A stretch of DNA of 59,282 nt from Gammaproteobacteria bacterium (GTDB lineage: Bacteria; Gemmatimonadota; Gemmatimonadetes; Longimicrobiales; Gaopeijiaceae): NCBI GenBank assembly GCA_009843625.1, contig VYDD01000156.1, forward strand, positions 2,566 to 61,847. Reading direction: 5' to 3'. The notes under the pieces were generated by a model that saw nothing but the letters and a program-made list of their open reading frames with translations, made no database searches and was not told the DNA's origin. The translations under genes and the position numbers were made by a program. Of the stretch, positions 1 to 59,282 are shown in pieces (within the stretch, counting starts at the first letter, position 1; each line of letters begins with the position of its first letter).

Positions 1-1580
1 CCGCCCTTGGCGGCTGCGGCGACGACGAGGACGAGCCGGCGGCCGCGCCGCCGCAGCAGCAGGCGGACCCGACCGCAACGCCCGCGGCGGCCACGGCTGA
101 AGCGGCCACGCCGGCGGCAACGGCCGCCGCGAGCACGCCCGCGGCAACGGTCGCGCCCGGCGGCGGCGGCACGGTGCGAATCGGCGGGCTTGCCGGCGCC
201 GGCGGTCCGCTCGATCCCGGCAACGTGACGTCCGTCCTGAGCTTCCTCGCGATCAACTCGGTCTTCGAGTTCCCCGCGCTCCACGGCGATGGCGAACTCG
301 AGCCCGGCGTCGCCGAGAGCATCACGCCCAACGGGGACGCCACCGTCTGGACGCTCACCCTCCGTGAGGGCCTTCTCTTCCACGACGGCAGCCCCGTACG
401 GGCGCAGGACGTCGTCGCGTCCATCGCCTACATGGGCAACTTCGAGACGAGCCCCACCTACGCCCTCGGGTGGATCGACGTGGACTGGGCCAACCTCCGC
501 GCCATCGACGATCGCACCGCGGAAATCCCGCTCCTGCGCCCCCGCGCCGACTACCTGGAGTCGGTCTTCGCCGTCTTCCTCCCCATCATCAAGGAGGGGG
601 CCCCGGACTTCATGGTCCCCGTCGGCTCCGGCCCCTACCAGGTCGAGTCGAACGACGGCGCCGATGGGGTGGTGGTCGTGCGGAACGACGACTGGTGGGA
701 ATTCAAGCCCGCGGTTGAGCGCGTCATCACGGTCCCCATCAACGACCCGGGGGCGCGCATCAACGCGCTCAAGTCGGGCGAAATCGACATCGCCTACCAG
801 CTCCCGCCCGCCGTCGTGCGCGCGGAGGAGGGCAACGACGACATCACCATCATCCGGTCCTCGCTGGGCGCCGCCGCGATGATCTTCTCCATGAACACCT
901 CCCTGCCGCCGTTCGACAACCCGGAGGTGCGTGAGGCCGTGCGGCTGTCGGTCGACCGCCAGACCATGATCAACTCCGTGCTGCTCGGTCAGGGCCAGCT
1001 CGGCAACGACCTGGTGGGACTGGGCTTCCCCGGGTACAACGACCAGCTTCCCCAGCGCACGCACGATCTGGAGCGGGCGCAGGCCCTGTTCGCCGCCAAC
1101 GGCATCTCCGAACTCGACATCGTCGCCTCCGACATCGCACCCGGCCTGGTGGCCTCGGCGGAGGTCCTCGCGGCCCAGCTCGCGACCATCGGCGTCACCC
1201 TCAACATCGACGAGCTGCCGGCCGATGCCTTCTTCGCGGACATCCCGCGACTGCTGAGCACACCCTTCATGACGATGTACTTCTCCAACCGCCCGGCTGC
1301 CGTCCACCTGCCCCAGTTCGTCGGCAGCACGGCAGTGGTCAACGTGACCGCCTTCGCCGCGCCGGAGTTCGACGCGGCCATGCTGGCGGCGCAGAGCACC
1401 GCCGACGCGGAGGAGCGACTGCAGCACCTGCTGGAGGCCCAGGCCATCGAGTGGGAACAGGGCGGCACGATCGTCTGGGGCTTCTCGCCCATGATCCTCG
1501 CGCACTCGCCCAAGGTGGAGAACGTGAAGGTCATCAGCGACGGCCTCATCGAGTTCGAGGACCTGGTGCTACGCGCCTGA
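1..1580 (+). CDS. ABC transporter substrate-binding lipoprotein, family 5 (peptide/nickel/opine type); 5' end cut by window edge
   Basis: Frame 3 is open from base 3 (ALGGCGDDEDEPAAAPP...). A lipobox-like LGGC and an Ala/Pro/Thr-rich linker run into track ORF 174..1580. Its sequence (GPYQVES, NDPGARINALKSGEIDIAYQLPP, FSMNTSLPPFDN) looks like SBP family 5. Cognate permeases follow. Confidence 0.85.
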   Translation, partial: ALGGCGDDEDEPAAAPPQQQADPTATPAAATAEAATPAATAAASTPAATVAPGGGGTVRIGGLAGAGGPLDPGNVTSVLSFLAINSVFEFPALHGDGELEPGVAESITPNGDATVWTLTLREGLLFHDGSPVRAQDVVASIAYMGNFETSPTYALGWIDVDWANLRAIDDRTAEIPLLRPRADYLESVFAVFLPIIKEGAPDFMVPVGSGPYQVESNDGADGVVVVRNDDWWEFKPAVERVITVPINDPGARINALKSGEIDIAYQLPPAVVRAEEGNDDITIIRSSLGAAAMIFSMNTSLPPFDNPEVREAVRLSVDRQTMINSVLLGQGQLGNDLVGLGFPGYNDQLPQRTHDLERAQALFAANGISELDIVASDIAPGLVASAEVLAAQLATIGVTLNIDELPADAFFADIPRLLSTPFMTMYFSNRPAAVHLPQFVGSTAVVNVTAFAAPEFDAAMLAAQSTADAEERLQHLLEAQAIEWEQGGTIVWGFSPMILAHSPKVENVKVISDGLIEFEDLVLRA

Positions 1581-1601
1581 GCCGTCGCAGGAACGGTCCC
1601 C

Positions 1602-2558
1602 ATGAGCAGTGGCCTGACCTACGCCGCGATGAGGATGGCCTCTGCCATCGCGACGCTCCTGGTGGTCAGCGTCGTCCTCTTCGCGGCGGTGGACCTGCTC
1701 CCGGGCGACCCCGCCCAGCAGATGCTCGGGGTGAACGCCACCCCCGAGCGCGTCGAGGAGGTGCGGCGGCAGCTCAACCTCGACGACCCCGCGCCCGTCC
1801 GCTACGGGCGCTGGATGTGGTCGCTGCTCCAGGGCGACCTCGGTGAGTCGGTCCGGACCGGCGGCCCGGTCGAGCAGATCGTCGCCCGGCCGGCGCTCAA
1901 TACCGCCGTCCTGCTCGTGGCGGCGTTCGGCGCCATCGTCGCCGTCGCGCTCGTGCTGGCGGCGCTGAGCGGGGTACGGGAGGGGTCACGCCTCTCCAAC
2001 CTCGTCTCCCTGTGCGCGCTCGGCGCACTGTCGGTGCCGGAGTTCATCGTTGCGGGCATCCTGATCGCGGTCGTGGGACTGGAGCTCGGCTGGCTGCCGG
2101 CGGTCTCGCTGGTGCCGATAGGCGGGACGCCGCTGGACCGGCCCGTCATCCTCGTGCTGCCCGTGGTCTCGCTCGCCATCGTCGGCGGCGCGTTCGGCGC
2201 GCGGCTGATCCGCGCGGCGGTGGCGGACGTTGCGCGGATGCCGCATGTTGAGGCGGCCCGGCTCTCCGGAGTGCCGGAAGGGCGGGTGATCCTGCGGCAC
2301 ATCGTGCCCGGGGCCATCCCCCCGACGGCTCAGGTGCTTGCCTTTCTCGTCCCCTTCCTCGTCGGCGGCGCCGTGGTCATCGAGCGCATCTTCGCCTACC
2401 CGGGGCTCGGATCTCTGCTGGTCGATCGCGTCTCCCTGCGCGACGCACCCGTCATCGAAGCGGTCGGTCTCCTGCAGGCGTCGGCCGTGATCCTCGCGTT
2501 CCAGGCGGCCGACGTGGTGGGATTCCTGGCTTCCCCGAGCCGGAGGACCGCCGCATGA
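1602..2558 (+). CDS. ABC transporter permease (DppB/OppB-like)
   Basis: 318-aa multi-TM ORF with an N-terminal LLPGDPA motif typical of Dpp/Opp-type permeases. Its stop overlaps the next start (2555-2558). Confidence 0.9.
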   Translation: MSSGLTYAAMRMASAIATLLVVSVVLFAAVDLLPGDPAQQMLGVNATPERVEEVRRQLNLDDPAPVRYGRWMWSLLQGDLGESVRTGGPVEQIVARPALNTAVLLVAAFGAIVAVALVLAALSGVREGSRLSNLVSLCALGALSVPEFIVAGILIAVVGLELGWLPAVSLVPIGGTPLDRPVILVLPVVSLAIVGGAFGARLIRAAVADVARMPHVEAARLSGVPEGRVILRHIVPGAIPPTAQVLAFLVPFLVGGAVVIERIFAYPGLGSLLVDRVSLRDAPVIEAVGLLQASAVILAFQAADVVGFLASPSRRTAA

Positions 2559-3405
2559 CGACGCTGGCGGGCCACCAGCTCCGGGAGCAGGCCGCCGCGC
2601 GGGCGGCGCGCCTGCGGGCACACCCCCTGCGGCCGTCGGTCGCGACCCTGGCGCTGTCGGCGCTGCTGGGAGCGGTGGTGACGGTCGCGGTCGCGGGCCC
2701 GCTGATGGCCCCGCACAGCGAGTCCGCGGTCGTCGCGCTGCCGTATGAAGGGTCGGCCGGATGGTTCGGCACCGACTACCTGGGGCGTGACGTCTTGAGC
2801 CGCATCCTCCATGGCGGACGGCCGATCATCCTGATTCCCGTCATCGCCACGGCCCTCTCGACGCTGGTGGGAGCGGTGCTGGGCGTGGCGGCGGCGGCGC
2901 TCCGCCGGGACGACGTGATCATGCGCGCGATCGACCTCTTCGCCGTGGTTCCGTCCATCCTGGTGGCGCTGGTGCTGTTCCACCGCTTTGGCGCGCACCC
3001 CTGGGTCCTGACGCTCGCCGTCGTCGTCAGCTCGATCCCCTTCACGACGCGGTTCGCGCGGTCGGCGGCCCATCCGATCCTCAGCAGCGGGTACATCGAG
3101 CAGGCCCGGATGATCGGCGAGCCGCTGCCGGCGATCCTGGTGCGGGACGTGCTGCCGAACCTGATTCGCCCCGTGCTGGCCGATGCGGGACTGCGCTTCA
3201 TCGGGGCCATCTACCTCGTCGCCGCCGCCGGATTCCTCGGGTTCGGTCCGCCCCCGCCATCGACCGACTGGGGCTCGATGATCTCGGAGAACATCGGCGG
3301 CGCCGGCCTCAATCCCTGGGGGGTGATCGCGCCCTCGCTGATGGTGCTGCTCCTCACCATCCCCACGAACCTGCTGGCCGACCGCTTCGCCCGGAGGGTC
3401 GCCCG

Positions 3406-3409
<4 letters not shown>
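2555..3409 (+). CDS. ABC transporter permease (DppC/OppC-like)
   Basis: 284-aa multi-TM ORF with GTDYLGRDVLSRILHG, typical of the DppC/OppC N-terminal region. It is coupled to both neighbours by 4-nt overlaps. Confidence 0.9.
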
Positions 3410-5105
<1,696 letters not shown>

Positions 5106-5109
<4 letters not shown>

Positions 5110-6902
5110 CCACCGCGGAACGAACCGGCCGTGCCCCCGCGCACACGCAGGTGGAGGCGCGGCGCAGCGGATCCTCGATCGGCCGGCTGGTCGCGCCGCT
5201 GAGATGGACGCTCGTCGCCGCCTGCGTGCTGCAGGGCATCAGCTCGGCGCTCGGCGTGGGTCCGTTCATCGCGGTGGCCGAGCTGGGCCGCGTGCTCCTA
5301 GCCGAGGGCCCGACGGATGAGGGACGCGCCTGGCTCATCGCCGGGCTCGGCGCCGGGGCGATGGTGCTCCAGTTCATCTTCTTCATGGCGTCCGGGGCGC
5401 TGACCCACCTCGCCGACGTCGACTTCCAGTTCCAGCTGCGTCGCAGAATGGCGGCCCGCCTCAGCACGGTGCCGCTGGGCTGGTTCAACGACCGCAACGC
5501 GGGTGCCGTCAAGAAGGCGCTCGAGGACGACGTCTCCACGCTCCACCACGTCGTCGGTCACTCCTACACCAACATCGTCGCCGCGGCGGTCAACCCGCTC
5601 GTCGCGCTGGGCTACCTCTTCTGGGTCGACTGGCGCCTCGCCTTCGCCGCCCTGATCCCGGTCGCCGGCGGGGTCCTCCTCTACGCGTACCAGTTCCGGG
5701 GCTACGGCGAGAAGATCGTCGCGTACGACCAAGCGCTGGAGGACGTCAACGCCTCCTCGGTCGCCTTCGTCCAGGGGATCGCCGTCGTCAAGACGTTCGG
5801 CCAGGCGCGGCGCGCCTACGGGCGCTTCATCGAGCGCGCCGACGCCTTCGTTGACTACTTCTGGGCGTGGGCCAGGGACATGATCCCGATCACGGCGGCG
5901 GCGAACACGGTCATGTCGCCCCTGTTCGCACTGACGGTCATCCTCGCGATCGGCTTGGGCATGGCCGGGGCCGGCGCGGTGGAGCCGGTCGACCTCCTGG
6001 CGTTCGCCGTGCTCGGTCCCGGCCTCGCCGCCGCCCTGCTCACGCTGCAGTACTCCCAGAACGATCTGATGCTGGCGAGGCAGGCCGCGGACCGGATCGC
6101 GGCCGTGCTCGACACACCACCGCTGCCGGTATCCGACGGCGGGCGCATCCCCCGGGATGCGAGGGTGACCTTCGAGCAGGTGAGCTTCTCCTACGACGGC
6201 CAGACGGAGGCCGTGCGCGGCATCGACCTGACCCTGGCACCGGGCACGGTGACGGCCCTCGTCGGCCCCTCGGGATCGGGCAAGAGCACGCTCGCCCGGC
6301 TGCTCCCCCGGTTCTGGGACCCGTCCGAGGGCCGGGTCGCCATCGGCGGCGTCGGCGTCGACGAGATCCCTCCGCAAGAGCTCTACCGGCACGTCGGCCT
6401 CGTCTTCCAGGACGTGCAGCTCCTCCGCGCATCGGTCCGCGAGAACATCGCCCTGTCCAGGCCCGACGCTCCGATCGATGAGGTGGAGCGAGCCGCCCGG
6501 GCGGCCCAGATCCACGACCGGATACTGGCGCTGCCCCGCGGGTACGACTCCGTCGCGGGGGAGGACGCGCTCTTCTCCGGCGGCGAGGCCCAGCGCATCT
6601 CCATCGCCCGGGCGATCCTCGCCGACGCCCCGATCCTGGTGCTCGACGAGGCCACCGCCTTCGCCGACCCCGAGGCGGAAGCGACGATCCAGGACGCGCT
6701 CTCGGAGCTGATCCCCGGCCGCACCCTGCTCGTGATCGCGCATCGGCTGCGCACCGTCTCGGGCGCCGACCAGATCTGCGTGCTCGATGAGGGACGCATC
6801 GTCGAGCGGGGGACGCACGCCGAGCTGCTCGCGCGCGACGGCGTCTATCGCCGCCTGTGGGAGGCGAGCGAGGCGGGCGAGGCGGGCGAGGGGCGCGCAT
6901 GA
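5106..6902 (+). CDS. ABC exporter half-transporter (TMD-NBD fusion)
   Basis: N-terminal 6-TM region, then Walker A GPSGSGKST, signature FSGGEAQR and Walker B ILVLDEATA. ATGA overlap with the upstream ATPase gene. Confidence 0.9.
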
Positions 6903-8635
6903 TCCGCGAACTCCTTGCCGTCATCCCCGTGTCGGAGCCGGCGGGCCGCAGGCTGCGCGCGAACCTCGCGGGCCTCGCCGCCGAGTCGATCCTGATGGGG
7001 GTCGGGTTCGCGCTGCTGGTGCCGCTGCTGCGGGCCGCCCTCGAGAGCGACTTCGACCGCGCCTGGGTCTGGCTGGGCGCCATGGCAGGCGTCCTCGTGG
7101 CGTACGCCCTCGTGCGCTGGCAGACCCAGCTCCTGGGATTCCACGCCGCGATCGGGGCGGCCAGGGGACTGTTCGGCCGGCTGGGCGACCATATCGCCCG
7201 GCTGCCACTCGGCTGGTTCGACGGGACCCGGGTCGGCAGTCTCGGACGCCTCACCAGCCAGGGCGTGATCGACGTGATGGGCGTCCCGGCCCACCTGCTG
7301 CGCCCGGTCGTCAACGCCTTCGTCACGCCGGCGACCGTGATCGCGGTCATGTTCATCTTCGACTGGCGCCTGGCGCTGGCGGCGGCGATCACAGCCCCGC
7401 TCGGCTGGCTCGTCTACCGGTGGTCCGCGGGCCTCGTCCAGAGGACCGACCATCGCTCCCACGACGCCGCGGTGGAGGCGTCGGGCCGCCTCATCGAGTT
7501 CGCCCAGGCGCAGGCGGTGCTGCGCGGCTTCGGGTACGCCACCCGCAGCTTCTCGCAGCTCGACGATGCCCTCCGGGAGCAACGAGACGCCGCCCGCGCT
7601 CAGCTCCTGACGGCGGCCCCGGGCCTCGCCGGCTTCATCCTGGTGGTGCAGCTCGCCTTCACCATCCTGATCCTGTTCGGGCTCAACATGGCGCTCGGCG
7701 GGGACATCGACGTCGCCGAACTCCTCGCGGTGCTCGCCTTGGCCGTGCGGTACGTGCAGCCCATGGTCGAGGCGGCTGACCTCGGCGGCGCGCTCCGCAT
7801 CAGCCGCAACAGCCTCTCGCGCATGGACGCCCTGCTCGCGACCCCGACGCTGCCGGAACCTGCGACCTCCGCCGTCCCGGCCGGCGCGACGATCGCGTTC
7901 GGCTCCGTCGACTTCGCCTACGACGACCGGCCCGTGCTCCGCAACGTCAGCTTCACGGCGCCGGGGAGGACGATGACCGCGATCGTCGGCCCTTCCGGCG
8001 CCGGCAAGACGACCATCCTTCGCCTGATCGCGCGGTTCTGGGACACCGGTTCCGGCACGGTCCGGATCGGGGGCGTCGATGTGCGCGACCTCTCGACCGA
8101 GGTGCTGATGCGCCAGATCTCCGTCGTCTTCCAGGACGTCTATCTCTTCGACGGCACGATCGAGGAGAACATCCGCCTGGGGCGGCCGGACGCCACCGAC
8201 GCCGAGGTCCGCGCCGCGGCGACGCTCGCCCGCGTCGACGAGATAGCGGAACGGCTCCCCGAGGGCTGGGAGGCGCGCGTGGGCGAGGCCGGCGCCCGCC
8301 TCTCCGGCGGCGAGCGCCAGCGCGTCTCCATCGCACGCGCGATTCTGAAGGACGCTCCCATCGTCCTGCTCGACGAGGCGACGGCCGCCCTTGACGCCAT
8401 CAACGAGCGCTCGGTGCAGCAGGCGCTTCGCGCCCTGACCGCCGACAAGACGCTGGTCGTGGTCGCCCACCGCCTGCAGACGGTCCAGGCCGCCGACCAG
8501 ATCATCGTGCTGGAGGAGGGGCAGGTCGTCGAGCAGGGCGACCACGCCGAGCTCCTGGAGCGCAACGGGCGCTACGCGGAGTTCTGGAACGAACGCGTGC
8601 GAGCCGCCGGCTGGCGCCTCGCCGCGGCGGGGTGA
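6899..8635 (+). CDS. ABC exporter half-transporter (TMD-NBD fusion), partner of 5106..6902
   Basis: ATG at 6899 forms an ATGA overlap with the upstream stop; the track ORF starts at 6857. Walker A GPSGAGKTT, signature LSGGERQR, Walker B IVLLDEATA. Confidence 0.9.
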   Translation: MIRELLAVIPVSEPAGRRLRANLAGLAAESILMGVGFALLVPLLRAALESDFDRAWVWLGAMAGVLVAYALVRWQTQLLGFHAAIGAARGLFGRLGDHIARLPLGWFDGTRVGSLGRLTSQGVIDVMGVPAHLLRPVVNAFVTPATVIAVMFIFDWRLALAAAITAPLGWLVYRWSAGLVQRTDHRSHDAAVEASGRLIEFAQAQAVLRGFGYATRSFSQLDDALREQRDAARAQLLTAAPGLAGFILVVQLAFTILILFGLNMALGGDIDVAELLAVLALAVRYVQPMVEAADLGGALRISRNSLSRMDALLATPTLPEPATSAVPAGATIAFGSVDFAYDDRPVLRNVSFTAPGRTMTAIVGPSGAGKTTILRLIARFWDTGSGTVRIGGVDVRDLSTEVLMRQISVVFQDVYLFDGTIEENIRLGRPDATDAEVRAAATLARVDEIAERLPEGWEARVGEAGARLSGGERQRVSIARAILKDAPIVLLDEATAALDAINERSVQQALRALTADKTLVVVAHRLQTVQAADQIIVLEEGQVVEQGDHAELLERNGRYAEFWNERVRAAGWRLAAAG

Positions 8636-9960
8636 CGATGTTCCGCTTCACCGATCACCGGGCGTTCTTCGCGCTCGCCGGCGGACAGCTGGTCTCGACG
8701 CTCGGGTCGGGGATGACCCGCTTCGGCCTCGGTCTCTGGGTACTCGACCAGACCGGCGACGCAGCGGCCTACACGACGATGCTGTTCGCGGCAGTGCTGC
8801 CGCTGGGGATTGCCTCGCTCCTGGTCGGTCCTCTGGTCGACCGCTGGAACCGGCGCTGGACGATGATCGCCGCCAATGCGGCCGCGTCTGCCCCGACGCT
8901 GGTCGTCGCGTTGCTCTACTTCGCCGACGGCCTCGAGGTCTGGCACCTCTATGTGGCGCTCGTCGTCAACGGCGTGGCCAGCGCCTTCATCCTGCCTGCA
9001 CTCGACGCGAGCACGCCGATGCTCATGCCGAAGGAGCAGCTGGGCCGCGCAGCCGGCATCACCCAGATGCTGCAGTCCATCGAGATCATCGTGGCGCCCA
9101 TCCTCGCCGTCCCGCTCTACCTCGGGCTCGGCCTGGGCTCCGTGTTCCTCGTCGACTTCGCCACCTTCGGGGTCGCCATCGCGGCGCTCCTCCTGTCGAT
9201 CATCCCGCAGCCGGCGCGCGTGCTCGAGGAGGCCGGCGCGTCGCTCTGGTCCGAGTTCCGCTTCGGCGTCGCCTACCTCAGGGAACGACCACCGTTCGTC
9301 TACCTCATGGGCTTCGTGACAGCGTCGATGCTCTTCATGCCGGGCATCGGGTACGCGCTCGCGACGCCCCTCGCCCTCTCGTTCTCGGACGAGGCCGGGG
9401 CGGCGATCATCATGACGGCCTTCGGCGTCGGCTCCCTGGTCTCCGGCATGTTCCTCGCGACCTGGGGCGGACCGAAGCGGCGCATGAACGGCATCATCGG
9501 GGCGACGGTTCTGGCCGGCATCGGCGGCGTCGTGACCGGCCTCAGCGAGAGCCTGGCGATCACGGCCGCCGGCATCTTCGTGATCGGCGCCTCCTTCGTC
9601 TTCGCGATCGGACTGAACCGCGTCATCTGGCAGGTCAAGGCAGCGCCCGAGGTGCTGGGTCGGATGTTCTCCCTGCGGGTCATGCTGGGCGTCTGCGCGC
9701 AGTCCCTGGGCATCGTCGTCGCCGGGCCGCTGGCCGAGGGAGTGTTCGAGCCGCTCATGGAGGCGGGGGGCGCGCTGGCCGGCAGCGTCGGCCCGATCAT
9801 CGGCGTCGGCGACGGCCGCGGGATGGGCCTGATGTACATCATCGCCGGCCTCGCCCTGATCGCGCTTGCAGTCGGCTCGCTCATCGTGCGGCCGATCTGG
9901 CGGCTTGAGGACGCCCTGCCCGACCAGACACCCGAGGTCGAGCCCGAACCGGAACCCTGA
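8632..9960 (+). CDS. MFS transporter (EntS/YbtX-like layout)
   Basis: 442-aa ORF with about 12 hydrophobic segments. The GTG at 8632 overlaps the upstream stop; an alternative ATG lies at 8638. Confidence 0.85.
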   Translation: MTMFRFTDHRAFFALAGGQLVSTLGSGMTRFGLGLWVLDQTGDAAAYTTMLFAAVLPLGIASLLVGPLVDRWNRRWTMIAANAAASAPTLVVALLYFADGLEVWHLYVALVVNGVASAFILPALDASTPMLMPKEQLGRAAGITQMLQSIEIIVAPILAVPLYLGLGLGSVFLVDFATFGVAIAALLLSIIPQPARVLEEAGASLWSEFRFGVAYLRERPPFVYLMGFVTASMLFMPGIGYALATPLALSFSDEAGAAIIMTAFGVGSLVSGMFLATWGGPKRRMNGIIGATVLAGIGGVVTGLSESLAITAAGIFVIGASFVFAIGLNRVIWQVKAAPEVLGRMFSLRVMLGVCAQSLGIVVAGPLAEGVFEPLMEAGGALAGSVGPIIGVGDGRGMGLMYIIAGLALIALAVGSLIVRPIWRLEDALPDQTPEVEPEPEP

Positions 9961-10071
9961 ACCCGCCCCGGGGCCTCGCGCGACCGCGACGCGCTCCTCC
10001 CGTTCGCCTTCTCTGGCGTCGACAGGGGGTAGAGGGCAACGAGGCGTCGTTGGGTGATGTAGGCTTATGTC

Positions 10072-10321
10072 ATGAGTCACCGCACGCAGATCACGCTGAC
10101 CGATGAGCAGTATGCGCGGCTGCGCGAGGAGGCCCGGCGCTCGGGACACGGCCTCGCCGAACTCGTGCGCCGGGCGGTCGAGCGCAGCTGGGCCGTCTCC
10201 CGCTGCCGACGTCCCGAGCGCCCTGGACGCGAGCTTCGCATCCTGGGGTGACCGCGGCTACGACGGCGCCAGCTACGTCGATGGGCTTCGTCGCGGCACG
10301 TCTCGGCGACTCGCGAACTGA
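10072..10321 (+). pseudogene. Ribbon-helix-helix (CopG-type) antitoxin, apparently frameshifted, with no adjacent toxin
   Basis: ATG 10072 gives MSHRTQITLTDEQYARLREEARRSGHGLAELVRRAVERSW, an RHH N-terminus, and stops at 10251. The expected C-terminal part (ALDASFASWGDRGYDGASYVDGLRRG...) is in the next frame (track ORF 10103..10321). Confidence 0.5.
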
Positions 10322-10342
10322 TGGTGGTCATCGGCCCGGGGA

Positions 10343-10350
10343 TATATAAT
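10343..10350 (+). promoter_or_regulatory. Candidate -10 element (TATATAAT) upstream of mazE
   Basis: An A/T-rich octamer in otherwise GC-rich DNA. GGAGGT lies at 10361-10366 and the ATG at 10370. Confidence 0.3.
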
Positions 10351-10369
10351 GTATCTACCGGGAGGTGGC

Positions 10370-10609
10370 ATGGGTGCAACGTCGCACGTATCGCGCTGGG
10401 GTTCGAGTCTCGCCGTCCGCATCCCCAAGGCTCTCGCGGAGCAATGGGGCGTCGAAGAGGGTTCGGCGATCGAGCTCTTCGCCGAGGGCGGCGACATCGT
10501 ACTGCGCAAGCGCCGCTACGACCTCGCCGAGCTCGTCGCCGGCATGAGTCCCGAGGAATCCCATCCCGAGACGGACTGGGGCGCGCCGCAGGGTGACGAG
10601 GTGTGGTAG
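10370..10609 (+). CDS. mazE: AbrB/MazE/SpoVT-family antitoxin
   Basis: SRWGSSLAVRIPKALAEQWGVEEGSAIEL is a swapped-hairpin AbrB-type motif. GGAGG precedes the ATG at 10370, and the gene overlaps the mazF start. Confidence 0.8.
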   Translation: MGATSHVSRWGSSLAVRIPKALAEQWGVEEGSAIELFAEGGDIVLRKRRYDLAELVAGMSPEESHPETDWGAPQGDEVW

Positions 10610-10944
10610 CCGCCCCGTACGTACCAGAGCGCGGCGACCTCATCTGGCTCGAGTTCTCACCGCAGGCCGGTCACGAGCAGGCGGGCCGGCGGCCCGCCCT
10701 CGTCGTCAGTCCCCGCCTCTACAACGAGCGTTCGAGCGTGGCGCTGCTGTGCCCGGTCACATCGACGCCTAGGGGGTATGCGTTCGAGGTCGTCCTCCCC
10801 GCCGACAGCCCCGTGACCGGCGTCGTGCTGTCCGATCAGGTCCGAAGTCTCGACTGGCGGGCCCGGCATGCCCGGTTCCGGGGGCGGGCGCCCCGGACGG
10901 TCGTCGCCGAGGTGCTGGAGAAGGCTCGCACGCTGCTCGACTGA
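10603..10944 (+). CDS. mazF: MazF/PemK-family endoribonuclease toxin
   Basis: PERGDLIWLEFSPQAGHEQAGRRPALVVSP ... LCPVTS is the canonical MazF/PemK N-terminal signature. Confidence 0.9.
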   Translation: MVAAPYVPERGDLIWLEFSPQAGHEQAGRRPALVVSPRLYNERSSVALLCPVTSTPRGYAFEVVLPADSPVTGVVLSDQVRSLDWRARHARFRGRAPRTVVAEVLEKARTLLD

Positions 10945-11059
10945 CCCGGACGGGCTCTGGAGGACGTGCGCGCGGATCCTGCGTATCGAGCCGGTACCGT
11001 TGATCTCTCCGTGTTTGTCATATCTTGGCTAGCGACACATCTCATGGGGAACACCGGCG

Positions 11060-11362
11060 ATGGAACCGAAGAAGAAGAGACTGACCCTGGACCTGGACCC
11101 CACCTTTCAGCGACGGCTCAAGAGCATCGCCGCGTTGAAGGGCCTCAGCATGCGGGCCTACTGCCAGGCCGCCATCGATCGGGAGTTGGCGAAGGACGAA
11201 GCCAGCGGGCTGGGGGGCCTGCTGGCGGACAGGCCCGACCACCGGCTGTTTGCGGAACTCCGGCAGGAGATCTTCGCCGGGACACCACTTCCCGGCAGTT
11301 CCGCTGACCTGATCCGCAAGGCCCGTGAGATCAGGGACGCCGAGACCGAGAGTTGGGCGTGA
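11060..11362 (+). CDS. vapB: RHH-type antitoxin (VapB-like)
   Basis: KKRLTLDLDPTFQRRLKSIAALKGLSMRAYCQAAI fits a beta-strand plus two-helix RHH pattern. The stop overlaps the start of the PIN gene. Confidence 0.7.
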   Translation: MEPKKKRLTLDLDPTFQRRLKSIAALKGLSMRAYCQAAIDRELAKDEASGLGGLLADRPDHRLFAELRQEIFAGTPLPGSSADLIRKAREIRDAETESWA

Positions 11363-11802
11363 ACGGCTCGGTCGTGGTCGACGCAAGCCTCGCGGTGAAG
11401 TGGCTCGTTGAAGAGGACGACTCGGACAAGGCGCACGCGCTCCTCCAATCCTGGGAAGCCCGGGACGTCACCCGTATCGCGCCGCACCTCCTGCCGTTTG
11501 AGGTCGCCCATGCTCTCCACCGGCGCACGCTGCGCGGTGAATTGAAGGCCGGTGATGGCGCCCGCATGATCGCGCGGTTGCTCGAGTCGCGCCTCGAGCT
11601 CCGTCAGCCGCCGGGCCTCCACGTCAGGGCGCTGCGGCTCGCAGGCCAACTCAACCAGAGTGCCGTCTACGATGCCCATTACCTGGCTCTGGCGGAGATG
11701 CTTGGCTGCGAGCTATGGACCGCCGACGAGAGGTTCTATCGGGCGGCAAGCCCGGGCATAGACGTCGTCCGCTGGTTCGGAGCCTTCGCGGGGTCGGAGT
11801 AG
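11353..11802 (+). CDS. vapC: PIN-domain toxin (VapC)
   Basis: VVVDASLAVKWLVEE (first acidic PIN residue), ...YDAHYLALAE..., ...LWTADERF. Start is TTG 11353 or GTG 11359 (GTGA overlap). Confidence 0.85.
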   Translation: MGVNGSVVVDASLAVKWLVEEDDSDKAHALLQSWEARDVTRIAPHLLPFEVAHALHRRTLRGELKAGDGARMIARLLESRLELRQPPGLHVRALRLAGQLNQSAVYDAHYLALAEMLGCELWTADERFYRAASPGIDVVRWFGAFAGSE

Positions 11803-11973
11803 CGGGCACCTAGACGCACGTCTTCGGCGAGACCGTCGCGCGGCCGCGGAACGGATGGACGCCGGGCCGGGCACCGGACCTGAGAGCGACCGGGAGCGCC
11901 GGTTCCGCGTCGTCGCCGCCGATCCCAGGTGTCGGTAGTTCTCGGGGAACCAGGTCCTGCACGTGCATCTCAT

Positions 11974-12000
11974 GACCCCCAGTCCGTCAGACTGATGGTC
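11974..12000. repeat. GACCCCCAGT-type hairpin repeat, copy a
   Basis: gacccccagtc-cgtca-gactgatggtc: an 11-nt arm, a 5-nt loop and a complementary arm with two mismatches. Confidence 0.7.
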
Positions 12001-12129
12001 TGTCCCCATAGCCCCGATGCGCTCGGGGTCGAACTGCCTGGCGATGCGCGCGACGATCGCGTCGATCTCCTTCCGTCCTCATCATCACGGCCTCTTGATG
12101 CGATGATGCGGCCATGTGATGATGCTCTC

Positions 12130-12357
12130 ATGAGGACCACGGTCACCATCGACGACGACGTGCTGGCGGTCGCCCGTGCGCTGGCGGACCGGAACGGGAC
12201 CAGCCTTGGCAGCGCCCTGTCGGAGCTGGCAAGGCGTGGCTTCCGCCCTTCACCGGCTCCGGGCGATCAGGCGGACGTGGGCCTCTTCCTGGTCGCTGGC
12301 GACGCCGATCCGATCACGAGTGAGGACGTCTACCGGGCGCTGAGCGACTGGCCGTGA
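12130..12357 (+). CDS. vapB: VapB-type antitoxin
   Basis: MRTTVTIDDDVLAVARALADRNGTSLGSALSELARRG is a typical VapB N-terminus. ATG at 12130 lies within track ORF 11929..12357. 4-nt overlap with the PIN gene. Confidence 0.8.
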   Translation: MRTTVTIDDDVLAVARALADRNGTSLGSALSELARRGFRPSPAPGDQADVGLFLVAGDADPITSEDVYRALSDWP

Positions 12358-12788
12358 TCGCGCTTCCGGACGTCAACGTGCTGATCGCCCTCGCCTGGCC
12401 GAACCACGTACACCACGCCGCCGCCCGGTCCTGGTTTCGGGAACATCGGGACGGTGGATGGGCGACGTGTCCGCTCACCGAGGCGGGCTTCGTGCGGGTC
12501 TCGTGCAACCCGGTCGCGGTGCGGCACTCCGTCACGCCTCTGGACGCCATCGCCGTCCTCGGGAAGATCACACATCTGGGCTCTCATGCCTTCTGGCCGA
12601 TGGACCGCTCCCTCCTTGATCTGCCGGAGGCCATCGGCCCCCGCATCCAGGGATACCGGCAGATCACCGACGCCCTCCTGCTGGCCACCGCGATGCAGCG
12701 GGACGGGCGCCTCGCAACACTGGATGGTAGCCTCGCGGGCCTGGTCCCCGCCGGGGCCAACCGCTTCCTCTACGTCATCCCCGTGTAG
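12354..12788 (+). CDS. vapC: PIN-domain toxin (VapC)
   Basis: LPDVNVLIALAWPNHVHH ... CPLTEAGFVRV ... ITDALLLATA ... LATLD are PIN-like acidic and structural motifs. Confidence 0.85.
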   Translation: MIALPDVNVLIALAWPNHVHHAAARSWFREHRDGGWATCPLTEAGFVRVSCNPVAVRHSVTPLDAIAVLGKITHLGSHAFWPMDRSLLDLPEAIGPRIQGYRQITDALLLATAMQRDGRLATLDGSLAGLVPAGANRFLYVIPV

Positions 12789-12961
12789 GGCTCCCGCTCC
12801 GGAGGCGCGGAGAAGGCGAAGCGGCTCTTCCTCCCGACGACATTGTCGGGCGGGCGCCCGCCGCGAGCTGCGGTGCTGAACAGACGCCTCGGTGATTATG
12901 TCCGGCTCTCCGCGCGGGAGAGACGATACGGTGGCGGCCGCTCACGACGACCCGCGCCACT

Positions 12962-12988
12962 GACCCCCAGTCCATGAGACTGAGGCTC
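12962..12988. repeat. GACCCCCAGT-type hairpin repeat, copy b
   Basis: gacccccagtc-catga-gactgaggctc. Confidence 0.7.
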
Positions 12989-13198
12989 CCGCGACGGCCG
13001 CCCCGGACGCGCGTGACGCCCCAAGGGTGAAGAGGGCCTCGTCGGCTGTTGCACCCCATCCGCGGCAGCCCGGCGGAACTGGCCACTCCCCGAGGTACCC
13101 GTCCGCGGGTCTTGTCGTTCGACGTCGACGGCATCGAGGCCGTCGGTCGGCATGTGGACGCCTTGTCGGCGTTTGCTACGCGTCGTTACCGTCGATGC

Positions 13199-13519
13199 AT
13201 GAGGTCAGTAGGGATCGACGCGTTGAAGCGCCGCTTAAGGGAATACGTTCGGCTCGCCGCGTCAGGAGAGACGATTCTGGTAACGGATCGCGATCGCGTG
13301 GTGGCGGAGCTCGGTCCTCCGCCGGAGACCAAGAGTGCGATCATCGCCGATCCCCTGCTGGCTGGCTTGGTTCGAGGCGGCGTACTCACTCCGCCGGTCC
13401 TCTCCGCTTCCGGCCGGCCACGCAAGCCGCCGCCGGTCGCCCGGCTGGACGACCTCCTGGCCGAACTCGATGAAGCTCGGTGCGATCGACTCCCGGGAGC
13501 GGGGCAACCTAGAGGCTGA
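13199..13519 (+). CDS. Phd/YefM-type antitoxin, no intact toxin downstream
   Basis: MRSVGIDALKRRLREYVRLAASGETILVTDRDRVVAEL is a Phd/YefM-like N-terminus. ATG at 13199 lies within track ORF 13049..13519. Confidence 0.7.
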   Translation: MRSVGIDALKRRLREYVRLAASGETILVTDRDRVVAELGPPPETKSAIIADPLLAGLVRGGVLTPPVLSASGRPRKPPPVARLDDLLAELDEARCDRLPGAGQPRG

Positions 13520-13614
13520 GGTGCTGGTTGGTGACGAAGCGGCGCTCGGAGACGCCTCGGACTGAGTCCGTACTCGCCGCGCTCCCGTTGCCGAGCACCA
13601 CGAGTCCACGATGG

Positions 13615-14205
13615 CTAGGCGGCTTGCCCCGCATGCTCTAGTGCCGACGCGACGCGCGCCTGCGTGTCTCGGGAGCCGTACTCCGTCGCCATGGTCGTCA
13701 GTCGGTCCGCGTCGAACCGGCGACGCGCCACGGCACGGGCGAGAGCAGCGGTGAGGTCGTCCCGATCGGCGGCTGCCTGCTCCGCGTGTCGGAAGAGGTC
13801 GATCACGAACCACTCCGGTGAGGGTCGTCTAGGGAACGACACGCGTCGCAGCAGGAAGCGACGGCCGCCGAGCGTGAACTCGCCGGAGCGCTTCGTGTTG
13901 TAGACGAGCTGGGCGGCAAACCACGCCGACGTGCCGAGGCCGAGCGCGTTCCACTGCTCGGGGCCGGTGAGCACGAAGGGCCCGCCGACAAAGGCCCGCA
14001 TGATCGCCTCATCGGTCGGAGGCACGACACCGAATCGACCCTCGTCGGGGTGCACGAACAGACCGCGCGCGAGCGGCATGAGCTCCCCCTCGTCCACGAG
14101 CCGGCGAGCCAGCCGCGACGGGTTCGTGCTCCATTGCGAGAAGTCACGCGTGCGGTAGACACGGCCCCGCCTCAGCATCGAAACGTCGGTTGGCATATCG
14201 GTCAT
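13615..14205 (-). CDS. AbiEi-like / DUF6088-like putative antitoxin
   Basis: RVYRTRDFSQWSTNPSRLARRLVDEGELMPLARGLFVHP is a wHTH pattern as in AbiEi/DUF6088 proteins. No nucleotidyltransferase gene is adjacent. Confidence 0.55.
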   Translation of the reverse strand: MTDMPTDVSMLRRGRVYRTRDFSQWSTNPSRLARRLVDEGELMPLARGLFVHPDEGRFGVVPPTDEAIMRAFVGGPFVLTGPEQWNALGLGTSAWFAAQLVYNTKRSGEFTLGGRRFLLRRVSFPRRPSPEWFVIDLFRHAEQAAADRDDLTAALARAVARRRFDADRLTTMATEYGSRDTQARVASALEHAGQAA

Positions 14206-14398
14206 CTCCTGGAGGAGGGCCCACGGCCGCTGGGCCTGCGTGCGCCGCGGCCCGTTGCGACGGAACGCCGCCGCGGGACCCGCCTCGGTGACTCCACATC
14301 GCGGTCCGGGCGCCCGCGGTCAAGTCGTCTTATGTCCGCGCGTCGATCCAGGCGGACGCCTCGAGAGGTCGCGCGACGCCGTTGCCGAAGAATATACT

Positions 14399-14428
14399 GT
14401 TCCTTACATCTGTTGCAGTGTAAGGAAC
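14399..14428. promoter_or_regulatory. Perfect 10-bp inverted repeat, putative operator of the AbrB-VapC module
   Basis: gttccttaca-N10-tgtaaggaac. It lies between TATACT (14393-14398) and the ATG at 14434. Confidence 0.5.
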
Positions 14429-14433
14429 CGTGC

Positions 14434-14682
14434 ATGGAAGTGTCGGCACGCCTCAGCTCCAAGGGCCAGGTCACGATCCCGCGCGCGGTCCGTGACGCGC
14501 TCGCCATCAAGGCAGGCGACGAGGTCCTGTTCCGCGTCGAGGGCGAGCGAGCGATCCTCGCCCGAGCTCCCGATCTGCTCGGGCTCGCCGGATCCGTGAG
14601 CGTGCCCGCGGCTCGTCGCGGCACCCCCTGGGACGAGATCGTGCGCGAGACGAGGCGAGCGAGAGCGGTGGACCGCCTATGA
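14434..14682 (+). CDS. vapB: AbrB/SpoVT-family antitoxin (VapB-like)
   Basis: RLSSKGQVTIPRAVRDALAIKAGDEVLF is an AbrB-type motif. 4-nt overlap with the PIN gene. Confidence 0.85.
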   Translation: MEVSARLSSKGQVTIPRAVRDALAIKAGDEVLFRVEGERAILARAPDLLGLAGSVSVPAARRGTPWDEIVRETRRARAVDRL

Positions 14683-15074
14683 CGGCTCTCGTCGATGCCA
14701 ACGTGCTGATCAGACATCTCACGGGGGACCCGCCTGAGCAGGCGGGCCGCGCAACGAGATTCCTCGAGCGAGCCGACAAGCTGCTGCTACCGGACCTGAT
14801 AGTGGCCGAGGTGGCCTACGTGCTGGAGTCCTACTACGAGGTCGCGCGCGATCAGGTCGCGGAGGCGCTGCGCGCGGTTCTCTCGTTCCGGGCCACCCGC
14901 GTGCTCGACGCGGCTCTCCTCCATCGCACCGTCGAGCTCTACGACCTACACCGGCTGGACTTCGCCGACGCGTACCTGATCGCCACGGCCGAGCGCACGG
15001 GGATCGGGGTGGTCGCCTCCTTCGATCACGATCTCGACCGGGTCGACACGATCCGGCGCAAGGAGCCCTCGTGA
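14679..15074 (+). CDS. vapC: PIN-domain toxin (VapC)
   Basis: LVDANVLIRHLTGD ... IVAEVAYVL ... DFADAYLIATA ... VASFDHD are the four PIN acidic positions. Confidence 0.9.
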   Translation: MTALVDANVLIRHLTGDPPEQAGRATRFLERADKLLLPDLIVAEVAYVLESYYEVARDQVAEALRAVLSFRATRVLDAALLHRTVELYDLHRLDFADAYLIATAERTGIGVVASFDHDLDRVDTIRRKEPS

Positions 15075-15262
15075 CGAATGTCCCGAGGCAGCCGCCAAGG
15101 CGCCCGGAACAGGCGGCTCGGCTATTGAGTAGTTCTAGCGCGAGATCGCAAGGATGAGGTCAGAGTACGGGTCGAGCGCTACCGGAACGGCGGGCCCTTG
15201 GCATCACGTTGGTGGTGCTTGGGGCTGTGCGCGCCGCCGCGCCTCACGACGTTGAGGTGCCG

Positions 15263-15550
15263 TCACCGGGCCCGGCGCAGTGGTTCCACATGACGGTCCG
15301 GCCGTCGTGTGGCCAGGTCGTAGTGCGCCTGCAAGTTGATCCAGAAGTTGGGCGTGGTCTCGAATGCGCTGGCTAGCAGCCACGCCGTCTCCGGCGTGAT
15401 GCCACGCTTGCCGCGCACGATCTCGTTCACTCGCTGCACGGGCACGCCGATGCTGTTGGCGAGCGCGACCTGCGTGAGGTCGAGTGGCTTCAGGAACTCC
15501 TCCGCAAGAACCTCGCCAGGGTGGGTGGGGGTCCGGTTCGCTGGGAGCAT
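15263..15550 (-). CDS. higA: HigA-type antitoxin (XRE HTH)
   Basis: HPGEVLAEEFLKPLDLTQVALANSIGVPVQRVNEIVRGKRGITPETAWLLASAFETTPNFWINLQ is the canonical HigA pattern. Confidence 0.9.
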   Translation of the reverse strand: MLPANRTPTHPGEVLAEEFLKPLDLTQVALANSIGVPVQRVNEIVRGKRGITPETAWLLASAFETTPNFWINLQAHYDLATRRPDRHVEPLRRAR

Positions 15551-15561
15551 CTGTGTACCTC

Positions 15562-15849
15562 CTACGTGTGGTAGTCAACGATACTCACGCCGGATGCGTT
15601 ACCCGACTCCCACCGGAACACGATCCGCCACTGTTCGTTGATCCGAATGCTGTATAGCCCTCTCAAGTCGCCCCGCAACTGCTCCAGTCGGTTCCCCGGT
15701 GGCGACCTCAGGTCCCGCAACGAGTCTGCGGCGTTCAGCATGTCGAGCCTGCGAACCGCCCGCTCCCGCAGCTGCTCCGGAATCCGTCGTGCGCGGCCGC
15801 GCCCGTGGAATAGGGCTTCCGTCGCGTCGTCACCAAACGACTCGATCAC
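15562..15849 (-). CDS. higB: HigB-type (RelE/ParE superfamily) killer toxin
   Basis: LRDLRSPPGNRLEQLRGDLRGLYSIRINEQWRIVFRW is a HigB-like motif. The toxin-first order matches higBA. Confidence 0.85.
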   Translation of the reverse strand: MIESFGDDATEALFHGRGRARRIPEQLRERAVRRLDMLNAADSLRDLRSPPGNRLEQLRGDLRGLYSIRINEQWRIVFRWESGNASGVSIVDYHT

Positions 15850-16038
15850 CCATGACCTCGCCCGCGCCCACCCCGGGAACAGGCTAGCATGGATACACGG
15901 TAACCATGCAAATGCGACGCTCGCGTCGTCCGAGATGACGGCGATCGGTCAGGCTGCGGGCCACAGCCTGAGCGTGGAGCGTGGCCGACCTTGGTGTACG
16001 TTTGTGCTGGACAACTTACCGAAAAGGTCAAGACGGCA

Positions 16039-16878
16039 ATGGCATCACATAGCACCTTCCGTCCGTATGGCGAGCCTCTGGGCGTTCGCCTCGTCGACTC
16101 GCTGCAGAGCGCCGGCCTCGATCTGTTCAGCTCGGCGGACGCTCACGGAGAGGCGGGACAGCTCGGGCTCAGTCGCGGGCACGTCTCGAAGCTGCTCCAT
16201 CAGCTCACGGAGGCGCGTCGGCTCACCCGGGTCAAGAGAGGGCTGTATGCGATCAACGACGCGGTGACCAGGAGTCCACGCGTCCACCCCTTCGCTATCG
16301 GCACCTCCCTTGTCACGCCTTCAGCGATTAGCCATTGGTCGGCGTTGCAACACTGGGGACTCACCGAACAAGTGCCGGGAGCGGTGACCCTCTCATCTCC
16401 GCGACGCACGTTTCTGCCGACCGGGCAGGTGGAGGCTACTCACGGTCTGCGCGCCCGGGTGGTGGCGGAGACGCGTTACCAGGTCGTCTCGATCGTGGAG
16501 AGCAGGTTCTTCGCAGTCACCGACGTGTGGATGGACGAGCGAAGCCGCGTGTCAGTCCTTGACCGTGAGCGGGCGCTGCTCGACGCCTTCCAGCACTTCC
16601 ACGTCTTCGGTTCGCTCTCGGTAGGGCTGGGGATTCTCGACGACCATCTCCACGACCTCGACGTCGACCGGCTCGTGCATCACGCGATCCGCTTGGATAT
16701 CGGCGCGGTCGCCAAGCGCCTCGGCTGGGCGCTGGAGCGGCTCCAGGTGCCGGAGCGAGCGCTGAAGCCGCTGCTCACCCACCCCGTGAAGGGTGACACC
16801 CCACTCGAGCCGGGAAGGCCCGCACGCGGTCACCACGACCGGCGGTGGCAGGTGATCGAGAACCTCGCCACGCGATGA
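16039..16878 (+). CDS. AbiEi-family type IV antitoxin / transcriptional regulator, orphan
   Basis: GLSRGHVSKLLHQLTEARRLTRVKRGLYAIN (wHTH), then TPSAISHWSALQHWGLTEQVP and the C-terminal AbiEi region. ATG at 16039 lies within track ORF 15991..16878. Confidence 0.8.
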   Translation: MASHSTFRPYGEPLGVRLVDSLQSAGLDLFSSADAHGEAGQLGLSRGHVSKLLHQLTEARRLTRVKRGLYAINDAVTRSPRVHPFAIGTSLVTPSAISHWSALQHWGLTEQVPGAVTLSSPRRTFLPTGQVEATHGLRARVVAETRYQVVSIVESRFFAVTDVWMDERSRVSVLDRERALLDAFQHFHVFGSLSVGLGILDDHLHDLDVDRLVHHAIRLDIGAVAKRLGWALERLQVPERALKPLLTHPVKGDTPLEPGRPARGHHDRRWQVIENLATR

Positions 16879-17216
16879 GCCGTGCACGGCTCCAGCTCCG
16901 GGCGGCCAAAGCAACGGCCGGCGCCGGTGAGGCGTAGTGGGCATCCGCTCCCACCGGAGCGTGTCCCCCTTGTCTACGGCGGACGCATACGCTAGCTCGA
17001 CCGCGGCTACGTCGCGGGCTATTCGGTACGAGGCCTCTGGGCACTCCCTCAGGGTCGAGCGCTTGATGCTGGTCACCGGTGACCAGCTACACCGACTGCA
17101 GGAACAACTCGCGGGATCCGTCGGCGACAGGGCGGAGAGACACGCTCTGGAGCGTACCCGTGTGCACTCGCTGGTTGCGGAGCACCGCGGACGCGTAGAC
17201 GACGCCGGTGCCGAAC

Positions 17217-17411
17217 TCAGCGGTCGTCTCGGCTGCTCGACTCGGATCCATCGGAGCTCGGCGGATTCTTGGGCTTCAGGTCTTCGGTAAAGGGGTTCCT
17301 GGTGCCCTTCGTCGGGTTCTTCTGAGGACCCTTGCCGATGGCGCCCGCCTGCTTCTCGACGAGTCTGCTCGCGCGCTGCCGCACGACCCTGTTCGACCCC
17401 TTGGACGCCAT
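17217..17411 (-). CDS. Small basic hypothetical protein
   Basis: 64-aa ORF (MASKGSNRVVRQRASRLVEKQ...) with non-random, Lys-rich composition unusual for a spurious high-GC ORF. No family recognised. Confidence 0.25.
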   Translation of the reverse strand: MASKGSNRVVRQRASRLVEKQAGAIGKGPQKNPTKGTRNPFTEDLKPKNPPSSDGSESSSRDDR

Positions 17412-17534
17412 GCGTATCCCTCAATCGAGTCTCGGTAGAACTCGCGTTCTCGAACATAGCGGGTGACCAGCCGCTCGGCCAGCTCCCGCGGGGCGTCGCG
17501 CGCTGTCCTCAGGCCGGCGAGTCGGTCGTGGCGC

Positions 17535-17561
17535 GACCCCCAGTTCTAGAAACTGAGGCTC
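17535..17561. repeat. GACCCCCAGT-type hairpin repeat, copy c
   Basis: gacccccagtt-ctaga-aactgaggctc. A left-arm-only half copy follows 60 nt downstream (17586-17601). Confidence 0.7.
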
Positions 17562-18116
17562 ATTCTCGCTGCGGCGCCTGGTGTCTCGTGGTGCGACCCC
17601 CTAGCATCCCGACGTCCCACCGAGCACACTGGCAGTGTAGATCTCGGTGGTATCAGTAACATAAAAAAAAAAATTCACTTAGGTTGAAATCCGGCCAATT
17701 TGGGGCGTCTCGGTATTCGGCAGGGCTAACAAATGTGGCCATGTTGTGGCCATGGTCCGTCCAATTGGCCGGCAGACGTGTGCGCCTCCCTAGCGCGACT
17801 ACGACGTCAGCGCGCCCGAGAGGTGCGGACAGGTCGCCCCTTGGCGGCCCTCATGACCGCGTCCGCGCCGCAGCGATCCACCCGGGGCTCCGGCGGGCGC
17901 GTGAGTTGGCGCCATGCCGGCGGCCTGCTCGAGCTTGCGAGGCGCGGGCCTCGGCCGTCAGGTGGCCTCCCACGATCGCCGTACCGTCTAGATTCACACG
18001 GGGAGGCGCTGCGTCGTCTTCGATCGCTCGCCCCCTGACGGCTGCTATGAGGTCCGCTACCTGGATGGGGTGCGGTTCAACGATGCTCGCCCGGCGGCGA
18101 TCCCCCACCGGTAGCC

Positions 18117-18704
18117 TTAGTCGAGGGGCCAAGCTCCCAGGGTCGTGGCGTCCATCTCCGCCGACACTGTTCGCCGGTCGTGGCCGAGCACTGCCGTCAA
18201 ACGGATGCGGACCTTGTTGCCCACAAGGAACGTGGGGCGCTCCCCGTGGCGAGGCCACCGTTGCAGGGCGACGGATCGAGACTCGACAGAGCTCGCCGGA
18301 GGGAGGTGCCAGTCTTCCTCTTTCGCGTCTAGGTTGAAGCCGAACCGTCTCCCCGGTAGGCCCGGCCTATAGACGCGACCGCGCCACTGTGTGATTCGCT
18401 CCTCGACATCACCGTAGTTGGATGCCGAGACGGCCACATACACCATCGCGGCGTTGGTATGGATCGAACCTCCTGAGCTGCCGTCCATACCCGCGATGCG
18501 CAGATCGATTCTCGGGGCAGACCGGACAATCATCTCGCTCGCGGTGAACCCCAACCACACCCCGAAGAGGCCACCCGCCAGCAGGCTGACCATCGACCAC
18601 TGTGTCGGCATGATCTGCGGGCCGATGACGGCGATGGCCACCTCACCAGCCACGAGAGTGACAAGGCCGTAGGCGATTCTCTGGGGCGGTCGGATACGCA
18701 TCAC
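18117..18704 (-). CDS. Hypothetical membrane protein (two N-terminal TM segments)
   Basis: 195-aa ORF. Hydrophobic stretches are YGLVTLVAGEVAIAVIG and MVSLLAGGLFGVWLGF. No recognisable domain. Confidence 0.45.
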   Translation of the reverse strand: MMRIRPPQRIAYGLVTLVAGEVAIAVIGPQIMPTQWSMVSLLAGGLFGVWLGFTASEMIVRSAPRIDLRIAGMDGSSGGSIHTNAAMVYVAVSASNYGDVEERITQWRGRVYRPGLPGRRFGFNLDAKEEDWHLPPASSVESRSVALQRWPRHGERPTFLVGNKVRIRLTAVLGHDRRTVSAEMDATTLGAWPLD

Positions 18705-19436
18705 GGCTCAAGCACGCAGATGCACCTCGACAGGGCCGTGAGTCCCATCCGATCCCACCAGCTCTGCCTGCGGCACCTCCGGGGAGCCATTCCATGCTAG
18801 CCGAGCGGCAGTTCTCACGCGAACACCCCACCTGACGAAGGCATGTCCTCGTCTGGCTGAGCCGACAGCCCGCAAGAGTAACGTCGCCCGCGTCGGCTAC
18901 CGGATGCTCGCGCCCGACGGGGAGGATCCGGCGGGTAGCCTCGCCGGACGGCGATGGGGCAATCACCTCGCCGACGGCCTGCCGACGCGCACGAGTCGGC
19001 TTCCGGACGCCACGGGCGGTCCCCGCTCCGCGGCCAGGTCGCGCCTCGGCTGTCCGAGTGGGCGCTCGAATCGGCAGGAGCGTGCGTGGCTCCACGTCCA
19101 CCTGCTGCGATGTCCCGACCTGCATGCCCACCCTCAAACCCCGGCCTCCCGCAAGGTCCGCAGCGCCCTGACGAACGCCCTTGCGTTCTTGCCTGGGGTG
19201 CGCGACAAGTAGACCCGCGTCGACCGGGTAGACCGTCCCAGCGGAGTGTCCGGAACTCCATGAGCCACCCCTCTGTGCTTCCGACGTAGCGGTGGGGACG
19301 GTACGTCCGCTTCCAGGTGGAAGCGAGTCTGGAAAACGCGTTGAGCACAGATGACGAAGAGGCTGCGATTCCTTGGTGGCTGGACAGCCCCGGATCGCGT
19401 TGATAGCTTTCGTAAGAGTTCCCCTCCCCCAACTCG

Positions 19437-20696
19437 ATGACGGGCCGCTTCCGTGAGTGGATCATGACCACAAACCCCGAAGACCCCACAGGCCAGGTCG
19501 AACTCCTGCACCAGTGCCTCGCCGGCGACAAGAAACCGATTGGTTTCCTCCTAGGGGCGGGCTGCCCAATGGCAATTCGAACTCGAGCTCCAGGGGGCGA
19601 CTCGGACGAACCTCTTATCCCCGACGTCGCGACTCTGACGGAGCGAGTGCGGGAGTGTATCGGAGGCTCTGGTGAGCTCGGCGCCCCGCTCACATGCGTT
19701 GAGGAACACCTGCGGAGCGATCGCGGTGGTAGCGCAACTGTCGAAGATGTGCTGACGCACATAAGGTCGCTCGCCGCGGTTGCAGGACAAGGGGAAGTGC
19801 GAGGTTTGACAGCTCAACAGCTCTCTTCGCTGGACAAGTACATCTGTGACGTGATCCACGATCTCGTGGACAAGGAACTTCCCGAGGGTGACACGCCCTA
19901 CCATGTGGTTGCGAGATGGGTTAACTCTGTTCGCCGAGAGTTTCCGGTCGAGATATTCACTCCCAATTACGATCTTCTGATTGAGCAGGCTATGGAGGCG
20001 ACGCGCACGCCCTACTTCGATGGCTTCCCAGGCGTTCAGAGTCCCCTATTCGACCCAGCATCTGTGGAAGACTCTCGACTACCTCCACACTGGGCACGGG
20101 TATGGAAGCTACACGGATCCATCAACTGGTACCAGAATTCCGTTGGAGATGTCTTTCGTAGCACAACTTCCGAAGGAAGAGATAGGCGCGTAATACACCC
20201 TTCCCACCTAAAGCATGAGGAGAGTCGTCGCATGCCATACTTGGCGATGCTGGATAGGCTTCGCAACTTTCTGCGGGAGCCAACGGCAGTACTCGTCCTG
20301 TGCGGATACTCGTTCAGAGATGGACACATAAACGATACAATCGCTCAAGGCCTACAGTACACCAGAACATCCATTGCATATGGACTGCTCTTCGGTAATC
20401 TAGAGAATTGCCCAAGAGCTATTGAACTGGCAAAGGACCACCCAAATCTCAACCTCCTCGCCCTTGATGGAGGCATCATCGGTAGTCGAGAAGTTGAGTG
20501 GTGTCGGACTGTAACTGGCTCGGCACTCGAGCTCCCTGGTGGGGCGATCAGTTGGTGTGCCATAGACGAGAAGGATGAGGCAGCGCTCCAACGAGGGCAG
20601 TGCCGATTGGGCGACTTCGCGGTGTTCACCGCGTTTCTCAGTAGCCTCTCCAGGGGCACGCAACCTACCGAGCACGGTGTCTCGCGTGGCTCGTGA
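19437..20696 (+). CDS. SIR2-family protein (SIR2_2-like) of a SIR2-HerA defence pair
   Basis: FLLGAGCP, TPNYDLLIEQA, KLHGSINW and GYSFRDGHIN are typical of defence-type SIR2 domains. Alternative ATG at 19464. The end overlaps the herA start. Confidence 0.9.
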   Translation: MTGRFREWIMTTNPEDPTGQVELLHQCLAGDKKPIGFLLGAGCPMAIRTRAPGGDSDEPLIPDVATLTERVRECIGGSGELGAPLTCVEEHLRSDRGGSATVEDVLTHIRSLAAVAGQGEVRGLTAQQLSSLDKYICDVIHDLVDKELPEGDTPYHVVARWVNSVRREFPVEIFTPNYDLLIEQAMEATRTPYFDGFPGVQSPLFDPASVEDSRLPPHWARVWKLHGSINWYQNSVGDVFRSTTSEGRDRRVIHPSHLKHEESRRMPYLAMLDRLRNFLREPTAVLVLCGYSFRDGHINDTIAQGLQYTRTSIAYGLLFGNLENCPRAIELAKDHPNLNLLALDGGIIGSREVEWCRTVTGSALELPGGAISWCAIDEKDEAALQRGQCRLGDFAVFTAFLSSLSRGTQPTEHGVSRGS

Positions 20697-22578
20697 CCCA
20701 ACATACCTGGGAGCAGTTCAAGACGTACAGGGTGCGACGGTCACGGTCCGGCTCGATGATGCGACCGTATCGGGCTTGATGTTCATCGACGGTATCGGGT
20801 ATCGCGTTGGCCAGATCGGCAGCTTCATACGTATTCCGATTGGCTTCGTGGATCTCTTCGGCATCGTGTCGCAGGTCGGGGCAGGTGCTGTCCCAGAAGC
20901 GTTGGCCGCAAGTGAGCCTCATGGGTACCGGTGGATGAGGGTCCAGATGATCGGCGAAGGCCAGAAGGCCGGTGCATTCCAGCGGGGAATCTCACAGTAT
21001 CCGACGATCAACGATGAGGCTCACCTCACCACAGCAGACGACCTCGCCCAAATCTACGGCGTTCCTCAGGACTCGAGCTTCCTCCGGATTGGGAGCGTCG
21101 CAAGCTCGAACTCGATTCCCGCTATGGTTGATATTAATCGGCTGGTTACCAGACACAGTGCGGTATTGGGCGCAACTGGATCTGGGAAGTCGACCACTGT
21201 CGCTGGGATCCTAACGGCCATGTCCGATAGAGACAGCTATCCGTCGGCGCGTGCCATCATCCTTGACATTCATGGCGAGTACCGCAGCGCATTCAAGGAC
21301 CGGGCATCAGTATTCCGAGTGAATGCTGATCCGAAGGCCGGTGAGAGACAGCTATACATTCCATACTGGGCCCTGTCGGCTGATGAGCTTCTCCAGATGA
21401 CGCCGTTCCAAGGCATCACTGATGCTGATCGAGCCAGCGTACTCGAGCGCATACGTGCCCTAAAGGTCGAGTCCCTCGCCATGCAAGAGCGAAGCGGCGT
21501 CACAGCGGACACGCTTACCGTTGACTCACCAGTACCATTCAGCATTCACCGGCTGTGGTATGAGCTTTGGCGCGAGGTGCTCTCGACGCATACTGTCGGA
21601 CCCAATTCGAATCAGAGCCGCGAGACTGAAGCAGTTGCTTGTGACGAAGAAGGGTCTCCGAGAGTCGGCGACATCATGAGCGTCCAGCCTCCCGAATATC
21701 GGGCGCTAACGTCCGGCGGGGATGACCGTGTTTACTCCAGTGGCTCCGCATTGAACATCCGCAGACAATTGTTTGCGACTGCCAGCCTCCTTCGGGACCC
21801 ACGGTACGACTTCTTGTTTCGACCTGGGCCATGGTGTCCCTCACCAGCCCACGCGAATCTCAACGCTCAACCAGAAAGCGATCTGGACGATCTCCTGTCT
21901 TCGTGGATTGGAGCCGATAGGCCGATCACGATCTTGGACCTATCGGGCGTACCCGCGCTCATCCAGTCGGAACTCATCGGAGCGCTACTCCGGCTGCTGT
22001 TCGACGCCTTGTTCTGGGGCCGCTACCTTCCCGAAGGTGGCCGCCAGAGGCCCTTGCTGATCGTTCTCGAGGAAGCCCATGCGTACTTGAGCGCCGCTGG
22101 TAACAACGCAGCCGCGACATCGGTCCGCCGCGTCGTCAAGGAAGGCAGGAAGTACGGGCTGGGAGCCATGATCGTAAGCCAGAGACCGTCAGAGCTCGAC
22201 TCCGGGATCCTCTCTCAGTGTGGCACGCTCTTCGCCATGCGTCTCGCGAACTCTACCGATCGGTCAGACGTTACGGCTGCCGCCAGCGACAATCTACAGG
22301 GCCTCTTCGACATGTTGCCATCTCTGCGCACAGGAGAAGCTGTCGTCGTTGGTGAAGCTGTGAACCTCCCCATGCGAACGTTGATTGATGTGCCTCGGCC
22401 GGAAGGTCGCCCCGAGAGCGACGATCCCGTGGTCCACGATCCCGCGGCGGAGACGGGCTGGAACGCTCCGATGGAGGGCGAAGACTATCAGGAGCTACTC
22501 CGCCGGTGGCGCCGAGAGCGCGCCACTGAAGGCGGTGGGCGCGAGAAGCCTCAAATGAAGGAGACGGCAGGTGAATAG
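20677..22578 (+). CDS. herA: HerA-like (DUF87) ATPase of the SIR2-HerA pair
   Basis: Walker A LGATGSGKST, Walker B LIVLEEAHAY and SQRPSELD. GTG at 20677 (or 20686) is in frame within track ORF 20575..22578 and overlaps the SIR2 stop at 20694-20696. Confidence 0.9.
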   Translation: MSRVARDPTYLGAVQDVQGATVTVRLDDATVSGLMFIDGIGYRVGQIGSFIRIPIGFVDLFGIVSQVGAGAVPEALAASEPHGYRWMRVQMIGEGQKAGAFQRGISQYPTINDEAHLTTADDLAQIYGVPQDSSFLRIGSVASSNSIPAMVDINRLVTRHSAVLGATGSGKSTTVAGILTAMSDRDSYPSARAIILDIHGEYRSAFKDRASVFRVNADPKAGERQLYIPYWALSADELLQMTPFQGITDADRASVLERIRALKVESLAMQERSGVTADTLTVDSPVPFSIHRLWYELWREVLSTHTVGPNSNQSRETEAVACDEEGSPRVGDIMSVQPPEYRALTSGGDDRVYSSGSALNIRRQLFATASLLRDPRYDFLFRPGPWCPSPAHANLNAQPESDLDDLLSSWIGADRPITILDLSGVPALIQSELIGALLRLLFDALFWGRYLPEGGRQRPLLIVLEEAHAYLSAAGNNAAATSVRRVVKEGRKYGLGAMIVSQRPSELDSGILSQCGTLFAMRLANSTDRSDVTAAASDNLQGLFDMLPSLRTGEAVVVGEAVNLPMRTLIDVPRPEGRPESDDPVVHDPAAETGWNAPMEGEDYQELLRRWRRERATEGGGREKPQMKETAGE

Positions 22579-22780
22579 AGTGCCGGTGAGTTCAAGCAAT
22601 CTTGCGGCCATCGGTTACGATCCAAACACTCTAACGCTTGAGGTGGAGTTCCTCCGTGGTGGGGTGTACCAGTACTTCGATGTGCCATCACATGAACACC
22701 AAGCTCTGATGCAGGCACCATCACATGGCGAGTATTTTAGTGCGCACATAAGGAACAACTACCGGTACGCCAAGTTGTGA
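22571..22780 (+). CDS. KTSC-domain protein
   Basis: VSSSNLAAIGYDPNTLTLEVEFLRGGVYQYFDVPSHEHQALMQAPSHGEYFSAHIRNNYRY matches the KTSC consensus along its whole length. The start overlaps the herA stop. Confidence 0.85.
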   Translation: MNRVPVSSSNLAAIGYDPNTLTLEVEFLRGGVYQYFDVPSHEHQALMQAPSHGEYFSAHIRNNYRYAKL

Positions 22781-22840
22781 GCACATAATGGCGGCCTGGC
22801 TTGAGTCCTTGGAGAGACGACGACCAGAGGCCCCCGGTCC

Positions 22841-23155
22841 ATGACTCCGCCGCGTACGGCAGACATGAACCGGCGAGCGTCCCGCTTTTTCGCAATCCTC
22901 CACGCGCATCTGCAAGTGAGGCCTGAGATGACTCAGATCGATGTCGGACGCAGACTCCTTGAGCGGATGCGCGATGGTGCTCTTGCTAGGGCGGAGTTGA
23001 CACAGATGCTGGTAGCTGAGCGCGACCGATGCGTGGCCGAATCAGCGAGAGGCGAAGATGCGGCCTATGGTTGTGCCCACGCCGCGGCGATCCACTACGG
23101 TATCCCGACAGAGATGGCGCGCGGCCTGATCGCCGAGGCGGACGAGCAAACCTAG
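22841..23155 (+). CDS. Hypothetical protein
   Basis: 104-aa helical-looking ORF. Its TAG shares the palindrome CTAG (23152-23155) with the stop of the convergent STAND gene. Confidence 0.35.
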   Translation: MTPPRTADMNRRASRFFAILHAHLQVRPEMTQIDVGRRLLERMRDGALARAELTQMLVAERDRCVAESARGEDAAYGCAHAAAIHYGIPTEMARGLIAEADEQT

Positions 23156-26100
23156 TTTGGAGCCGCGCGGCGGGTAGGCGGGCTGACGTCAAGGACGATG
23201 ACCGAGATCCTGGCCGCTTCCTCTATGGTCAGCGCCTCCTCCAGCCGCCTCCCCAACTCATCGGGTGTCGAGGGACGGCTCCCTGTCGGCGGCGCCTGCA
23301 TGACGCCGTCGTTGAACCAGAGCACCACGAAGATGCCCTGGCCGGAGGTCTCCGCGTCGCGTGTGTACTGCTCGATCAGCTGCGTCTTGGCAGCACTCCA
23401 GACCTCCCGATGCGTGTCCTTCTTGATCTCCAGGGGGACGCTGAAGCTGCCGTAGGAGACGCGGATGTCGGACCGGCGTCTTCCCGCGTGCTGCCCCTCC
23501 GGTTGAGCATCCACGCCGCGAGGCAGCATCGCCCGCAGCCGGGCGAGCAGAGCGTCCCTGCATGAGTCCTCGTGCTTGGGCTTGATGGGGTGGCCGTAGG
23601 CATCCTCGTTCCAGTACTGGCGCCACTCGTCGGTGTTGCCGGTTCGGACGGTCGAGCCGATTCCGTGCAGCCGATGGAGCACGAGGGCGGCCAGGTCGCG
23701 GGCGTTCGCGGGCTCCTCGTCTTCGAGCGCGCTGTGGAGCTGTTCGAGGTCCGGGTGGCGGTATCCGGCGTCGCGGTGTATGACTCGCTGGTCGTCGCGA
23801 GCTCGCGCGAGCTGATCGTGCCAGGCGGCGATACCGGGGTCGGACAGCAGAGCGTCCAGTGCCCGCATGGCGTCCTCGCCGGGCAGGGCGCTCAGGCGCC
23901 GGATCAGGCGTTCGATCCTCTCAGAGGCGGGCTCAATCGCCACCCACTGGTCGGAGTCGGGCGGGGCAGACGAGCGGCCCATCACTGAGATGAGCGTCCG
24001 GAGCGCCTGAGCGCACTCCTCGTAGCTCGGTGACGGCAGTGCGGCGGTCGAGTCGCCGGAGCCGAAGAATGCGGCGAGCGCTCGCACCCGCCGCTCTCGC
24101 CCGCGGACGAACTCGTCGAGGCGGTCTGTCGAGGACTCGGGCGCGGCGACGAGAGCCGCAGCCAGCCAGCGGACGCGCTGGGCGACTTCCATGCTCTTCG
24201 CGGAGAGCTTCGCCTCGATGAGATCGAACAGGCGCGACCGGTCCGCGAAGCCGAGGGCGGACCAGAGCAGGCGGTCGAGTATCGTCAGCTTCGCGAGGCC
24301 GGCGCGCAGCGGGAAGGTCTTCAGCACGCTGAGCGTGGCCTCGAGCTTCAGATCGGGCGTCTCGAGCCGGTCGACGGCATCCAGAGCCGCGGCGTAGCTG
24401 CCGCCATGGCGGATCGCGGTTGAGAGGCACCGCGCTGCCACGTCCGCGACGACCGCCGGGGAGCGATCCGCCCACCGAGCGTGCCAGCGCGGGAGCCCGT
24501 TGAACCCCGGCGCACTGCAGTAGAAGAACGCCAGAGCTGTCCGGACCAGTCGCTCGTCCAGCTCGTCCAGCCGCTCCGGAGTCTCCCGATCGAGGATCTC
24601 CACGCCGGCAAGGAACGGGAGCGCGGAATAGTGCATCCGGGATGCCTGCTTCAGCCGGATGATCTTCTCCACGCCCGGCACGTCGCTCCGCCACACCGTC
24701 CCGCGCAGCCCGGCCAGGGCGGCATCGACGAGGTCGCGGTCACCGCCAAGGCGGTCTAGGAGGCGCTCCTCGGGACTCGGGTTCCTCGTCCAGTTGTTCC
24801 CGTGGAGGAAGTAGACATGGCCTAGGAATCGGAGCAGCGCGAGCGGGGCACGGTTCTCGCGCAGGGCATCGGCCTGGGCCCGGACGTAGGCCGTCTCCTC
24901 GTCCGCCTTCTCGCGGGCGAGCGCCTCCCGATCTCTCGCTTCGCTCAGCCGGGTGGCCCGCAGTGCCTCTCGCTCGGCGCGCCTCGCGATTCTGTCACGC
25001 AGTTCCGCGAGGCGTCTCTCGAGAACCGCATGCCCGCGGATGCGCTCCTCCAGCACGTCGAAGCCGATGCCGCGGTCGGTGACCCAGTGCGGATGCCCGC
25101 GTGAGGAGACGTCCAGGAGTTCCTTGGCGACCACCGGTCGCGACGGGGCGAGCTCGATTGCCTGCTCGAGGCTCCACGACGCCAAGTCGGTAGGGAGCTC
25201 GCTCCCGTGCAGCGCATCCCAGACGGCCGTGGAGTCCTCGAGGAAGCGATCGCTGTCCCGACACCGCTCGAGGCCCTCGAGGATCAACGCCTTCTGGAGA
25301 TCGGGACGCTGCTCCAGCCATGCGCGGACCTGTACCGGCTCGTCGCTGGTGTCATGGTGTCGCTCGGGAGAGGGCGCAGCCGCCCGCAGCCAGTCGTAGA
25401 GGCGCGGCGTCTCGAGATCGTCGCCGAAGGCGGCGAGCCCGCGCGCAAGCAGCTCTAGCGGGAGCGAATCAGCCCACAGCGACTCCAGCGTCACCAGCGC
25501 CTCGGGGAGGTGCTCGGCGAGCCGGTCGAGGAGCGCCGCGACGTCTTTGGGCGACGACCGGTGGGTCAGGTCGAACCGCCAGAAGCGGTCGTAGTGCCCT
25601 ACGACATCGTAGGGAGTGTCTCGGGGCCCCACCAGGTATTCCCACACGTCGCCGGGACCGACCGTCCGCGGGTAGAGGCGCGACAGCAGCGCTCCGCGCA
25701 TCTCGTGGTCCGGATCGGCGATCGAGCCCGCGCGGATCTCCTCGAGAAGGGCGACGAGGTCGCCGGCCCATCCATCGCCCTCCTCCGTGGAGTGGAGCAC
25801 CGCCCCCAGGGCTAGGTCGCCGACCTCCGGCGGCCAGGTCGGGTCGTGCATCAGCGCGAGCAGGGCAGGGACTAGGTCCGCGTGGCGGCTCCCGTCCCGC
25901 AGGAGCGCCAGCACCAGCAGGAGGAGCTGCCTCTGGCTCGGGTCGCGAGCCGGGTCCGACAGGATGCCGGCGAGCGTCGGCTCCATGTCGGGGGCCGTGA
26001 GCGCGCCGAGAGCAGTGGCAGCGTCCACCCACGACACCTCGCGCCAGAGCTGGTGGAGCGCCTCACGTCGACTGAGTGCGAGCAGCAGCCTGCCGCGCTC

Positions 26101-27273
26101 GTCGGGGGAGAAGGCCCCGAGGTCGCCGTACAGCGCCGCCCCGAGAGGATCGCGGCCGATGAGGAGGTCGCGGGCCGCGCCGCTGTGGGTCGCAAGCCAC
26201 CCCGAGAGGCCCCGCATCTCGGTGACCATGGCGCCGTCCGCGCCGCTGATCAGCGCCAGTACCCGCCGTGCCGGGAGGCCCTTCGCGATGCGCCGAGCGA
26301 GATGCCTGGCACCGAGGAACTCCGCGACGTGCCGGTGCACAGGCGCGAGCCGGCCGTCGCCGGCACCCGTGAACAGCCTCGTGCCGAGCGCGTGATCCAG
26401 TGCGGATGCATCGGGGTAGGCGCACTCCGCGAGGTCGATGTAGTCGGGACCGGCCGCGCCGCTCCGCCGCGCGTAGCCGGCGGCGCCCGTCACGAGGTGC
26501 GTCATGCAGAGGTAGCCGGCGGCGTCCAGCAGCCTCTCGGACGGCGGGGGCGAGCCCGCCCCGGCGTGCTCGCTGTTGTGCTCTGCGGCCATCTGGCGGC
26601 ACGCCATCTCGAACGTCTCGCGACGGCTTCCGGGCCAGCTGGCCTCCCTCGCGACGACGTCGGCCAGCATGTCGAGGGTCTGTGGGTTGGTGAGCAGGGC
26701 CTCGATGCTGCGTACGCGCGCCTGCTCCACAAATCCCCGTGCGTCGTCGATTCCAAAGTGGCCGTCCAGGATCCGCTCGATGTCGGAGCGGCTGAGCGGG
26801 TCGAGCCGCAGAACGGCGACGCTCGCGCCGGGGGCGACGGCATCCAACCTCGAGCGGTCGCTCTCGCCGAGCCAGTCCGCTTCCCGGCACGACAGACGGA
26901 AGCGCGGGGATCCGAGGGCATCGAGGTGGCGGCGAACATCATCGAGGGGCGTGCGCGTGTCGACGGAGCCGGCGCGCACCTCGTCGAGGCCATCGATGAA
27001 GATCGTCTTGTCGCGCCACTCAGGGTGCCGGGTCGGGTCCAGTGTCAGGAAGTCGCGGGCATCGAGCATGATGGCGGTGTCGCCGACTTCCTCGGACTCG
27101 CGCCGGAAGGCCGTGGTCTTCCCGGAACCCGGATCGCCGAGCAGGACGTAGGCCGGTTCGGACCGGAACGCGCTCAGGGCCTGGGGCTGCGGCGTTGTGG
27201 ACGAACCCTCGGCGCGCCGCAGGACCCGTGTGCAGGTGCGCTCGACGACCGGCCTCACGGTTCGCCGAGCCAT
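23152..27273 (-). CDS. STAND/NACHT-like NTPase with helical-repeat body and C-terminal PD-(D/E)xK-like module
   Basis: Walker A LLGDPGSGKTT and Walker B IFIDGLDEV near the N-terminus, then about 1000 aa that are Leu/Ala/Arg-rich. The C-terminus reads SDIRVSYGSFSVPLEIKKD...QLIEQY...GIFVVLWF (D...ExK). Start is ATG 27273 or GTG 27258, both overlapping the upstream gene. Confidence 0.85.
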   Translation of the reverse strand: MARRTVRPVVERTCTRVLRRAEGSSTTPQPQALSAFRSEPAYVLLGDPGSGKTTAFRRESEEVGDTAIMLDARDFLTLDPTRHPEWRDKTIFIDGLDEVRAGSVDTRTPLDDVRRHLDALGSPRFRLSCREADWLGESDRSRLDAVAPGASVAVLRLDPLSRSDIERILDGHFGIDDARGFVEQARVRSIEALLTNPQTLDMLADVVAREASWPGSRRETFEMACRQMAAEHNSEHAGAGSPPPSERLLDAAGYLCMTHLVTGAAGYARRSGAAGPDYIDLAECAYPDASALDHALGTRLFTGAGDGRLAPVHRHVAEFLGARHLARRIAKGLPARRVLALISGADGAMVTEMRGLSGWLATHSGAARDLLIGRDPLGAALYGDLGAFSPDERGRLLLALSRREALHQLWREVSWVDAATALGALTAPDMEPTLAGILSDPARDPSQRQLLLLVLALLRDGSRHADLVPALLALMHDPTWPPEVGDLALGAVLHSTEEGDGWAGDLVALLEEIRAGSIADPDHEMRGALLSRLYPRTVGPGDVWEYLVGPRDTPYDVVGHYDRFWRFDLTHRSSPKDVAALLDRLAEHLPEALVTLESLWADSLPLELLARGLAAFGDDLETPRLYDWLRAAAPSPERHHDTSDEPVQVRAWLEQRPDLQKALILEGLERCRDSDRFLEDSTAVWDALHGSELPTDLASWSLEQAIELAPSRPVVAKELLDVSSRGHPHWVTDRGIGFDVLEERIRGHAVLERRLAELRDRIARRAEREALRATRLSEARDREALAREKADEETAYVRAQADALRENRAPLALLRFLGHVYFLHGNNWTRNPSPEERLLDRLGGDRDLVDAALAGLRGTVWRSDVPGVEKIIRLKQASRMHYSALPFLAGVEILDRETPERLDELDERLVRTALAFFYCSAPGFNGLPRWHARWADRSPAVVADVAARCLSTAIRHGGSYAAALDAVDRLETPDLKLEATLSVLKTFPLRAGLAKLTILDRLLWSALGFADRSRLFDLIEAKLSAKSMEVAQRVRWLAAALVAAPESSTDRLDEFVRGRERRVRALAAFFGSGDSTAALPSPSYEECAQALRTLISVMGRSSAPPDSDQWVAIEPASERIERLIRRLSALPGEDAMRALDALLSDPGIAAWHDQLARARDDQRVIHRDAGYRHPDLEQLHSALEDEEPANARDLAALVLHRLHGIGSTVRTGNTDEWRQYWNEDAYGHPIKPKHEDSCRDALLARLRAMLPRGVDAQPEGQHAGRRRSDIRVSYGSFSVPLEIKKDTHREVWSAAKTQLIEQYTRDAETSGQGIFVVLWFNDGVMQAPPTGSRPSTPDELGRRLEEALTIEEAARISVIVLDVSPPTRRAAPN

Positions 27274-28514
27274 TCGTCGGCGGGCGTCGAGAGGAATTCG
27301 TTGAGCGGTACTCCTTCCTCCCCGACGACCAGCGGCCGCGGCGCGCCGAAGCGCTGCTGGAACGCGCGCATGGCGTCTTCGTTCGCGCGACGTTCGCCGC
27401 TCTTGACCTCGATCCCCACGACACGCGGGCCGCGCCGGAGAACGAAGTCGATCTCGTGCCGACCGTCTCGCCAGTAGTGGATGCCGACGCTCGCCGAGGC
27501 CGTGTTGACGAGGTGCGCCCCCACCGCGCTCTCGACGAGCCTGCCCCAGAAGGTGCGGTCGGCTCTCGCCTCATCGAAGGAGTAGCCGGACGCGGCGGTC
27601 ATGAGCGCCGTGTTGAGCACGTTGAGCTTCGGACTCGATGCCCTGCGGCGCGGGGTGCTCCCGGAGTGCTGCGACAGCCCCGTGAGCAGGCCCGCCGACG
27701 ACAGCAGGTCGAGGTAGCGCGCGAGCGTCGTCGTGTTGCCGGCGTCGTGGAGCTGGCCGAGCATCTTGTTGTAGGAGAGGATCTGCCCGGAGTGGGAGGC
27801 CCCGAGCGCGAAGAGGTTCTTCAGCAGGGCGGGCTTGTCCACCCGCGTCATGGCGAGCAGGTCACGCTCGAGGTGCGGCTCGACCAAGGCGTGCAGGATG
27901 TAGTCCCGCCACCGCGCCTCATCCCGGATGAGGGCGGCGGCACCGGGGTAGCCGCCGAAGTAGATGTACTCGTCGAGGGTCAGGTCGAATGCCGCGGCGA
28001 TCTCGGAGAAGGCCCAGTGCGTCATTCGGATCGGTTCGAACCTGCCGGCGAGACTCTCGCTCAGGCCTGACTGCATCAGGAGCGGGGCCGACCCGAGGAC
28101 GACCACGTGGAGCGGCACGTCGTTGGCGCGGTCGGCATCCCAGAGGCCCTTGATGGTCTCGGGCCAGTCGTGGATCTTCTGGATCTCGTCGTACACGAGC
28201 ACAAGACCGTGCGGGGACTCCCACGCTCGGCGCCGGGCATCTTCCCACGTGCGAACGACCCACGCCGGGTCGCGTTCGTCGGTGAGCGGAGCGGTGTTCC
28301 CCCGGAGCTCAGAGAGCACGAGACCAGGATCTGATGGTGGCGGCTCGTCGACCGCCAGGTACCGGCCGGGGCGATCGGTCCGGGCGAGCGCTTGGTGGAC
28401 CATGGTGGTCTTGCCGACCTGGCGAGGCCCGGAGATGGCGATCAGCCTGTTCGGCGGCTCCGCGAGCCGGGCTAGCAGCGTGTCGGCGCTCGCTCGACGG
28501 AAGGCGTCCATCAC
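27255..28514 (-). CDS. AAA_14-type ATPase with DUF4143-like C-terminus
   Basis: Walker A ISGPRQVGKTT and Walker B LVLVYDEIQ. The C-terminus reads HEIDFVLRRGPRVVGIEVKSG (nuclease-like D...ExK). GTG 28514 or ATG 28511. Confidence 0.9.
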   Translation of the reverse strand: MMDAFRRASADTLLARLAEPPNRLIAISGPRQVGKTTMVHQALARTDRPGRYLAVDEPPPSDPGLVLSELRGNTAPLTDERDPAWVVRTWEDARRRAWESPHGLVLVYDEIQKIHDWPETIKGLWDADRANDVPLHVVVLGSAPLLMQSGLSESLAGRFEPIRMTHWAFSEIAAAFDLTLDEYIYFGGYPGAAALIRDEARWRDYILHALVEPHLERDLLAMTRVDKPALLKNLFALGASHSGQILSYNKMLGQLHDAGNTTTLARYLDLLSSAGLLTGLSQHSGSTPRRRASSPKLNVLNTALMTAASGYSFDEARADRTFWGRLVESAVGAHLVNTASASVGIHYWRDGRHEIDFVLRRGPRVVGIEVKSGERRANEDAMRAFQQRFGAPRPLVVGEEGVPLNEFLSTPADEWLGEP

Positions 28515-28521
28515 GCGACAT

Positions 28522-28551
28522 TACTATCTTGAGTAAGAATACTCAATAGTA
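28522..28551. promoter_or_regulatory. A/T-rich imperfect palindrome and direct repeat abutting the start of the ATPase-STAND operon
   Basis: Perfect core TTGAGTA-agaa-TACTCAA (28529-28546), extended to TACTAT(ct)TTGAGTA / TACTCAATAGTA. TA(C/G)TATCTT is also repeated directly (28522-28530 and 28547-28555). Confidence 0.4.
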
Positions 28552-28862
28552 TCTTACCGACGCGGAACGACCTCGGGCTGCCGAAGCGGATCGCGCGCCG
28601 CTGGCTCGATGAGCACCTCGTTGACGTGCGTGCGCGACGGCCCGACGCGGGTGGCAACGCGAGGTGAACGACTGATGCGACGCGGCAACTCGGTCCTCGT
28701 GGTCCTGCCCGAGGACGGGAACCGCCCGACCGCTCACCACAGCGGGCAACTCGCCGCGGGAAGGCGTCGAAGCCGCCTCCGGGAGTGCTCAGGTAGCGGT
28801 CCGGTCGGCCCTCCCCCGTGCTACTGTTCGCTGTGCTCACCACCGCGAGAGGGGGGCGGCCG

Positions 28863-29042
28863 ATGAGACGACTCACGCCCGACGAGATTGAGAATGCCCG
28901 GGCGGAGCTGCGCGCCATGCGAGAGACGATCGAGTCCCTTAAGGCGAGCGTTCCGCCTTCCTTTGCCCGAGAGTACGTGGCGACGATGGACAAGTCGCTC
29001 GCCGAAGTCGAGCGGGTGTTCGAGATCGGAACGGTCAAGTGA
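28863..29042 (+). CDS. Small hypothetical protein
   Basis: 59-aa helical ORF (MRRLTPDEIENARAELRAMRETIESL...). Coding status is uncertain. Confidence 0.25.
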   Translation: MRRLTPDEIENARAELRAMRETIESLKASVPPSFAREYVATMDKSLAEVERVFEIGTVK

Positions 29043-29048
29043 CTCACA

Positions 29049-29279
29049 TTGCCCGAGGCCTACCTGGAACCCCTCAAGGCACAAATCGCTAAAGCGTGCG
29101 GAGTGCTCGTGGCCGCAGAGGACGCGCTCCTAGCCGCGTTGGCGAGTAGTAGGCGTGACAACCAACGTTCTTCGGTCACAGGCGAGCAAGCCCTGGAGAA
29201 GCTTGCCGAGTCGAAGCTCGCCGAGCGTATCAGCGACCTCGTGCAGCTTGCGGAGCTCGGTTCTCGACTCCCACGCTGA
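29049..29279 (+). CDS. Small hypothetical protein
   Basis: 76-aa helical ORF with a TTG start. Coding status is uncertain. Confidence 0.2.
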   Translation: MPEAYLEPLKAQIAKACGVLVAAEDALLAALASSRRDNQRSSVTGEQALEKLAESKLAERISDLVQLAELGSRLPR

Positions 29280-29429
29280 ATTCGTCAGGCAGCGAGCGCC
29301 GGCGATAGCGAACCCCATCCCGGCAGAATACAGGCCTGAGTCCGCGCTCGTGCCTCATGCCTGTCCGCCCATTCGACGCGGCCACGGGCAAGCGGCCCCA
29401 GTAGTCAGGCTATGGCTCGTCGATCGGGG

Positions 29430-29713
29430 CTACCGCACGGGTGTAATGTGTCTCTGGTCGTCGCCGGCGGCTACCTGTGCGTAGACCCGCTCCGCCACCC
29501 CGGCCCGGTAAGACGTGAGCGTCCACACCATCGCCTTGTAGGCGTTCGAGGCGAAGGAGTCTACGGCCCACCGGGCGGCCTCGCGGAGTCGATGTCCGAG
29601 AACTCGACCTCGGCCTCCCGCAGCGCCCGCCGCATGTCCCGGTCGATGAGGCACTCGTACTCGACCTCCCGGTCGATGGGGCCGCTCACATCCCACAGCA
29701 CGGCCTTCAGCAC
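29430..29713 (-). pseudogene. Small gene of unknown family, apparently frameshifted
   Basis: GTG 29713 gives VLKAVLWDVSGPIDREVEYECLIDRDMRRALREAEVEFSDIDSA.., with a stop at 29561. Protein-like sequence continues in another frame (AARWAVDSFASNAYKAMVWTLTSYRAGVAERVYAQ...) to 29430. Confidence 0.3.
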
Positions 29714-29786
29714 GCGTGCTCTCCGCCCCCGTCGTGTCGCCTCCGGTTCCCCGTGTCCGCCACGCTCACGTTCAGGCCTCCCGCGG

Positions 29787-30953
29787 TCAGTCCGCCTTGA
29801 GCAGGGGCTGGAGGTCGAGATCCTGGTAGAGGCGCCATCGGGAACCGGTCTCCGTGCACCGGAGGATCGTGAGCTTCCCATCGCCGAAGGCAACCGCCCA
29901 TAGTTCGTCGATGCCCGGAAACGTGATGCCGCCAAAATCCAGCGGCGAGTCGTCGAACTCGGTCACGCCCCGCAACTGCGTCGCGGCCTCGCCCTCGTCG
30001 AGGATCACCACGAGCCACCTCGAGGCCGCCATACCAGCCCACTGGTCGCGCTCCAGCTTGTGGTCGATGGACCGCTGCACAGCCGAGACTAGTGCCGAGA
30101 CATCGGTCACTCTCGAGAAGTGCGATACGGAGGTCACGAGGGTGATGCGCAGGCTTCCACAGCCTGCGCCGGCGGGCTCCTTCGCGAGGATGGAGACCCT
30201 TAGGGGCGGCTCCGACTTGAGCAACTCGTTCTTCGCCCACCGCCACTCGCGGCTGATTTCCTCCTCGCAGATCGCTTCGATCGGCGCATCGTCACCCGGG
30301 CCGAACTCGCCGTTCTCGACGCGCGCCAGGACCTCGGCCAGCATCTGGCGCACCCCGCTTACCGAGAAGGCATTGTCACCCGTGTAGTCGTTCAGATGGC
30401 GGTTGTCGGCGACGAGGACACGCCAGTTGTGGGAAAGCCCGGAGACGCCCCGGCGGCTGCGCGCGTTGCTCACCCCCCGGCGGCCCCCGTCGGTGTGCAT
30501 CGTGGCCTCGACATCGGCCGAGCGCCCGTCAGGGAGAACAACGCCGAAGTCCGCCCGGCGCCCCGTGCCCTGCGGCCGCTTCTCGATATTCGCCTCCGGG
30601 ATGACCGCCCGTATCGCGGCCGCAGCCATCTCCTCATCGGACCGAAGGTCGATCCCTTGCAGGACGCGGAGGCCATTGTTCTGGGCCCACTGGTTCCACG
30701 AACGAATCCCGCCGTCATCCCGTGCCCCGCCGACTTCAGCCGACACCGACCACTCGATCAGGTCGCCCTCTTCCGTGAAGCGCTGGTCGACCACTATCGA
30801 AAGGTAAGGGTGATCCGCAGCTGCGAGCACCTGTGGCGCCTCGCGTTTCAGGGCCGCGCGCACGCGGTCAAGTGCCTGCTCCAGGGTTCGTGGGTCAAGC
30901 ACATCACCGAAAGCCGCGGCCTCGGCATGGTCGGCCAACTGGTCTCCGTCCAC
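29787..30953 (-). CDS. Hypothetical protein, no recognised domain
   Basis: GTG 30953 is preceded by GGAGGT with an 8-nt spacer. Track ORF 29787..31187 extends further, but its first ~78 codons look like the C-terminus of the carbamate kinase remnant. Confidence 0.5.
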   Translation of the reverse strand: MDGDQLADHAEAAAFGDVLDPRTLEQALDRVRAALKREAPQVLAAADHPYLSIVVDQRFTEEGDLIEWSVSAEVGGARDDGGIRSWNQWAQNNGLRVLQGIDLRSDEEMAAAAIRAVIPEANIEKRPQGTGRRADFGVVLPDGRSADVEATMHTDGGRRGVSNARSRRGVSGLSHNWRVLVADNRHLNDYTGDNAFSVSGVRQMLAEVLARVENGEFGPGDDAPIEAICEEEISREWRWAKNELLKSEPPLRVSILAKEPAGAGCGSLRITLVTSVSHFSRVTDVSALVSAVQRSIDHKLERDQWAGMAASRWLVVILDEGEAATQLRGVTEFDDSPLDFGGITFPGIDELWAVAFGDGKLTILRCTETGSRWRLYQDLDLQPLLKAD

Positions 30954-30959
30954 GGCGGA

Positions 30960-31440
30960 ACACCTCCAAGTGCCGGAGCTGACTCGCTGTTCGGCAGGCT
31001 GAGCCGGCGCAGGCTCTCCAACGATGGGCACCCGATACTCATGCTCGGACCTTGAGACCTGAGGGGGAAGGGCACCGGAAGAGCCGTCCTTGCCGGCCAG
31101 CCCGGCAAGCCTCGATGCGCATCCGCTGGTACGCGTCGCCCCACATCCCCAGCGTGGTGTCGCCGCCCCGACGATAGGCGGTACCACGGCGTCGACGTCA
31201 GTGGCCAGGATCCCAGGTGGGCGCCGAGTTCGCGCGCGAGCAACTCGCTCGCGGCGTGCTTGTCGATCACGGCCTCGATCCCGCGCAGTTCGCTGCGACC
31301 CGAGTACGCCGGGGGATGCCGTCGCCGCCCAGGCAGATCACGATCGTCCCGCGCTCGAGGAGCCAACGGACCGAGTTGGGGCCATATTGGGTGGTACGGG
31401 GTGGGTTCCGGCGGGACGACACGGGCTTAGGGCTCCAGAA
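30960..31440 (-). pseudogene. arcC: Carbamate kinase remnant (N-terminally truncated, at least 2 frameshifts)
   Basis: Three frames carry consecutive carbamate kinase blocks: SPKPV...VRWLLERGTIVICLGGDGIP, then LRGIEAVIDKHAASELLA, then ILATDVDAVV ... IVGEPAPAQPAEQRVSSGT. Compare the family motifs SPKP, GGGGIPV, GVEAVIDKD and the C-terminal GT. Coordinates are approximate. Confidence 0.6.
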
Positions 31441-31529
31441 TCCCGCGATGCACAGGTACGAAACTGCCCCTAATGGGAGTAGACGGGACGTGACGGGATC
31501 GAGCTTGGCCGACTGGCAGTGTGGAGGTC

Positions 31530-31733
31530 CTAGGTCCACCAATGCCGACCGCACTTAGAACTCGTTCTCACAAAGCCACGTCGGCGGCGTCCCCGCCGCC
31601 GATTGGGCTGTCCAGCGGGGTCGGGATCGTGGAGTGGAGCGTGGGGGAACAGCGTCGTGGCCAGCTTCCGCAAGTCGGGCCACCGGAACGGCGTGTCCTT
31701 GAGCGCGCGGTAGTAGAGATTGAAGCTGTCCAC
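31530..31733 (-). pseudogene. N-terminal fragment of an NYN-domain protein
   Basis: VYVDSFNLYYRALKDTPFRWPDLRKLATTLFP resembles the conserved NYN/LabA-like N-terminus. It then degenerates into Arg/Pro-rich sequence. Confidence 0.45.
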
Positions 31734-31978
31734 GTAGACGTTTGGTGATCAATCGCTAGCCTCAAGGAAAGACAGAGACCGCCACGAGGGCGGCCTCCAC
31801 CCTGCCGTCGAATCGACAGGGGCTGTGGGAAGATGTTAGTGCGAACGTTTGGAGCGGGGGAAGTGACTAGTCCCCGCTGCTGACGTGCCCAACGCCGCCA
31901 ACGGGCTGTCCATCGATCGGGCTCGGCCCCACTGAGACGACTCTGCCAGACCGTGGTGCGTTCCCTCGCCCGGGCTTC

Positions 31979-32005
31979 GACCCCCAGTTGACGAAACTGA
32001 GAGTC
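31979..32005. repeat. GACCCCCAGT-type hairpin repeat, copy d
   Basis: gacccccagtt-gacga-aactgagagtc. Confidence 0.7.
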
Positions 32006-32187
32006 ACACCCTACGCGGGAGATCGACGACCGGCCGCAGGAACGCCTCGAGACGCGCTTCGTATTTGGCCGGGGCGCTGCGGGATCTGGAAGACCTCAGC
32101 AAACGCGGCTGAACTATTGCGCCCCGTGATCGCCTCGCGGTATCTGGCTGTCCTCACGCATCACCAAGGCACGTAAGGTCTCGAGCC

Positions 32188-33165
32188 CTAGAGTTCGATC
32201 TGGTACTGCCAAGTTCTCAAGAGTCCGTCAGTCGTCAGCTTCGAGTAGCTCTTCGCAAACGGGTAGATGATGCTTGCGGCGGTGTGCTCCAGCTCTCTCA
32301 GGTAGTAGAGAGCGAATCCAAGCACATGAGGTTTCGGGCCAGTCGGACACAAGTAGAGGTTCCCGAATTCCTGCTGGCGAGCGGCTGTCTCCTCACGCTC
32401 ACGGGCCACGAGGTCATGTAGCTCCTGTGCCACCGCGAACGGATGGTTAGCGGAAGCGTAAAGGAACCGCTGTCGAGGGACGCTGCCGATTGACTCTCTT
32501 GCCTGATCAATGCGTAGTACATTCTCTTGGTACATATGCGGCTGTAGTGACGGCAACCCCGTCACCACGTACTTCTTGCTGGTCTTCTTGGCGTCGCAAG
32601 CGCTTGCGATCTGTTGGGAATCGTAACCCGTCCCGACCACCAAGATGTCGTCTTCTGTGCCAGAAGGGACGCGATGCAAGCCTTCGTATCCTGGAACTTG
32701 CATCACATCGACTATCGGACCGGTAGTAAACTCTGTATGTTCATCCGCGACATAGCGCATAGGATCGCTATACAGGATATCAAACGACCTCACTCCTACA
32801 TCACGGAGTGCCCATAGCAGAATCAGCAAGTGGGGACGGATGAAACCCGTAATGTCTACACATATGCGGGCGTCGTGTAGTTGACTTTCCATGTTTCGAA
32901 TAAAGTCAAGCATTGCAGGGGGATCGAACGACGCCTGAAGAGTCACGGCTTCTTCTGGTCTCTCTCCTTCGCTGATCTCGTATTCTTCGTGCACAATCCA
33001 TATCTTATTGGAAGCCTGCACGGCTTCAAACGGCTCCTGCACTCGGACCGTCTTGTCGTAAGCAGACAATAGTATGTCCCAGGGCCCAGCTTGCGGTAGT
33101 TGCTCCGGCCTGTGTGCAGTTCGCTCGAACGCGTAGTAGTCAGCCCGACGGAGAGTGGAGAACAC
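32188..33165 (-). CDS. Uncharacterised 325-aa protein, last gene of the thyX-MTase cassette
   Basis: Non-GC-biased ORF starting 13 nt after the upstream stop. Alternating beta/alpha-like segments (ICVDITGFIRPHLLILLWAL, ILVVGTGYDSQQIA, LYLCPTGPKPHVLGFALYY) suggest Rossmann-like lobes. No catalytic motif recognised. Confidence 0.7.
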   Translation of the reverse strand: MFSTLRRADYYAFERTAHRPEQLPQAGPWDILLSAYDKTVRVQEPFEAVQASNKIWIVHEEYEISEGERPEEAVTLQASFDPPAMLDFIRNMESQLHDARICVDITGFIRPHLLILLWALRDVGVRSFDILYSDPMRYVADEHTEFTTGPIVDVMQVPGYEGLHRVPSGTEDDILVVGTGYDSQQIASACDAKKTSKKYVVTGLPSLQPHMYQENVLRIDQARESIGSVPRQRFLYASANHPFAVAQELHDLVAREREETAARQQEFGNLYLCPTGPKPHVLGFALYYLRELEHTAASIIYPFAKSYSKLTTDGLLRTWQYQIEL

Positions 33166-33178
33166 GCGTTACCCCAAG

Positions 33179-35233
33179 CTAGTCGTCGACTGCAAGAAGG
33201 GCTTGTCGCGCATGCGGTCCAGCGCCTCGGCCGAACGGAGCGTTCATCCTTGCAAGCCTCCGGGTCATCATTCTCGGAAAGGCTGCGGAGTGCTCTGGAT
33301 CGAAGATCGCATTCATCTCAGCAGGACTTAGCCGGACTGACCCTCGCCGGGCTGTTGGAAGATCCCATTTGGGACTCAGAAGACGGTTCAAATGGAACTT
33401 CCCCTCCATCAATCGGGTATTGCGGTCCTTCTGTCCGTGGACTGCTCGGACGAGAAGTGCCCATTGCTGCGCCAAGTGCACGACGTCACGTGCCCTAGCC
33501 GAGCACGCAGTCAGGTCCGCACTGAAAGTCGCAAGGGAACTCTCGACCGGCTTGTTCGAGAATCGGAAGAGCCGGAACATGTCGCCGAGTCGCTGAATCG
33601 CGTCGTGTACGTGCATGCCGGCCTCGCCCGGAGGCCGTGCATCTGCGAAGAACCAAGCGGCTGCTTCCCGTACCCCCTTCTGCTGCGAGTCTAGCGATAT
33701 GCGGCGGCCGAACAGCGGATCCTCGCCGTTAAACAGTGCCCACCGATAGGTGTTCTTGAGGATAATCAGGAGGTTTCGTGTCAGCCCGTCCGACATCGTG
33801 ATGAAATCGTCAATTCCCGCGTAGTGGGTTGGCAACCGCATGTCGTCGTAGAGCTGCGCGCGCAGATCGGTGACATAGTGGGAGAGCACTCGCCGCTGTG
33901 CGTCGGTCGGCTCGGGCACATCGCCACGGCGAGCTCTTGGCGCCGTGTCCGCGATCGTGTGGGCCGCTTCAAGGACACTCCTCCCCGATGCCCATGCGCG
34001 ATATATCAACAGCACGTTCACCTTCTCGAGAAGGGGGCGAGGTGGCACGCTGACGGCGTCGAGCACGAACTGAACGTCAGAGGGAGCCAGGGGTGCACCG
34101 TCGGCGGTCACGGGCTCCGATGAGAGCTGGCGAGCAAGAGTGCGGAGATATGGCCGTCGTGTGGGCTCATAGCGTTCGCGAACCATCTCTTCGGCGTGGT
34201 CCGGCGCAAGCTCTTCGACAAGGTCCTCGATGCGTGCCAGGCGACCCCTCTCGTCTGCCTCGACGCGCTCCTCCTCAATCCGACGATCGATTATCTCCCT
34301 ACAAAACTCGCGATACTGGCCCCAGTACCTGCCCGTATACTTGCGATCGAGGAAGATCTCCTCGACTTCCGACCCGCGTTTGTTCTCTTCTCCAACTCCC
34401 AGGACCTGATGGGTCCGGAGGCCATATGTACGCACCCCGACGATGAAGGAAGTTCCCGCCCGCTTTTCCCTCACCAGAGTGTTGACGTACTTTTGCTGGT
34501 CCTCGTCGAAGTTCTCAAATTCGTCTATCAGATAGAGGAATGTAACGTCTTCGAGTGGTGAAAAGTGTCGGCGAATGGCTTCGGGTATCCCGAAGACGAG
34601 CGAACCAGGAGTGGACGAGAGCGTGAGATCCAGCGGCTGGTGACGGTTGAGAACGGCATTGTTAACCGCCGAATCGATGTTCTTGGTGAGCGATACGAGA
34701 TGCTCACTGAGTGTCGATAGCGTGGTAGGGACTCGGTCATTTGGAGCGACGTAGAACAGACTCATGATGTCCCTGACCATGCTCTGTTCTTGTGCATCGT
34801 CAAGTGATTCGTGACCTATGATGATCTGGAACGCGCTCAAGGCCGCTTGAGCGAGCCAAACGTCCATGTATTGCGCGAAGACAGTCTGCCAAGTCTTGGA
34901 GTCTTGACCCCGCCCCTGGAAACGCAGTGAGTTGAGGCCGCTGCACAGGACATAGATTCCGAGGACACCGTCGTCCTTGACCTGGGCGATGGGATCGCTT
35001 GGTTGACGAATTGCCTGCACCGGGGCGGAAAAGTGGCGCATTATGTGCGTGCGACCGGTCCCCTTACCGCCGAGGACGAAGCGGGCGAGTGGGGATCGGA
35101 CGCTGATGAAATCCGCGAACCCGCCTGGTGCCGGCCAGTCCACCCATGTGGAATTGATTTGTGTGTCAGTGAAGTCAACAGCCTTCGTGACCTCGAATGG
35201 GTTGCCGCGCGTTGAGTTCCGAGGGGCATTCAT
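33179..35233 (-). CDS. P-loop NTPase (AAA+/ORC-Cdc6- or STAND-like), about 684 aa
   Basis: N-terminal NPFEVTKAVDFTDTQI, Walker A LGGKGTGRTH and Walker B FLYLIDEFENF. ATG 35233 sits 29 nt after the PRTase-like stop; the track ORF extends to 35380. Confidence 0.8.
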   Translation of the reverse strand: MNAPRNSTRGNPFEVTKAVDFTDTQINSTWVDWPAPGGFADFISVRSPLARFVLGGKGTGRTHIMRHFSAPVQAIRQPSDPIAQVKDDGVLGIYVLCSGLNSLRFQGRGQDSKTWQTVFAQYMDVWLAQAALSAFQIIIGHESLDDAQEQSMVRDIMSLFYVAPNDRVPTTLSTLSEHLVSLTKNIDSAVNNAVLNRHQPLDLTLSSTPGSLVFGIPEAIRRHFSPLEDVTFLYLIDEFENFDEDQQKYVNTLVREKRAGTSFIVGVRTYGLRTHQVLGVGEENKRGSEVEEIFLDRKYTGRYWGQYREFCREIIDRRIEEERVEADERGRLARIEDLVEELAPDHAEEMVRERYEPTRRPYLRTLARQLSSEPVTADGAPLAPSDVQFVLDAVSVPPRPLLEKVNVLLIYRAWASGRSVLEAAHTIADTAPRARRGDVPEPTDAQRRVLSHYVTDLRAQLYDDMRLPTHYAGIDDFITMSDGLTRNLLIILKNTYRWALFNGEDPLFGRRISLDSQQKGVREAAAWFFADARPPGEAGMHVHDAIQRLGDMFRLFRFSNKPVESSLATFSADLTACSARARDVVHLAQQWALLVRAVHGQKDRNTRLMEGKFHLNRLLSPKWDLPTARRGSVRLSPAEMNAIFDPEHSAAFPRMMTRRLARMNAPFGRGAGPHARQALLAVDD

Positions 35234-35262
35234 GTCCGGCGACAATCGTTCGCTTCCTTCGC

Positions 35263-36219
35263 TCACTGTTTCGGTATGCGCGGGAAGAGTGCACGCCACG
35301 GCGGTTGGGACTGCTCCGCCCAGAATATGGGCAACGTGTTGTCCGGGACATTGTGATGGAAGCCCAGCAAGAGCTGGCAATCGCCATGGCCGAGAGGGCC
35401 AGTCGGGTGCAGGCGCCTTCCGTAGTGGCGAGCCATTGCTTCTCCGTCGCTTTGTCGGAGGTCATTGCCCTGTTCACCGTATAGTTGCGACTCGGGCTCG
35501 AAGACACGGTACGTGTCGTCGAGCTCTGAGACGGTCGCCACCCGGTCGAAGACGGTCGCGTCCCTCAAGCGAGAAAGACCAGTCGTGGTACCGAACAGCG
35601 CTAGGTACCATACCTCCACCGAAACTGCGCTGCGGGTTGCAGCTGCTCGCAACCAGCGTACGGTTCCTCGGCCTAGGGCTATGGCCTGGCTTCCCGTCCC
35701 ACAGAAGTCGTCCACGAAGATGAGGCGCCGCACCGTTGGAGAGCCCCACTCGGTCTTTGGATCACGGAGAGGGCCTGTAACTAGTTCGAGAGGACTGACA
35801 AACGCTTCCGTGGGGAGACTGTTCGCAAGTCGGAAGTCGTAGAGAATATGCGGTCCGCTCTCGGCGGGCGTACCGAGACCAAGGAAACGTGTTCTCTCGA
35901 GTTCAGTGAGAAAACCACTGTGTACTGCGGCAAAGTCCTCTCGATTCCCTAGCGCTGCTCGGACATCGACGGAGAGAGGACTTCGGATGAGGTCGCGGAA
36001 CATCGCGCGCAAGAGTTGACGGACCTCGGTCTGCCCGAAATAGAGGAACTTCGAGAGAAGGTACAGGGCGTGGCGGCGCTCAGCCTCACGCGATAGTCGA
36101 CCACCCGAGAAGTTACTCAACCACACTTCTAGCGTCGGAAGGGTGACATGATCCTCCCAGAGAAGTTCGTTCAGGTTCTTTACCTTCGACTGGAGCTCGT
36201 TAGGGCCCGTTAACGGCAT
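35263..36219 (-). CDS. Phosphoribosyltransferase (PRTase)-like protein
   Basis: RLIFVDDFCGTGSQA is a PRPP-binding-loop signature (hydrophobic run, DD, xGTGx). It overlaps the MTase stop by 10 nt. Confidence 0.75.
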   Translation of the reverse strand: MPLTGPNELQSKVKNLNELLWEDHVTLPTLEVWLSNFSGGRLSREAERRHALYLLSKFLYFGQTEVRQLLRAMFRDLIRSPLSVDVRAALGNREDFAAVHSGFLTELERTRFLGLGTPAESGPHILYDFRLANSLPTEAFVSPLELVTGPLRDPKTEWGSPTVRRLIFVDDFCGTGSQAIALGRGTVRWLRAAATRSAVSVEVWYLALFGTTTGLSRLRDATVFDRVATVSELDDTYRVFEPESQLYGEQGNDLRQSDGEAMARHYGRRLHPTGPLGHGDCQLLLGFHHNVPDNTLPIFWAEQSQPPWRALFPRIPKQ

Positions 36220-37589
36220 GATGTGCAGGCTCCATCGTTTGCTTCTCCGGGGCGCCGGAGCCAGACGATGAACTCGTGATCGATACGCCCAGCCGTTGCA
36301 TGGCGTCGAGTGAGGAGGCCGCGGCTGGGAATGCGATCAACCAAGGTTGCGACGGATTGGAGACCGATTGCACTGCCAGCTCGGTGGAGGATCTGGTCTG
36401 CCGGGAATGGTACGCCAGCAATCGTGCTCCGCCCCAAAGTCACCAGGAGATGGCCGCCCGGCCGGAGCAGCCGACGGCACTCTTCGACAAAGGACAACAG
36501 ATAGTTGGAGTAGTCCGATGCCATTCGGGCACGCACCGGATTCGCACGATATATGGTGCGAACCAAGTCATCGACGTGGTGGTTGCCAGTCATCAGCGGC
36601 CCAAGTTCAGTATCGCTCCTAGGGACTGCCTCGGTCCCTAGTGTGCGACGGTCGAGATGCCTTAGTTCGGAAGAGGGGACGCCCGTGAGTATGAGTTCGA
36701 GCTTCATGCTGCGCACGTACTTCTGCGCTCCGCAGTAAGGCGGTGAGGTGATGATCGCGTCGATCGATTCCGATTGCAGGTTCGTCTGAGCCGCGTGAGC
36801 ATCTGCCCCGGCCAACCAGCACTTGCCAAGGCGATCGCGCATGTCGAATAGTTCCGACATCCTGCGAATGTTCGCGTTCGCAGCGTCCTCAAAGGCTGAA
36901 TAAACAAACGAAGTAGTAATGGAACGGGCTCTATCGAGTGCGGTCCGATATCTGGTCCCAGCGGAATCAGCCCGATCTTCACGGAGCCGGACTAGGGGTG
37001 GGATCGAGGGATCCGCTGCCGACACGCGACGTACGATGCTAGTCATCGCGACGAGGAAGAAGTCGCGGGCGCGAGCGTCATCAAGTCCGGCAATAGCTCT
37101 TGCCAGCCGATGAAGGCCGGTGCGGGCAGGTTCGGATAGCCACGAGTCTAGGACAGAATGTGGTGTGGGCTTCGAGCGAAATCGCTTGGCCTTCGGAAGA
37201 ACCCATGTCAGTTGTTCTTCGAGTAGATCAGGGTCGACAGGAGTTACCTTTGTTCGACTGATGAGTCGCGCCAGCGGACTAATGTCTATGCCGACAGCAT
37301 TATACCCACGGATACTCGCCTCGAGAAGAACAGTTCCTGATCCACAAAACGGGTCGAGTATGCTTGCGCCTTCTGGCAATTCGACGTTGTCTAGGAATAC
37401 AGATGGTATACGGTGAAACATCTTTGCTGGGTACCAATGGATCCAATGCGTCGCGAAATCGCGGCGGCCAACAGTTCCATGTGCATCGCGAAAGCTGACA
37501 ACTATCTCCTCGTCGCCTGGTGTGGTGCCACGTGCGAGCTGCTGCAAATCGAGGAACACTGTTCGTGCATCAGTCACTTGGACCGACAT
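36210..37589 (-). CDS. Amino (N4-C or N6-A) DNA methyltransferase
   Basis: Motif I LDPFCGSGTVLLEA precedes motif IV IITSPPYCG. ATG 37589 lies 5 nt after the thyX stop; the track alternative GTG 37634 would overlap thyX. Confidence 0.85.
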   Translation of the reverse strand: MSVQVTDARTVFLDLQQLARGTTPGDEEIVVSFRDAHGTVGRRDFATHWIHWYPAKMFHRIPSVFLDNVELPEGASILDPFCGSGTVLLEASIRGYNAVGIDISPLARLISRTKVTPVDPDLLEEQLTWVLPKAKRFRSKPTPHSVLDSWLSEPARTGLHRLARAIAGLDDARARDFFLVAMTSIVRRVSAADPSIPPLVRLREDRADSAGTRYRTALDRARSITTSFVYSAFEDAANANIRRMSELFDMRDRLGKCWLAGADAHAAQTNLQSESIDAIITSPPYCGAQKYVRSMKLELILTGVPSSELRHLDRRTLGTEAVPRSDTELGPLMTGNHHVDDLVRTIYRANPVRARMASDYSNYLLSFVEECRRLLRPGGHLLVTLGRSTIAGVPFPADQILHRAGSAIGLQSVATLVDRIPSRGLLTRRHATAGRIDHEFIVWLRRPGEANDGACTSCR

Positions 37590-37594
37590 TTGGC

Positions 37595-38626
37595 TTACCC
37601 GCCTAGATCGAGAGTCTTCAGCAACTCGTTCCATTCGCGTGCAGAGATTCGTGATGTTCTCCGCAGCGCCTCGGCCTCGGCGCGACGCCCCGCGACCAAC
37701 GAACGGACCACCGAGAGTGCGCCCTCGGAGAGCATGGCACCGTTCATCCGATAGTAGCAGTATGCCTCGTACACGAGCGGCACCCAGCGTTTCACGATGC
37801 GCTCAAGAATCGCCTCCGCGTACACCCGGATTTCGTACTGGGCATCATCGTCGGTGCGGAGCGACAGGAAGTGCAGCAGGTTGTGCAGATCAGTTTTCCA
37901 GTACCACTGCGTATAGAAGTTGACCGATAAGTTGATCCGAGCGAGCTCACGTGCTAGCCCGCTCCGCCGCTCGTGATGCGGCTCCCCGGTCGGCGACTCG
38001 TTCAGTAGTTCCTCGTAGTGCAGGTACGATCGCGCGGCGTCCTCGCGCAGCAGCTCCTGGACACGGGCGGCTTTCCGTAGAGAAAGTTGCTCGCCCCGGT
38101 CGTGACGACTGGGTCGCGATCTGGATCGTATGACTTCCGTACTTGGAGTATAAAACTCACGATCGAGGATCGAGTAGCGGGCGGAATATTCGTTGACGTT
38201 GGCTGTACGATGCCGGATCCACTGTCGCGCGACGAAGATGGGGAGTTTGACGTGCAGCTTAATCTCGCACATCTCGAAGGGAGTCGTGTGCCGGTGACGC
38301 ATGAGGTAGCGGATGAGCCCTCGATCATCCGACGTGCGTCGCGTGCCGCGTCCGTATGACACCCGTGCCGCCTGCACGATGGCGTCGTCGTCGCCCATGT
38401 AGTCAACAACCCGTACGAACCCGTGGTCCAGAACCTGCACGGGCGTGTACAAGAGGGTCTCGAGGGCTGGGACGGTGGCACGTGTCGTGTCGTATCGCTG
38501 GGCTTGCAAAGCCTCCAAGTCGGCTCTCTGCCCTGGGGTCATGAAGTCGGTCGTGGTGACCACCTCCGGCCAGTACAGGCCGCTGCCCTCGCGTATCGCG
38601 GCCCAAGCGTCGACGCGTGGCCGCAT
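37595..38626 (-). CDS. thyX: Flavin-dependent thymidylate synthase ThyX
   Basis: LDHGFVRVVDYMGDDDAIVQAARVSYG, HRHTTPFEM, and the ThyX motif RHR(X)7S in ARQWIRHRTANVNEYSARYS. Confidence 0.9.
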   Translation of the reverse strand: MRPRVDAWAAIREGSGLYWPEVVTTTDFMTPGQRADLEALQAQRYDTTRATVPALETLLYTPVQVLDHGFVRVVDYMGDDDAIVQAARVSYGRGTRRTSDDRGLIRYLMRHRHTTPFEMCEIKLHVKLPIFVARQWIRHRTANVNEYSARYSILDREFYTPSTEVIRSRSRPSRHDRGEQLSLRKAARVQELLREDAARSYLHYEELLNESPTGEPHHERRSGLARELARINLSVNFYTQWYWKTDLHNLLHFLSLRTDDDAQYEIRVYAEAILERIVKRWVPLVYEAYCYYRMNGAMLSEGALSVVRSLVAGRRAEAEALRRTSRISAREWNELLKTLDLGG

Positions 38627-39028
38627 AGTACACCGTGGCCTAGCGAAACCTGTGACCGAACCGTCGTCGGGCGTCGGTGCGTGACTGCGAGACAGCTATT
38701 GTTCGAGAGTCCCGAACCAGAGGATCTGTCCCAGACGCAACGCTGGTCTCCGTCGCTGACTTGCTCGCGCCACCGCGCCCACAGCGCAGAGCCTCACGGG
38801 CGTCGCGGAGGGTTCCGGTGGCCGAGGCAGAGCGCGGCGACGCTAGAAGCCCCCCGCTACGGCATGTCGGCCGCCTTATGACAACTAGCCGGCGTGGTGT
38901 GAGTCGTCGCGGCCGAGCAGTCTCCCCCGCCTAGGCCCAGAGTCCTCAATCTCCGTGAGCCAGTATGGCGCGCTCGCTCGTGCGCGGCTGAGGCGAACCC
39001 AGGGCCCTCGTCCGGCGCGGCATGGCTC

Positions 39029-39055
39029 GACCCCCAGTTTGCCCGACTGGGGGTC
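39029..39055. repeat. GACCCCCAGT-type hairpin repeat, copy e (perfect)
   Basis: gacccccagt-ttgcccg-actgggggtc: a perfect 10-bp stem with a 7-nt loop. Confidence 0.8.
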
Positions 39056-39141
39056 AGTGCGCCCTCAAGGTTTAGTCGGAATCGGACGCGGCTGGATCGT
39101 GGGCGGCGCCGCGTGCACCGTGCATGCCGAGGGAGGATTGC

Positions 39142-41118
39142 ATGAAGGTCTCGACCATTCTCGACCATGTCGACAGCGGCGACATGGCGCTACCCAAGTT
39201 CCAGCGCGGCTACGTCTGGAACCGCGATCAGGTGCGCGGGCTGATGGACTCGCTCTACCGGCGCCACCCGGTCGGGAGCCTGCTGGTCTGGGCCACCCCG
39301 GCCGAGGATGCGAGCCACCGGGGTGACCAGGAGCTCGCGCCGGGCGTCGTGAGGCTGTTGCTGGACGGGCAGCAGCGCATCACCTCGCTCTACGGGATCA
39401 TGCGGGGGGAGCCGCCGGCCTTCTTCGACGGCAACAAGCGGGCTTTCACCGACCTCTACTTCCACATCGGGACCGAGGAGTTCCGGTTCCACCAGCCCCT
39501 ACTCATGCGGGGCGATCCCCTCTGGATCAACGTCTCCGAGCTGATGCAGGCCGGGACCACGGGGCTGGGCCGGCACATCGCGCGGTTCGGCGAACTGGAC
39601 GAGCACGCGGACATGCAGGCCGAGTTCATCGGGCGCCTCACCAAGATCCTCGGCATCAGCGAGATCGACCTCCACGTCGAGGAGGTGACCGGCACCGACA
39701 AGACCATCGAAGTCGTGGTCGACATCTTCAACCGGGTCAACAGCGGCGGCACGAAGCTCTCGCAGGGCGACCTCGCGCTCGCCAAGATCTGCGGCTCGTG
39801 GCCCGAGGGGCGCGAGGACATGCAGTCGATCCTGGCGCGCTGGCGCAAGAACGGCTACGACTTCAACCTCGACTGGCTGCTCCGCAACGTGAACGCGATC
39901 GTGACTGGGGAGGCGCGCTTCTCCCACCTCCACGACGAATCGATGGGCGCCGTTCAGGAGGGCCTGCGCCGCGCCGAGAAGGGCGTGGACTACGCGCTGA
40001 ACCTCATCGCGGGCCGGCTCGGCCTCGACCACGATCGCGTCCTCTTCGGCCGCTACGCGCTGCCGGTGATGTCGCGCTACATCGACCGCCGCGGCGGGCA
40101 TCTGGGGAACGCAGCCGAGCGGGACCGCCTGCTCTACTGGTACTTCCAGAGCGCGATGTGGGGTCGCTTCTCGGGCTCGACGGAGACGGTGCTCGACCAG
40201 GACCTGGACGCGATCGAGGATGTCGACGGCGGCATCGAGCGGCTCATCGAGCAGCTCCGGCTCTGGCACGGCGGCTTGCGTGTCGAGCCAGCGCACTTCA
40301 GGGGGTGGAGCCTCGGAGCACGCTTCTACCCGGTCCTCTACGCCCTCACGCGCGTGGGGGAGGCTCGGGACTGGGGCACAGGCCTTGTGCTCCGACACGC
40401 GTTGCTCGGGCGCATGAACGAACTCGAAGTGCACCACATCTTCCCGAAGGCTCTGCTCTACCGCGCGGACGTCAAGCGCGCCCAGGTCAACGCCGTTGCC
40501 AACTTCTGCTTCCTCACCAAGGACACCAACCTCCAGATCAGCGACCGTCCGCCGGCGGAGTACTTCCGGGAGGTCGAGGCGAAGCATCCCGGCGCGCTCG
40601 CCTCGCAGTGGATCCCGATGGATGAGGAGCTGTGGGAGACCGAGAACTACGCACGCTTCCTGGAGGAACGCCAGCGGCTGCTTGCGGGGGCCGCAAACGC
40701 GCTGCTGGATGAGCTTCTGCACGACGCGCCCGCCGCCGCGGAGGCACCGGCGGCCGCCGTGCCAGAGGCCGCGGCGAGCGAGCCGGCGCCTGTTCCGGGA
40801 GGCATCGAGGACGCCGAGGAGGAGGCCGTCCTCCGCTCAATCAACGATTGGGTGCGGGGACAGGGCCTGCCCGAGGGCCACATCGAACACGAACTTGCGC
40901 ATCCGGAGACGGGCGACCCGCTCGCTATCCTCGACCTAGCATGGCCGGGCGGACTCCAGGAGGGCTACAGCGAGCCGGTCGCGCTGCTGCTCGGGGAGGA
41001 ACAGGAGACACTCCAGATCGCGAACGACCACGGCTTCCGGCACTTCACCGACACCGAAGCGTTCAAGCGCTACGCCGAGGCCGAGGTGCTGGCGCTGGCG
41101 GGAGAAGCCGCCCCGTGA
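39142..41118 (+). CDS. GmrSD-type enzyme (DUF262 ParB-like N-domain plus DUF1524/HNH-like domain) with extra C-terminal region
   Basis: LPKFQRGYVWNRDQVRGLMDSLYRRHPVGSLLVW and LLDGQQRITSL (DUF262), then ELEVHHIFPK...NAVANFCFLTKDTN (His-Me finger). GGGAGG lies 5 nt before ATG 39142. Confidence 0.85.
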   Translation: MKVSTILDHVDSGDMALPKFQRGYVWNRDQVRGLMDSLYRRHPVGSLLVWATPAEDASHRGDQELAPGVVRLLLDGQQRITSLYGIMRGEPPAFFDGNKRAFTDLYFHIGTEEFRFHQPLLMRGDPLWINVSELMQAGTTGLGRHIARFGELDEHADMQAEFIGRLTKILGISEIDLHVEEVTGTDKTIEVVVDIFNRVNSGGTKLSQGDLALAKICGSWPEGREDMQSILARWRKNGYDFNLDWLLRNVNAIVTGEARFSHLHDESMGAVQEGLRRAEKGVDYALNLIAGRLGLDHDRVLFGRYALPVMSRYIDRRGGHLGNAAERDRLLYWYFQSAMWGRFSGSTETVLDQDLDAIEDVDGGIERLIEQLRLWHGGLRVEPAHFRGWSLGARFYPVLYALTRVGEARDWGTGLVLRHALLGRMNELEVHHIFPKALLYRADVKRAQVNAVANFCFLTKDTNLQISDRPPAEYFREVEAKHPGALASQWIPMDEELWETENYARFLEERQRLLAGAANALLDELLHDAPAAAEAPAAAVPEAAASEPAPVPGGIEDAEEEAVLRSINDWVRGQGLPEGHIEHELAHPETGDPLAILDLAWPGGLQEGYSEPVALLLGEEQETLQIANDHGFRHFTDTEAFKRYAEAEVLALAGEAAP

Positions 41119-41598
41119 ACGCGCCCGCGCATACCTAGCGAGTGTCGAGCACTTGGACCGTGACCGGACCACGCTCGTGCGTCGCAGGACGATCCGCTGG
41201 CCAGTCCATGATCCGTGCAGGCCCACTGTCGTGCCCCCGTCCCGGATAGCGCCGCCCGGCGCCGCGCCACGCCGCAGCAGCGAAGTCACGAGGCAAGCCC
41301 GGACCGACTTGGCCACTTCCTAGGAGTTCACGCAGCCCTCGCGCTGGCGGCACGACGCTCGGACAGCATTGGCGTCCATACGTCGTTTCATTCCCCATCT
41401 AGTCTCATCATACGTATTTCATATCGACGCGTTTCGCGCGGCCGGGCATGCTCTCACGCGGGAGCCTGCGGCGACACATCGGCAGCGTGTGGTGCCGGCG
41501 ATCGATGCGTCGAGTCCCGTCGTAACTCCCGGCTCGGGCTTGTGCGATGGGCGAGTGCCGCCCGACCGCGGATGTGCGTGTGTGAAGAATCGACGGCG

Positions 41599-43851
41599 AT
41601 GCCCAGCGACACGTTCCACGCACCGGCGTCGCGCAGCGTGACCGCTGCCCAAGACACGGTCCAGCGCACAGCGATGTCCGGCGCCGAGGAGGCAGTCAAC
41701 TCGGTCACGCACCCGATCATCAATTCACCCTACGAACAGCCCACACGCTATTGGAGGCTCGACCACGAGCACAGAGCGACATCCGAGCAGGTGATCGGTC
41801 GACGGCCGAGCGCGAACCTTCCGGCCGTTCCCACACAGCGATTGGGTGAACAGCTACCCCTCATTCACAACCAGCTCGTGAACGATATCCGCGAAGCCGT
41901 TGGAATCTGGCGTGCGAACGGATACGCGGGAGCGACTGCGAATACGAAGCGGCTGCTCGCTCACTGGACCAACCCGCTCGCGCTACGTCGGCTCTTCTTC
42001 GCCCAAGTCGAGGCACTCGAGACCCTGATCTGGCTGACCGAGATTGCACCGGAGAGCGGCGCTCGCCCGGCCAATGACCTCCTACTCCGCGCGAGCCGAG
42101 CCGGCGGCGATCTCAACGACGGGCTGATGCGGATGGCCGTCAAGATGGCGACGGGTACTGGCAAGACCGCCACGATGGGGATGGTCATCGCCTGGCACGC
42201 GGTGAACGCTGGCGGCGGCCGACGCAATGCCCGTCACACAGGCCGCTACCACACGCAGTTCCTAGCCATCACGCCCGGCCTGACCGTACGTGAGCGACTG
42301 CGTGCCCTCGACCCGGCCGCCCCGAGCAATGTCTACGCGGAGCTCGATCTCGTGCCGGCCGACCTTCGCATGCATCTGGGCCAGGTGCATGTGCGGGCCA
42401 TCAACTTCCAAGCATTCCAGCGCCGTGACGTGCTTGGCCAGAACGTGACCGGCGATACACGGAGGTTGCTTCGCCGGTCCGGCGAGCGCGTCCTCGAGAG
42501 TTCGAGCGCGATGTTGCAGCGAGTGCTACGGGGAATGCCAGCGCTGGCTGGCGCGGGCAAGATCGTAGTGCTCAACGACGAGGCTCACCATTGCTACCTC
42601 CCCGGGGCGGAGCGTGGCCCCAATGCGAAGCCACTCCTCGACGAGAAACCCGACCCTCGGGACGAGCCGGCCGCGCTCTGGTTCAACGCCTTGCGCAGCC
42701 TCCGGGAGGCGGAAGTGCTGGCAGAGCCCATCTACGACTTCTCGGCGACCCCAATCTTCATTAGCACCTCGGCGCGCAAGGACGCGCAGATGTTCCCCTG
42801 GTGCGTCTCAGACTTCAGCCTGCTCGATGCGATCGAGTCCGGCCTGGTCAAGATCCCACGCGTCCCGGTCGAGGATGACAGCGACGCCGATTCCCCTGTC
42901 TGGCGGCGACTGTTCCAGAACACCAATCCGAAGACGCTTCATCGCCACGGACTGCACGGAGCGATCGCGTCGGGGCTCGATGCGCTCTATCGCAACTACG
43001 AGACGATCTACGAGCAGTGGTGCGGCGAGGGCGCCGAGCGACCCATGCCTACGCCGCCCGTATTCATCGCCGTCGCGGGCAACATCGCCAACGCCGAGGC
43101 ACTACACGACTACATGGCCGGCTACGCCGAGAAGGACACGAGTGGCGACACCGCCTATCGCCCCGGCGCCTGCCAGCTCTTCTCGAACGTGCTGCCCGAT
43201 CGGTCTGGCTGGGAGCCGTCGCTCAGGACGCTTCTCGTCCATTCGCAGCTCGACCAGGAAACGACGATTGGCAAGGGCAGCAGGCTTGGCCGTGCGATCT
43301 CCGCGCAGGCGGCGCTGCTTCGCGAGATGGGTGGCAGCTCGCTTGCGGGCATGGACGATCAATCGGTCGTGCGCGAGGCGCTGAACACGATAGGCAGGGT
43401 GGGGAAGCTCGGCGAGCAGATCCGCTGCGTCGTATCGGTATCGATGCTGACTGAGGGCTGGGACGCGAAGTGCACGCACATCCTCGGCTACCGGGCGTTC
43501 TCGACGCAGTTGCTCTGTGAGCAGGTAGTCGGGCGGGCGCTTCGGCGAACGAGCTACGACGTGGGCGAGGACGGGCTGCTCCCACCGGAGTTCGCGGAGG
43601 TTCTCGGAGTCCCGTTCGACTTCCTTCCTCCCGCCACGAGAAGCGTCGCGCCCCAGCCCGAACCGCGGCAGGCCTACGAGGTCAGGACACTGCCCGGCAG
43701 GCGGGAGGTCCGCATTGACTTCCCCTTGGTCGCCTCTTACCGGTTTGCACAGGGATCGGGGAGTCGACGCCTCGATCCAGCCCGAGTCGCGCCCTTCCAG
43801 CTTGAGGACGCCCCGACGATAGCGGTGATGGTGGGCGTGGCCGGGAGATAG
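41599..43851 (+). CDS. res: Type III restriction Res subunit, helicase/ATPase part (ends at an in-frame TAG)
   Basis: IINSPYEQPTRYW N-terminal motif, Walker A MATGTGKTAT, DEAH box VLNDEAHHC and motif VI-like QVVGRALRR. The start is uncertain (ATG 41599 or 41674; the track ORF starts at 41215). Confidence 0.8.
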   Translation: MPSDTFHAPASRSVTAAQDTVQRTAMSGAEEAVNSVTHPIINSPYEQPTRYWRLDHEHRATSEQVIGRRPSANLPAVPTQRLGEQLPLIHNQLVNDIREAVGIWRANGYAGATANTKRLLAHWTNPLALRRLFFAQVEALETLIWLTEIAPESGARPANDLLLRASRAGGDLNDGLMRMAVKMATGTGKTATMGMVIAWHAVNAGGGRRNARHTGRYHTQFLAITPGLTVRERLRALDPAAPSNVYAELDLVPADLRMHLGQVHVRAINFQAFQRRDVLGQNVTGDTRRLLRRSGERVLESSSAMLQRVLRGMPALAGAGKIVVLNDEAHHCYLPGAERGPNAKPLLDEKPDPRDEPAALWFNALRSLREAEVLAEPIYDFSATPIFISTSARKDAQMFPWCVSDFSLLDAIESGLVKIPRVPVEDDSDADSPVWRRLFQNTNPKTLHRHGLHGAIASGLDALYRNYETIYEQWCGEGAERPMPTPPVFIAVAGNIANAEALHDYMAGYAEKDTSGDTAYRPGACQLFSNVLPDRSGWEPSLRTLLVHSQLDQETTIGKGSRLGRAISAQAALLREMGGSSLAGMDDQSVVREALNTIGRVGKLGEQIRCVVSVSMLTEGWDAKCTHILGYRAFSTQLLCEQVVGRALRRTSYDVGEDGLLPPEFAEVLGVPFDFLPPATRSVAPQPEPRQAYEVRTLPGRREVRIDFPLVASYRFAQGSGSRRLDPARVAPFQLEDAPTIAVMVGVAGR

Positions 43852-44709
43852 GTGTTCGTGGGATTTGTTCAGTATCATCTTCGTCGGCAGCGCGTGGAGG
43901 CAGAGATCGCCTCGGCGCTCGTGGCCGTGTGGGAGCGCGAGTTGCATGACGCAGGAGAGCCCGCCCGGCGCATTTTCCTGTTTCGGAACGCTGTCGCCGA
44001 TGTGCGCCGCTGGCTCGACCTGCCCCAGGTTGCCGCGACCGACGGTGGCGACCTCTGGCGGCGACTCGCTACTCCTGAGGCCCGGCGACAGGCAGTCGTC
44101 GCCATCCTCGACGCCTGCGTACCGGGCGCGGGAATGACCGACAGAGTGACGGGCGTCTACGAACACCCCGACCTGCGTTCGACACACGGCACCCTGTACC
44201 ACACGAGCCTCGGCGATCACTATCCGGTGTCGCTGGACGGTTTCACCGAGCGGTCAGAGATCAACATCGCCGCATGCCACTCTGGACTCGAGACGGAGAT
44301 CGCCAAACTCCTCGACACGCACCCCGAGGTGACGGCTTGGGCGCGGAACTACGGGCTGGGATGGACACTGCCCTACCTGCACGACGGTGTATGGAAGCGC
44401 TACGAGCCTGATTTCGTGGCCCGCCTCTTCGGAGGCCGTGCGGCCGACGACGCGGTCTATCTGATGGTCGAGGGGAAGGGGCGGCCCGATGACGAGTCGG
44501 CTGCGAAGCGACTCCACGTGGAGGACTACTGGATTCCGGCCGTGCGCAACAACGACAAGTTCCATCCGTCACTGCGGCGATGGGCGTTCTCGCAGATCCC
44601 GGCGTCGTACGAGGCCTACGAGTCCGACCATGGCTTACTGGCGGTCGATCTCAACGCCGCGATCGACCGCGCGCGGCAGCTGGTACCAGCCGCTGGAGGA
44701 GGTCACTAG
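43852..44709 (+). CDS. res: C-terminal endonuclease part of type III Res, separated from the helicase part by an in-frame stop
   Basis: Same reading frame as 41599..43851, beginning immediately after the TAG at 43849-43851. Contains a PD-(D/E)xK-like YEPDFVARL...YLMVEGKG. Confidence 0.65.
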   Translation: MFVGFVQYHLRRQRVEAEIASALVAVWERELHDAGEPARRIFLFRNAVADVRRWLDLPQVAATDGGDLWRRLATPEARRQAVVAILDACVPGAGMTDRVTGVYEHPDLRSTHGTLYHTSLGDHYPVSLDGFTERSEINIAACHSGLETEIAKLLDTHPEVTAWARNYGLGWTLPYLHDGVWKRYEPDFVARLFGGRAADDAVYLMVEGKGRPDDESAAKRLHVEDYWIPAVRNNDKFHPSLRRWAFSQIPASYEAYESDHGLLAVDLNAAIDRARQLVPAAGGGH

Positions 44710-44711
44710 CC

Positions 44712-47372
44712 ATGCCGACGCGCCGCAGTAGTCAGTCGAGCCAGCAGACCGGGAGCTACACTTACGTTTCGGCCTCGCGCAAGAATCTGCCAACCGAGCA
44801 GACCGAGCCGCTGATGGGTCCTGACGACAAGCGCCCGAGCCCGTTCACGCCGGAGATCCAGGAGTTCGACGAGCAGCCGCGGCTGGCGTGGGCGCGCGGT
44901 CCTCGCCTCGACGACGCCGGCGGGCTCAAGCCACACGACGCGCATCCTCTCTATGTGCGCGAGAAGATTGAGCCGCACCTGTTCGTGAAGCAACTTCAGT
45001 CCGAGCCCGCCGGCACCCAGACCAGCATGTTTGAGGCATTCAATGGGCTCCCTGAGGGGAACGCACTCGACTGGTACAGATACGACGGGAACTGGCAAAA
45101 CCGGTTGATCCACGGTGAAAGCGCTCGCGTGATGGCCTCGCTTGCCGGACGCGAGAATCTCGCCGGTCACGTGCAGATGATCTACTTTGACCCGCCCTAC
45201 GGAATGAGCTACAAGTCGAATTTCCAGGTCGCTGTCGATGACCGCGACACACCCGAGAATCGCAAAGGACTGCCGCCGGACCCGCAGACGATCGCGGCCT
45301 TCCGCGATACGTACGCGCGCGGGGTCCACTCATATCTGGATGGAATCCTCGAGCGATTAGCGCTGTGCCGGGCCCTTCTGGCCGAGACGGGATCGATCTT
45401 TGTGCAGATCGGCGACGAGAACGTGCTGCGGATGGGTCTGCTGCTCGACGAGGTGTTCGGTGCCGAGAACCGCGTCGCGCTGATTCCGTACGCGACAAGT
45501 GGTAGCTCGTCGGCCAACACGCTGCCGAGCGTGGCTGACTTCCTGTTGTGGTACGCCAAAGACAGGGGACAGGTGAAGTACCGTCAGTTGTACGAGTCGC
45601 TCGATCGGGCTGGCAAGATCGAGCACATGAACTGGGACGCGATGGTGGAATTGGCGGACGGGACTACGCGCGGACTGACCGCCGACGAACGCGCTGCCCC
45701 CGACACGCATCTGCCTGATGGAGCTCGCATCTATCGGCGAATGCCGCTCACCTCACCGGGGACATCGACCACGGGACGTTCTGAGCCCTACCACTGGCAG
45801 GGGCAAGACTGGCCATGCGAGGCCGGCCAGCAGTGGCGTGTGTCGAAGGAAGGAATGGACCGGCTGGCTGCGCTGGGTCGTTTGGACGCCGCCGGAGACG
45901 GTTCGCCGCTCCGCTGGAAGCGCTATGAGGACGAGGTGCCGGGGCGGAGGATCCACAATCTCTGGCACAAGCAAATGTCCACGACAGACAAGCGCTATGT
46001 GGTCCAGACCGCCAACAGCGTGATCGAGCGCTGCTTGCTGATGGCCACCGACCCTGGGGATCTCGTCCTCGACCCCACGTGCGGGGGCGCCACAACCGCG
46101 TACGGCGCCGAAAAGTGGGGCCGCCGCTGGATCACGATCGATACGTCGCCGGTCGCGACCGCGATTGCGCGGCAGCGCATCGCCACTGCTACGTTCTCCT
46201 TCTACACGCTCAGGGATTCTCCCGATGGGACGAGAGCAGAAGCCGAACTGTCTGGGCGGGACCCCGTCGACAAGCCGACCGCAGGCTATGGGCACGATCC
46301 GGCGGCAGGGTTTGTGTATCGGCGCGTCCCGTCCGTCAGTGCCGCGTTACTCGCCTATGACCAAGATCCCCCGGCAACCATGCTCGTCGACCAGCCTCAC
46401 GTCACGCGCGGCGTCGTACGTGTCGCCTCGCCGTTCACCGTCGAGAGCGAGACGCCTTGGTCGTACCTCCCATTCGACGACCCTAGAGAAGCGGCATCCG
46501 TCGACGCCGAGCCTGCTCGGGCTGCGCCTGCGGCCGATGGCGACTACGCGGCAACCGTGCTCGAGAACATCTGTGAGTCCCCAATCCGGGGCGGTCGGCA
46601 GGGCAACGACCTCTACGTTACGGATGTGGAGCCATGGCCGGGCTCGAGCAGACTCGTCTCTCACCTGGCGACCTACGTTGCGGACGGTGACGGCTCCGAG
46701 CGGACGGCCGCGTTGATGATCGCGGCGCCCGAGGTGATCGTGAGCCGGGCACTGTTGGCGGCGGCCGCCACCGAGGCCGCGAGGACGGACGGCGGCATGG
46801 ACGACCTGCTACTGCTCGCCGTCGCGTACGACTTCGCTCCTGACTGCGAGGACCGCTACGGGCGCGTCCGCGTGATTCGCGTTAGGCCGCACCGCGACCT
46901 GCAGATCGGCGATCTCAAGCCCGACGCCGCACATCAGGCGTTCGTCATGGTCGGTCAGCCGGAGATCGTCGTGCATGTAGAGCGCTCGAACCCGGAGACC
47001 GGCGTTCCGCGCGTTTCTGTCGAGGTCCTGGGCTACGACACCTACAGTCCGGCAACGGGCACTGTCGAGGCGTCCGTCGGCGCTGCAAGGGTCTCGTGCT
47101 TCTTACTGGACACGGACCATGATTCCATGAACTTCTATGCTCGCCGCATGCACTTTCCGGGCGCGGACGGTGACCGGCAGGTCAACGCGCTCAAGAAGGC
47201 GCTGGGGCGCTCGCTCGACGACGACGAATGGGCGGCCGCGCTCTCGAGTCGTTCCGCGCCGTTCGACCGTCCGGAAGGAGGACTCGTCGCAGCCAAGATC
47301 ATCACCGCCGATGGTGGCGAGATGACGGTCGTGCGGGAGCTCGGGACCAACACGAGACCCAGCGAGGGGTGA
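44712..47372 (+). CDS. mod: Type III Mod-like adenine DNA methyltransferase (beta class)
   Basis: Motif IV IYFDPPYG precedes motif I VLDPTCGGATTAYGAEKWGRRWITID. ATG 44712 lies 2 nt after the upstream stop. Confidence 0.85.
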   Translation: MPTRRSSQSSQQTGSYTYVSASRKNLPTEQTEPLMGPDDKRPSPFTPEIQEFDEQPRLAWARGPRLDDAGGLKPHDAHPLYVREKIEPHLFVKQLQSEPAGTQTSMFEAFNGLPEGNALDWYRYDGNWQNRLIHGESARVMASLAGRENLAGHVQMIYFDPPYGMSYKSNFQVAVDDRDTPENRKGLPPDPQTIAAFRDTYARGVHSYLDGILERLALCRALLAETGSIFVQIGDENVLRMGLLLDEVFGAENRVALIPYATSGSSSANTLPSVADFLLWYAKDRGQVKYRQLYESLDRAGKIEHMNWDAMVELADGTTRGLTADERAAPDTHLPDGARIYRRMPLTSPGTSTTGRSEPYHWQGQDWPCEAGQQWRVSKEGMDRLAALGRLDAAGDGSPLRWKRYEDEVPGRRIHNLWHKQMSTTDKRYVVQTANSVIERCLLMATDPGDLVLDPTCGGATTAYGAEKWGRRWITIDTSPVATAIARQRIATATFSFYTLRDSPDGTRAEAELSGRDPVDKPTAGYGHDPAAGFVYRRVPSVSAALLAYDQDPPATMLVDQPHVTRGVVRVASPFTVESETPWSYLPFDDPREAASVDAEPARAAPAADGDYAATVLENICESPIRGGRQGNDLYVTDVEPWPGSSRLVSHLATYVADGDGSERTAALMIAAPEVIVSRALLAAAATEAARTDGGMDDLLLLAVAYDFAPDCEDRYGRVRVIRVRPHRDLQIGDLKPDAAHQAFVMVGQPEIVVHVERSNPETGVPRVSVEVLGYDTYSPATGTVEASVGAARVSCFLLDTDHDSMNFYARRMHFPGADGDRQVNALKKALGRSLDDDEWAAALSSRSAPFDRPEGGLVAAKIITADGGEMTVVRELGTNTRPSEG

Positions 47373-47729
47373 GGAGAAGCGGTGTCCCATCGCGTCTCGT
47401 CCGCCCACTGCTGTGAGCCCGCCCAGGCTTCACACAACGAGACGGCCGAGAGATTCTCTAGCTGGGCTGTGAAGGCAGGGTGCGGTCGGACTTGCGGGGT
47501 GAGGGGCGCGCCGGCAGGTAGAGAGCTAACTTCGCGCTTCCGCACTGGTGCTTAAGGCCGCTCCCGCTAGGCATGAATCCCTACATTCCACACCGTGTCG
47601 TCCGGACTCATCGCTGATGGCTTGCTAGAGTGGGGCGGCAGCAGCTCAGCTCTGCGTGCCACCCTTGCTTCCGTTCCACGGCTTCCCGTGAAGGAAGCAG
47701 AGCGCGAGTGTGATGGGCCACACTCTGCC

Positions 47730-49130
47730 TCACTGGACGCCCTCTCGCGCGAACGCTGTCAGGATGCGCTGGCTCGGGAAGTCGGACAAGGAAACGAGCT
47801 TGTTCGCCAGGGCGACGGGTATCAGCGCGTTGTCGTACATGCTGCAGCGGAGCTCCCCAATCAATGTCAGGGCCTCATCCAGATGTGGCAGATCGCTGGC
47901 TTCTGGCTCCGCTCTGTAACTTCGACCTGGGATCGTGACAACGTGCATCTCGCCGCCCGGCGCTCGAAACAGGACCTTCTGCCCGTAATATGTGTTCTGA
48001 CCATAAGCCGAACTGGCGACGCCGGGCACGATATGGCGCCGAATGTAGGCATCGCCGACGATCAAGAACGACCCAGGCTGCAGACGGTCCTGGATCTCGG
48101 CAGCATGTTCGACGAAACTACCGCTCTTCTCGAGGCCCGCAAGGCGAAGCGTAGGCCCGGCATCCCCTCCGGGCTCGCTGACTAGGTGCTCCACCAATTC
48201 GCGCATAGGCCGGTACAGCGGCGCCACAAGGCCGAAGAAGGCCAGCGGGCCGTCTTTGATGAAAAAGATATTCCTCATCAGGCTTGGCCTAATCCGCTCA
48301 ATAATGTTGTGAATCACATGCACAAGCACCAGCTGCTCTAGCATCGTCATGACGTAGGCAACGATTCCTCCTGCGCCCATCTCCTCATCGACGCGTTCAT
48401 GGAGTCTGAACACATCGGTAAGGTACACCGGCGCTGCACACTGAGGACACACCTTCTCAGTCGGCTCGCTGAACCGAAAATGCAGCGCGCCGTAGCCGCA
48501 ACCAGAGGGGCAGCGTTCTACTGTCTGACTCCCGTAGTCTTCTTCGGGCCGCCATCGTCTGAACAGAAACCACCGGAGGCTTGTCATGAGAACGTCTCCA
48601 TCGGCACGTTCCCTTGTGAAGAACTCGTATATTGTTCTCCGAATGGTGCCCGAGAGTGACTCCTCATCTTCCTGTCGTATGCCCTTTAATGGGAGCACTA
48701 ACGTGTAGCGCTCAATATTCTTCAAGCGGGCAAGATCCTCTGGTGCGATGAACCTCCTGTCATCCAGTGCACGAAGATCTGCGAGTTCGAACAGCAGCGG
48801 ACCGAATGTGAAGAACGCGATAGAGGCCGACGGATACTCCTCACGCACGTAAGTCTCAGTATACCCACCATCTACTGCGATGATGGCGGTCACCTCTGAT
48901 GTATCTACATCGCCAAGCATACCAAGCCTCGAGTGAAGTGCTTCGGGAGTTGGAGCTGAGGGCATGACACAGCGACTCAAGTAGGATTGCACGTCTGGAT
49001 TCTTGATAATCTCCGCGTGCGCTATTTTGCTGGCGCGTTCGATGGGCTTCCGCCCCTTGGAGCTGTAAGCCACCCGATTAGCCGCCCGCCACAGTGAACC
49101 GGTCGATTTGTACAGGTACTGTGAAGGCAT
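47730..49130 (-). CDS. nurA: NurA-like nuclease with inserted CxxxC...CxxC zinc ribbon
   Basis: IIAVDGGY, FIKDGPL and GLEKSG are NurA-type acidic/catalytic blocks. CPSGC...CPQC lies at 48438-48512. An alternative GTG start at 49073 sits just after the HerA stop. Confidence 0.75.
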   Translation of the reverse strand: MPSQYLYKSTGSLWRAANRVAYSSKGRKPIERASKIAHAEIIKNPDVQSYLSRCVMPSAPTPEALHSRLGMLGDVDTSEVTAIIAVDGGYTETYVREEYPSASIAFFTFGPLLFELADLRALDDRRFIAPEDLARLKNIERYTLVLPLKGIRQEDEESLSGTIRRTIYEFFTRERADGDVLMTSLRWFLFRRWRPEEDYGSQTVERCPSGCGYGALHFRFSEPTEKVCPQCAAPVYLTDVFRLHERVDEEMGAGGIVAYVMTMLEQLVLVHVIHNIIERIRPSLMRNIFFIKDGPLAFFGLVAPLYRPMRELVEHLVSEPGGDAGPTLRLAGLEKSGSFVEHAAEIQDRLQPGSFLIVGDAYIRRHIVPGVASSAYGQNTYYGQKVLFRAPGGEMHVVTIPGRSYRAEPEASDLPHLDEALTLIGELRCSMYDNALIPVALANKLVSLSDFPSQRILTAFAREGVQ

Positions 49131-51003
49131 TGGAGTACGTCTTCATACGGATGAACCCCTTATCCGTAGTGCGCCGGAGGCTGTCGATAAAGTCTTCGAA
49201 GTCGTAGTACTTCGCTATTTCTCGGAGTTCCTCCTGATTATTCAGATGCGAAACGAACCAGTTCTGTGTGTTCTTTAGCACGTTTGCCGATATCGAGCTA
49301 ACTTCCTGCGTCGCATAGGCTAAGCCGAGTCCTAGCTTTGCCCCTTCCTTTGCTATACGATTATAGACAAGAGTAAGGTCGGAGTCCGTTCGCTTAGGAA
49401 ATAGGTTGTGTGCTTCCTCGAAGTACATCTGAATGTAGTTACCGGGATTGTTGTTCACAAAACGGTCCATGGCTTCTTGAAAAATTGCCGAACAGAGGCG
49501 GTCGGAGTAAGTACGTTGAATGACCGGATTACCTTGGGACAGGTCGATAATGACAATCTTCCCGTTGCGAAGTAGGGAGACGACTTCTTCCTCGTAGGAC
49601 GCCTGCAGCGTGTCCGTGTGAAGGTCGCGGAGGGGGATGAGCTTTCGGAAGCCGGCCTCGCTGGGGGCGCCGCCCGGTCTGGATTTCCTGGTCAAGAACC
49701 GCATCAGGTTCTTGAGGTCATCGTCTGCCCACTCGTGATTGTTTCGTTGACGATACTCGGCGAATGCGGGCGCATCGTTGTAGTTGTCCCACACCCACAG
49801 GAACCAGCGCCCAGCCTCGCGCGGTGTGAGGCCGGCGCGTGGATCGAGTCCTGTGGCCTGGTCTGCTGCGGCAGTCCCGACAAAGGCAACTCTATGAGCT
49901 GCCGGAACGGGGAATCCTGCGGCCTCAAGAATGGCTTGGTAGCAGGCGAGGCGGCGCCCATGTCGCGTCATGGCGCTGTAGTCGGCGGAGTCGGGTTCCT
50001 CCCAGTCCACGTTGAGGAAGGCCTGCGTATAGATCGCGGTGTCGTCCTGAAGTCCAGCGCGAATCATCTCCTGGCCTTGGCGGACTTGCCGATAGAAGTT
50101 TAGCTTCATGACCTTGAAACCAGGCTTTTGTAGAATGCTGTAGCGTGTAACGTCGTCTTCGTAGAGTTGGTAGATCGCTGTTCCCTCGTCCTGTAGGTTC
50201 GAGTTGGCGTATTCGCCGTTTACGTCGAAGACGATCTGGCCGACAGGTGAGACTGTCGCACTTTGTGCACCCTGCACTGATGCGGCAAGTTCTGTGGTTG
50301 CCCGAATTATCATCTTGACGGTGTTCGACTTGCCTGTGCGCGTCATCCCAAAGAGAGCGGTGCGCTTTCCGAGATAGTCCAGAGCTGACACGTAGAGCGG
50401 CACAGAGTCGTTCTGCACATGGCGCCGGCTCGATGCGTAGCGTACCTGGCCGATGCGCTGATCCCCGGGTCCACCGGGAAGCTCATCGCCTTGACGGAAG
50501 TTGACGATGTACTCGAGCACACTTCCTGATGGCTTGTAGACGGAGTAATTGTTTGGGCCGTAGAAGTTGTCGACATCCGCACCGAATCGCGTGTTGCCCG
50601 TTGCATCCCGGTAAAACGATCCCAGGACCCGGCACTCCAAACCAGAGAACTGAAATTCGTAGCGTGTATAGCTATCGAGATGTCCTGCGTCCGTGTTCGC
50701 AGTCTGACTTTCCTTGTAGTAATCCACCATGGCAGCCACTACATCTGAGTCAGTCGGCAGGGCCGTCGGCCCGAGGACACGAAGCAGCACAACCTCGGGG
50801 TTGTCGTCGTCCCTATCGAAGAGCGCCGCAAGGAAAGCGCCGGCGGGCACCCCCCCTACTCGCTCTTTCCAGTGGTCGTTCGAGAGTAGCTTCATCTTGT
50901 TGAAGTCGAAATAGAAGGGACGACCGATGAACGCATCTTCCCTCGCGACGTCCCGGAAGACGTCTATGGTCGCCAGTTCCCTAAGTCTCTCAGTGATCGA
51001 CAT
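49078..51003 (-). CDS. herA: HerA/FtsK-superfamily ATPase (DUF87-like)
   Basis: Walker A LFGMTRTGKSNT, Walker B-like MYFEEAHNLFP and LAYATQEVSSIS. ATG 51003 forms an ATGA overlap with the MTase stop. Confidence 0.85.
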   Translation of the reverse strand: MSITERLRELATIDVFRDVAREDAFIGRPFYFDFNKMKLLSNDHWKERVGGVPAGAFLAALFDRDDDNPEVVLLRVLGPTALPTDSDVVAAMVDYYKESQTANTDAGHLDSYTRYEFQFSGLECRVLGSFYRDATGNTRFGADVDNFYGPNNYSVYKPSGSVLEYIVNFRQGDELPGGPGDQRIGQVRYASSRRHVQNDSVPLYVSALDYLGKRTALFGMTRTGKSNTVKMIIRATTELAASVQGAQSATVSPVGQIVFDVNGEYANSNLQDEGTAIYQLYEDDVTRYSILQKPGFKVMKLNFYRQVRQGQEMIRAGLQDDTAIYTQAFLNVDWEEPDSADYSAMTRHGRRLACYQAILEAAGFPVPAAHRVAFVGTAAADQATGLDPRAGLTPREAGRWFLWVWDNYNDAPAFAEYRQRNNHEWADDDLKNLMRFLTRKSRPGGAPSEAGFRKLIPLRDLHTDTLQASYEEEVVSLLRNGKIVIIDLSQGNPVIQRTYSDRLCSAIFQEAMDRFVNNNPGNYIQMYFEEAHNLFPKRTDSDLTLVYNRIAKEGAKLGLGLAYATQEVSSISANVLKNTQNWFVSHLNNQEELREIAKYYDFEDFIDSLRRTTDKGFIRMKTYSNAFTVPVQIDRFTVAGG

Positions 51004-52265
51004 CACGACACTCCAGTGGCCCAATCGGAGGCGGGCTTCCAACGTATCGGCTCGAGAGGTGGGAGCTCTGCGGACCCCTTACTGGTGGGGGATAGGATGA
51101 GGATCCGGTCAGTCTTTGTCGCCTGCCCGCGCCCCTGCTTCCAGATTCGGCTGACCTTGTGTTGGGTAGGAAGGCGGTCGGTAACGATACCGTGAAGGCG
51201 CCAACCCAGTGGTCGCGCGGTCTCTTCCCAGACTCGCGCGGCGAGGTTCGTAGTCCGTGCGGTGCTTCGCTCGTGTACGTCTCCGATCATCAGGCACAGA
51301 TACCCATCCTCGCGCACTGCTGATGCTAGTCGGTCCAGGACAATGCCGACGAACTCAAGGTACTTCGGTAGGGAAGCAGTCGCGACGAGCCCGCGGTCAA
51401 CGCTCTTCGGTTCTCGCTTGAGCATCCACAGCCGTACCCAGTTGTACTTTCCGTACTTGATGACACTGAGGTATGGGGGCGATGTGAACACTAGCTTGGC
51501 GGGCCGGTCGTGAACCTGCGCGGCTATAGGATCGCGCGCATCCTGCTGCCAAGCACTTCCTCTCGTAGCTTCTTGCCTCGGTAACTGCATTCTCTCCAGC
51601 TTTCGTTGGAGAAGATCGAAGACATCCACATCGGGGCGTTCCAGGCGGTGCTTCTTGATGTAGGCGCCGACATAGCCAGGAGACATAGAGAATGTGTTGG
51701 GCATGCTGACCGACAGGCCTCGTGCTGGCCTTCCGGGCCTGTAGTTGGCGTGCATGATGCCCAAGAGGACCGCCATGAGCAGTCGGTCATCTCGGCGACT
51801 GAGCGTAAGTGCGTCTCTCAACCAGATGAGCTGGCCGAGCACTTGCTGCGAGTAGAGCATTTGGATCTCAGCGGGGGCGGTACTGCCATCTCCGGGGACG
51901 CACTTCTGACGCAAGAATCCTAGGCGGTCACGCGCTTCGTCAGCAGTTGGAGGGTTCACCTTGCCTGCGGTGAGGAGGTACGCGAGGGGATTCGCATCTG
52001 AGCCCATTCCGACGCGGCCCATGCGACACGCCTCCATTGGAGTAGTGCCGCGGCCCGCAAAGGGATCGTAGACGACGTCTCCAGGCTCGGTCAGCCATCG
52101 AACGAAGACGTGCGGCACCTGCGGCGGGAACATCGCGAAGTAGGAGCACACCGAGTGCAACGGGTGTCCCCACCGTCGCGGAGCGCGACGCCAACGTTGA
52201 GGCAGTCCGCTAACGTGTGGGGGTTTCGTCACTGGGATTCCCATCGCACTCCTTTGTGTGGTCAC
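51003..52265 (-). CDS. Amino (N4-C or N6-A) DNA methyltransferase
   Basis: Motif I VYDPFAGRGTTPMEA precedes motif IV LVFTSPPY, the same architecture as 36210..37589. GTG 52265 overlaps the exonuclease stop (GTGA); an alternative ATG lies at 52244. Confidence 0.85.
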   Translation of the reverse strand: MTTQRSAMGIPVTKPPHVSGLPQRWRRAPRRWGHPLHSVCSYFAMFPPQVPHVFVRWLTEPGDVVYDPFAGRGTTPMEACRMGRVGMGSDANPLAYLLTAGKVNPPTADEARDRLGFLRQKCVPGDGSTAPAEIQMLYSQQVLGQLIWLRDALTLSRRDDRLLMAVLLGIMHANYRPGRPARGLSVSMPNTFSMSPGYVGAYIKKHRLERPDVDVFDLLQRKLERMQLPRQEATRGSAWQQDARDPIAAQVHDRPAKLVFTSPPYLSVIKYGKYNWVRLWMLKREPKSVDRGLVATASLPKYLEFVGIVLDRLASAVREDGYLCLMIGDVHERSTARTTNLAARVWEETARPLGWRLHGIVTDRLPTQHKVSRIWKQGRGQATKTDRILILSPTSKGSAELPPLEPIRWKPASDWATGVS

Positions 52266-53434
52266 CGGACTGCCTCACCAATCTCCGCCAGAAAGTCAGG
52301 CACCGCCATCACCGGAATCCCGTGACGCCGTGCCGTGTGTGCCTTCGCTGACTGGCTGGAGGTGTCCGCCGCGACCAGCAAGTCGCAGCCCCGCTTTGTG
52401 ACGCGGCTGACGGGCTGCAGATTGGCGAACGCTGCATGGGCCTCCAGCCAAGCCCGCGAGGCCTCCGGCGCGTCCCCCGTGAAACAGACACGCATGCCCG
52501 GACGCAACTGGCTCCCGGTCGGCAAGTCCGTGACGTCAGGGATGACCACGTCGGTGACTTCGAGTGCGGCCGCGGTCTGGCGTATGAGTCGCTGTTCGGC
52601 TTCCGTGACGATTCCGTCGCGCTCGGCGGCGGCAATGATCGATGCGAGATACGAGCGGTGAGCATCCTCGCGCGCCCTATCGGAGATGCCCAGCGCTCTC
52701 GCCAGCTCCCGGATCGCCGCATGTTCCTGATCGTCGATGTAGTGGTCATCCAGCACCCAGTCCAGTGCATCGAGGTATTGGAGCAACGCCTCGTCCGAGT
52801 ATGGGTAGTGCGCAAGCGAGATGATGCGTGCCATCTCGCTTGTTCCGGCATCCGCACCCTCTCGCCGGAGGGTCCTCGGAGCCGGGCTTTGCGAGAGGTA
52901 GCCAACCGTCGCTGCCGTTGTGTCTCGTCGCTCACCCGTCAGTGCGGTCGCTCGCACGAGCGCAGCGGTGGCGCGGGCATCAGCAAGCGCCCGATGCGCT
53001 GTGTCAAGCGCGATTCCGTACCTGCGGCACGCGGCACCGAGCTTCTCCTGCGTCGCCCTCAGCGTGCACAGTCCGAAACCAGCGTCAAACTCGACTTGAA
53101 GCCGGGCGAACTCGTACCCTAGCATTCGCGTGTCGAAGCTGATGTTGTGCGCGATCAAGACCGCACCGTGCAGTCGACGGGCGAGCGGAGCCCCGATTTC
53201 GGCGAATGTCGGGGCTGCTTGCACCATCGACGCTGTGATCCCGTGTAGCGCAACTGGACCGACATCCCGCTCGGGATTGATGAGCGTGTCGTATTCGTCC
53301 AGTGTTTCCCAGGTGTTCGGATCGAGCGTGATGACGGCTATCTCAACGATTCGGTCATGCCGCCCCAAACCCGTCGTCTCGCAGTCGACGACGGCGAATT
53401 GCGGTGCTGGCCTCCGCGACCGCCTTTCGAGCAT
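52262..53434 (-). CDS. DEDD (DnaQ-like) 3'-5' exonuclease with C-terminal BRCT-like domain
   Basis: ExoI AVVDCETTGL, ExoII LIAHNISFDTRML and ExoIII HRALADARATA. The C-terminus reads MRVCFTGD...CDLLVAADTSSQSAKAHTARRHGIPVMAVPDFL (BRCT pattern). Confidence 0.85.
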   Translation of the reverse strand: MLERRSRRPAPQFAVVDCETTGLGRHDRIVEIAVITLDPNTWETLDEYDTLINPERDVGPVALHGITASMVQAAPTFAEIGAPLARRLHGAVLIAHNISFDTRMLGYEFARLQVEFDAGFGLCTLRATQEKLGAACRRYGIALDTAHRALADARATAALVRATALTGERRDTTAATVGYLSQSPAPRTLRREGADAGTSEMARIISLAHYPYSDEALLQYLDALDWVLDDHYIDDQEHAAIRELARALGISDRAREDAHRSYLASIIAAAERDGIVTEAEQRLIRQTAAALEVTDVVIPDVTDLPTGSQLRPGMRVCFTGDAPEASRAWLEAHAAFANLQPVSRVTKRGCDLLVAADTSSQSAKAHTARRHGIPVMAVPDFLAEIGEAVR

Positions 53435-53972
53435 CTTGCTACCCTCATCCGCCTAGCCTCGGGCTTCGGGATGATACCCGGGCGTCCTACGCTTGCCCCA
53501 CTGGCGGAACCCGCGAGTTGTTCGGTTTTCCTTGGACTCGTAGCCATGACACCACTTGGTTGAACCGTTGCCCCCATCGGAAGCGAAGGTCGCCCGCGAG
53601 CGCGTCGCTCAAGACGCTAGAGTCTGAGAGGGAGTCGGGCTCCGCGCGCGACTGCGTCACGTTCCGCTCGAGCCAGCGCCGCAACCCGCGTCCTGAGAGT
53701 CCGGGCTGGCGCTCTGACGGCCAGTGCGAGGTTCTCTGCCATTCGCGACCATCAGTGTCTCGAACTGAGGGTCGCGCGAGCGCCACTGTGGTGACATCGA
53801 CCTCGATTCGACGACTACCTCCCTGACCCCTGCACACCTACCGGGACCGCCGCGACTTCGACGTATCGCCGGACGACAGCGGCACGGTGGGTAGCCGTCG
53901 CGGCTCTTGTCAGCCGAGTATGGTGACTGGTACCAGCGACGGCAGGTCAACCAGGTCCGACCGGAGGTGAAC

Positions 53973-54419
53973 ATGCGGTACGTCAGGTTCTTGGCAGCCT
54001 TCGTTGTGTACACGGTTATCGATGTCGGGTGGAACGTCTCGCCCGTTGCGCGGGGCATGTATGAGCGCCTCTACGATGCAAGTGGCAACGACGTGCTCCT
54101 CGACGAATTCGGGAGGGAGATGGGCACGTGGGGCGGAGCGGAGATGCTCGCACTGCTCGCATTCCTGGCGCTGATCGCGCTCGCCAACAGCTACCTGGCG
54201 ATCGAACCGGCGGTGCAGGAGAGAAACCTCACCAAGGCGATGAAGAACAGCTTCGTCTTGGGCTGCGCCGCATACGCCACCTACATCGTGCCGATCTTCC
54301 TGATGCTATCGACGTGGCCGGCCGTCTTGGTGCCCGTTGACATCCTCATCGGCGGTCTCCTGAGCCTGATAACGTCCACGATCGTCACCTACGTGACTCT
54401 TCGCCGAGCAGCCACCTAG
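53973..54419 (+). CDS. DUF2177-like small membrane protein
   Basis: GGAGGTG precedes ATG 53973. Four hydrophobic segments show a VIDVGWN...YATY...WP...VD pattern. Confidence 0.55.
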   Translation: MRYVRFLAAFVVYTVIDVGWNVSPVARGMYERLYDASGNDVLLDEFGREMGTWGGAEMLALLAFLALIALANSYLAIEPAVQERNLTKAMKNSFVLGCAAYATYIVPIFLMLSTWPAVLVPVDILIGGLLSLITSTIVTYVTLRRAAT

Positions 54420-54533
54420 TCCGTAGCGTGACCTGCTCCGACTTCGCAAACTCGCGGGTTACGGGCGCGATCGCGATCCTGACGCCGACCCGTACGCGCT
54501 GCAGATCCTGCAGCGCGTACTCACCGCCGGCGG

Positions 54534-54628
54534 CAGGTCCCGCAGCAACCCGATCCGCCGCTTGGCACTGAGCGGACGCCCTTCTCCAGCTTCCGTACCA
54601 CGACCCCCGGTTGCCCGAACCGAGGGTT
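54534..54628. repeat. Truncated duplicate of the 5' end and leader of the Cys-rich gene at 57024..57572, including hairpin copy f
   Basis: 54534-54600 aligns with 57505-57571, mostly identical. The minus strand encodes VVRKLEKGVRSVPSGGSGCCGTC then a stop. Hairpin gacccccggtt-gcccg-aaccgagggt lies at 54602-54628. Confidence 0.7.
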
Positions 54629-54820
54629 ACCGGGACGCACTCGTGCGCGGATCACCCACAGCATCTCGCCCGAGGTCTCCCCGGTGCTAATGCAACCCGG
54701 GACATCGCGCAGGCGCAGGCCGAGGTGCTGGCGCTGGTCACGGCCGATGTGCGCATCTCCCGGTACGGGATACGAACGCCGCCGGCCACGCGCCAGTGCC
54801 CGGCGGGGGATAATCCCGGC

Positions 54821-55933
54821 ATGTCGCCGACCCAGCACGTCGATGTCGCGATCGTGGGCGGGGGCGTGATCGGCATCGCGATCGCGTACTTCCTCGCCCA
54901 GCGCGGAGGAAAGCCGCTCGTGATCGAGGGGACGGAGGTCGCGCACGGGGCAAGCGGGAAGTCGGCGGGCCTGCTCTCGCCGGGTCTGCCCCACGACGCC
55001 GACGCGACGGGGGCGCTGCCTCCGCTCATCGCAAGGAGCTTGGAGCTGCACCGTGCGGTCGCGGACCTGCTGGACGGCCCATCGACCTACGACTACACGC
55101 GCTATACGACCTGCCTAGCGGCCCGGACCGAGGAGGAAGCGTCGCAACTGTACGAGCGGGCGGACGAGCTGAGCGCCGAGCCCATCCCCGCGGGGGAGGT
55201 GGCGGAGCGCTGCCCCTGGCTGGACCGGCCCGTCGCCGGCGGGCTCGCGCAGTCCACGGCGCAGGTGGACTCGGCGAAGTTCACGGCGCGGCTGCTGGAG
55301 AGCGCGCAGAGCATGGGCGCCTCGCTGCGCATGGGGCGAGCGGTGGGGCTGGTCGGCGGGACGGACTACGTGGAGGGCGTCGAACTCGACGACGGCATTG
55401 TGAGGGCCGAGGCGACCGTGCTGGCCATGGGGCCGTGGTCCGTACGGGCGGCGGCATGGCTCGACCTGCCGCTCCCGGTGCGACCGCTGAAGGGCCAGAT
55501 CGTACACCTTGAGCCGTCGGAGCCGGCGCCGCCGGGGGGCTTCTCCGACATGCACGGGCACTACGTCGTGACGCGCCCGACGGGCTTGGTCCACGCCGGG
55601 ACCACGGAGGAAGAGGAAGGCTTCGACGCGGAGCCCACGGAGGCCGCGCGCGACTACATCCTGGAGACGCTCGGACAGTACACATCCCGGCTGGGCGCGA
55701 TGCGGGTCGTAGACCAGACGGCCTGCCTGCGGCCCGTATCGGGCGACGGCCTCCCCCTCATCGGGCCGGCGCCGGGGCGGCGGGGGGCGTACCTGGCGAC
55801 GGGCCACGGGCGCAAGGGGATCGTCCTCTCGCTGGCGACCGCGGAGGCGCTGGTGGAGCTGCTGACGGAGGGTCGCAGCACCCGGGTCGACCTGGCGCCC
55901 TTCGACCCGGCCCGCTTCGGACGCGAGCCATAG
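54821..55933 (+). CDS. FAD-dependent oxidoreductase (DAO / glycine-sarcosine oxidase-like)
   Basis: N-terminal dinucleotide fold VDVAIVGGGVIGIAIAYFLAQRG and C-terminal GHGRKGI. ATG 54821 lies within track ORF 54611..55933. Confidence 0.85.
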   Translation: MSPTQHVDVAIVGGGVIGIAIAYFLAQRGGKPLVIEGTEVAHGASGKSAGLLSPGLPHDADATGALPPLIARSLELHRAVADLLDGPSTYDYTRYTTCLAARTEEEASQLYERADELSAEPIPAGEVAERCPWLDRPVAGGLAQSTAQVDSAKFTARLLESAQSMGASLRMGRAVGLVGGTDYVEGVELDDGIVRAEATVLAMGPWSVRAAAWLDLPLPVRPLKGQIVHLEPSEPAPPGGFSDMHGHYVVTRPTGLVHAGTTEEEEGFDAEPTEAARDYILETLGQYTSRLGAMRVVDQTACLRPVSGDGLPLIGPAPGRRGAYLATGHGRKGIVLSLATAEALVELLTEGRSTRVDLAPFDPARFGREP

Positions 55934-56027
55934 CCGGGAGCGGGGAGCTGAGCTGGGCGAGCGTGCTCGTCTGGCGCCGGCGGAACGGTACGACCTCGAC
56001 GGAGCGCCCATCTGAGGCCCACGCCCT

Positions 56028-56846
56028 CTACGAGACTTCGATCTCCAGGCGGCAGTGATCGCTGGGGCCCCACTCGGCCGGCTCGTTGAGCGCCCGAGCG
56101 CGCACGGAGCCTGCGAGCTCTCTCGAGGCGAAGACGAAGTCCAGCTGGCGGGTCGCCGTCTCCGGCGTCTGGCGGTTCGTGTGAAATGTCGGGACGTTTC
56201 TGCTCTCCCTCGGGAGTTCGCGCGGCCATGGGTCGGCCTGGCGACCGTGCGGAGCCTGCGGGCCAACGAAGGGGAGTCCCAGCGCCTCCATCCTGTCGAA
56301 CACTGTTCCGTAGCGCGAGGCCCAGTACGGGCTGCCGTGCTCTCCATGGCCGTGGAGGATATTGAGGTCACCGGCGGCCAGGATGCGGTGACCGGACTGG
56401 CGGCCGATGAGCGCGGAGAGGTCGGATACGACCCGGTGGGCCGATGCGTCCGAGACGATCCACCTGCTGCCGGTCATGGCGTGCGGCCTCCTCCACGGCG
56501 CGTACATGGAGACGACGAGGAAGGGCTCGATGCCGGGGGCGGAGACGCGCGCGGCGGTGAGGGTGCCGGCGTGGCTGACGGCCAGCCCATCTCCGGCCGC
56601 ATCGAGCGACTTCGCCTCGATCCACTCCACGCTGACCCGCTGGGAGAGCTTCGCGATTGCCGTCCGCCAGTGTTGCGATGCGCGCGCGTATGGCTTCGGC
56701 CAGGGCGCCGGGTCTAGCTCGATGCGACTCGCGACATCCCGCGGCGGCTGGCTCGCCTCCTGGAGCAACGCGACTTCGACATCCATCTCGCCGAGGACGC
56801 GCCACGGCTCCTGCCGGCGTGCGACGTTCCAGGAGAGGATCTTCAT
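56028..56846 (-). CDS. Endonuclease/exonuclease/phosphatase (EEP) family protein
   Basis: MKILSWNV start, LLQE, GDLN and the C-terminal PSDHCRL motif of the EEP fold. Confidence 0.8.
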   Translation of the reverse strand: MKILSWNVARRQEPWRVLGEMDVEVALLQEASQPPRDVASRIELDPAPWPKPYARASQHWRTAIAKLSQRVSVEWIEAKSLDAAGDGLAVSHAGTLTAARVSAPGIEPFLVVSMYAPWRRPHAMTGSRWIVSDASAHRVVSDLSALIGRQSGHRILAAGDLNILHGHGEHGSPYWASRYGTVFDRMEALGLPFVGPQAPHGRQADPWPRELPRESRNVPTFHTNRQTPETATRQLDFVFASRELAGSVRARALNEPAEWGPSDHCRLEIEVS

Positions 56847-57023
56847 GGTCGCCAGGCGGATGCTCCCTTCATGCGGTAGCGGAGTCCCGTCCCGGCTAGG
56901 ACCGGACCTCTCGCCGCGCGACGCGGGCATCTCGTACTACCGTCCCCGGCCGCGCCGCTGTCACCAGCATGCCTTGTGCGCCTGCAGGGCCGTCACGCCC
57001 GGCAGTCGGCCCGATCTGACGCC

Positions 57024-57572
57024 TCACCCGCGGATCTGATCCACGGCCCTGCGTAGCTCCGAGGCATCCTCGCCGGACGCGGCCATCTCCTCGCTCACAC
57101 GTTCGAGGATCGGAATGGCGCGTTGCTCGCCGAACTCGATCAGCTGGTCGAGCACGACCCAGACGACCGGTTTCGTGAAGAAGAGGTAGAACTCGTCGCT
57201 CCCCGTGGCCGGATCTTCCAGCAGCGACAGCAAGTGACTGCGAATGGTCTCCGTGTCGGGGGACGGCTGCCACCGCTCGCGCCACTCACGCATCTCATGC
57301 CGGCCGGGCTCACGCTCGACCAGTTCTCCCTTGTGGACGGTCACGGGACCGATCGGTATGGGATCGCGCTGGGGGCGATGATGGGGATGGTTGGCGCAGT
57401 AGGTGTACATGGGGTTCGGGATATCGAGTTGGCGGATCTCGCAGTAGCTCGGGATCTCGTGATTCGGCCTGCCCGCCTCGCCGCCGTTCGCACGGTTGAA
57501 CCAGCAGGTCCCGCAGCAATCCGATCCGCCGTTTGGCACTGAGCCGACGCCCTTCTGCAGCCTTCGCACCAT
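57024..57572 (-). CDS. Cys/His-rich hypothetical protein
   Basis: MVRRLQKGVGSVPNGGSDCCGTCWFN...YCEIR...YCANHPHH. ATG 57572 lies within track ORF 57024..57722. Family not recognised. Confidence 0.6.
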   Translation of the reverse strand: MVRRLQKGVGSVPNGGSDCCGTCWFNRANGGEAGRPNHEIPSYCEIRQLDIPNPMYTYCANHPHHRPQRDPIPIGPVTVHKGELVEREPGRHEMREWRERWQPSPDTETIRSHLLSLLEDPATGSDEFYLFFTKPVVWVVLDQLIEFGEQRAIPILERVSEEMAASGEDASELRRAVDQIRG

Positions 57573-57611
57573 CCTACGAGGCCAGACAAGTGTCCGAACC
57601 GCTGCCCGGCA

Positions 57612-57640
57612 CGACCCCCAGTTGCCCGAACTGGGGCTCG
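57612..57640. repeat. GACCCCCAGT-type hairpin repeat, copy g
   Basis: cgacccccagtt-gcccg-aactggggctcg, located in the leader of the Cys-rich gene. Confidence 0.75.
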
Positions 57641-57795
57641 TGCGTGCTGGCACACAAGATCGGGCACCGCGGGAGGGCCGTGCCGCCGCGGTTTCAACGC
57701 AACGTCGTCCGGACCTCCGCACCCGAGGCGTCCAAATGGTCTAGAGTTGACCTCTCCCGTTGGCCCGTGCGAACGCGAGCCCTTGAGGAGCCCCG

Positions 57796-58272
57796 ATGTT
57801 TTGGTTGAAGGTGGCGACAACTGCTTGGTTTGTCGTCGCGATTGCCGGCTACCTCTATGTAGCGGGCGCAGTTGCGCTAGGCTGGTGGCCGACACAAGCT
57901 CCCCTACAAGCAGCGGCGAGAGTCTGGTTCCATTGCGCAGCCGCTGGCGGGCTTGGCGCCACGTTGTACGCCCTTCGAGGGTTCTATTGGTCCGTCGGCC
58001 CCGAAAGGAGCGGCAGCCAGCGATTCACCTATGATCCCTCATGGACATGGTGGTACGTGCTCCGCCCGATTGCGGGTAGTGTCTTGGGGCTCATTGGGTA
58101 CGTGGCCGCACGCGTAGCATTGAGCCCCGTGCGGGTTCCGGCCCCGATGGACGAGCAATCCGCCTTGCCGTTTGTCGCGATTTCGTTTGCTGCGGGCTTC
58201 AGCCTGACGCGAGTTCTTGCTTGGCTTGACCGCAGGGTTGTAGCCCTATTCGGCGACCGAGACCGATCGTGA
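57796..58272 (+). CDS. Hypothetical integral membrane protein (about 4 TM)
   Basis: 158-aa ORF with four long hydrophobic, Trp/Ala/Gly-rich segments. Confidence 0.6.
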   Translation: MFWLKVATTAWFVVAIAGYLYVAGAVALGWWPTQAPLQAAARVWFHCAAAGGLGATLYALRGFYWSVGPERSGSQRFTYDPSWTWWYVLRPIAGSVLGLIGYVAARVALSPVRVPAPMDEQSALPFVAISFAAGFSLTRVLAWLDRRVVALFGDRDRS

Positions 58273-58397
58273 CGCCACCGGTGGACGAGCAGTGACTGTC
58301 GCCCCCGAACCCATCCTGAGTGGGCGGGCGTGGCGTCGGTGCGCAGCTACACGGTGCTGCCGCCCCGCATCACGCGCTCCATGGATCGGTCATTCCT

Positions 58398-59282
58398 CTA
58401 GGCCCACTCCAAGCGGCTCCGAAGCGAGTTGAGCTTCGAGCCCCATGGAACCAAGTCGTTGTGCTGAAGGCGGCCCACGACGATGCCTGGGTCAATGCCA
58501 AGGTCTGAGGCCGCTGCTCTGATGCTCGACTCACTGAACTCGGATCGGAGGACAAACTCCTCCCACGCGTCCACTGGGATCAGCAACTCCTCTGCGAGAC
58601 GATTCGCTTCCACCTCCCGCGGACTTCTGCGGGGGTTGCCGTCCAGTTCAACAAACACGTGCCGATGTTCGTGCATGAGTACGTGGGCCGCTTCATGGAA
58701 GAAGGTGAACCAGAAGATGTCGGCCCAGCTGTAGCGAAGGTTGAGTTGAATCAGGGCCTTTCGTGGATTGAGCCACCGAGCGACTCCATTGGCACCGATC
58801 TTCGCGAATTCCGGTACGACGATCGCTGCTACTCCAGCACGGGCGCACGTCTGCTGAAGGTCTCTCCAAGCGGCGCTCGGTGGGTGCGTCGTGAGGACTC
58901 GCGCATGCTCGATCGCTTCGCGGAACAGCGCTTCGTCGTAGTCCGCGGTCTCGAGATCGATGCCCTCGACTTCACCCTTCCGCACCCAAGCGGCCAGTGC
59001 GCCGGTGTCGATTGCCGCGTTTCCGGTCACGCGGAAACCCAACGCCTCCTGGTATTCGGCGTCCCAATTCGAGAATGACGCGACACCAAAGAACTTCAGC
59101 AGCGCGCGCAACCGTGCCACTGGCTCCGCGGCGGTCGGAATCCAGCCGCGGTGCTCCATTTCTCCCACCGGGAAACGGTCGAGCCAATCCAGCTCTGTCC
59201 GCAAAGCCGAATCGTCGGCAGCGCGGGCAAGCGCTAGCCGATACCGTGCCTCGAGATTCACCCAGACCTGCGCCGGCGTTCC
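58398..59282 (-). CDS. ImmA/IrrE-family metallopeptidase domain protein (probably an XRE-HTH fusion), 5' end beyond the window
   Basis: HEXXH motif FFHEAAHVLMHE. The frame stays open to the window edge (..TPAQVWVNLEARYRL resembles the end of a HigA/XRE HTH). Confidence 0.75.
   Translation of the reverse strand, partial: GTPAQVWVNLEARYRLALARAADDSALRTELDWLDRFPVGEMEHRGWIPTAAEPVARLRALLKFFGVASFSNWDAEYQEALGFRVTGNAAIDTGALAAWVRKGEVEGIDLETADYDEALFREAIEHARVLTTHPPSAAWRDLQQTCARAGVAAIVVPEFAKIGANGVARWLNPRKALIQLNLRYSWADIFWFTFFHEAAHVLMHEHRHVFVELDGNPRRSPREVEANRLAEELLIPVDAWEEFVLRSEFSESSIRAAASDLGIDPGIVVGRLQHNDLVPWGSKLNSLRSRLEWA

Follow-up and report, generated by a model that had tools for sequence, protein, structure and literature searches.

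An AAA_14/DUF4143 ATPase-nuclease gene strictly linked to an EruA-like NACHT STAND gene behind a putative palindromic operator

Avs and bNACHT proteins, the subject of work by Gao et al. and Kibby et al., reportedly unite three modules in a single polypeptide: a STAND NTPase, a large sensor of alpha-helical repeats and an effector of the nuclease type. Usually the effector is at the N-terminus, the NTPase in the centre and the sensor at the C-terminus, and the binding of a ligand is presumed to make the proteins oligomerise. An overview of the STAND, Avs and bNACHT mechanism is available (PMC13581612). The NCBIfam family NF058535 ('NACHT domain-containing antiphage protein EruA') is an equivalog with a curated cut-off of 1000 bits; the publication behind the name EruA was not found in a literature search. 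The second family relevant to this study, PDC-S01 (AAA_14/DUF4143, COG1373), consists by definition of a single gene and has been described as an ATPase carrying a PD-(D/E)xK module (PMC12988326). It is an unvalidated phage-defence candidate of PADLOC, the fourth most common prokaryotic defence candidate in one survey, and one representative, tested by itself, did not protect against T4, T5 or T7 (preprint 10.1101/2024.09.26.614923). What is new in the locus presented here is the conserved pairing of such an ATPase-nuclease with a NACHT STAND protein, together with a putative palindromic control site.

The locus was found in a window of 59,282 nt, the whole stretch of DNA analysed, from a Gammaproteobacteria bacterium (GCA_009843625.1 VYDD01000156.1:2566-61847). 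Two overlapping open reading frames lie on the minus strand, at 27255..28514 (419 aa) and 23152..27273 (1373 aa), and their features are collected in Table 1. As the preliminary description had claimed, the stop codon of the ATPase gene (TGA, 27257..27255) overlaps both candidate starts of the STAND gene, ATG 27273 and GTG 27258. That description had left the choice between them undecided; comparison with homologues favours GTG and disfavours ATG as the predicted start, because an overlapping ATGA or GTGA is found at the ATPase TGA in 72 of 78 related loci and because, in several related loci, in-frame stops interrupt the stretch from -19 to -4. Independent gene calls at two related loci (L091 and L092) agree on this overlap of 4 nt, which points to translational coupling. 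Residue numbers of the STAND protein nevertheless follow the 1373-aa reading frame from ATG 27273. The ATPase gene probably starts at ATG 28511, giving 418 aa, with GTG 28514 as the alternative. An upstream reading frame of 178 aa (28511..29047) is conserved in none of the related loci.

Table 1. Coordinates of the two-gene cassette in the window
Feature	Coordinates	Strand	Basis
Palindromic promoter/operator (putative), ATACTATTGAGTATTCTTACTCAAGATAGTAAT	28520..28552	-	sequence; related loci
AAA_14/DUF4143 ATPase-nuclease gene, PDC-S01 type	27255..28511	-	Pfam, PADLOC, conserved motifs
ATPase Walker A GPRQVGKTT	28404..28430	-	sequence; conserved
ATPase Walker B DEIQ	28179..28190	-	sequence; conserved
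ATPase PD-(D/E)xK motif EIDFV...IEVK	27402..27455	-	sequence; conserved
GTGA, STAND start codon over ATPase stop codon	27255..27258	-	sequence; related loci
STAND gene, EruA-like NACHT (1368 aa)	23152..27258	-	NF058535 match; start from homologue comparison
NACHT-type NTPase module, residues ~36-345	26239..27168	-	invariant motifs; NLRC4 structural match
STAND Walker A GDPGSGKTT, residues 46-54	27112..27138	-	sequence
STAND Walker B IDGLDE	26980..26997	-	sequence
All-alpha HEAT/ARM-like solenoid, residues ~346-1130, presumed sensor	23884..26238	-	AlphaFold; Foldseek
PD-(D/E)xK nuclease core (predicted), residues 1230-1325	23299..23586	-	AlphaFold model; Foldseek; motif
D1269, nuclease motif	23467..23469	-	conserved
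K1284, nuclease motif	23422..23424	-	conserved
Q1298...Y1303, nuclease motif	23365..23382	-	conserved

The STAND protein is organised as an N-terminal NACHT NTPase, a HEAT/ARM-like solenoid of about 800 aa and a predicted C-terminal PD-(D/E)xK nuclease. It contains, in one polypeptide, the same types of module as Avs and bNACHT, and presumably shares their ligand-induced oligomerisation. The order differs, as had been proposed, since the NTPase lies at the extreme N-terminus and the effector at the C-terminus; the linked second ATPase is another difference. The Avs1-5 and other STAND models of PADLOC-DB v2.0.0 gave no match, the only hit being a chance-level one to mad8 at the P-loop (E 0.005).

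The NTPase and the helical repeat region described from the preliminary reading were both recovered. The motifs GDPGSGKTT, IDGLDE, DIRV...PLEIK and QLIEQY are invariant in 116 STAND homologues. The Walker A sequence fits the NACHT consensus GxxGxGK[ST], and the Walker B segment FIDGLDEV, in which D94, D97 and E98 do not vary and G95 is conserved to at least 90%, fits the NACHT signature hhhhD[GAS]hDE (a small residue after the Mg-binding Asp, then acidic residues) reportedly defined by Koonin and Aravind in 2000. Residues 1-1129 were modelled by AlphaFold with a pLDDT of 85, and a Foldseek search of the PDB returned NLRC4 first (4kxf, E 2.8e-6, probability 1.0), then 8fw2 and 8fvu, with the STAND protein 6mfv also among the matches; the modelled region has an NBD-helical-winged-helix fold resembling that of solved NLRs. 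HEAT/ARM solenoids (karyopherin, CRM1, CAND1) follow NLRC4 in the same search. The resemblance to NLRC4 extends to the Walker B D-G-L-D-E, but sequence identity is only about 10%, HEAT/ARM-like repeats are present instead of LRR, there is no CARD, and a fused nuclease takes the place of an adaptor domain as the output. In the Pfam search, NACHT PF05729 matched at the level of the P-loop only (E 0.28, 11.5 bits for a cut-off of 26.7 bits), and no family matched the whole protein. Conservation is highest in the NACHT module (0.73) and lowest in the solenoid (0.50-0.56), which includes a poorly conserved long helix (residues ~749-799); the NBD and the nuclease are the best conserved parts. At least six genomes contain two STAND copies, and this multiplicity, with the low conservation of the solenoid, counts in favour of its presumed role as the sensor.

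The restriction-endonuclease-like module initially suspected at the C-terminus is supported by structural comparison. The AlphaFold model of residues 1130-1373 (pLDDT 85) displays an alpha-beta-beta-beta-alpha-beta core, and PD-(D/E)xK nucleases (PspGI, Can2, Can1, Bax1, McrC, Hjc) make up nearly all of its top Foldseek matches in the PDB, with weak E-values of 7e-3 to 0.2, none of them at or below 1e-3. In this model D1269 immediately precedes a strand, the next strand carries E1282 and K1284, and E1235 belongs to the preceding helix, an arrangement that suits the superfamily, whose core has D...(D/E)xK on strands 2 and 3. These residues are invariant, E1259 and Q1298...Y1303 are conserved as well, and the resulting invariant motif E...D...ExK...QxxxY is shared by the clade of the window and the bona fide EruA clade. 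No Pfam nuclease model matched the C-terminus in the Pfam search; by its modelled core and its motif it is nevertheless a predicted PD-(D/E)xK nuclease.

The closest named family is EruA. NF058535 matches the STAND protein from end to end (E 1e-266, 888.6 bits; residues 26-1364 against positions 11-1318 of 1318). The score is below the cut-off, as are those of the tested members of the same clade (886-952 bits), while a homologue from a Bradyrhizobium plasmid, WP_247777624.1, passes it with 1189.6 bits. The paralogous family HyoA (NF058534) gave only 175.1 bits for a cut-off of 1200 bits. Both the window protein and bona fide EruA members such as WP_247777624.1 have the order NACHT, solenoid and C-terminal nuclease, the motif PE...RxD...ExK...QLxxxY and Pfam DUF8371 (PF28130). 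In contrast, identity to the Proteobacterial plasmid homologues, including the Bradyrhizobium member, is about 25-35%, and this member and other Proteobacterial relatives stand alone, whereas the clade of the window has an upstream ATPase-nuclease and a palindromic operator-like site. At three loci at or near the EruA cut-off (L083, L086, L087) no ATPase is found upstream and the neighbours gave no match to Eru-type partner models. The suggestion of an undescribed STAND-type system is not supported, given the full-length match to EruA, a named NACHT subtype to which the protein largely maps, and the ATPase is a PDC-S01 candidate of PADLOC. Because of the score below the cut-off and of the missing source paper, the term anti-phage rests here on the curated label of a relative.

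The upstream protein was expected to be an AAA_14/DUF4143 ATPase with a PD-(D/E)xK tail, and Pfam agrees, with scores above the gathering thresholds for AAA_14 (E 3.6e-19, 69.5 bits for 27) and DUF4143 (E 2.2e-27, 96.2 bits for 28.1). Its GPRQVGKTT, DEIQ and EIDFV...IEVK motifs show at least 97% conservation across 77 orthologues, and no coupled ATPase has lost its ATPase or nuclease residues; E354, D356, E369 and K371 are conserved whether the relatives are paired or not. DUF4143 has been placed in the PD-(D/E)xK superfamily (PMC3424549), and residues 293-387 weakly match YraN and CARF_PDDEXK models. By motif and by this classification, the C-terminus is a predicted member of the superfamily. 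The protein matches the PADLOC model PDLC04791 (PDC-S01) end to end (E 3.2e-157; residues 5-415 against positions 2-393 of 395), as well as six more PDC-S01 models, and shows the same ATPase and nuclease make-up. It departs from PDC-S01 in that its gene is strictly linked to a STAND gene, with which it overlaps, and in that it belongs to a monophyletic subclade with its own insertion (residues ~61-100) and a C-terminal tail carrying P411 and W415.

On balance, the locus is best read as a compact two-gene anti-phage cassette, in which a putative palindromic promoter/operator, the ATPase-nuclease and the EruA-like NACHT STAND protein would act together. If it works like NLRC4, Avs and bNACHT, the STAND protein would be sensor and effector in a single chain: the variable solenoid would bind a phage-derived ligand, this binding would free the NACHT NTPase for nucleotide binding and oligomerisation, and the oligomer would gather the C-terminal nuclease domains, so that DNA is cut and the infection aborted. 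The ATPase-nuclease would descend from the widespread free-standing PDC-S01-type family, which carries its own putative palindromic promoter/operator, and a single recruitment event would have made it the dedicated partner of the STAND protein, with translation of the two coupled through the 4-nt overlap. Most likely it would form a complex with the STAND protein or add another activity directed at DNA, and the palindrome would probably allow it to control its own operon. A bolder form of this proposal, put forward tentatively, is an obligate ATPase-nuclease/NACHT hetero-complex, a bacterial 'paired receptor' in which the AAA+ ATPase-nuclease licenses the STAND nuclease or vice versa; in one version, the ATPase would engage invader or palindrome-like DNA while the STAND protein senses a phage protein. 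Such a complex would give PDC-S01 its first functional context, and STAND signalling through two ATPases would itself be new.

The joint action of the two proteins is suggested by their linkage. Conservation as neighbours had been chosen beforehand as the test of the proposed coupling, which came through it strongly. The STAND protein has more than 3196 homologues. The ATPase gene is directly upstream of the STAND gene in 78 of the 80 related genomic loci, distributed over about ten phyla, and also at L089, L091, L092, L094, L162 and L164. All coupled ATPases (83/83) form one clade in the tree, outside which the 28 unpaired ones fall, and the two genes remain paired even where STAND identity has fallen to 31-33%. 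The linkage is strict and ancient. It could still be, although this is rather unlikely, that two independent defence genes share a transcript, the STAND protein working alone, as seems to be the case for its Proteobacterial relatives, behind a tightly regulated PDC-S01-type promoter and the two products never interacting. Each module is indeed found alone: L045 and L051, two copies in one genome, retain an intact STAND gene while the ATPase has been lost, 9 of the 9 inspected unpaired EruA-type loci of Proteobacteria or viral contigs have no ATPase, and most palindrome-led ATPases have no STAND gene, so that neither protein is intrinsically dependent on the other. Moreover, the pairwise identities of ATPase and STAND proteins correlate (r = 0.87), as co-inheritance alone could predict. 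Neighbours in defence islands, however, normally reshuffle, whereas a single linkage event here spans these phyla and this divergence; the overlap is kept, the coupled ATPases have acquired their own insertion and tail, and the ATPase is better conserved than the STAND protein (mean pairwise identity 66% against 47%). These observations argue for the cooperating cassette.

The third element of this cassette is a palindrome of about 36 bp that precedes the ATPase gene and overlaps a promoter-like site. Its core, TTGAGTA-N3-TTACTCAA, lies at 28529..28546. In the promoter reading, TTGAGT resembles a -35 element and TAGTAA/TAAT a -10 element, separated by a 17-nt spacer and with the ATG some 8 nt beyond, and the mRNA is therefore probably leaderless or nearly so; promoter function, like the binding of any protein, is presumed from the sequence. 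The motif occurs once in the window, where none is expected by chance. About 67 of the 80 related loci, and L089, L091 and L092 as well, have it at an unchanged distance from the ATPase start. In metagenomes it also precedes stand-alone ATPase homologues, a feature thus shared with PDC-S01. Its arms covary, with 57 double-change cells against 26 +/- 3.8 after shuffling (0 of 500 shuffles as high). This is the behaviour expected for the site of a cassette-encoded dimeric binder, and it gives some weight to an otherwise improbable reading in which the ATPase acts chiefly as a regulator or a safety lock, binding the palindrome and repressing the operon, or restraining the toxic STAND nuclease like an antitoxin until infection relieves this control, and has no effector activity. 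The overlap of the palindrome with promoter-like hexamers, its travelling with the ATPase gene, and the upstream, translationally coupled position suit a regulator made together with its target; yet a pure repressor would not need invariant PD-(D/E)xK and Walker residues, DNA binding by the ATPase is itself presumed, and EruA-type proteins occur without such a lock. Autoregulation by an ATPase-nuclease that also acts with the STAND protein remains the preferred interpretation.

The genomic context is that of defence. PADLOC and Pfam matches of the neighbouring genes show that the defence-island setting first noticed for the locus is real (SIR2-HerA, a CARF-like gene, methyltransferases, HEC-05 and PDC-S48), and distant STAND homologues adjoin Ppl, Abi, Shedu, HEPN and RES genes. 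That the cassette has no role in defence, being a selfish or addiction module or serving DNA repair or host interaction in sponge symbionts, is very improbable: its closest STAND relatives do come mostly from sponge-type MAGs, sponge symbionts are rich in eukaryote-like repeat proteins, its boundaries are sharp and portable, and at L091 and L092 it lies among housekeeping genes, outside any defence island and in one case beside a DDE transposase, but no conserved recombinase or terminal repeat accompanies it in the related loci, the STAND protein matches a curated anti-phage family, the plasmid loci of its relatives are defence islands like the window, and an NLR-like layout with a variable sensor and several copies per genome is typical of immune receptors.

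The span 23152..28514 holds two minus-strand ORFs, with the ATPase-nuclease gene upstream and the gene of the NACHT-type STAND protein downstream, and all the motifs that the preliminary description quoted for the two proteins were found in the sequence where it had placed them. The gene overlap that it proposed is also present, as the ATPase stop codon (TGA, 27257..27255) overlaps both candidate starts of the STAND gene. An ATGA or GTGA arrangement, in which the STAND start codon lies over the ATPase TGA, occurs in 72 of 78 related loci, and several related loci contain in-frame stops between the -19 and -4 positions of the STAND frame. On this comparative ground the start in the window is therefore predicted to be GTG 27258, giving a protein of 1368 aa. 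The comparison of related loci rules out the alternative, ATG 27273, which is a by-product of conserved Glu-Trp codons close to the ATPase C-terminus. For the ATPase, the most probable start is ATG 28511 (418 aa). Residue numbers used below follow the ORF listing (419 and 1373 aa).

No additional gene belongs to the cassette. A 178-aa ORF whose stop overlaps the ATPase start has a homologue in none of the 80 best related loci and is rich in arginine and serine, as is typical for spurious ORFs of high-GC DNA; a convergent 104-aa ORF likewise lacks conservation. Across the same 80 loci no other neighbor in the window is conserved with the pair, and no conserved element of the kind that the end of a mobile element or a terminator would give was found 3' of the STAND stop.

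Features of the ATPase-STAND cassette and its surroundings in the window
Feature	Coordinates	Strand	Remark
STAND ORF	23152..27273	-	1373 aa in ORF listing
ATPase ORF	27255..28514	-	Pfam AAA_14 + DUF4143
Palindrome ATACTATTGAGTATTCTTACTCAAGATAGTAAT	28520..28552	-	directly upstream of ATPase start
178-aa ORF	28511..29047		rejected as third gene
104-aa ORF	22841..23155		convergent; not conserved
466-aa ORF	29787..31187	-	
878-aa ORF	41215..43851	+	
Island cassettes	19437..22578, 32188..38626, 39124..41118, 44580..47372, 49078..53434		

Relatives of the STAND protein were sought in one genome per species, and the best 80 of at least 585 loci (40-66% identity) were compared. They span Chloroflexota, Acidobacteriota, Latescibacterota, Gemmatimonadota, Verrucomicrobiota, Rhodothermales, Acidimicrobiia, Entotheonella, Binatia and others, the majority being sponge-type MAGs. 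The idea that AAA_14/DUF4143 genes recurrently adjoin this STAND family is borne out by these data: in 78 of the 80 loci the STAND start coincides exactly with the end of an ATPase homologue (53-80% identity). Independent gene calls in other loci give the same 4-nt overlap, in places amid housekeeping genes. The pairwise identities of the two proteins are correlated (r = 0.87 over 77 pairs), with means of 66% for the ATPase and 47% for the STAND protein. The pairing is also kept in four divergent loci (L089, L094, L162 and L164), at 31-38% identity for the STAND protein and 49-56% for the ATPase. The linkage is strict, ancient and translationally coupled. At least six genomes among the best 80 loci have two copies; diverged double copies within one genome are L003/L020, L010/L011, L012/L052, L032/L076 and L049/L075, as well as L045/L051. 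A phage-borne origin was considered and set aside, the search having returned one weak match to a phage record, two IMG/VR loci and nothing more.

The STAND protein has no sequence match in Pfam, PADLOC or the PDB, and by sequence its solved-structure relatives are limited to P-loop matches. The NCBIfam model NF058535, 'NACHT domain-containing antiphage protein EruA', nevertheless covers it from end to end (E 1e-266), with a score of 888.6 bits, just under the curated cut-off of 1000 bits; the paralogous HyoA model gives 175 bits against a cut-off of 1200. Homologues exceed 3196 in a collection of 5.8 billion proteins and carry the newer Pfam family DUF8371. Alignments of 30 and 116 homologues show the Walker A motif G46...K52 and the NACHT-type Walker B motif D94-G-L-D97-E98 to be invariant, together with a C-terminal set composed of E1235, E1259, D1269, E1282, K1284, Q1298 and Y1303. 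An AlphaFold model of residues 1-1129 (pLDDT 85, pTM 0.63) starts with a P-loop alpha/beta domain that has helical and winged-helix parts and continues as an all-alpha solenoid; its best PDB match is NLRC4 (E 2.8e-6), followed by karyopherins, CRM1 and CAND1. The model of residues 1130-1373 (pLDDT 85, pTM 0.74) presents an alpha-beta-beta-beta-alpha-beta core with the conserved residues at the canonical PD-(D/E)xK positions. Its top Foldseek matches, with weak E-values (best 7e-3), are nearly all PD-(D/E)xK nucleases, including PspGI, Can2, Can1, Bax1, Nt.BspD6I, McrC, SfsA, EndoMS, HindIII, Hjc and LmuA. A 'ribosome-recycling factor' match on a linker helix was discarded as a chance match of coiled-coil type. 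Conservation is highest in the NTPase (0.73) and the nuclease core (0.70) and lowest in the solenoid (0.50-0.56), as would be expected for a sensor.

The ATPase scores well over the gathering thresholds of both AAA_14 and DUF4143, the latter being listed within the PD-(D/E)xK superfamily (PMC3424549). Its Walker A (G29-T37) and Walker B (D109-Q112) motifs, R158 and the residues E354/D356/E369/K371 are at least 97% conserved in 77 orthologues; its solved-structure relatives, by sequence, are again P-loop matches only. The PADLOC model PDLC04791 (PDC-S01) matches it end to end (E 3.2e-157). PDC-S01 is a single-gene candidate for phage defence that joins an ATPase to a PD-(D/E)xK domain; a survey that places it fourth among the commonest defences in prokaryotes terms it unvalidated (PMC12988326). 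A single representative, assayed on its own, did not protect against T4, T5 or T7 (preprint 10.1101/2024.09.26.614923).

The main rival explanation of this arrangement treats the two genes as independent modules that share a transcript. Indeed, each of them also occurs alone elsewhere. The ATPase is absent from all nine loci of distant STAND homologues (25-36% identity; L081-L088 and L090) on Proteobacterial plasmids and chromosomes, several of which sit amid defence genes (Ppl, Abi, Shedu, HEPN, SIR2, RES). These stand-alone homologues retain the same C-terminal nuclease motif, and one of them, from Bradyrhizobium, passes the EruA cut-off with 1189.6 bits. Against independence stands first the phylogeny of the ATPase. 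In a neighbor-joining tree of 137 ATPases, all 83 STAND-coupled sequences fall in one clade and all 28 unpaired ones outside it; the coupling therefore appears, from this tree, to have arisen once on the ATPase side. Moreover, the coupled clade has features of its own, namely an insertion at about residues 61-100 as well as a C-terminal tail (P411, W415) missing from about half of the unpaired sequences, and it keeps all catalytic residues. The persistence of the pairing through deep divergence and the retention of the gene overlap argue in the same direction. On the STAND side, a quick neighbor-joining tree places the 77 genomic pairs in one clade. The two of the 80 loci without an ATPase, which are two STAND copies of a single Dehalococcoidia MAG (L045 and L051), are nested within it and are best read as secondary losses. 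Three divergent pairs fall outside this main clade, so that monophyly of the coupled STAND proteins is not recovered. In L045 a recombinase-like ORF is located upstream.

A second conserved element of the cassette is the palindrome preceding the ATPase gene. Its core, TTGAGTA-N3-TTACTCAA, is present in a single copy in the window, against 0 expected by chance. A palindrome of about 36 bp, centred about 26 nt before the ATPase ATG, is found in about 67 of the 80 related loci, in all phyla (at about 6700-6750 in these loci), and at the same distance in L089 (4688..4726), L091 and L092. The consensus, AATTACGCTATTGAGTAATTTTACTCAATAGnGTAA, is conserved across about ten phyla. A putative promoter can be read in it, with a -35-like TTGAGT separated by a 17-nt spacer from a -10-like TAAT(T)T, whose end lies about 8 nt ahead of the ATG; this predicted promoter would be overlapped by an operator and would produce a near-leaderless mRNA. 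The outer arm positions are variable yet symmetric, with 57 double-change cells against 26 +/- 3.8 in shuffled data (0 of 500 as high) and an arm covariation score of 0.215 against at most 0.099 in slid controls. Such symmetric covariation could alternatively be produced by a hairpin; it fits a dimeric binder that would be encoded by the cassette and co-evolve with its site.

A scan of metagenomes with a 19-base version of the palindrome showed it to be common there, in at least 120 stretches. Of the 120 listed, 75 contain an ATPase homologue, which starts 10-45 nt from the palindrome centre in 60, and only six also have an EruA-like STAND gene. Among these listed matches, the ATPases mostly stand alone where enough downstream DNA is available, these stand-alone genes being 40-55% identical to that of the window; the palindrome therefore appears to be a hallmark of the ATPase family and not of the STAND gene. 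The other 45 listed stretches, without any ATPase, are short contigs or orphan palindrome copies. Alternative partners 3' of the stand-alone ATPases were sought and rejected, the ORFs being mutually unrelated and mostly uncoupled to the ATPase gene. One stretch (L186) carries tandem paralogues, a second, diverged AAA_14/DUF4143-like gene (424 aa) lying 149 nt downstream of the palindrome-led ATPase. Orphan palindromes with no ATPase following were also seen in Rhodothermales MAGs (L053 at 823, 12662 and 14472; L056 at 6162; L065 at 17393), inside a repeated element roughly 70 nt long (…ATTACCCCATTGAGTGATTTTACTCAATGGGGTAATT…TTTTTGGAGGGG…) that may represent either a dispersed repeat or what is left of lost cassettes.

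The catalytic motifs of the two proteins are intact. On the model of NLRC4, Avs and bNACHT, the solenoid would bind a phage ligand, after which the NACHT module would oligomerise and the C-terminal nuclease domains would be activated and cut DNA. The ATPase-nuclease would act as a dedicated partner of the STAND protein and would probably autoregulate the operon through the palindrome.

The preliminary description regarded the locus as a candidate undescribed STAND-type system. This has to be revised, since the STAND protein falls within the broader family of EruA, a named anti-phage protein: it is matched over its full length, yet under the NCBI equivalog cut-off, and its gene organisation differs from that of members passing this cut-off, with an ATPase upstream here and none in the Bradyrhizobium member. 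It matches no Avs or NLR model of PADLOC v2.0.0, and compared with Avs and bNACHT it has its domains in reverse order. Similarly, the ATPase is a PDC-S01 candidate by its PADLOC match, but is paired in an operon, whereas PDC-S01 is defined as a single gene. No partner-type NCBIfam model matches the ATPase or the neighbors of bona fide EruA genes. What is new is the conserved joining of the two modules in one operon, together with the palindromic control site that the ATPase family carries across phyla. The literature search did not find the paper behind the EruA and HyoA names, which are absent from the main text of a 2026 STAND survey in Nature (PMC13581612); the two-gene form may therefore have been described earlier.

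Among the predicted defence genes of bacteria and archaea, those for PDC-S01-type ATPase-nucleases count as some of the most abundant, and their function is yet to be demonstrated; a subclade locked to an NLR-like effector offers a concrete system for probing it. For STAND biology, a protein combining sensor and effector has gained a second ATPase as partner and has retained it across deep divergence. The palindrome provides a handle for studies of cassette regulation and a marker for finding cassettes. The heavy expansion of the family in sponge-symbiont genomes, often in several copies, bears on immunity in those communities.

The pair lies in a large defence island, which comprises SIR2-HerA, a CARF-like gene adjoining an ORC/CDC6-like ATPase gene, a PRTase with a type II methyltransferase, a HEC-05-like gene, a type III methyltransferase, a HerA-like gene with a methyltransferase, and PDC-S48 (DEDDh). 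The GC content is 57-60% in the SIR2-HerA (19000..23000) and CARF/ORC/methyltransferase (31000..38000) cassettes and about 70% in the ATPase-STAND pair (23000..31000) and the flanks, which suggests a mosaic of separately acquired cassettes. The 466-aa ORF has no PADLOC match at the E-values scanned and none in Pfam or NCBIfam, and the 878-aa ORF has none in PADLOC, the sole database used for it, at the E-values scanned; both may be uncharacterised defence genes or spurious high-GC ORFs. An identical STAND protein, deposited under the title 'MAG: hypothetical protein F4020_01800 [Gammaproteobacteria bacterium]', comes from an 8.8-kb contig. Its close relatives, at no more than 71% identity, all come from Chloroflexota or Dehalococcoidia sponge-type MAGs, and the taxonomic label of the bin holding the deposited protein may be wrong.

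Follow-up and report, generated by a model that had tools for sequence, protein, structure and literature searches.

A conserved four-gene cassette encoding methyltransferase, PRTase-like, ORC/Cdc6-like and CARF proteins, probably an anti-phage or anti-plasmid system, and its accessory thymidylate genes

Results

Organization of the locus

The window, a stretch of 59,282 nucleotides, contains five closely spaced open reading frames (ORFs) between positions 32188 and 38626, all of them on the minus strand (Table 1). With the methyltransferase (MTase) starting at 37589, its gene follows thyX after a gap of 5 nt. The MTase and PRTase-like genes overlap by 10 nt, and gaps of 29 nt and 13 nt separate the PRTase-like gene from the ATPase gene and the ATPase gene from the CARF gene, respectively. 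Our ORF reading reproduces all of the coordinates and the tight packing given in an initial annotation of this DNA, which had also described the genes as richer in A/T than the rest and as bracketed by hairpins. Both observations hold, with a GC content of 0.56–0.60 at 32–38 kb against 0.64–0.72 in most other 1-kb bins of the window, and with a copy of a dispersed hairpin on either side; this hairpin occurs seven times in the window, where none would be expected by chance. Low GC is also seen at 20–23 kb and 48–52 kb of the window.

Table 1. Genes and flanking hairpins of the cassette (window coordinates)
Feature	Position	Strand	Description
Hairpin, degenerate copy	31979-32005	+	Dispersed hairpin GACCCCCAGT-N7-ACTGRGGSTC; 183 nt past the stop of the last gene
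CARF gene	32188-33165	minus	325 aa; predicted nucleotide-ligand sensor or regulator
ATPase gene	33179-35233	minus	ORC/Cdc6-like AAA+, 684 aa; predicted sensor or scaffold
PRTase-like gene	35263-36219	minus	Predicted effector
MTase	36210-37634; likely start ATG at 37589 (36210-37589, 459 aa)	minus	SAM-dependent amino-methyltransferase
thyX	37595-38626	minus	Flavin-dependent thymidylate synthase; accessory, outside the core cassette
Hairpin, perfect copy	39029-39055	+	Same dispersed hairpin; ~400 nt upstream of thyX

Identity of the encoded proteins

The first gene encodes a complete flavin-dependent thymidylate synthase, as first annotated. Its translation carries the ThyX motif RHRTANVNEYSARY and matches Pfam Thy1 (2e-53) and TIGR02170 (3e-58, 196.7 bits, above the cut-off of 87.9), and the best match in the PDB is the ThyX structure 6j61 (1.9e-67), to which the RHR...S motif aligns. 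The second protein has the DPFCGSGT sequence of motif I and, about 200 residues further on, the ITSPPYC sequence of motif IV. Together with its matches to Pfam N6_N4_Mtase (6e-14) and, over the full length, to the PADLOC model MTase_II (PDLC03322, 3e-39), these motifs agree with its earlier description as an SPPY-type amino-methyltransferase.

The PRTase-like protein had been assigned to the PRTase fold from its PRPP loop, VDDFCGTGSQ (preceded by F in the translation), and this assignment is strengthened by matches to Pfam PF24390 (PRTase-CE, 4e-55) and to the PADLOC retron model PRTase_III-A (5e-28). Its invariant residues are D170, D171, G176, G277, H289, N290, P292, N294 and P297, and it also displays a C-terminal G-x14-P-D-N-x-x-P motif. 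The protein shows no detectable sequence match to PRTases of solved structure, and its chemistry is therefore assumed by analogy.

The ATPase matches the ORC-CDC6-like family PF24389 along its whole length (3e-111) and contains the motifs NPF, GGKGTGRTH and YLIDEFEN. Its length (684 aa here and 688 aa as publicly annotated), its NPF-containing N terminus and its Walker motifs are all as initially proposed; the Walker A motif departs from the canonical form, however, in that an arginine replaces the lysine. Among 28 homologues, Walker A reads GGKG[ST]G[RK]TH, with arginine at position 61 in half of them, as in the window protein, and lysine in the rest, whereas K57 is invariant, as is the Walker B sequence YLIDEFE. 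This substitution may weaken ATP hydrolysis in this clade. The AF2 model of the ATPase (pLDDT 82) gives only weak Foldseek matches, to RdrA, Orc1/Cdc6 and MalT.

The terminal 325-aa protein, previously considered unannotatable, is instead a member of the CARF family by profile, predicted fold and signature, and is predicted to act as a sensor. It matches the PADLOC CARF6 model (PDLC01914, 4e-86), and the top Foldseek matches of its AF2 model (pLDDT 91) are the CARF domains of Csm6, Cam1, Card1, Can2 and Cad1 and the SAVED domain of Cap5. The invariant residues S34 and D104-x-T106-x3-R110 agree with the published CARF signature. The CARF domain takes up about 160 residues at the N terminus and is followed by a second alpha/beta domain with no assigned function, which is well folded in the model and has invariant polar residues of its own.

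A four-gene core conserved across phyla

The CARF protein alone served to gather 80 related loci, which span more than 15 phyla (one locus is from a Heimdallarchaeota MAG), as well as plasmid copies. Of the 80, 77 contain the ATPase, 72 the PRTase and 68 the MTase. Sixty-seven of the 68 complete cassettes keep the genes on one strand in the order MTase, PRTase, ATPase, CARF; in the exception (L006), the MTase is found downstream, on the other strand. The ATPase and CARF genes overlap in several loci. All gene absences occur at contig ends except in one locus (L062): 11 of the 12 loci without the MTase are truncated in this way, and in L062 an IS-like ORF takes the place of the MTase together with most of the PRTase. 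The family comprises 892 representatives (50% clustering, E<=1e-3). This retention of gene order shows the genes to be co-conserved and not chance neighbors. The conserved unit is nevertheless one of four genes and not the five first proposed, as thyX is an accessory.

The five genes are a horizontally acquired operon that moved as one unit, since nucleotide homology (76% identity by blastn) to a Chloroflexota locus (L001) spans exactly positions 32192-38576, thyX included, with unrelated flanks, the GC content is low, and copies occur on plasmids. The Sinorhizobium meliloti conjugative plasmid pCpl carries a five-gene version and other plasmids carry four-gene versions, and integrases lie close by in seven loci. 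The cassette lies within a defence island: its neighbors in the window are PDC-S01, HEC-05/GmrSD, type III Mod/Res, HerA-NurA-MTase and PDC-S48; those in other genomes include type I restriction-modification, PemK, PLD-helicase, SIR2, GmrSD and AbiEii-like genes. The four-gene core is probably a widespread and undescribed anti-phage or anti-plasmid system.

Interchangeable thymidylate and dUTPase genes

A thymidylate or dUTPase gene lies in the flank of 31 of the 68 complete cassettes (ThyX in 17 loci, dUTPase in 11 and ThyA in 7) and is directly adjacent in 30 of these 31; ThyX also adjoins the cassette in three of four additional metagenome contigs. These accessory genes often overlap the cassette or sit a few nucleotides away, mostly with gaps of -33 to +64 nt and at most about 550 nt, apart from one at 1.4 kb (L075). 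They occur upstream or downstream and on either strand, so that all four possible arrangements are seen, and the cassettes that have one are dispersed through the ATPase tree. The recruited genes are of non-orthologous types (three ThyX sequence types, two ThyA types and Dut), and the adjacent enzymes pass equivalog cut-offs with their catalytic motifs intact. None of the 80 closest relatives of the window ThyX in metagenomes lies beside a cassette, and the protein is thus not a dedicated paralogue. The thyX gene is one of a set of interchangeable accessory genes (ThyX, ThyA, Dut) that together stand beside about half of the cassettes.

Discussion

We infer that the locus is a modification-linked defence operon made up of the four-gene core and accessory thyX, and we give somewhat better than even odds to its acting as follows. 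The methyltransferase would mark host DNA as self. The AAA+ ATPase and the CARF protein, whose gene directly follows, would form a sensing or regulatory module triggered by unmodified incoming DNA, by a nucleotide ligand in the CARF pocket, or by both. The PRTase-like effector would then consume PRPP or otherwise distort nucleotide pools and so stop replication, as reported for the related effectors: PRTase activation in Retron-Eco11 is associated with PRPP depletion (PMC12746101), and ShosT disrupts purine metabolism (PMC11961720). ThyX, or ThyA or dUTPase elsewhere, would be an optional module that pushes deoxyuridine nucleotides to dTMP. This module could protect the thymidylate supply and DNA of the host from side effects of the effector, or, by clearing a deoxyuridine nucleotide, it could keep this compound from triggering the CARF sensor, a role akin to that of a ring nuclease. 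The mechanism extends the first of two hypotheses in the initial annotation (methylation as self, NTPase as sensor, PRTase as effector), which fits the anatomy of the operon and the kinship of the PRTase with retron type III-A effectors.

Several observations count against this reading. Neither a nuclease nor any other component of classical restriction is among the cassette proteins, and the conserved neighborhood holds no nucleotide cyclase. The arginine in Walker A and the missing sequence match between the PRTase and solved PRTases point the same way. The MTase varies in sequence between motifs I and IV but without length change or domain swapping, whereas domain swapping is often found in sequence-specific restriction-modification under diversifying selection. 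The thymidylate part is weakened by the cassettes, about half, that have no such gene nearby, and by the absence of the closest ThyX relatives in metagenomes from the side of the cassette.

An unlikely alternative is that the PRTase generates a signal, making from PRPP a phosphoribosylated nucleotide-like molecule that the CARF protein receives, with the output coming from the C-terminal domain of that protein or from the ATPase. CARF domains sense ligands and have a conserved basic pocket, which is invariant here. As no cyclase is present, the ligand would need to come from another enzyme of the operon, and the C-terminal half of the CARF protein is well folded and has invariant polar residues. 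In retrons and ShosTA, however, members of this PRTase clade serve as effectors or toxins, and neither the CARF protein nor the ATPase has a recognizable nuclease, pore or NADase domain.

It is also rather doubtful that the thyX, thyA and dut genes are passengers, housekeeping or mobile-element nucleotide genes found at cassette insertion sites with no functional tie. The ThyX type of the window is common and elsewhere never beside the cassette, about half of the cassettes lack such a gene, and in one locus (L066) the ThyA-like ORFs are 3–4 kb distant. Against this, several non-orthologous enzymes of one shared route (dUTP to dUMP to dTMP) each lie directly beside the cassette, and no other family is found in more than 3 of the 97 immediate neighbors. 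The window thyX shares the low GC and homology block of the core, and on the S. meliloti plasmid the thyX stop abuts the MTase start.

We consider it improbable that the core serves plasmids or islands as an addiction module acting by post-segregational killing, in which loss of the methylase would free the PRTase toxin. Its presence on conjugative plasmids and beside integrases and IS elements would suit such a role, as would the joint loss of MTase and PRTase in L062, but most copies are chromosomal and sit amid defence genes, and modification-linked systems can serve addiction and defence at once. Finally, the second hypothesis of the initial annotation, that ThyX acts with the PRTase to make or recover a modified pyrimidine nucleotide for DNA hypermodification, has a tie to pyrimidine metabolism and a precedent in thymidylate-synthase-containing defence operons recently validated in E. 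coli (PMC13092281) in its favor, yet is very improbable given that the ThyX, ThyA and Dut enzymes are canonical, optional and interchangeable, that the closest ThyX relatives occur away from the cassette, that no hydroxymethylase, DNA kinase, glycosylase, TGT/DpdA-like or amino-acid-transfer enzyme recurs among the neighbors, and that the remaining genes resemble sensors and effectors.

Comparison with known systems

The cassette carries no name in PADLOC v2.0.0, NCBIfam, the PDB or the searchable literature, in keeping with the original impression that it matches no named system. Its N6/N4-type amino-methyltransferase, matching MTase_II, is shared with type II restriction-modification, but three unrelated proteins take the place of the endonuclease. 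The cassette resembles BREX in combining a self-marking DNA methyltransferase with a large ATPase of the ORC/Cdc6 AAA+ clade and no obvious nuclease (PMC12839542). It differs in that none of the five proteins matches BrxC, PglX or DUF499, there is no PglZ homologue, the ATPase has 684 residues compared with about 1200 in BrxC, and a PRTase effector candidate and a CARF protein are present.

The CARF fold and ligand-pocket signature of the terminal protein recall type III CRISPR-Cas signaling and the SAVED domains of CBASS. In contrast to those systems, the cassette encodes no Cas10, CD-NTase or other cyclase, its conserved neighborhood has no CRISPR array, and its CARF domain is not fused to a recognized effector domain.

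The closest parallel for the effector lies in retron type III-A (Retron-Eco11), ShosTA, PsyrTA and Ophion, which use PRTase effectors. Like the retron effectors, the PRTase of the cassette has the PRPP loop together with a G-x14-P-[DN]-N motif, although the retron form, Gx14PNNxP (PMC12746101), ends in PNNxP and that of the cassette in PDNxxP. Despite this kinship, the cassette lacks a reverse transcriptase, an msDNA and an antitoxin partner and, unlike the retrons, couples its PRTase to three other proteins (the methyltransferase, the ORC/Cdc6-like ATPase and the CARF protein).

Organization and genomic setting of the cassette

The five genes of the cassette encode a flavin-dependent thymidylate synthase (ThyX), a methyltransferase, a PRTase-like protein, an ATPase and a 325-residue protein. 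On re-reading the coordinates, we found the minus-strand ORFs and their spacings to be as first described. The thyX and methyltransferase genes lie 5 nt apart when the latter is started at its internal ATG at 37589, the methyltransferase and PRTase-like genes overlap by 10 nt, and gaps of 29 and 13 nt precede the ATPase gene and the last gene, respectively. The GC content is 0.56-0.60 across 32-38 kb versus 0.64-0.72 in most other 1-kb bins of the window, in agreement with the earlier description of the cassette as richer in A/T than its surroundings. Two more low-GC blocks (0.56-0.60), at 19000-23000 and 48000-52000, look like separate acquired modules.

Coordinates of the cassette genes, hairpin copies and neighboring genes in the window
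Feature	Coordinates	Strand	Remark
thyX	37595-38626	-	ORF in window
Methyltransferase	36210-37634, or 36210-37589 from internal ATG	-	ORF in window
PRTase-like gene	35263-36219	-	ORF in window
ATPase	33179-35233	-	ORF in window; public gene call begins 12 nt earlier (688 aa)
CARF gene (325 aa)	32188-33165	-	ORF in window
Hairpin copies	11974-12000, 12962-12988, 17535-17561, 31979-32005, 39029-39055, 53747-53773, 57613-57639	+	Window scan
PDC-S01 (DUF4143/AAA_14)	27255-28514		Window neighbor
GmrSD/HEC-05 type IV enzyme	39124-41118		Window neighbor
Type III Res/Mod pair	41215-47372		Window neighbor
NurA-HerA-MTase set	47730-52265		NurA-like 47730-49130; HerA 49078-51042; second N6/N4 methyltransferase 51003-52265
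PDC-S48/DEDDh gene	52262-53434		Window neighbor

The hairpins said to bracket the cassette are real: GACCCCCAGT-N7-ACTGGGGGTC lies at 39029-39055, and a degenerate copy lies at 31979-32005. As a 27-nt palindrome, GACCCCCAGT-N7-ACTGRGGSTC, the element occurs seven times in the window, always on the plus strand, against a chance expectation of none. When we compared the flanks of the copies, only the 27-nt core was common and nothing further, so the repeats give no evidence for att sites or a longer mobile-element end. Several copies coincide with edges of low-GC blocks, and the hairpin may therefore be REP-like, or act as a bidirectional terminator or recombination site.

The window aligns to a locus in a Chloroflexota sponge MAG (L001) at 76% nucleotide identity over 6.4 kb, exactly from 32192 to 38576. 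This block runs from thyX to the CARF gene, and outside it the two are unrelated. A five-gene version is carried by the conjugative plasmid pCpl of Sinorhizobium meliloti as thyX, a methyltransferase and three "hypothetical proteins," with the thyX stop abutting the methyltransferase start, and four-gene or decayed versions occur on Rhizobium and Moraxella plasmids. Short contigs from the metagenome ENGE20-1 (SAMN12347682; L084, L085; P0049) hold pieces of the cassette that are identical or nearly so, and one fragment is filed at NCBI under a 'Gammaproteobacteria bacterium' MAG. Its closest full relative is in the Chloroflexota MAG IRC3_bin_22, which we read as sponge-derived.

Defense genes surround the cassette in the window, as listed in the table. 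The NurA-HerA-MTase set occupies the second additional low-GC block (48000-52000) and is followed by PDC-S48. In other loci, the neighbors include type I R-M, PemK, PLD-helicase, SIR2, GmrSD, AbiEii-like ATPases and integrases. Two minus-strand ORFs of the window have no Pfam or PADLOC match. The first, of 1373 aa (23152-27273), directly adjoins PDC-S01 and for this reason may be an uncharacterized defense gene; the second, of 466 aa (29787-31187), separates PDC-S01 from the cassette and is missing from related loci.

Conservation of the four-gene core

To collect related loci, we scanned one genome per species with an alignment of homologues of the 325-residue protein alone, which gave 116 stretches that matched; from these we retained 80 loci, viewed as 20-kb segments. 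These span Chloroflexota, Actinomycetota, Acidobacteriota, Pseudomonadota, Bacteroidota, Planctomycetota, Nitrospirota, Gemmatimonadota, Latescibacterota and others, and include one Heimdallarchaeota MAG. By tblastn with the window proteins, 77 of the 80 loci have the ATPase, 72 the PRTase and 68 the methyltransferase. The order methyltransferase, PRTase, ATPase, CARF on one strand is kept in 67 of the 68 complete cassettes, bearing out co-occurrence across genomes; in the exception (L006), the methyltransferase lies downstream on the opposite strand, beside thyX. A contig end truncates 11 of the 12 incomplete loci. In the twelfth, from a Prolixibacteraceae MAG (L062, 6333-7884), an IS-like ORF of 455 aa stands in place of the methyltransferase and of the PRTase except its last 34 codons; the ATPase and CARF genes are intact, making this a decayed cassette.

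The family comprises 892 representatives at 50% clustering (E ≤ 1e-3), or 211 at E ≤ 1e-30. All four core proteins display similar, collinear conservation, which argues that the core is one co-evolving unit. Chance juxtaposition is ruled out by this co-conservation and by the homology block shared with L001. In four Bacteroidales loci (L053, 10940-11905; L062; L067; L070), the gene directly 3′ of the CARF gene encodes a ~320-aa DUF4365 protein, which may be a clade-specific extra component.

The proteins of the cassette

ThyX matches Pfam Thy1 (2e-53) and scores 196.7 bits against TIGR02170, above the equivalog cut-off of 87.9, and its motif RHRTANVNEYSARY (RHRxxxxxxxS) aligns with ThyX of known structure (6j61 and 1kq4). 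These matches uphold its reading as a complete flavin-dependent thymidylate synthase, and the enzyme is a canonical one. The methyltransferase matches Pfam N6_N4_Mtase and, over its full length, PADLOC MTase_II (3e-39); the 25 PADLOC matches listed, of 61 families matched, are to MTase_II models and one mad2 model. Motif I (DPFCGSGT) lies ~200 residues ahead of SPPY, and matches in the PDB are confined to motif I. We assign the protein as an N6/N4-type amino-methyltransferase. The initial annotation had noted this SPPY-type enzyme without a restriction endonuclease, and indeed we found no nuclease domain among the five proteins or recurring alongside them.

The PRTase-like protein matches Pfam PF24390 (PRTase-CE, 4e-55) and the PADLOC retron model PRTase_III-A (5e-28); all its PADLOC matches at E ≤ 0.1 are to five retron PRTase_III-A models. 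The PRPP-loop sequence VDDFCGTGSQ is present, consistent with the fold first proposed. The DD of this loop and a C-terminal G277-x14-P292-D-N294-x-x-P297 are invariant in 25 homologues, and the latter is a close variant of the retron-specific motif Gx14PNNxP that lies in the same place in Retron-Eco11 (PMC12746101). Sequence and profile searches of the PDB with this protein gave no match. Its motifs and profile matches place the protein in the retron III-A effector clade. In Retron-Eco11, activation of its PRTase is accompanied by PRPP depletion and abortive infection (PMC12746101), and in ShosT, PRTase and pyrophosphatase activity together disrupt purine metabolism (PMC11961720). Ophion likewise requires its PRTase.

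The ATPase matches Pfam PF24389 (ORC-CDC6-like, 3e-111) over its whole length and no other family. Its description as a Walker A/B NTPase stands in part: the Walker B motif (YLIDEFE) is invariant in the homologue alignment and a P-loop is present, but the canonical Walker A lysine is an arginine here. The Walker A sequence is GGKG[ST]G[RK]TH, with Arg at the canonical position in the window protein and half of 28 homologues and Lys in the rest, an unusual P-loop for the ATPase of 33179-35233; K57, four residues before this position, is invariant in the 28 homologues. Fold searches with the AF2 model (pLDDT 82) gave weak matches only, to RdrA, Orc1/Cdc6 and MalT, and sequence and profile searches of the PDB found no close solved relative. 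A search for phage-borne copies returned only two weak partial matches, in Acinetobacter phage records.

The 325-residue protein had been called unannotatable, which it is not. It matches PADLOC PDLC01914 (CARF6) over its full length at 4e-86; we take the CARF6 models to derive from the CARF classification of Makarova et al. 2020. The best Foldseek matches of its AF2 model (pLDDT 91) are the CARF domains of Csm6, Cam1, Card1, Can2 and Cad1, with probabilities of 0.95-1.0 and E values of only ~1e-3 to 1e-2, and the SAVED domain of Cap5 is also among them. The CARF signature consists of a six-stranded Rossmann-like core, an S/T closing strand 1 and [DN]X[ST]XXX[RK] right after strand 4 (Makarova 2014, PMC4012209). 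In the model, the strand formed by residues 29-35 ends with the invariant S34, and the fourth strand (101-104) leads into the invariant D104-I-T106-G-F-I-R110, so that the superfamily signature is found together with the profile and fold matches. We assign the protein on these grounds to the CARF family. Sequence and profile searches of the PDB gave no match.

The C-terminal half of the CARF protein forms a second α/β domain. A tandem-CARF (SAVED-like) build is not supported, since hhalign found no similarity between the N- and C-terminal halves. In P0360, a metagenomic protein of 787 aa, a NACHT-like P-loop NTPase (GAGKTT/DGFDE) precedes the C-terminal two-thirds of a CARF-family protein. It may be a genuine fusion or an assembly artifact; a genuine fusion would tie this domain to STAND-type sensors.

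Recurrent association with thymidylate and dUTPase genes

We clustered into families every ORF that flanks the cassette in the 80 loci. Besides the core, only three recur: ThyX (17 loci), a dUTPase of 150 aa (11 loci) and ThyA (7 loci). ThyX, ThyA and Dut pass the NCBIfam equivalog cut-offs. The ThyA-like gene of L032, a Conexibacter locus (4565-5470, minus strand), is only 30-34% identical to other cassette-linked ThyA and passes the broad thymidylate synthase model only; it may be a true dTMP synthase or belong with the hydroxymethylase-type relatives. At least one of the three accompanies 31 of the 68 complete cassettes, or 29 when only the 59 flanked by 2 kb or more on each side are counted. 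In 30 of the 31 it is directly adjacent, with gaps mostly of -33 to +64 nt and at most ~550 nt, and 1.4 kb in one case; the ThyA ORFs of L066 lie 3-4 kb from the cassette. The accessory gene may be upstream or downstream, co-directional or opposed. Among the other immediate neighbors (n = 97), each Pfam family is seen at most three times. In further metagenome contigs, looked up independently, ThyX stands beside the cassette in three of four.

These cases are scattered on the ATPase tree: ThyA is seen in clades of Bacteroidota, ThyX in those of Alphaproteobacteria, Chloroflexota and Latescibacterota, and Dut in Actinomycetota, Acidobacteriota and Nitrospira. The cassette-linked ThyX proteins are of at least three sequence types and the ThyA proteins of two. 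Judged by this distribution, thymidylate and dUTPase genes have been recruited to the cassette repeatedly and independently, and we found no description of such recruitment to a defense operon in the searchable literature. A cassette-specific ThyX clade is rejected: the 80 closest relatives of the window ThyX in JGI metagenomes (57-71% identity, with the same extensions) are never near cassette genes, which argues that the window ThyX is an ordinary recruited enzyme and not a specialized paralogue. The three kinds of enzyme share one route, from dUTP to dUMP to dTMP.

A model for cassette function

We propose with moderate confidence, from sequence and analogy, a model in which the methyltransferase would mark self, the ATPase and CARF protein would sense, and the PRTase would perturb nucleotide supply. 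The proposal draws on the constant retention of the methyltransferase, lost together with the PRTase in the decayed locus L062; on the place of the PRTase in the retron III-A effector clade, with Retron-Eco11, ShosT and Ophion as relatives; on the pairing of an ORC/Cdc6-clade ATPase with a methyltransferase, which recalls BREX; and on the invariance of the CARF pocket. The thymidylate/dUTPase module might, during leakage or activity of the effector, buffer host dTTP and prevent uracil from entering DNA; alternatively, it might clear a deoxyuridine nucleotide that the CARF protein would otherwise read. This thymidylate-specific part of the model we think unlikely.

Less probably, the PRTase might make the CARF ligand, a reading kept in play by the lack of a cyclase and by the second domain of the CARF protein, which has no assigned function. 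Rather doubtful is a new form of modification-linked immunity whose sensing or killing would act through the deoxyuridylate/thymidylate pool, in which a deoxyuridine-type or PRPP-derived nucleotide would be sensed by the CARF protein, the PRTase would collapse supply, and ThyX, ThyA or dUTPase would serve for signal clearing or self-protection, as ring nucleases do; if it holds, thymidylate metabolism would be an integral, selectable part of a bacterial defense system. The earlier suggestion of DNA hypermodification, with ThyX and the PRTase making or salvaging a modified pyrimidine nucleotide, is unlikely, since the thymidylate enzymes are canonical, optional and interchangeable and no modification-pathway enzymes recur nearby: among those of thymidine hypermodification (dUMP hydroxymethylase, 5-hmdU DNA kinase, group-transfer enzymes), no kinase or transferase does so.

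If the cassette does work as a defense system, it adds a four-protein architecture distributed widely over many bacterial phyla, one Heimdallarchaeota MAG and plasmids. The cassette would join epigenetic self-marking, cyclase-free CARF-type sensing and PRTase attack on nucleotide pools, so far studied separately. The thymidylate link offers a testable handle on the CARF ligand and on the effect of the PRTase on the cell, and the cassette could shed light on the workings of retron-type PRTase effectors, which are poorly understood.

Comparison with known systems

The cassette matches no named system, as had been supposed. PADLOC v2.0.0 recognizes parts only (MTase_II, PRTase_III-A and CARF6), no NCBIfam model or name covers the three non-methyltransferase core proteins, which RefSeq lists merely as hypothetical, and we found no paper in the searchable literature that names or describes the cassette; an earlier comparative-genomic mention may exist. 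The consecutive Pfam families PF24389 and PF24390 suggest that a curator has seen the operon, and since PRTase-CE and ORC-CDC6-like are dedicated families, the neighborhood was perhaps noted in a comparative-genomics paper.

The cassette shares a CARF-type sensor with type III CRISPR and CBASS but differs from both in having no cyclase: a cyclic-oligonucleotide synthase (Cas10 or CD-NTase) is absent from the five proteins, and none of the Pfam families among the 97 other immediate neighbors is seen more than three times. With Retron type III-A it has in common a PRTase-like effector with the PRPP loop and motif variant, but it lacks the reverse transcriptase; the five ORFs are all assigned elsewhere, and the intergenic gaps are at most 29 nt. 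ShosTA likewise has a PRTase effector (ShosT, with a pyrophosphatase), but its DprA-like antitoxin ShosA has no counterpart here. An ORC/Cdc6-clade ATPase with a methyltransferase recalls the logic of BREX (PMC12839542), but the cassette is without BrxC, PglZ and PglX, and no BrxC or PglZ match came up when the five proteins were scanned with PADLOC. A methyltransferase is present as in type II R-M, whereas the restriction endonuclease is absent. By analogy, the cassette is most like a hybrid of modification-linked systems (BREX or R-M logic) and PRTase abortive systems (retron III-A, ShosTA) with a CARF sensor, and a member of none; we class it as a putative defense system whose module types are known but newly combined.

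Follow-up and report, generated by a model that had tools for sequence, protein, structure and literature searches.

Three genes on the minus strand of the window (the whole 59,282-nucleotide stretch of DNA analysed), predicted to encode an amino-methyltransferase, a HerA/FtsK-type ATPase and a NurA-like nuclease, probably form a self-contained cassette of restriction-modification (R-M)-like type at positions 47730-52244, whereas the exonuclease gene adjoining it (52262-53434) is probably a separate defence candidate, PDC-S48. This division was drawn from sequence comparison, and an R-M-like logic was the most economical reading of the three-gene module.

An open reading frame check placed four minus-strand genes where the initial annotation had put them, and its domain calls (a DEDDh exonuclease, an SPPY-type amino-methyltransferase, a HerA ATPase and a NurA-like nuclease) were right, the BRCT-like tail of the exonuclease being the weak point. 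The gene junctions required revision (Table 1). A GTGA sequence, taken as an overlap of the exonuclease and methyltransferase genes, is present at 52265-52262, but ATG 52244 is the better methyltransferase start, because AAAGGAG lies 5' of it and the alignment of the closest homologue (locus L001) begins there. The two genes are therefore separated by a gap of 18 nt and do not overlap. The ATGA overlap proposed at 51003 was not found: the sequence there is GTGATG, in which the TGA stop of the methyltransferase gene and the ATG start of the HerA gene have one base in common. For the NurA-like gene, two starts had been offered; the GTG 4 nt past the HerA stop was retained and the 53-nt overlap was not borne out, because close homologues are mostly 448-455 aa long and can be aligned from this GTG. 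Further, the genes are more A/T-rich than the core genome, as had been proposed, with a G+C content of 0.571 (NurA), 0.558 (HerA), 0.610 (methyltransferase) and 0.645 (exonuclease) compared with about 0.70 in the flanking core. When 47300-54000 was scanned for promoters and terminators, the number of sites was no higher than in shuffled sequence, and the scan was therefore uninformative for this high-G+C genome.

Table 1. Genes, junctions and motifs of the three-gene cassette and the adjoining exonuclease gene (positions in the window).
Feature	Position	Strand	Protein or remark
Exonuclease ORF	52262-53434	-	390 aa
Methyltransferase, maximal ORF	51003-52265	-	420 aa, GTG 52265
Methyltransferase, preferred start ATG 52244	51003-52244	-	413 aa
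HerA, maximal ORF	49078-51042	-	654 aa
HerA/FtsK-type ATPase from ATG 51003	49078-51003	-	641 aa
NurA-like, maximal ORF	47730-49130	-	466 aa
NurA-like nuclease from GTG 49073	47730-49073	-	447 aa
Methyltransferase stop/HerA start junction	50995-51010	-	sequence read
HerA stop (TAA)/NurA start (GTG 49073) junction	49070-49082	-	4-nt spacer, sequence read
Motif I DPFAGRG	52047-52067	-	methyltransferase, N-terminal
Motif IV SPPY	51471-51482	-	methyltransferase residues 255-258
Walker A GMTRTGKS (K225)	50326-50349	-	HerA
Walker B FEEAH	49408-49422	-	HerA
AVDGGY (D68)	48861-48878	-	NurA-like
Inserted CxxC...CxxC zinc ribbon	48438-48512	-	NurA-like
KDGPL (D274)	48243-48257	-	NurA-like
GLEKSG..H323	48105-48137	-	NurA-like

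The methyltransferase of the window is an N4/N6 amino-methyltransferase. Pfam N6_N4_Mtase matched residues 41-92 (1.3e-12) with the C-terminal part of the profile only, and the PADLOC model MTase_II PDLC03325 matched the protein at nearly full length (7.2e-35). Because motif I is N-terminal and SPPY follows it, the enzyme is circularly permuted. The ATPase was matched by Pfam DUF87 (5.3e-12) and partially, at about residues 490-615 only, by the PADLOC HerA models. GMTRTGKS and FEEAH were invariant among 67 HerA homologues, and a candidate arginine finger (R549) and sensor (Q566) were conserved in 67 sequences; like canonical HerA, the protein is predicted to be a HerA/FtsK-clade P-loop ATPase with Walker A and B, arginine finger and sensor Q intact. 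Residues roughly 300-470 are a poorly conserved insert. The closest solved relative was TdpA (9.3e-16 with the single sequence, 1e-25 with a profile), followed by HerA (1e-13), and the match to TdpA was confined to the ATPase region at the C-terminus (about 440-650 of 655 profile positions).

Pfam NurA matched the NurA-like protein of the window slightly under the curated cut-off (2.8e-4) and matched 11 of 25 family members (best 2.3e-7), and no NCBIfam match was found. Structure prediction was required to reveal the fold, because a search of PDB sequences with the family profile gave chance zinc-finger matches only and none to TdpB (8wfd_G). The AF2 model (pLDDT 76.5, pTM 0.79) has an RNase-H fold, and TdpB 8wfd_G was its best Foldseek match (E 1.5e-5, prob 1.00, 16% identity) with modest TM-scores of 0.47/0.56; the next matches were NurA 3taz, 9x1n, 2ygk and 1zup. 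D68, D274, E315 and H323 were invariant in 42 sequences and probably correspond to the catalytic site. The protein accordingly resembles canonical NurA in being an RNase-H-like nuclease and in the conservation of its acidic and His residues. In neither HerA nor NurA of the cassette was a domain recognised that would read a sequence or a methyl mark, which counts against the R-M-like reading, as do the mainly C-terminal similarity to TdpA and the modest TM-scores to TdpB.

To define the conserved unit, we surveyed 80 module loci from a species-representative genome set. HerA and NurA were adjacent wherever the contig permitted, and at 71 loci they were co-oriented, with the HerA match ending 7-70 nt before the NurA start. 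A methyltransferase gene was located directly upstream of HerA on the same strand at 63 of the 80 loci (about 64 of the 73 informative ones). When all flanking ORFs of the 80 loci were clustered, the methyltransferase was the only conserved neighbour; 63 of its 64 copies were on the same strand, and it ended a median of 6 nt before the HerA start. At L001-L026, this methyltransferase belongs to the same family as that of the window. Over the whole set, the slot upstream of HerA is filled by two unrelated methylase architectures, a permuted methylase of about 410 aa in the window's clade and a beta-class N6_N4_Mtase of about 325 aa (Pfam 3.9e-32) in a distant clade. Among remote members, the triad occurs in other gene orders on a Deferribacter megaplasmid, on a plasmid of the archaeon Halorarius, in a Vibrio prophage, where it stands beside the integrase, and at L088. 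The identities of the three proteins to those of the window co-varied at 22 loci (Spearman 0.85-0.89), which indicates that methyltransferase, HerA and NurA diverge together and are inherited as a unit. At about 9 of the 73 informative loci, mostly in Nostocales cyanobacteria but also in Archangium and a Gemmataceae MAG, HerA-NurA lacked an adjacent methyltransferase. A linked mark is therefore not required for the nuclease pair to be kept, another point against the R-M-like reading.

The module was present in many bacterial phyla and in archaea, on plasmids and in the Vibrio prophage, and NurA was 65-76% identical among Myxococcota, Acidobacteriota, Gemmatimonadota, Desulfobacterota and Pseudomonadota. 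Judged from this patchy distribution and the low G+C content, the module has clearly spread horizontally. Several sources label members of the family 'DNA double-strand break repair nuclease NurA'.

The exonuclease was matched by Pfam RNase_T (5.8e-24), and its top Foldseek matches were Pol III epsilon. It has all of the DEDDh residues (D17/E19, D101 and H147/D152), which were invariant in 26 homologues. It had been described as an exonuclease-BRCT fusion; the exonuclease part of this description held, but the tail was weakly supported, since PTCB-BRCT matched 6 of the 26 homologues (best 2.1e-5) but not the protein of the window. In the AF2 model, the C-terminus has a beta-alpha-beta-alpha-beta-alpha order, and a TerB-like helical middle domain, overlooked in the initial annotation, was detected in 21 of the 26 homologues. 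The protein matched the PADLOC single-gene candidate PDC-S48 at full length (E 4.6e-99; residues 11-383, profile positions 4-403 of 411), and no published mechanism for PDC-S48 was found in the literature.

A 5'-3' polarity has been reported for NurA, and a 3'-5' activity of the exonuclease could complement it, such that a system of all four genes would destroy both strands of unmarked DNA. Such a system is unlikely. The methyltransferase-HerA-NurA part of the proposed four-gene unit was conserved, mobile and found in defence contexts, but the exonuclease lies outside this core: it was absent from 78 of the 80 related loci and usually stands alone, and relatives 66-85% identical to it had no module nearby and were located next to ParDE/DpdD, within conserved metabolic synteny or amid IS elements. 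At the nucleotide level, the window, L088, L092 and L093 were homologous only within the exonuclease gene, up to its borders, and at L093 the module was lost by deletion with the exonuclease intact. The G+C content of the exonuclease gene, which exceeds that of the cassette, and its full-length match to a single-gene candidate also argue against a fourth integral component. On the other hand, the spacing of 18 nt (or a 4-nt overlap) to the methyltransferase gene means that a separate promoter would need coding sequence, and one study reports HerA/FtsK defence proteins that carry a fused 3'-5' exonuclease domain (PMC10853773). Further, exonuclease homologues adjoined HerA-NurA-methylase modules in four independent arrangements: Exo-MT-HerA-NurA in the window, MT-HerA-NurA-Exo with an 89-nt gap at L019, the exonuclease one gene further downstream at L016, and Exo-HerA-NurA-MT at L088, where the exonuclease was about 85% identical to that of the window and the module only about 30%. 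This adjacency of PDC-S48 to the modules is recurrent and was not previously described. A metagenome scan with the exonuclease yielded 7 loci, one of them informative. The exonuclease is probably co-transcribed with the cassette in the window and may be its facultative partner.

PADLOC 2.0 matched the module to no named system, in agreement with its proposed novelty: NurA was without a model, and HerA and the methyltransferase were matched by generic or partial models only. We found no paper describing a methyltransferase-HerA-NurA triad in a literature search. The initial statement that no such coupling was known needs qualification, however, because TdpABC and the Thermus ICETh1 operon are described precedents.

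In the literature, TdpABC (An et al., Nat Chem Biol 2025) is counted among the phosphorothioate (PT)-based R-M systems, as a modification-plus-restriction defence of thermophiles. It likewise combines one DNA-modification gene with a hexameric ATPase similar to HerA and a nuclease of NurA fold. Among solved proteins, TdpA and TdpB (PDB 8wet, 8wfd, 8y1k) are closest to the window HerA and NurA, and the cassette would therefore be best read as a methylation-marked analogue of TdpABC. The modification gene differs, being an N6_N4 amino-methyltransferase in the window and the phosphorothioation enzyme TdpC in TdpABC, and no TdpC/DndC-like gene was found nearby in the window. Further, the window proteins are larger (HerA 641 versus 586 aa, NurA 447 versus 358 aa), NurA has the zinc ribbon and HerA the long variable insert, sequence similarity is confined to the ATPase core, and the window family, unlike TdpABC, is not confined to thermophiles.

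Other classes of system did not accommodate the cassette. The methyltransferase has an ATPase and a NurA-fold nuclease as its only conserved partners and no ATP-independent, site-specific endonuclease, unlike Type II R-M, and the motor is of HerA/FtsK type, not SF2 as in Type I/III R-M. Matches to MADS (mad1-mad8) were weak, partial and at motif level (mad2 2.6e-5, mad8 5.4e-10), and no other mad genes were found. SIR2-HerA and DUF4297-HerA also build an anti-phage complex on a HerA-family hexamer as scaffold or motor, but their effector is SIR2 or DUF4297 instead of NurA, they have no modification gene and they follow an abortive-infection logic; the neighbours of the cassette HerA are the methyltransferase and NurA, with no SIR2/DUF4297.

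The Thermus thermophilus ICETh1 operon has the order TthHB27I / NurA-like TTC1878 / TdtA / methylase TTC1880. Export of donor DNA from the cell ('transjugation') depends on its NurA-like nuclease and on TdtA, a HerA/FtsK ATPase, and loss of the methylase (410 aa, N4/N6 family, co-transcribed with both) has minor effects only. By the published descriptions, the same three protein families are thus combined in one operon on a low-G+C mobile element, an ICE, with genetic evidence for DNA donation, which weighs against the R-M-like reading. The window family also occurs on plasmids and in a prophage, and the cassette might serve the processing or transfer of mobile-element DNA rather than immunity. 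We consider this improbable, because the surroundings of the window cassette yielded no integrase, relaxase, Type IIG enzyme or tRNA gene, a conserved mobility partner was lacking at most of the 80 loci, and the cassette is flanked by defence genes, including a separate, genuine Type III system adjoining it at 41215-47372. The proposed defence island was confirmed, with SIR2-HerA, GmrSD, Type III R-M and others in the window. Direct or inverted repeats marking an insertion of the cassette were not evident, as the flanks gave only short, chance-level matches. The gene order also differs, ICETh1 having NurA-HerA-MTase with a Type IIG restriction enzyme in front; TdtA reportedly associates with the membrane, and the operon, to which DNA donation is assigned, can do almost without its methylase.

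HerA-NurA end resection has been proposed for archaea and Deinococcus, and the HerA and NurA folds of the cassette are those of this repair complex, in line with the repair label given to family members. It is nevertheless highly improbable that the pair performs housekeeping resection of double-strand breaks beside an unrelated methyltransferase, given its patchy, clearly horizontal distribution and low G+C content, its defence-island, plasmid or prophage setting, its deletion at L093, a methyltransferase linkage that is kept with either methylase architecture and in several gene orders, and the finding of no Mre11/Rad50 genes in the window or among the conserved neighbours of the module loci. 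Archaeal and Deinococcus HerA-NurA have no methyltransferase partner and are inherited vertically in those lineages, the archaeal genes being linked to mre11-rad50, and in sequence they resemble the window proteins only remotely. A defence role was recently suggested for the archaeal complex (2026 Thermococcus study).

In the R-M-like cassette that we favour, the methyltransferase would be the self-marking component and would modify a fixed motif in the host genome, the modified base probably being N4-cytosine or N6-adenine. HerA would assemble into a hexameric, ATP-driven translocase with a NurA dimer as its cap, an arrangement known from archaeal/Deinococcus HerA-NurA and TdpAB, and the complex would thread DNA and degrade it processively. 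TdpAB is reportedly halted by phosphorothioate; by analogy, the host mark would stall or exclude HerA-NurA, such that only unmarked incoming DNA would be destroyed. The NurA zinc ribbon and the variable HerA insert of about 170 aa are candidates for reading the mark. Such a 'stop/self' methylation signal would be the counterpart of phosphorothioate-gated TdpAB.

More tentatively, the cassette could represent a new class of R-M system, a processive ATP-driven HerA-NurA shredder halted by base methylation, which would be distributed among bacteria, archaea, plasmids and prophages and to which the PDC-S48 exonuclease would add the opposite strand polarity as an optional plug-in. Should the cassette prove to restrict unmethylated DNA, it would be a mechanistically distinct branch of R-M, in which a ring translocase is combined with an exonuclease and an epigenetic mark gates processivity instead of site cleavage. 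The long-debated HerA-NurA 'repair' machine would then be tied to immunity, and the question raised in Thermococcus in 2026 would be directly testable in bacteria. Further, the TdpAB-type effector would be shown to combine with more than one modification chemistry, comparable to the varied marks of BREX, Dnd and Dpd. At present, annotation seems to record these loci as orphan methyltransferases, as in the Vibrio prophage record, where the R-M label is on the methylase only, and with a triad model hundreds of loci would be reclassified.

The window also contains a canonical SIR2-HerA pair at 19437-22578. Its HerA and that of the cassette share motif-level similarity only (24% over 116 aa).

The four minus-strand genes reported in the initial annotation were present in the window as a chain, with small corrections to the exact overlaps. 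ATG 52244, which is preceded by an AAAGGAG box and lies 18 nt past the stop codon of the exonuclease, is the most likely start of the methyltransferase. Where the methyltransferase ends and HerA begins, the sequence is GTGATG, and NurA starts at GTG 49073, 4 nt from the HerA stop. The G+C content was 0.56-0.61 for the three cassette genes and 0.645 for the exonuclease, compared with approximately 0.70 for the core, consistent with the A/T-richness noted earlier.

Domain searches supported the proposed protein identities. The first protein is a DEDDh exonuclease (RNase_T, 5.8e-24; motifs DCET, HNISFD and HRALAD) with a helical, TerB-like middle region. Its BRCT-like domain held only at the family level, with PTCB-BRCT matches in 6 of 26 homologues, and the predicted model ended in a beta-alpha-beta-alpha-beta-alpha tail. 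The second is an SPPY amino-methyltransferase of the N4/N6 type, in which the AdoMet motif DPFAGRG precedes SPPY; this order is a circular permutation relative to the usual beta-class and is shared, as had been claimed, by the methyltransferase of the thyX cassette. The third is a HerA/FtsK ATPase (DUF87) whose Walker A, Walker B, arginine finger and sensor glutamine were kept across 67 homologues, and which carries an insert of approximately 170 aa with low conservation. The fourth is a divergent NurA-fold nuclease, as indicated by family Pfam matches and a structure model, with a CxxC...CxxC zinc ribbon as an insertion. NurA residues 1-30 (48984-49073) and approximately 418-447 (47730-47820), at the C-terminus with its LANKLVSLSDFPSQRIL segment, were near-invariant across phyla. 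Both termini nevertheless had low confidence in the AlphaFold model (pLDDT 29-60), and they may be contact or docking peptides for HerA.

We found about 2,000 relatives of the NurA-like protein (90% clusters), and a full HMMER pass over 50% representatives gave 1,015 clusters, 340 of them with E ≤ 1e-30. Relatives 65-78% identical occurred in Myxococcota, Acidobacteriota, Gemmatimonadota, Desulfobacterota and Pseudomonadota, and those at 40-53% identity in Actinomycetota, Chloroflexota, CPR lineages, Cyanobacteria, Planctomycetota, Bacillota, Bacteroidota, Deinococcota and methanogenic archaea. Among 80 genomic loci, HerA was directly upstream of NurA wherever the contig permitted. When every flanking ORF of these loci was clustered without supervision, a single further conserved neighbour emerged, namely the methyltransferase (63 loci). 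It was present in approximately 64 of approximately 73 loci with a readable upstream region and was co-stranded with HerA in 63 of 64 copies, ending at a median of 6 nt ahead of HerA. The clade of the window has the permuted enzyme (~410 aa), and a distant clade has an ordinary beta-class N6_N4_Mtase (~325 aa; TSPPF...DPFxGSxTTG; Pfam 3.9e-32). Further, all three proteins co-varied in their identity to the window counterparts (Spearman 0.85-0.89).

The exonuclease had been counted as one of the four genes of this operon, but a homologue occurred in just 2 of the 80 module loci, both in Actinomycetota, downstream of NurA and 32-34% identical. The window protein matched PDC-S48, a single-gene defence candidate of PADLOC, over its full length (E 4.6e-99). 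Those relatives whose surroundings were read lay beside ParDE and DpdD (L092, 85% identical), in conserved metabolic synteny (L089 and L094, 70%) or among IS elements (L090, L091 and L095, 66-67%), and no module was found within 9 kb of the L082 exonuclease (48%). Nucleotide homology of the window to L088, L092 and L093 (82-83%) sets in ~20-45 nt ahead of the exonuclease gene and breaks off at its stop codon. In L088 the exonuclease (85% identical) is followed by HerA-NurA-MTase of another subfamily. L093 is the L088 locus after a deletion. Compared with L088 8591-13369, L093 2556-2898 retains an 89-aa ORF, a stub from the N-terminus of HerA, and has lost ~4.5 kb (the remaining HerA, NurA and the MTase); the PDC-S48 exonuclease on one side of the gap is intact, and a UvrD-PDDEXK gene lies on the other. 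From the window, L088/L093 and other arrangements, we conclude that this exonuclease family came to lie next to such modules at least four separate times; the association is not trivially random. We regarded the exonuclease as a defence candidate in its own right, one that may work together with the module, and a functional partnership seems unlikely.

The closest solved protein to HerA was TdpA (9.3e-16 with a single sequence, 1e-25 with a family profile), and SIR2-HerA, DUF4297-HerA and archaeal HerA structures scored 1e-13 or weaker. The NurA-like AlphaFold model (pLDDT 76.5, pTM 0.79) best matched TdpB of the TdpAB-DNA complex (E 1.5e-5, probability 1.00), followed by NurA from Pyrococcus, Thermococcus and Sulfolobus and by TM1739. 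TdpABC is a recently described phosphorothioate-based modification/restriction defence whose mark is made by a single gene, tdpC (An et al., 2025). The window cassette appears to carry a like two-part effector, here joined to a methyltransferase instead. Phosphorothioate on self DNA reportedly inhibits TdpA translocation and TdpB nuclease activity. The ICETh1 operon of Thermus thermophilus is another precedent in its described gene content, as it encodes TthHB27I, a NurA-like protein, the ATPase TdtA and an N4/N6 methylase of 410 aa; genetic data there indicate a role in DNA donation, for which the methylase is close to dispensable. A 2026 Thermococcus HerA-NurA study only speculated on a defence role.

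We classified the cassette as a putative modification-gated HerA/NurA-type effector in which methylation would replace phosphorothioation. The methyltransferase would mark host DNA at a fixed motif, and a HerA hexamer with a NurA dimer would form a processive, ATP-driven degradation machine. The mark would stall or exclude this machine, so that destruction would be limited to unmarked incoming DNA. The SPPY/SPPF motif IV, together with PDB matches to M.PvuII and other N4-cytosine enzymes that span the motif I region only, hints at m4C as the mark; the zinc ribbon and the HerA insert are candidate readers. The NurA-like protein had no model in PADLOC 2.0 or NCBIfam, and the methyltransferase was matched by generic Type II methyltransferase models of PADLOC. 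A full-text search, mainly of openly accessible journals, returned no description of methyltransferase-HerA-NurA. The observation behind the proposed R-M-like defence operon was confirmed and its interpretation supported in part; a three-gene R-M-like system is the reading that we consider fairly probable.

Remote members retained the triad in varying gene order. The order was MTase-HerA-NurA on the Deferribacter megaplasmid pDF308, where an IS200/IS605 TnpA/TnpB insertion splits HerA (L096, 1126-4924), so this copy is probably inactivated. It was HerA-NurA-MTase on an archaeal Halorarius plasmid and in the metagenomic L088, whose proteins are each ~30% identical to those of the window. A Vibrio cyclitrophicus prophage, the temperate Vibrio phage 10N.286.55.C4_PE001 (L097, 1-5750), carries integrase, HerA, a NurA-like protein (25% identical to that of the window) and then a convergent Type II methyltransferase, and its record puts the R-M label on the methylase alone. 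The integrase-adjacent position is the usual site of prophage-borne defence cargo. HerA-NurA without an adjacent methyltransferase occurred in Nostocales and related cyanobacteria (L037, L038, L040, L046, L047 and L071), Archangium and a Gemmataceae MAG (L003 and L041); on the Nostoc plasmid L047, a transposase fills the upstream, methyltransferase position.

The cassette lies, as initially proposed, in a dense defence island with multiple defence loci within the window. With the SIR2-HerA pair, the window holds two unrelated HerA-based systems, and their HerA proteins shared only 24% identity across 116 aa. The Type III R-M system and the NurA gene are convergent, and two unmatched ORFs are placed between the SIR2-HerA pair and the CARF6/PRTase cassette. 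The peptidase at the window edge may have partner genes beyond it.

Genes and defence loci of the window
Feature	Position	Strand	Remarks
SIR2 (SIR2_2) + HerA (DUF87 + HerA_C)	19437-22578	+	canonical pair; G+C ~0.585
1373-aa ORF	23152-27273	-	no Pfam match at E ≤ 0.001
466-aa ORF	29787-31187	-	no Pfam match at E ≤ 0.001
Five-gene cassette	32188-38626	-	low G+C, 0.584
CARF6-like protein	within 32188-38626	-	PADLOC 4e-86
ORC-CDC6-like protein	within 32188-38626	-	733 aa; PF24389, 3e-111
PRTase-CE	within 32188-38626	-	PF24390, 4e-55
Permuted N6_N4 methyltransferase	within 32188-38626	-	474 aa
ThyX-like protein	within 32188-38626	-	343 aa
GmrSD/HEC-05-type Type IV enzyme	39124-41118	+	
Type III R-M, Res-like gene	41215-43851	+	
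Type III R-M, 285-aa ORF	43852-44709	+	
Type III R-M, Mod	44580-47372	+	PADLOC MTase_III 2e-149
NurA-like	47730-49073	-	
HerA	49078-51003	-	
Methyltransferase	51003-52244	-	
Exonuclease	52262-53434	-	390 aa
M78/IrrE-type peptidase	58398-59261	-	PADLOC PD-Lambda-2_B 4e-32; window edge

In the CARF6/PRTase cassette, a thymidylate-synthase-like enzyme stands beside conflict-system domains, an unusual pairing.
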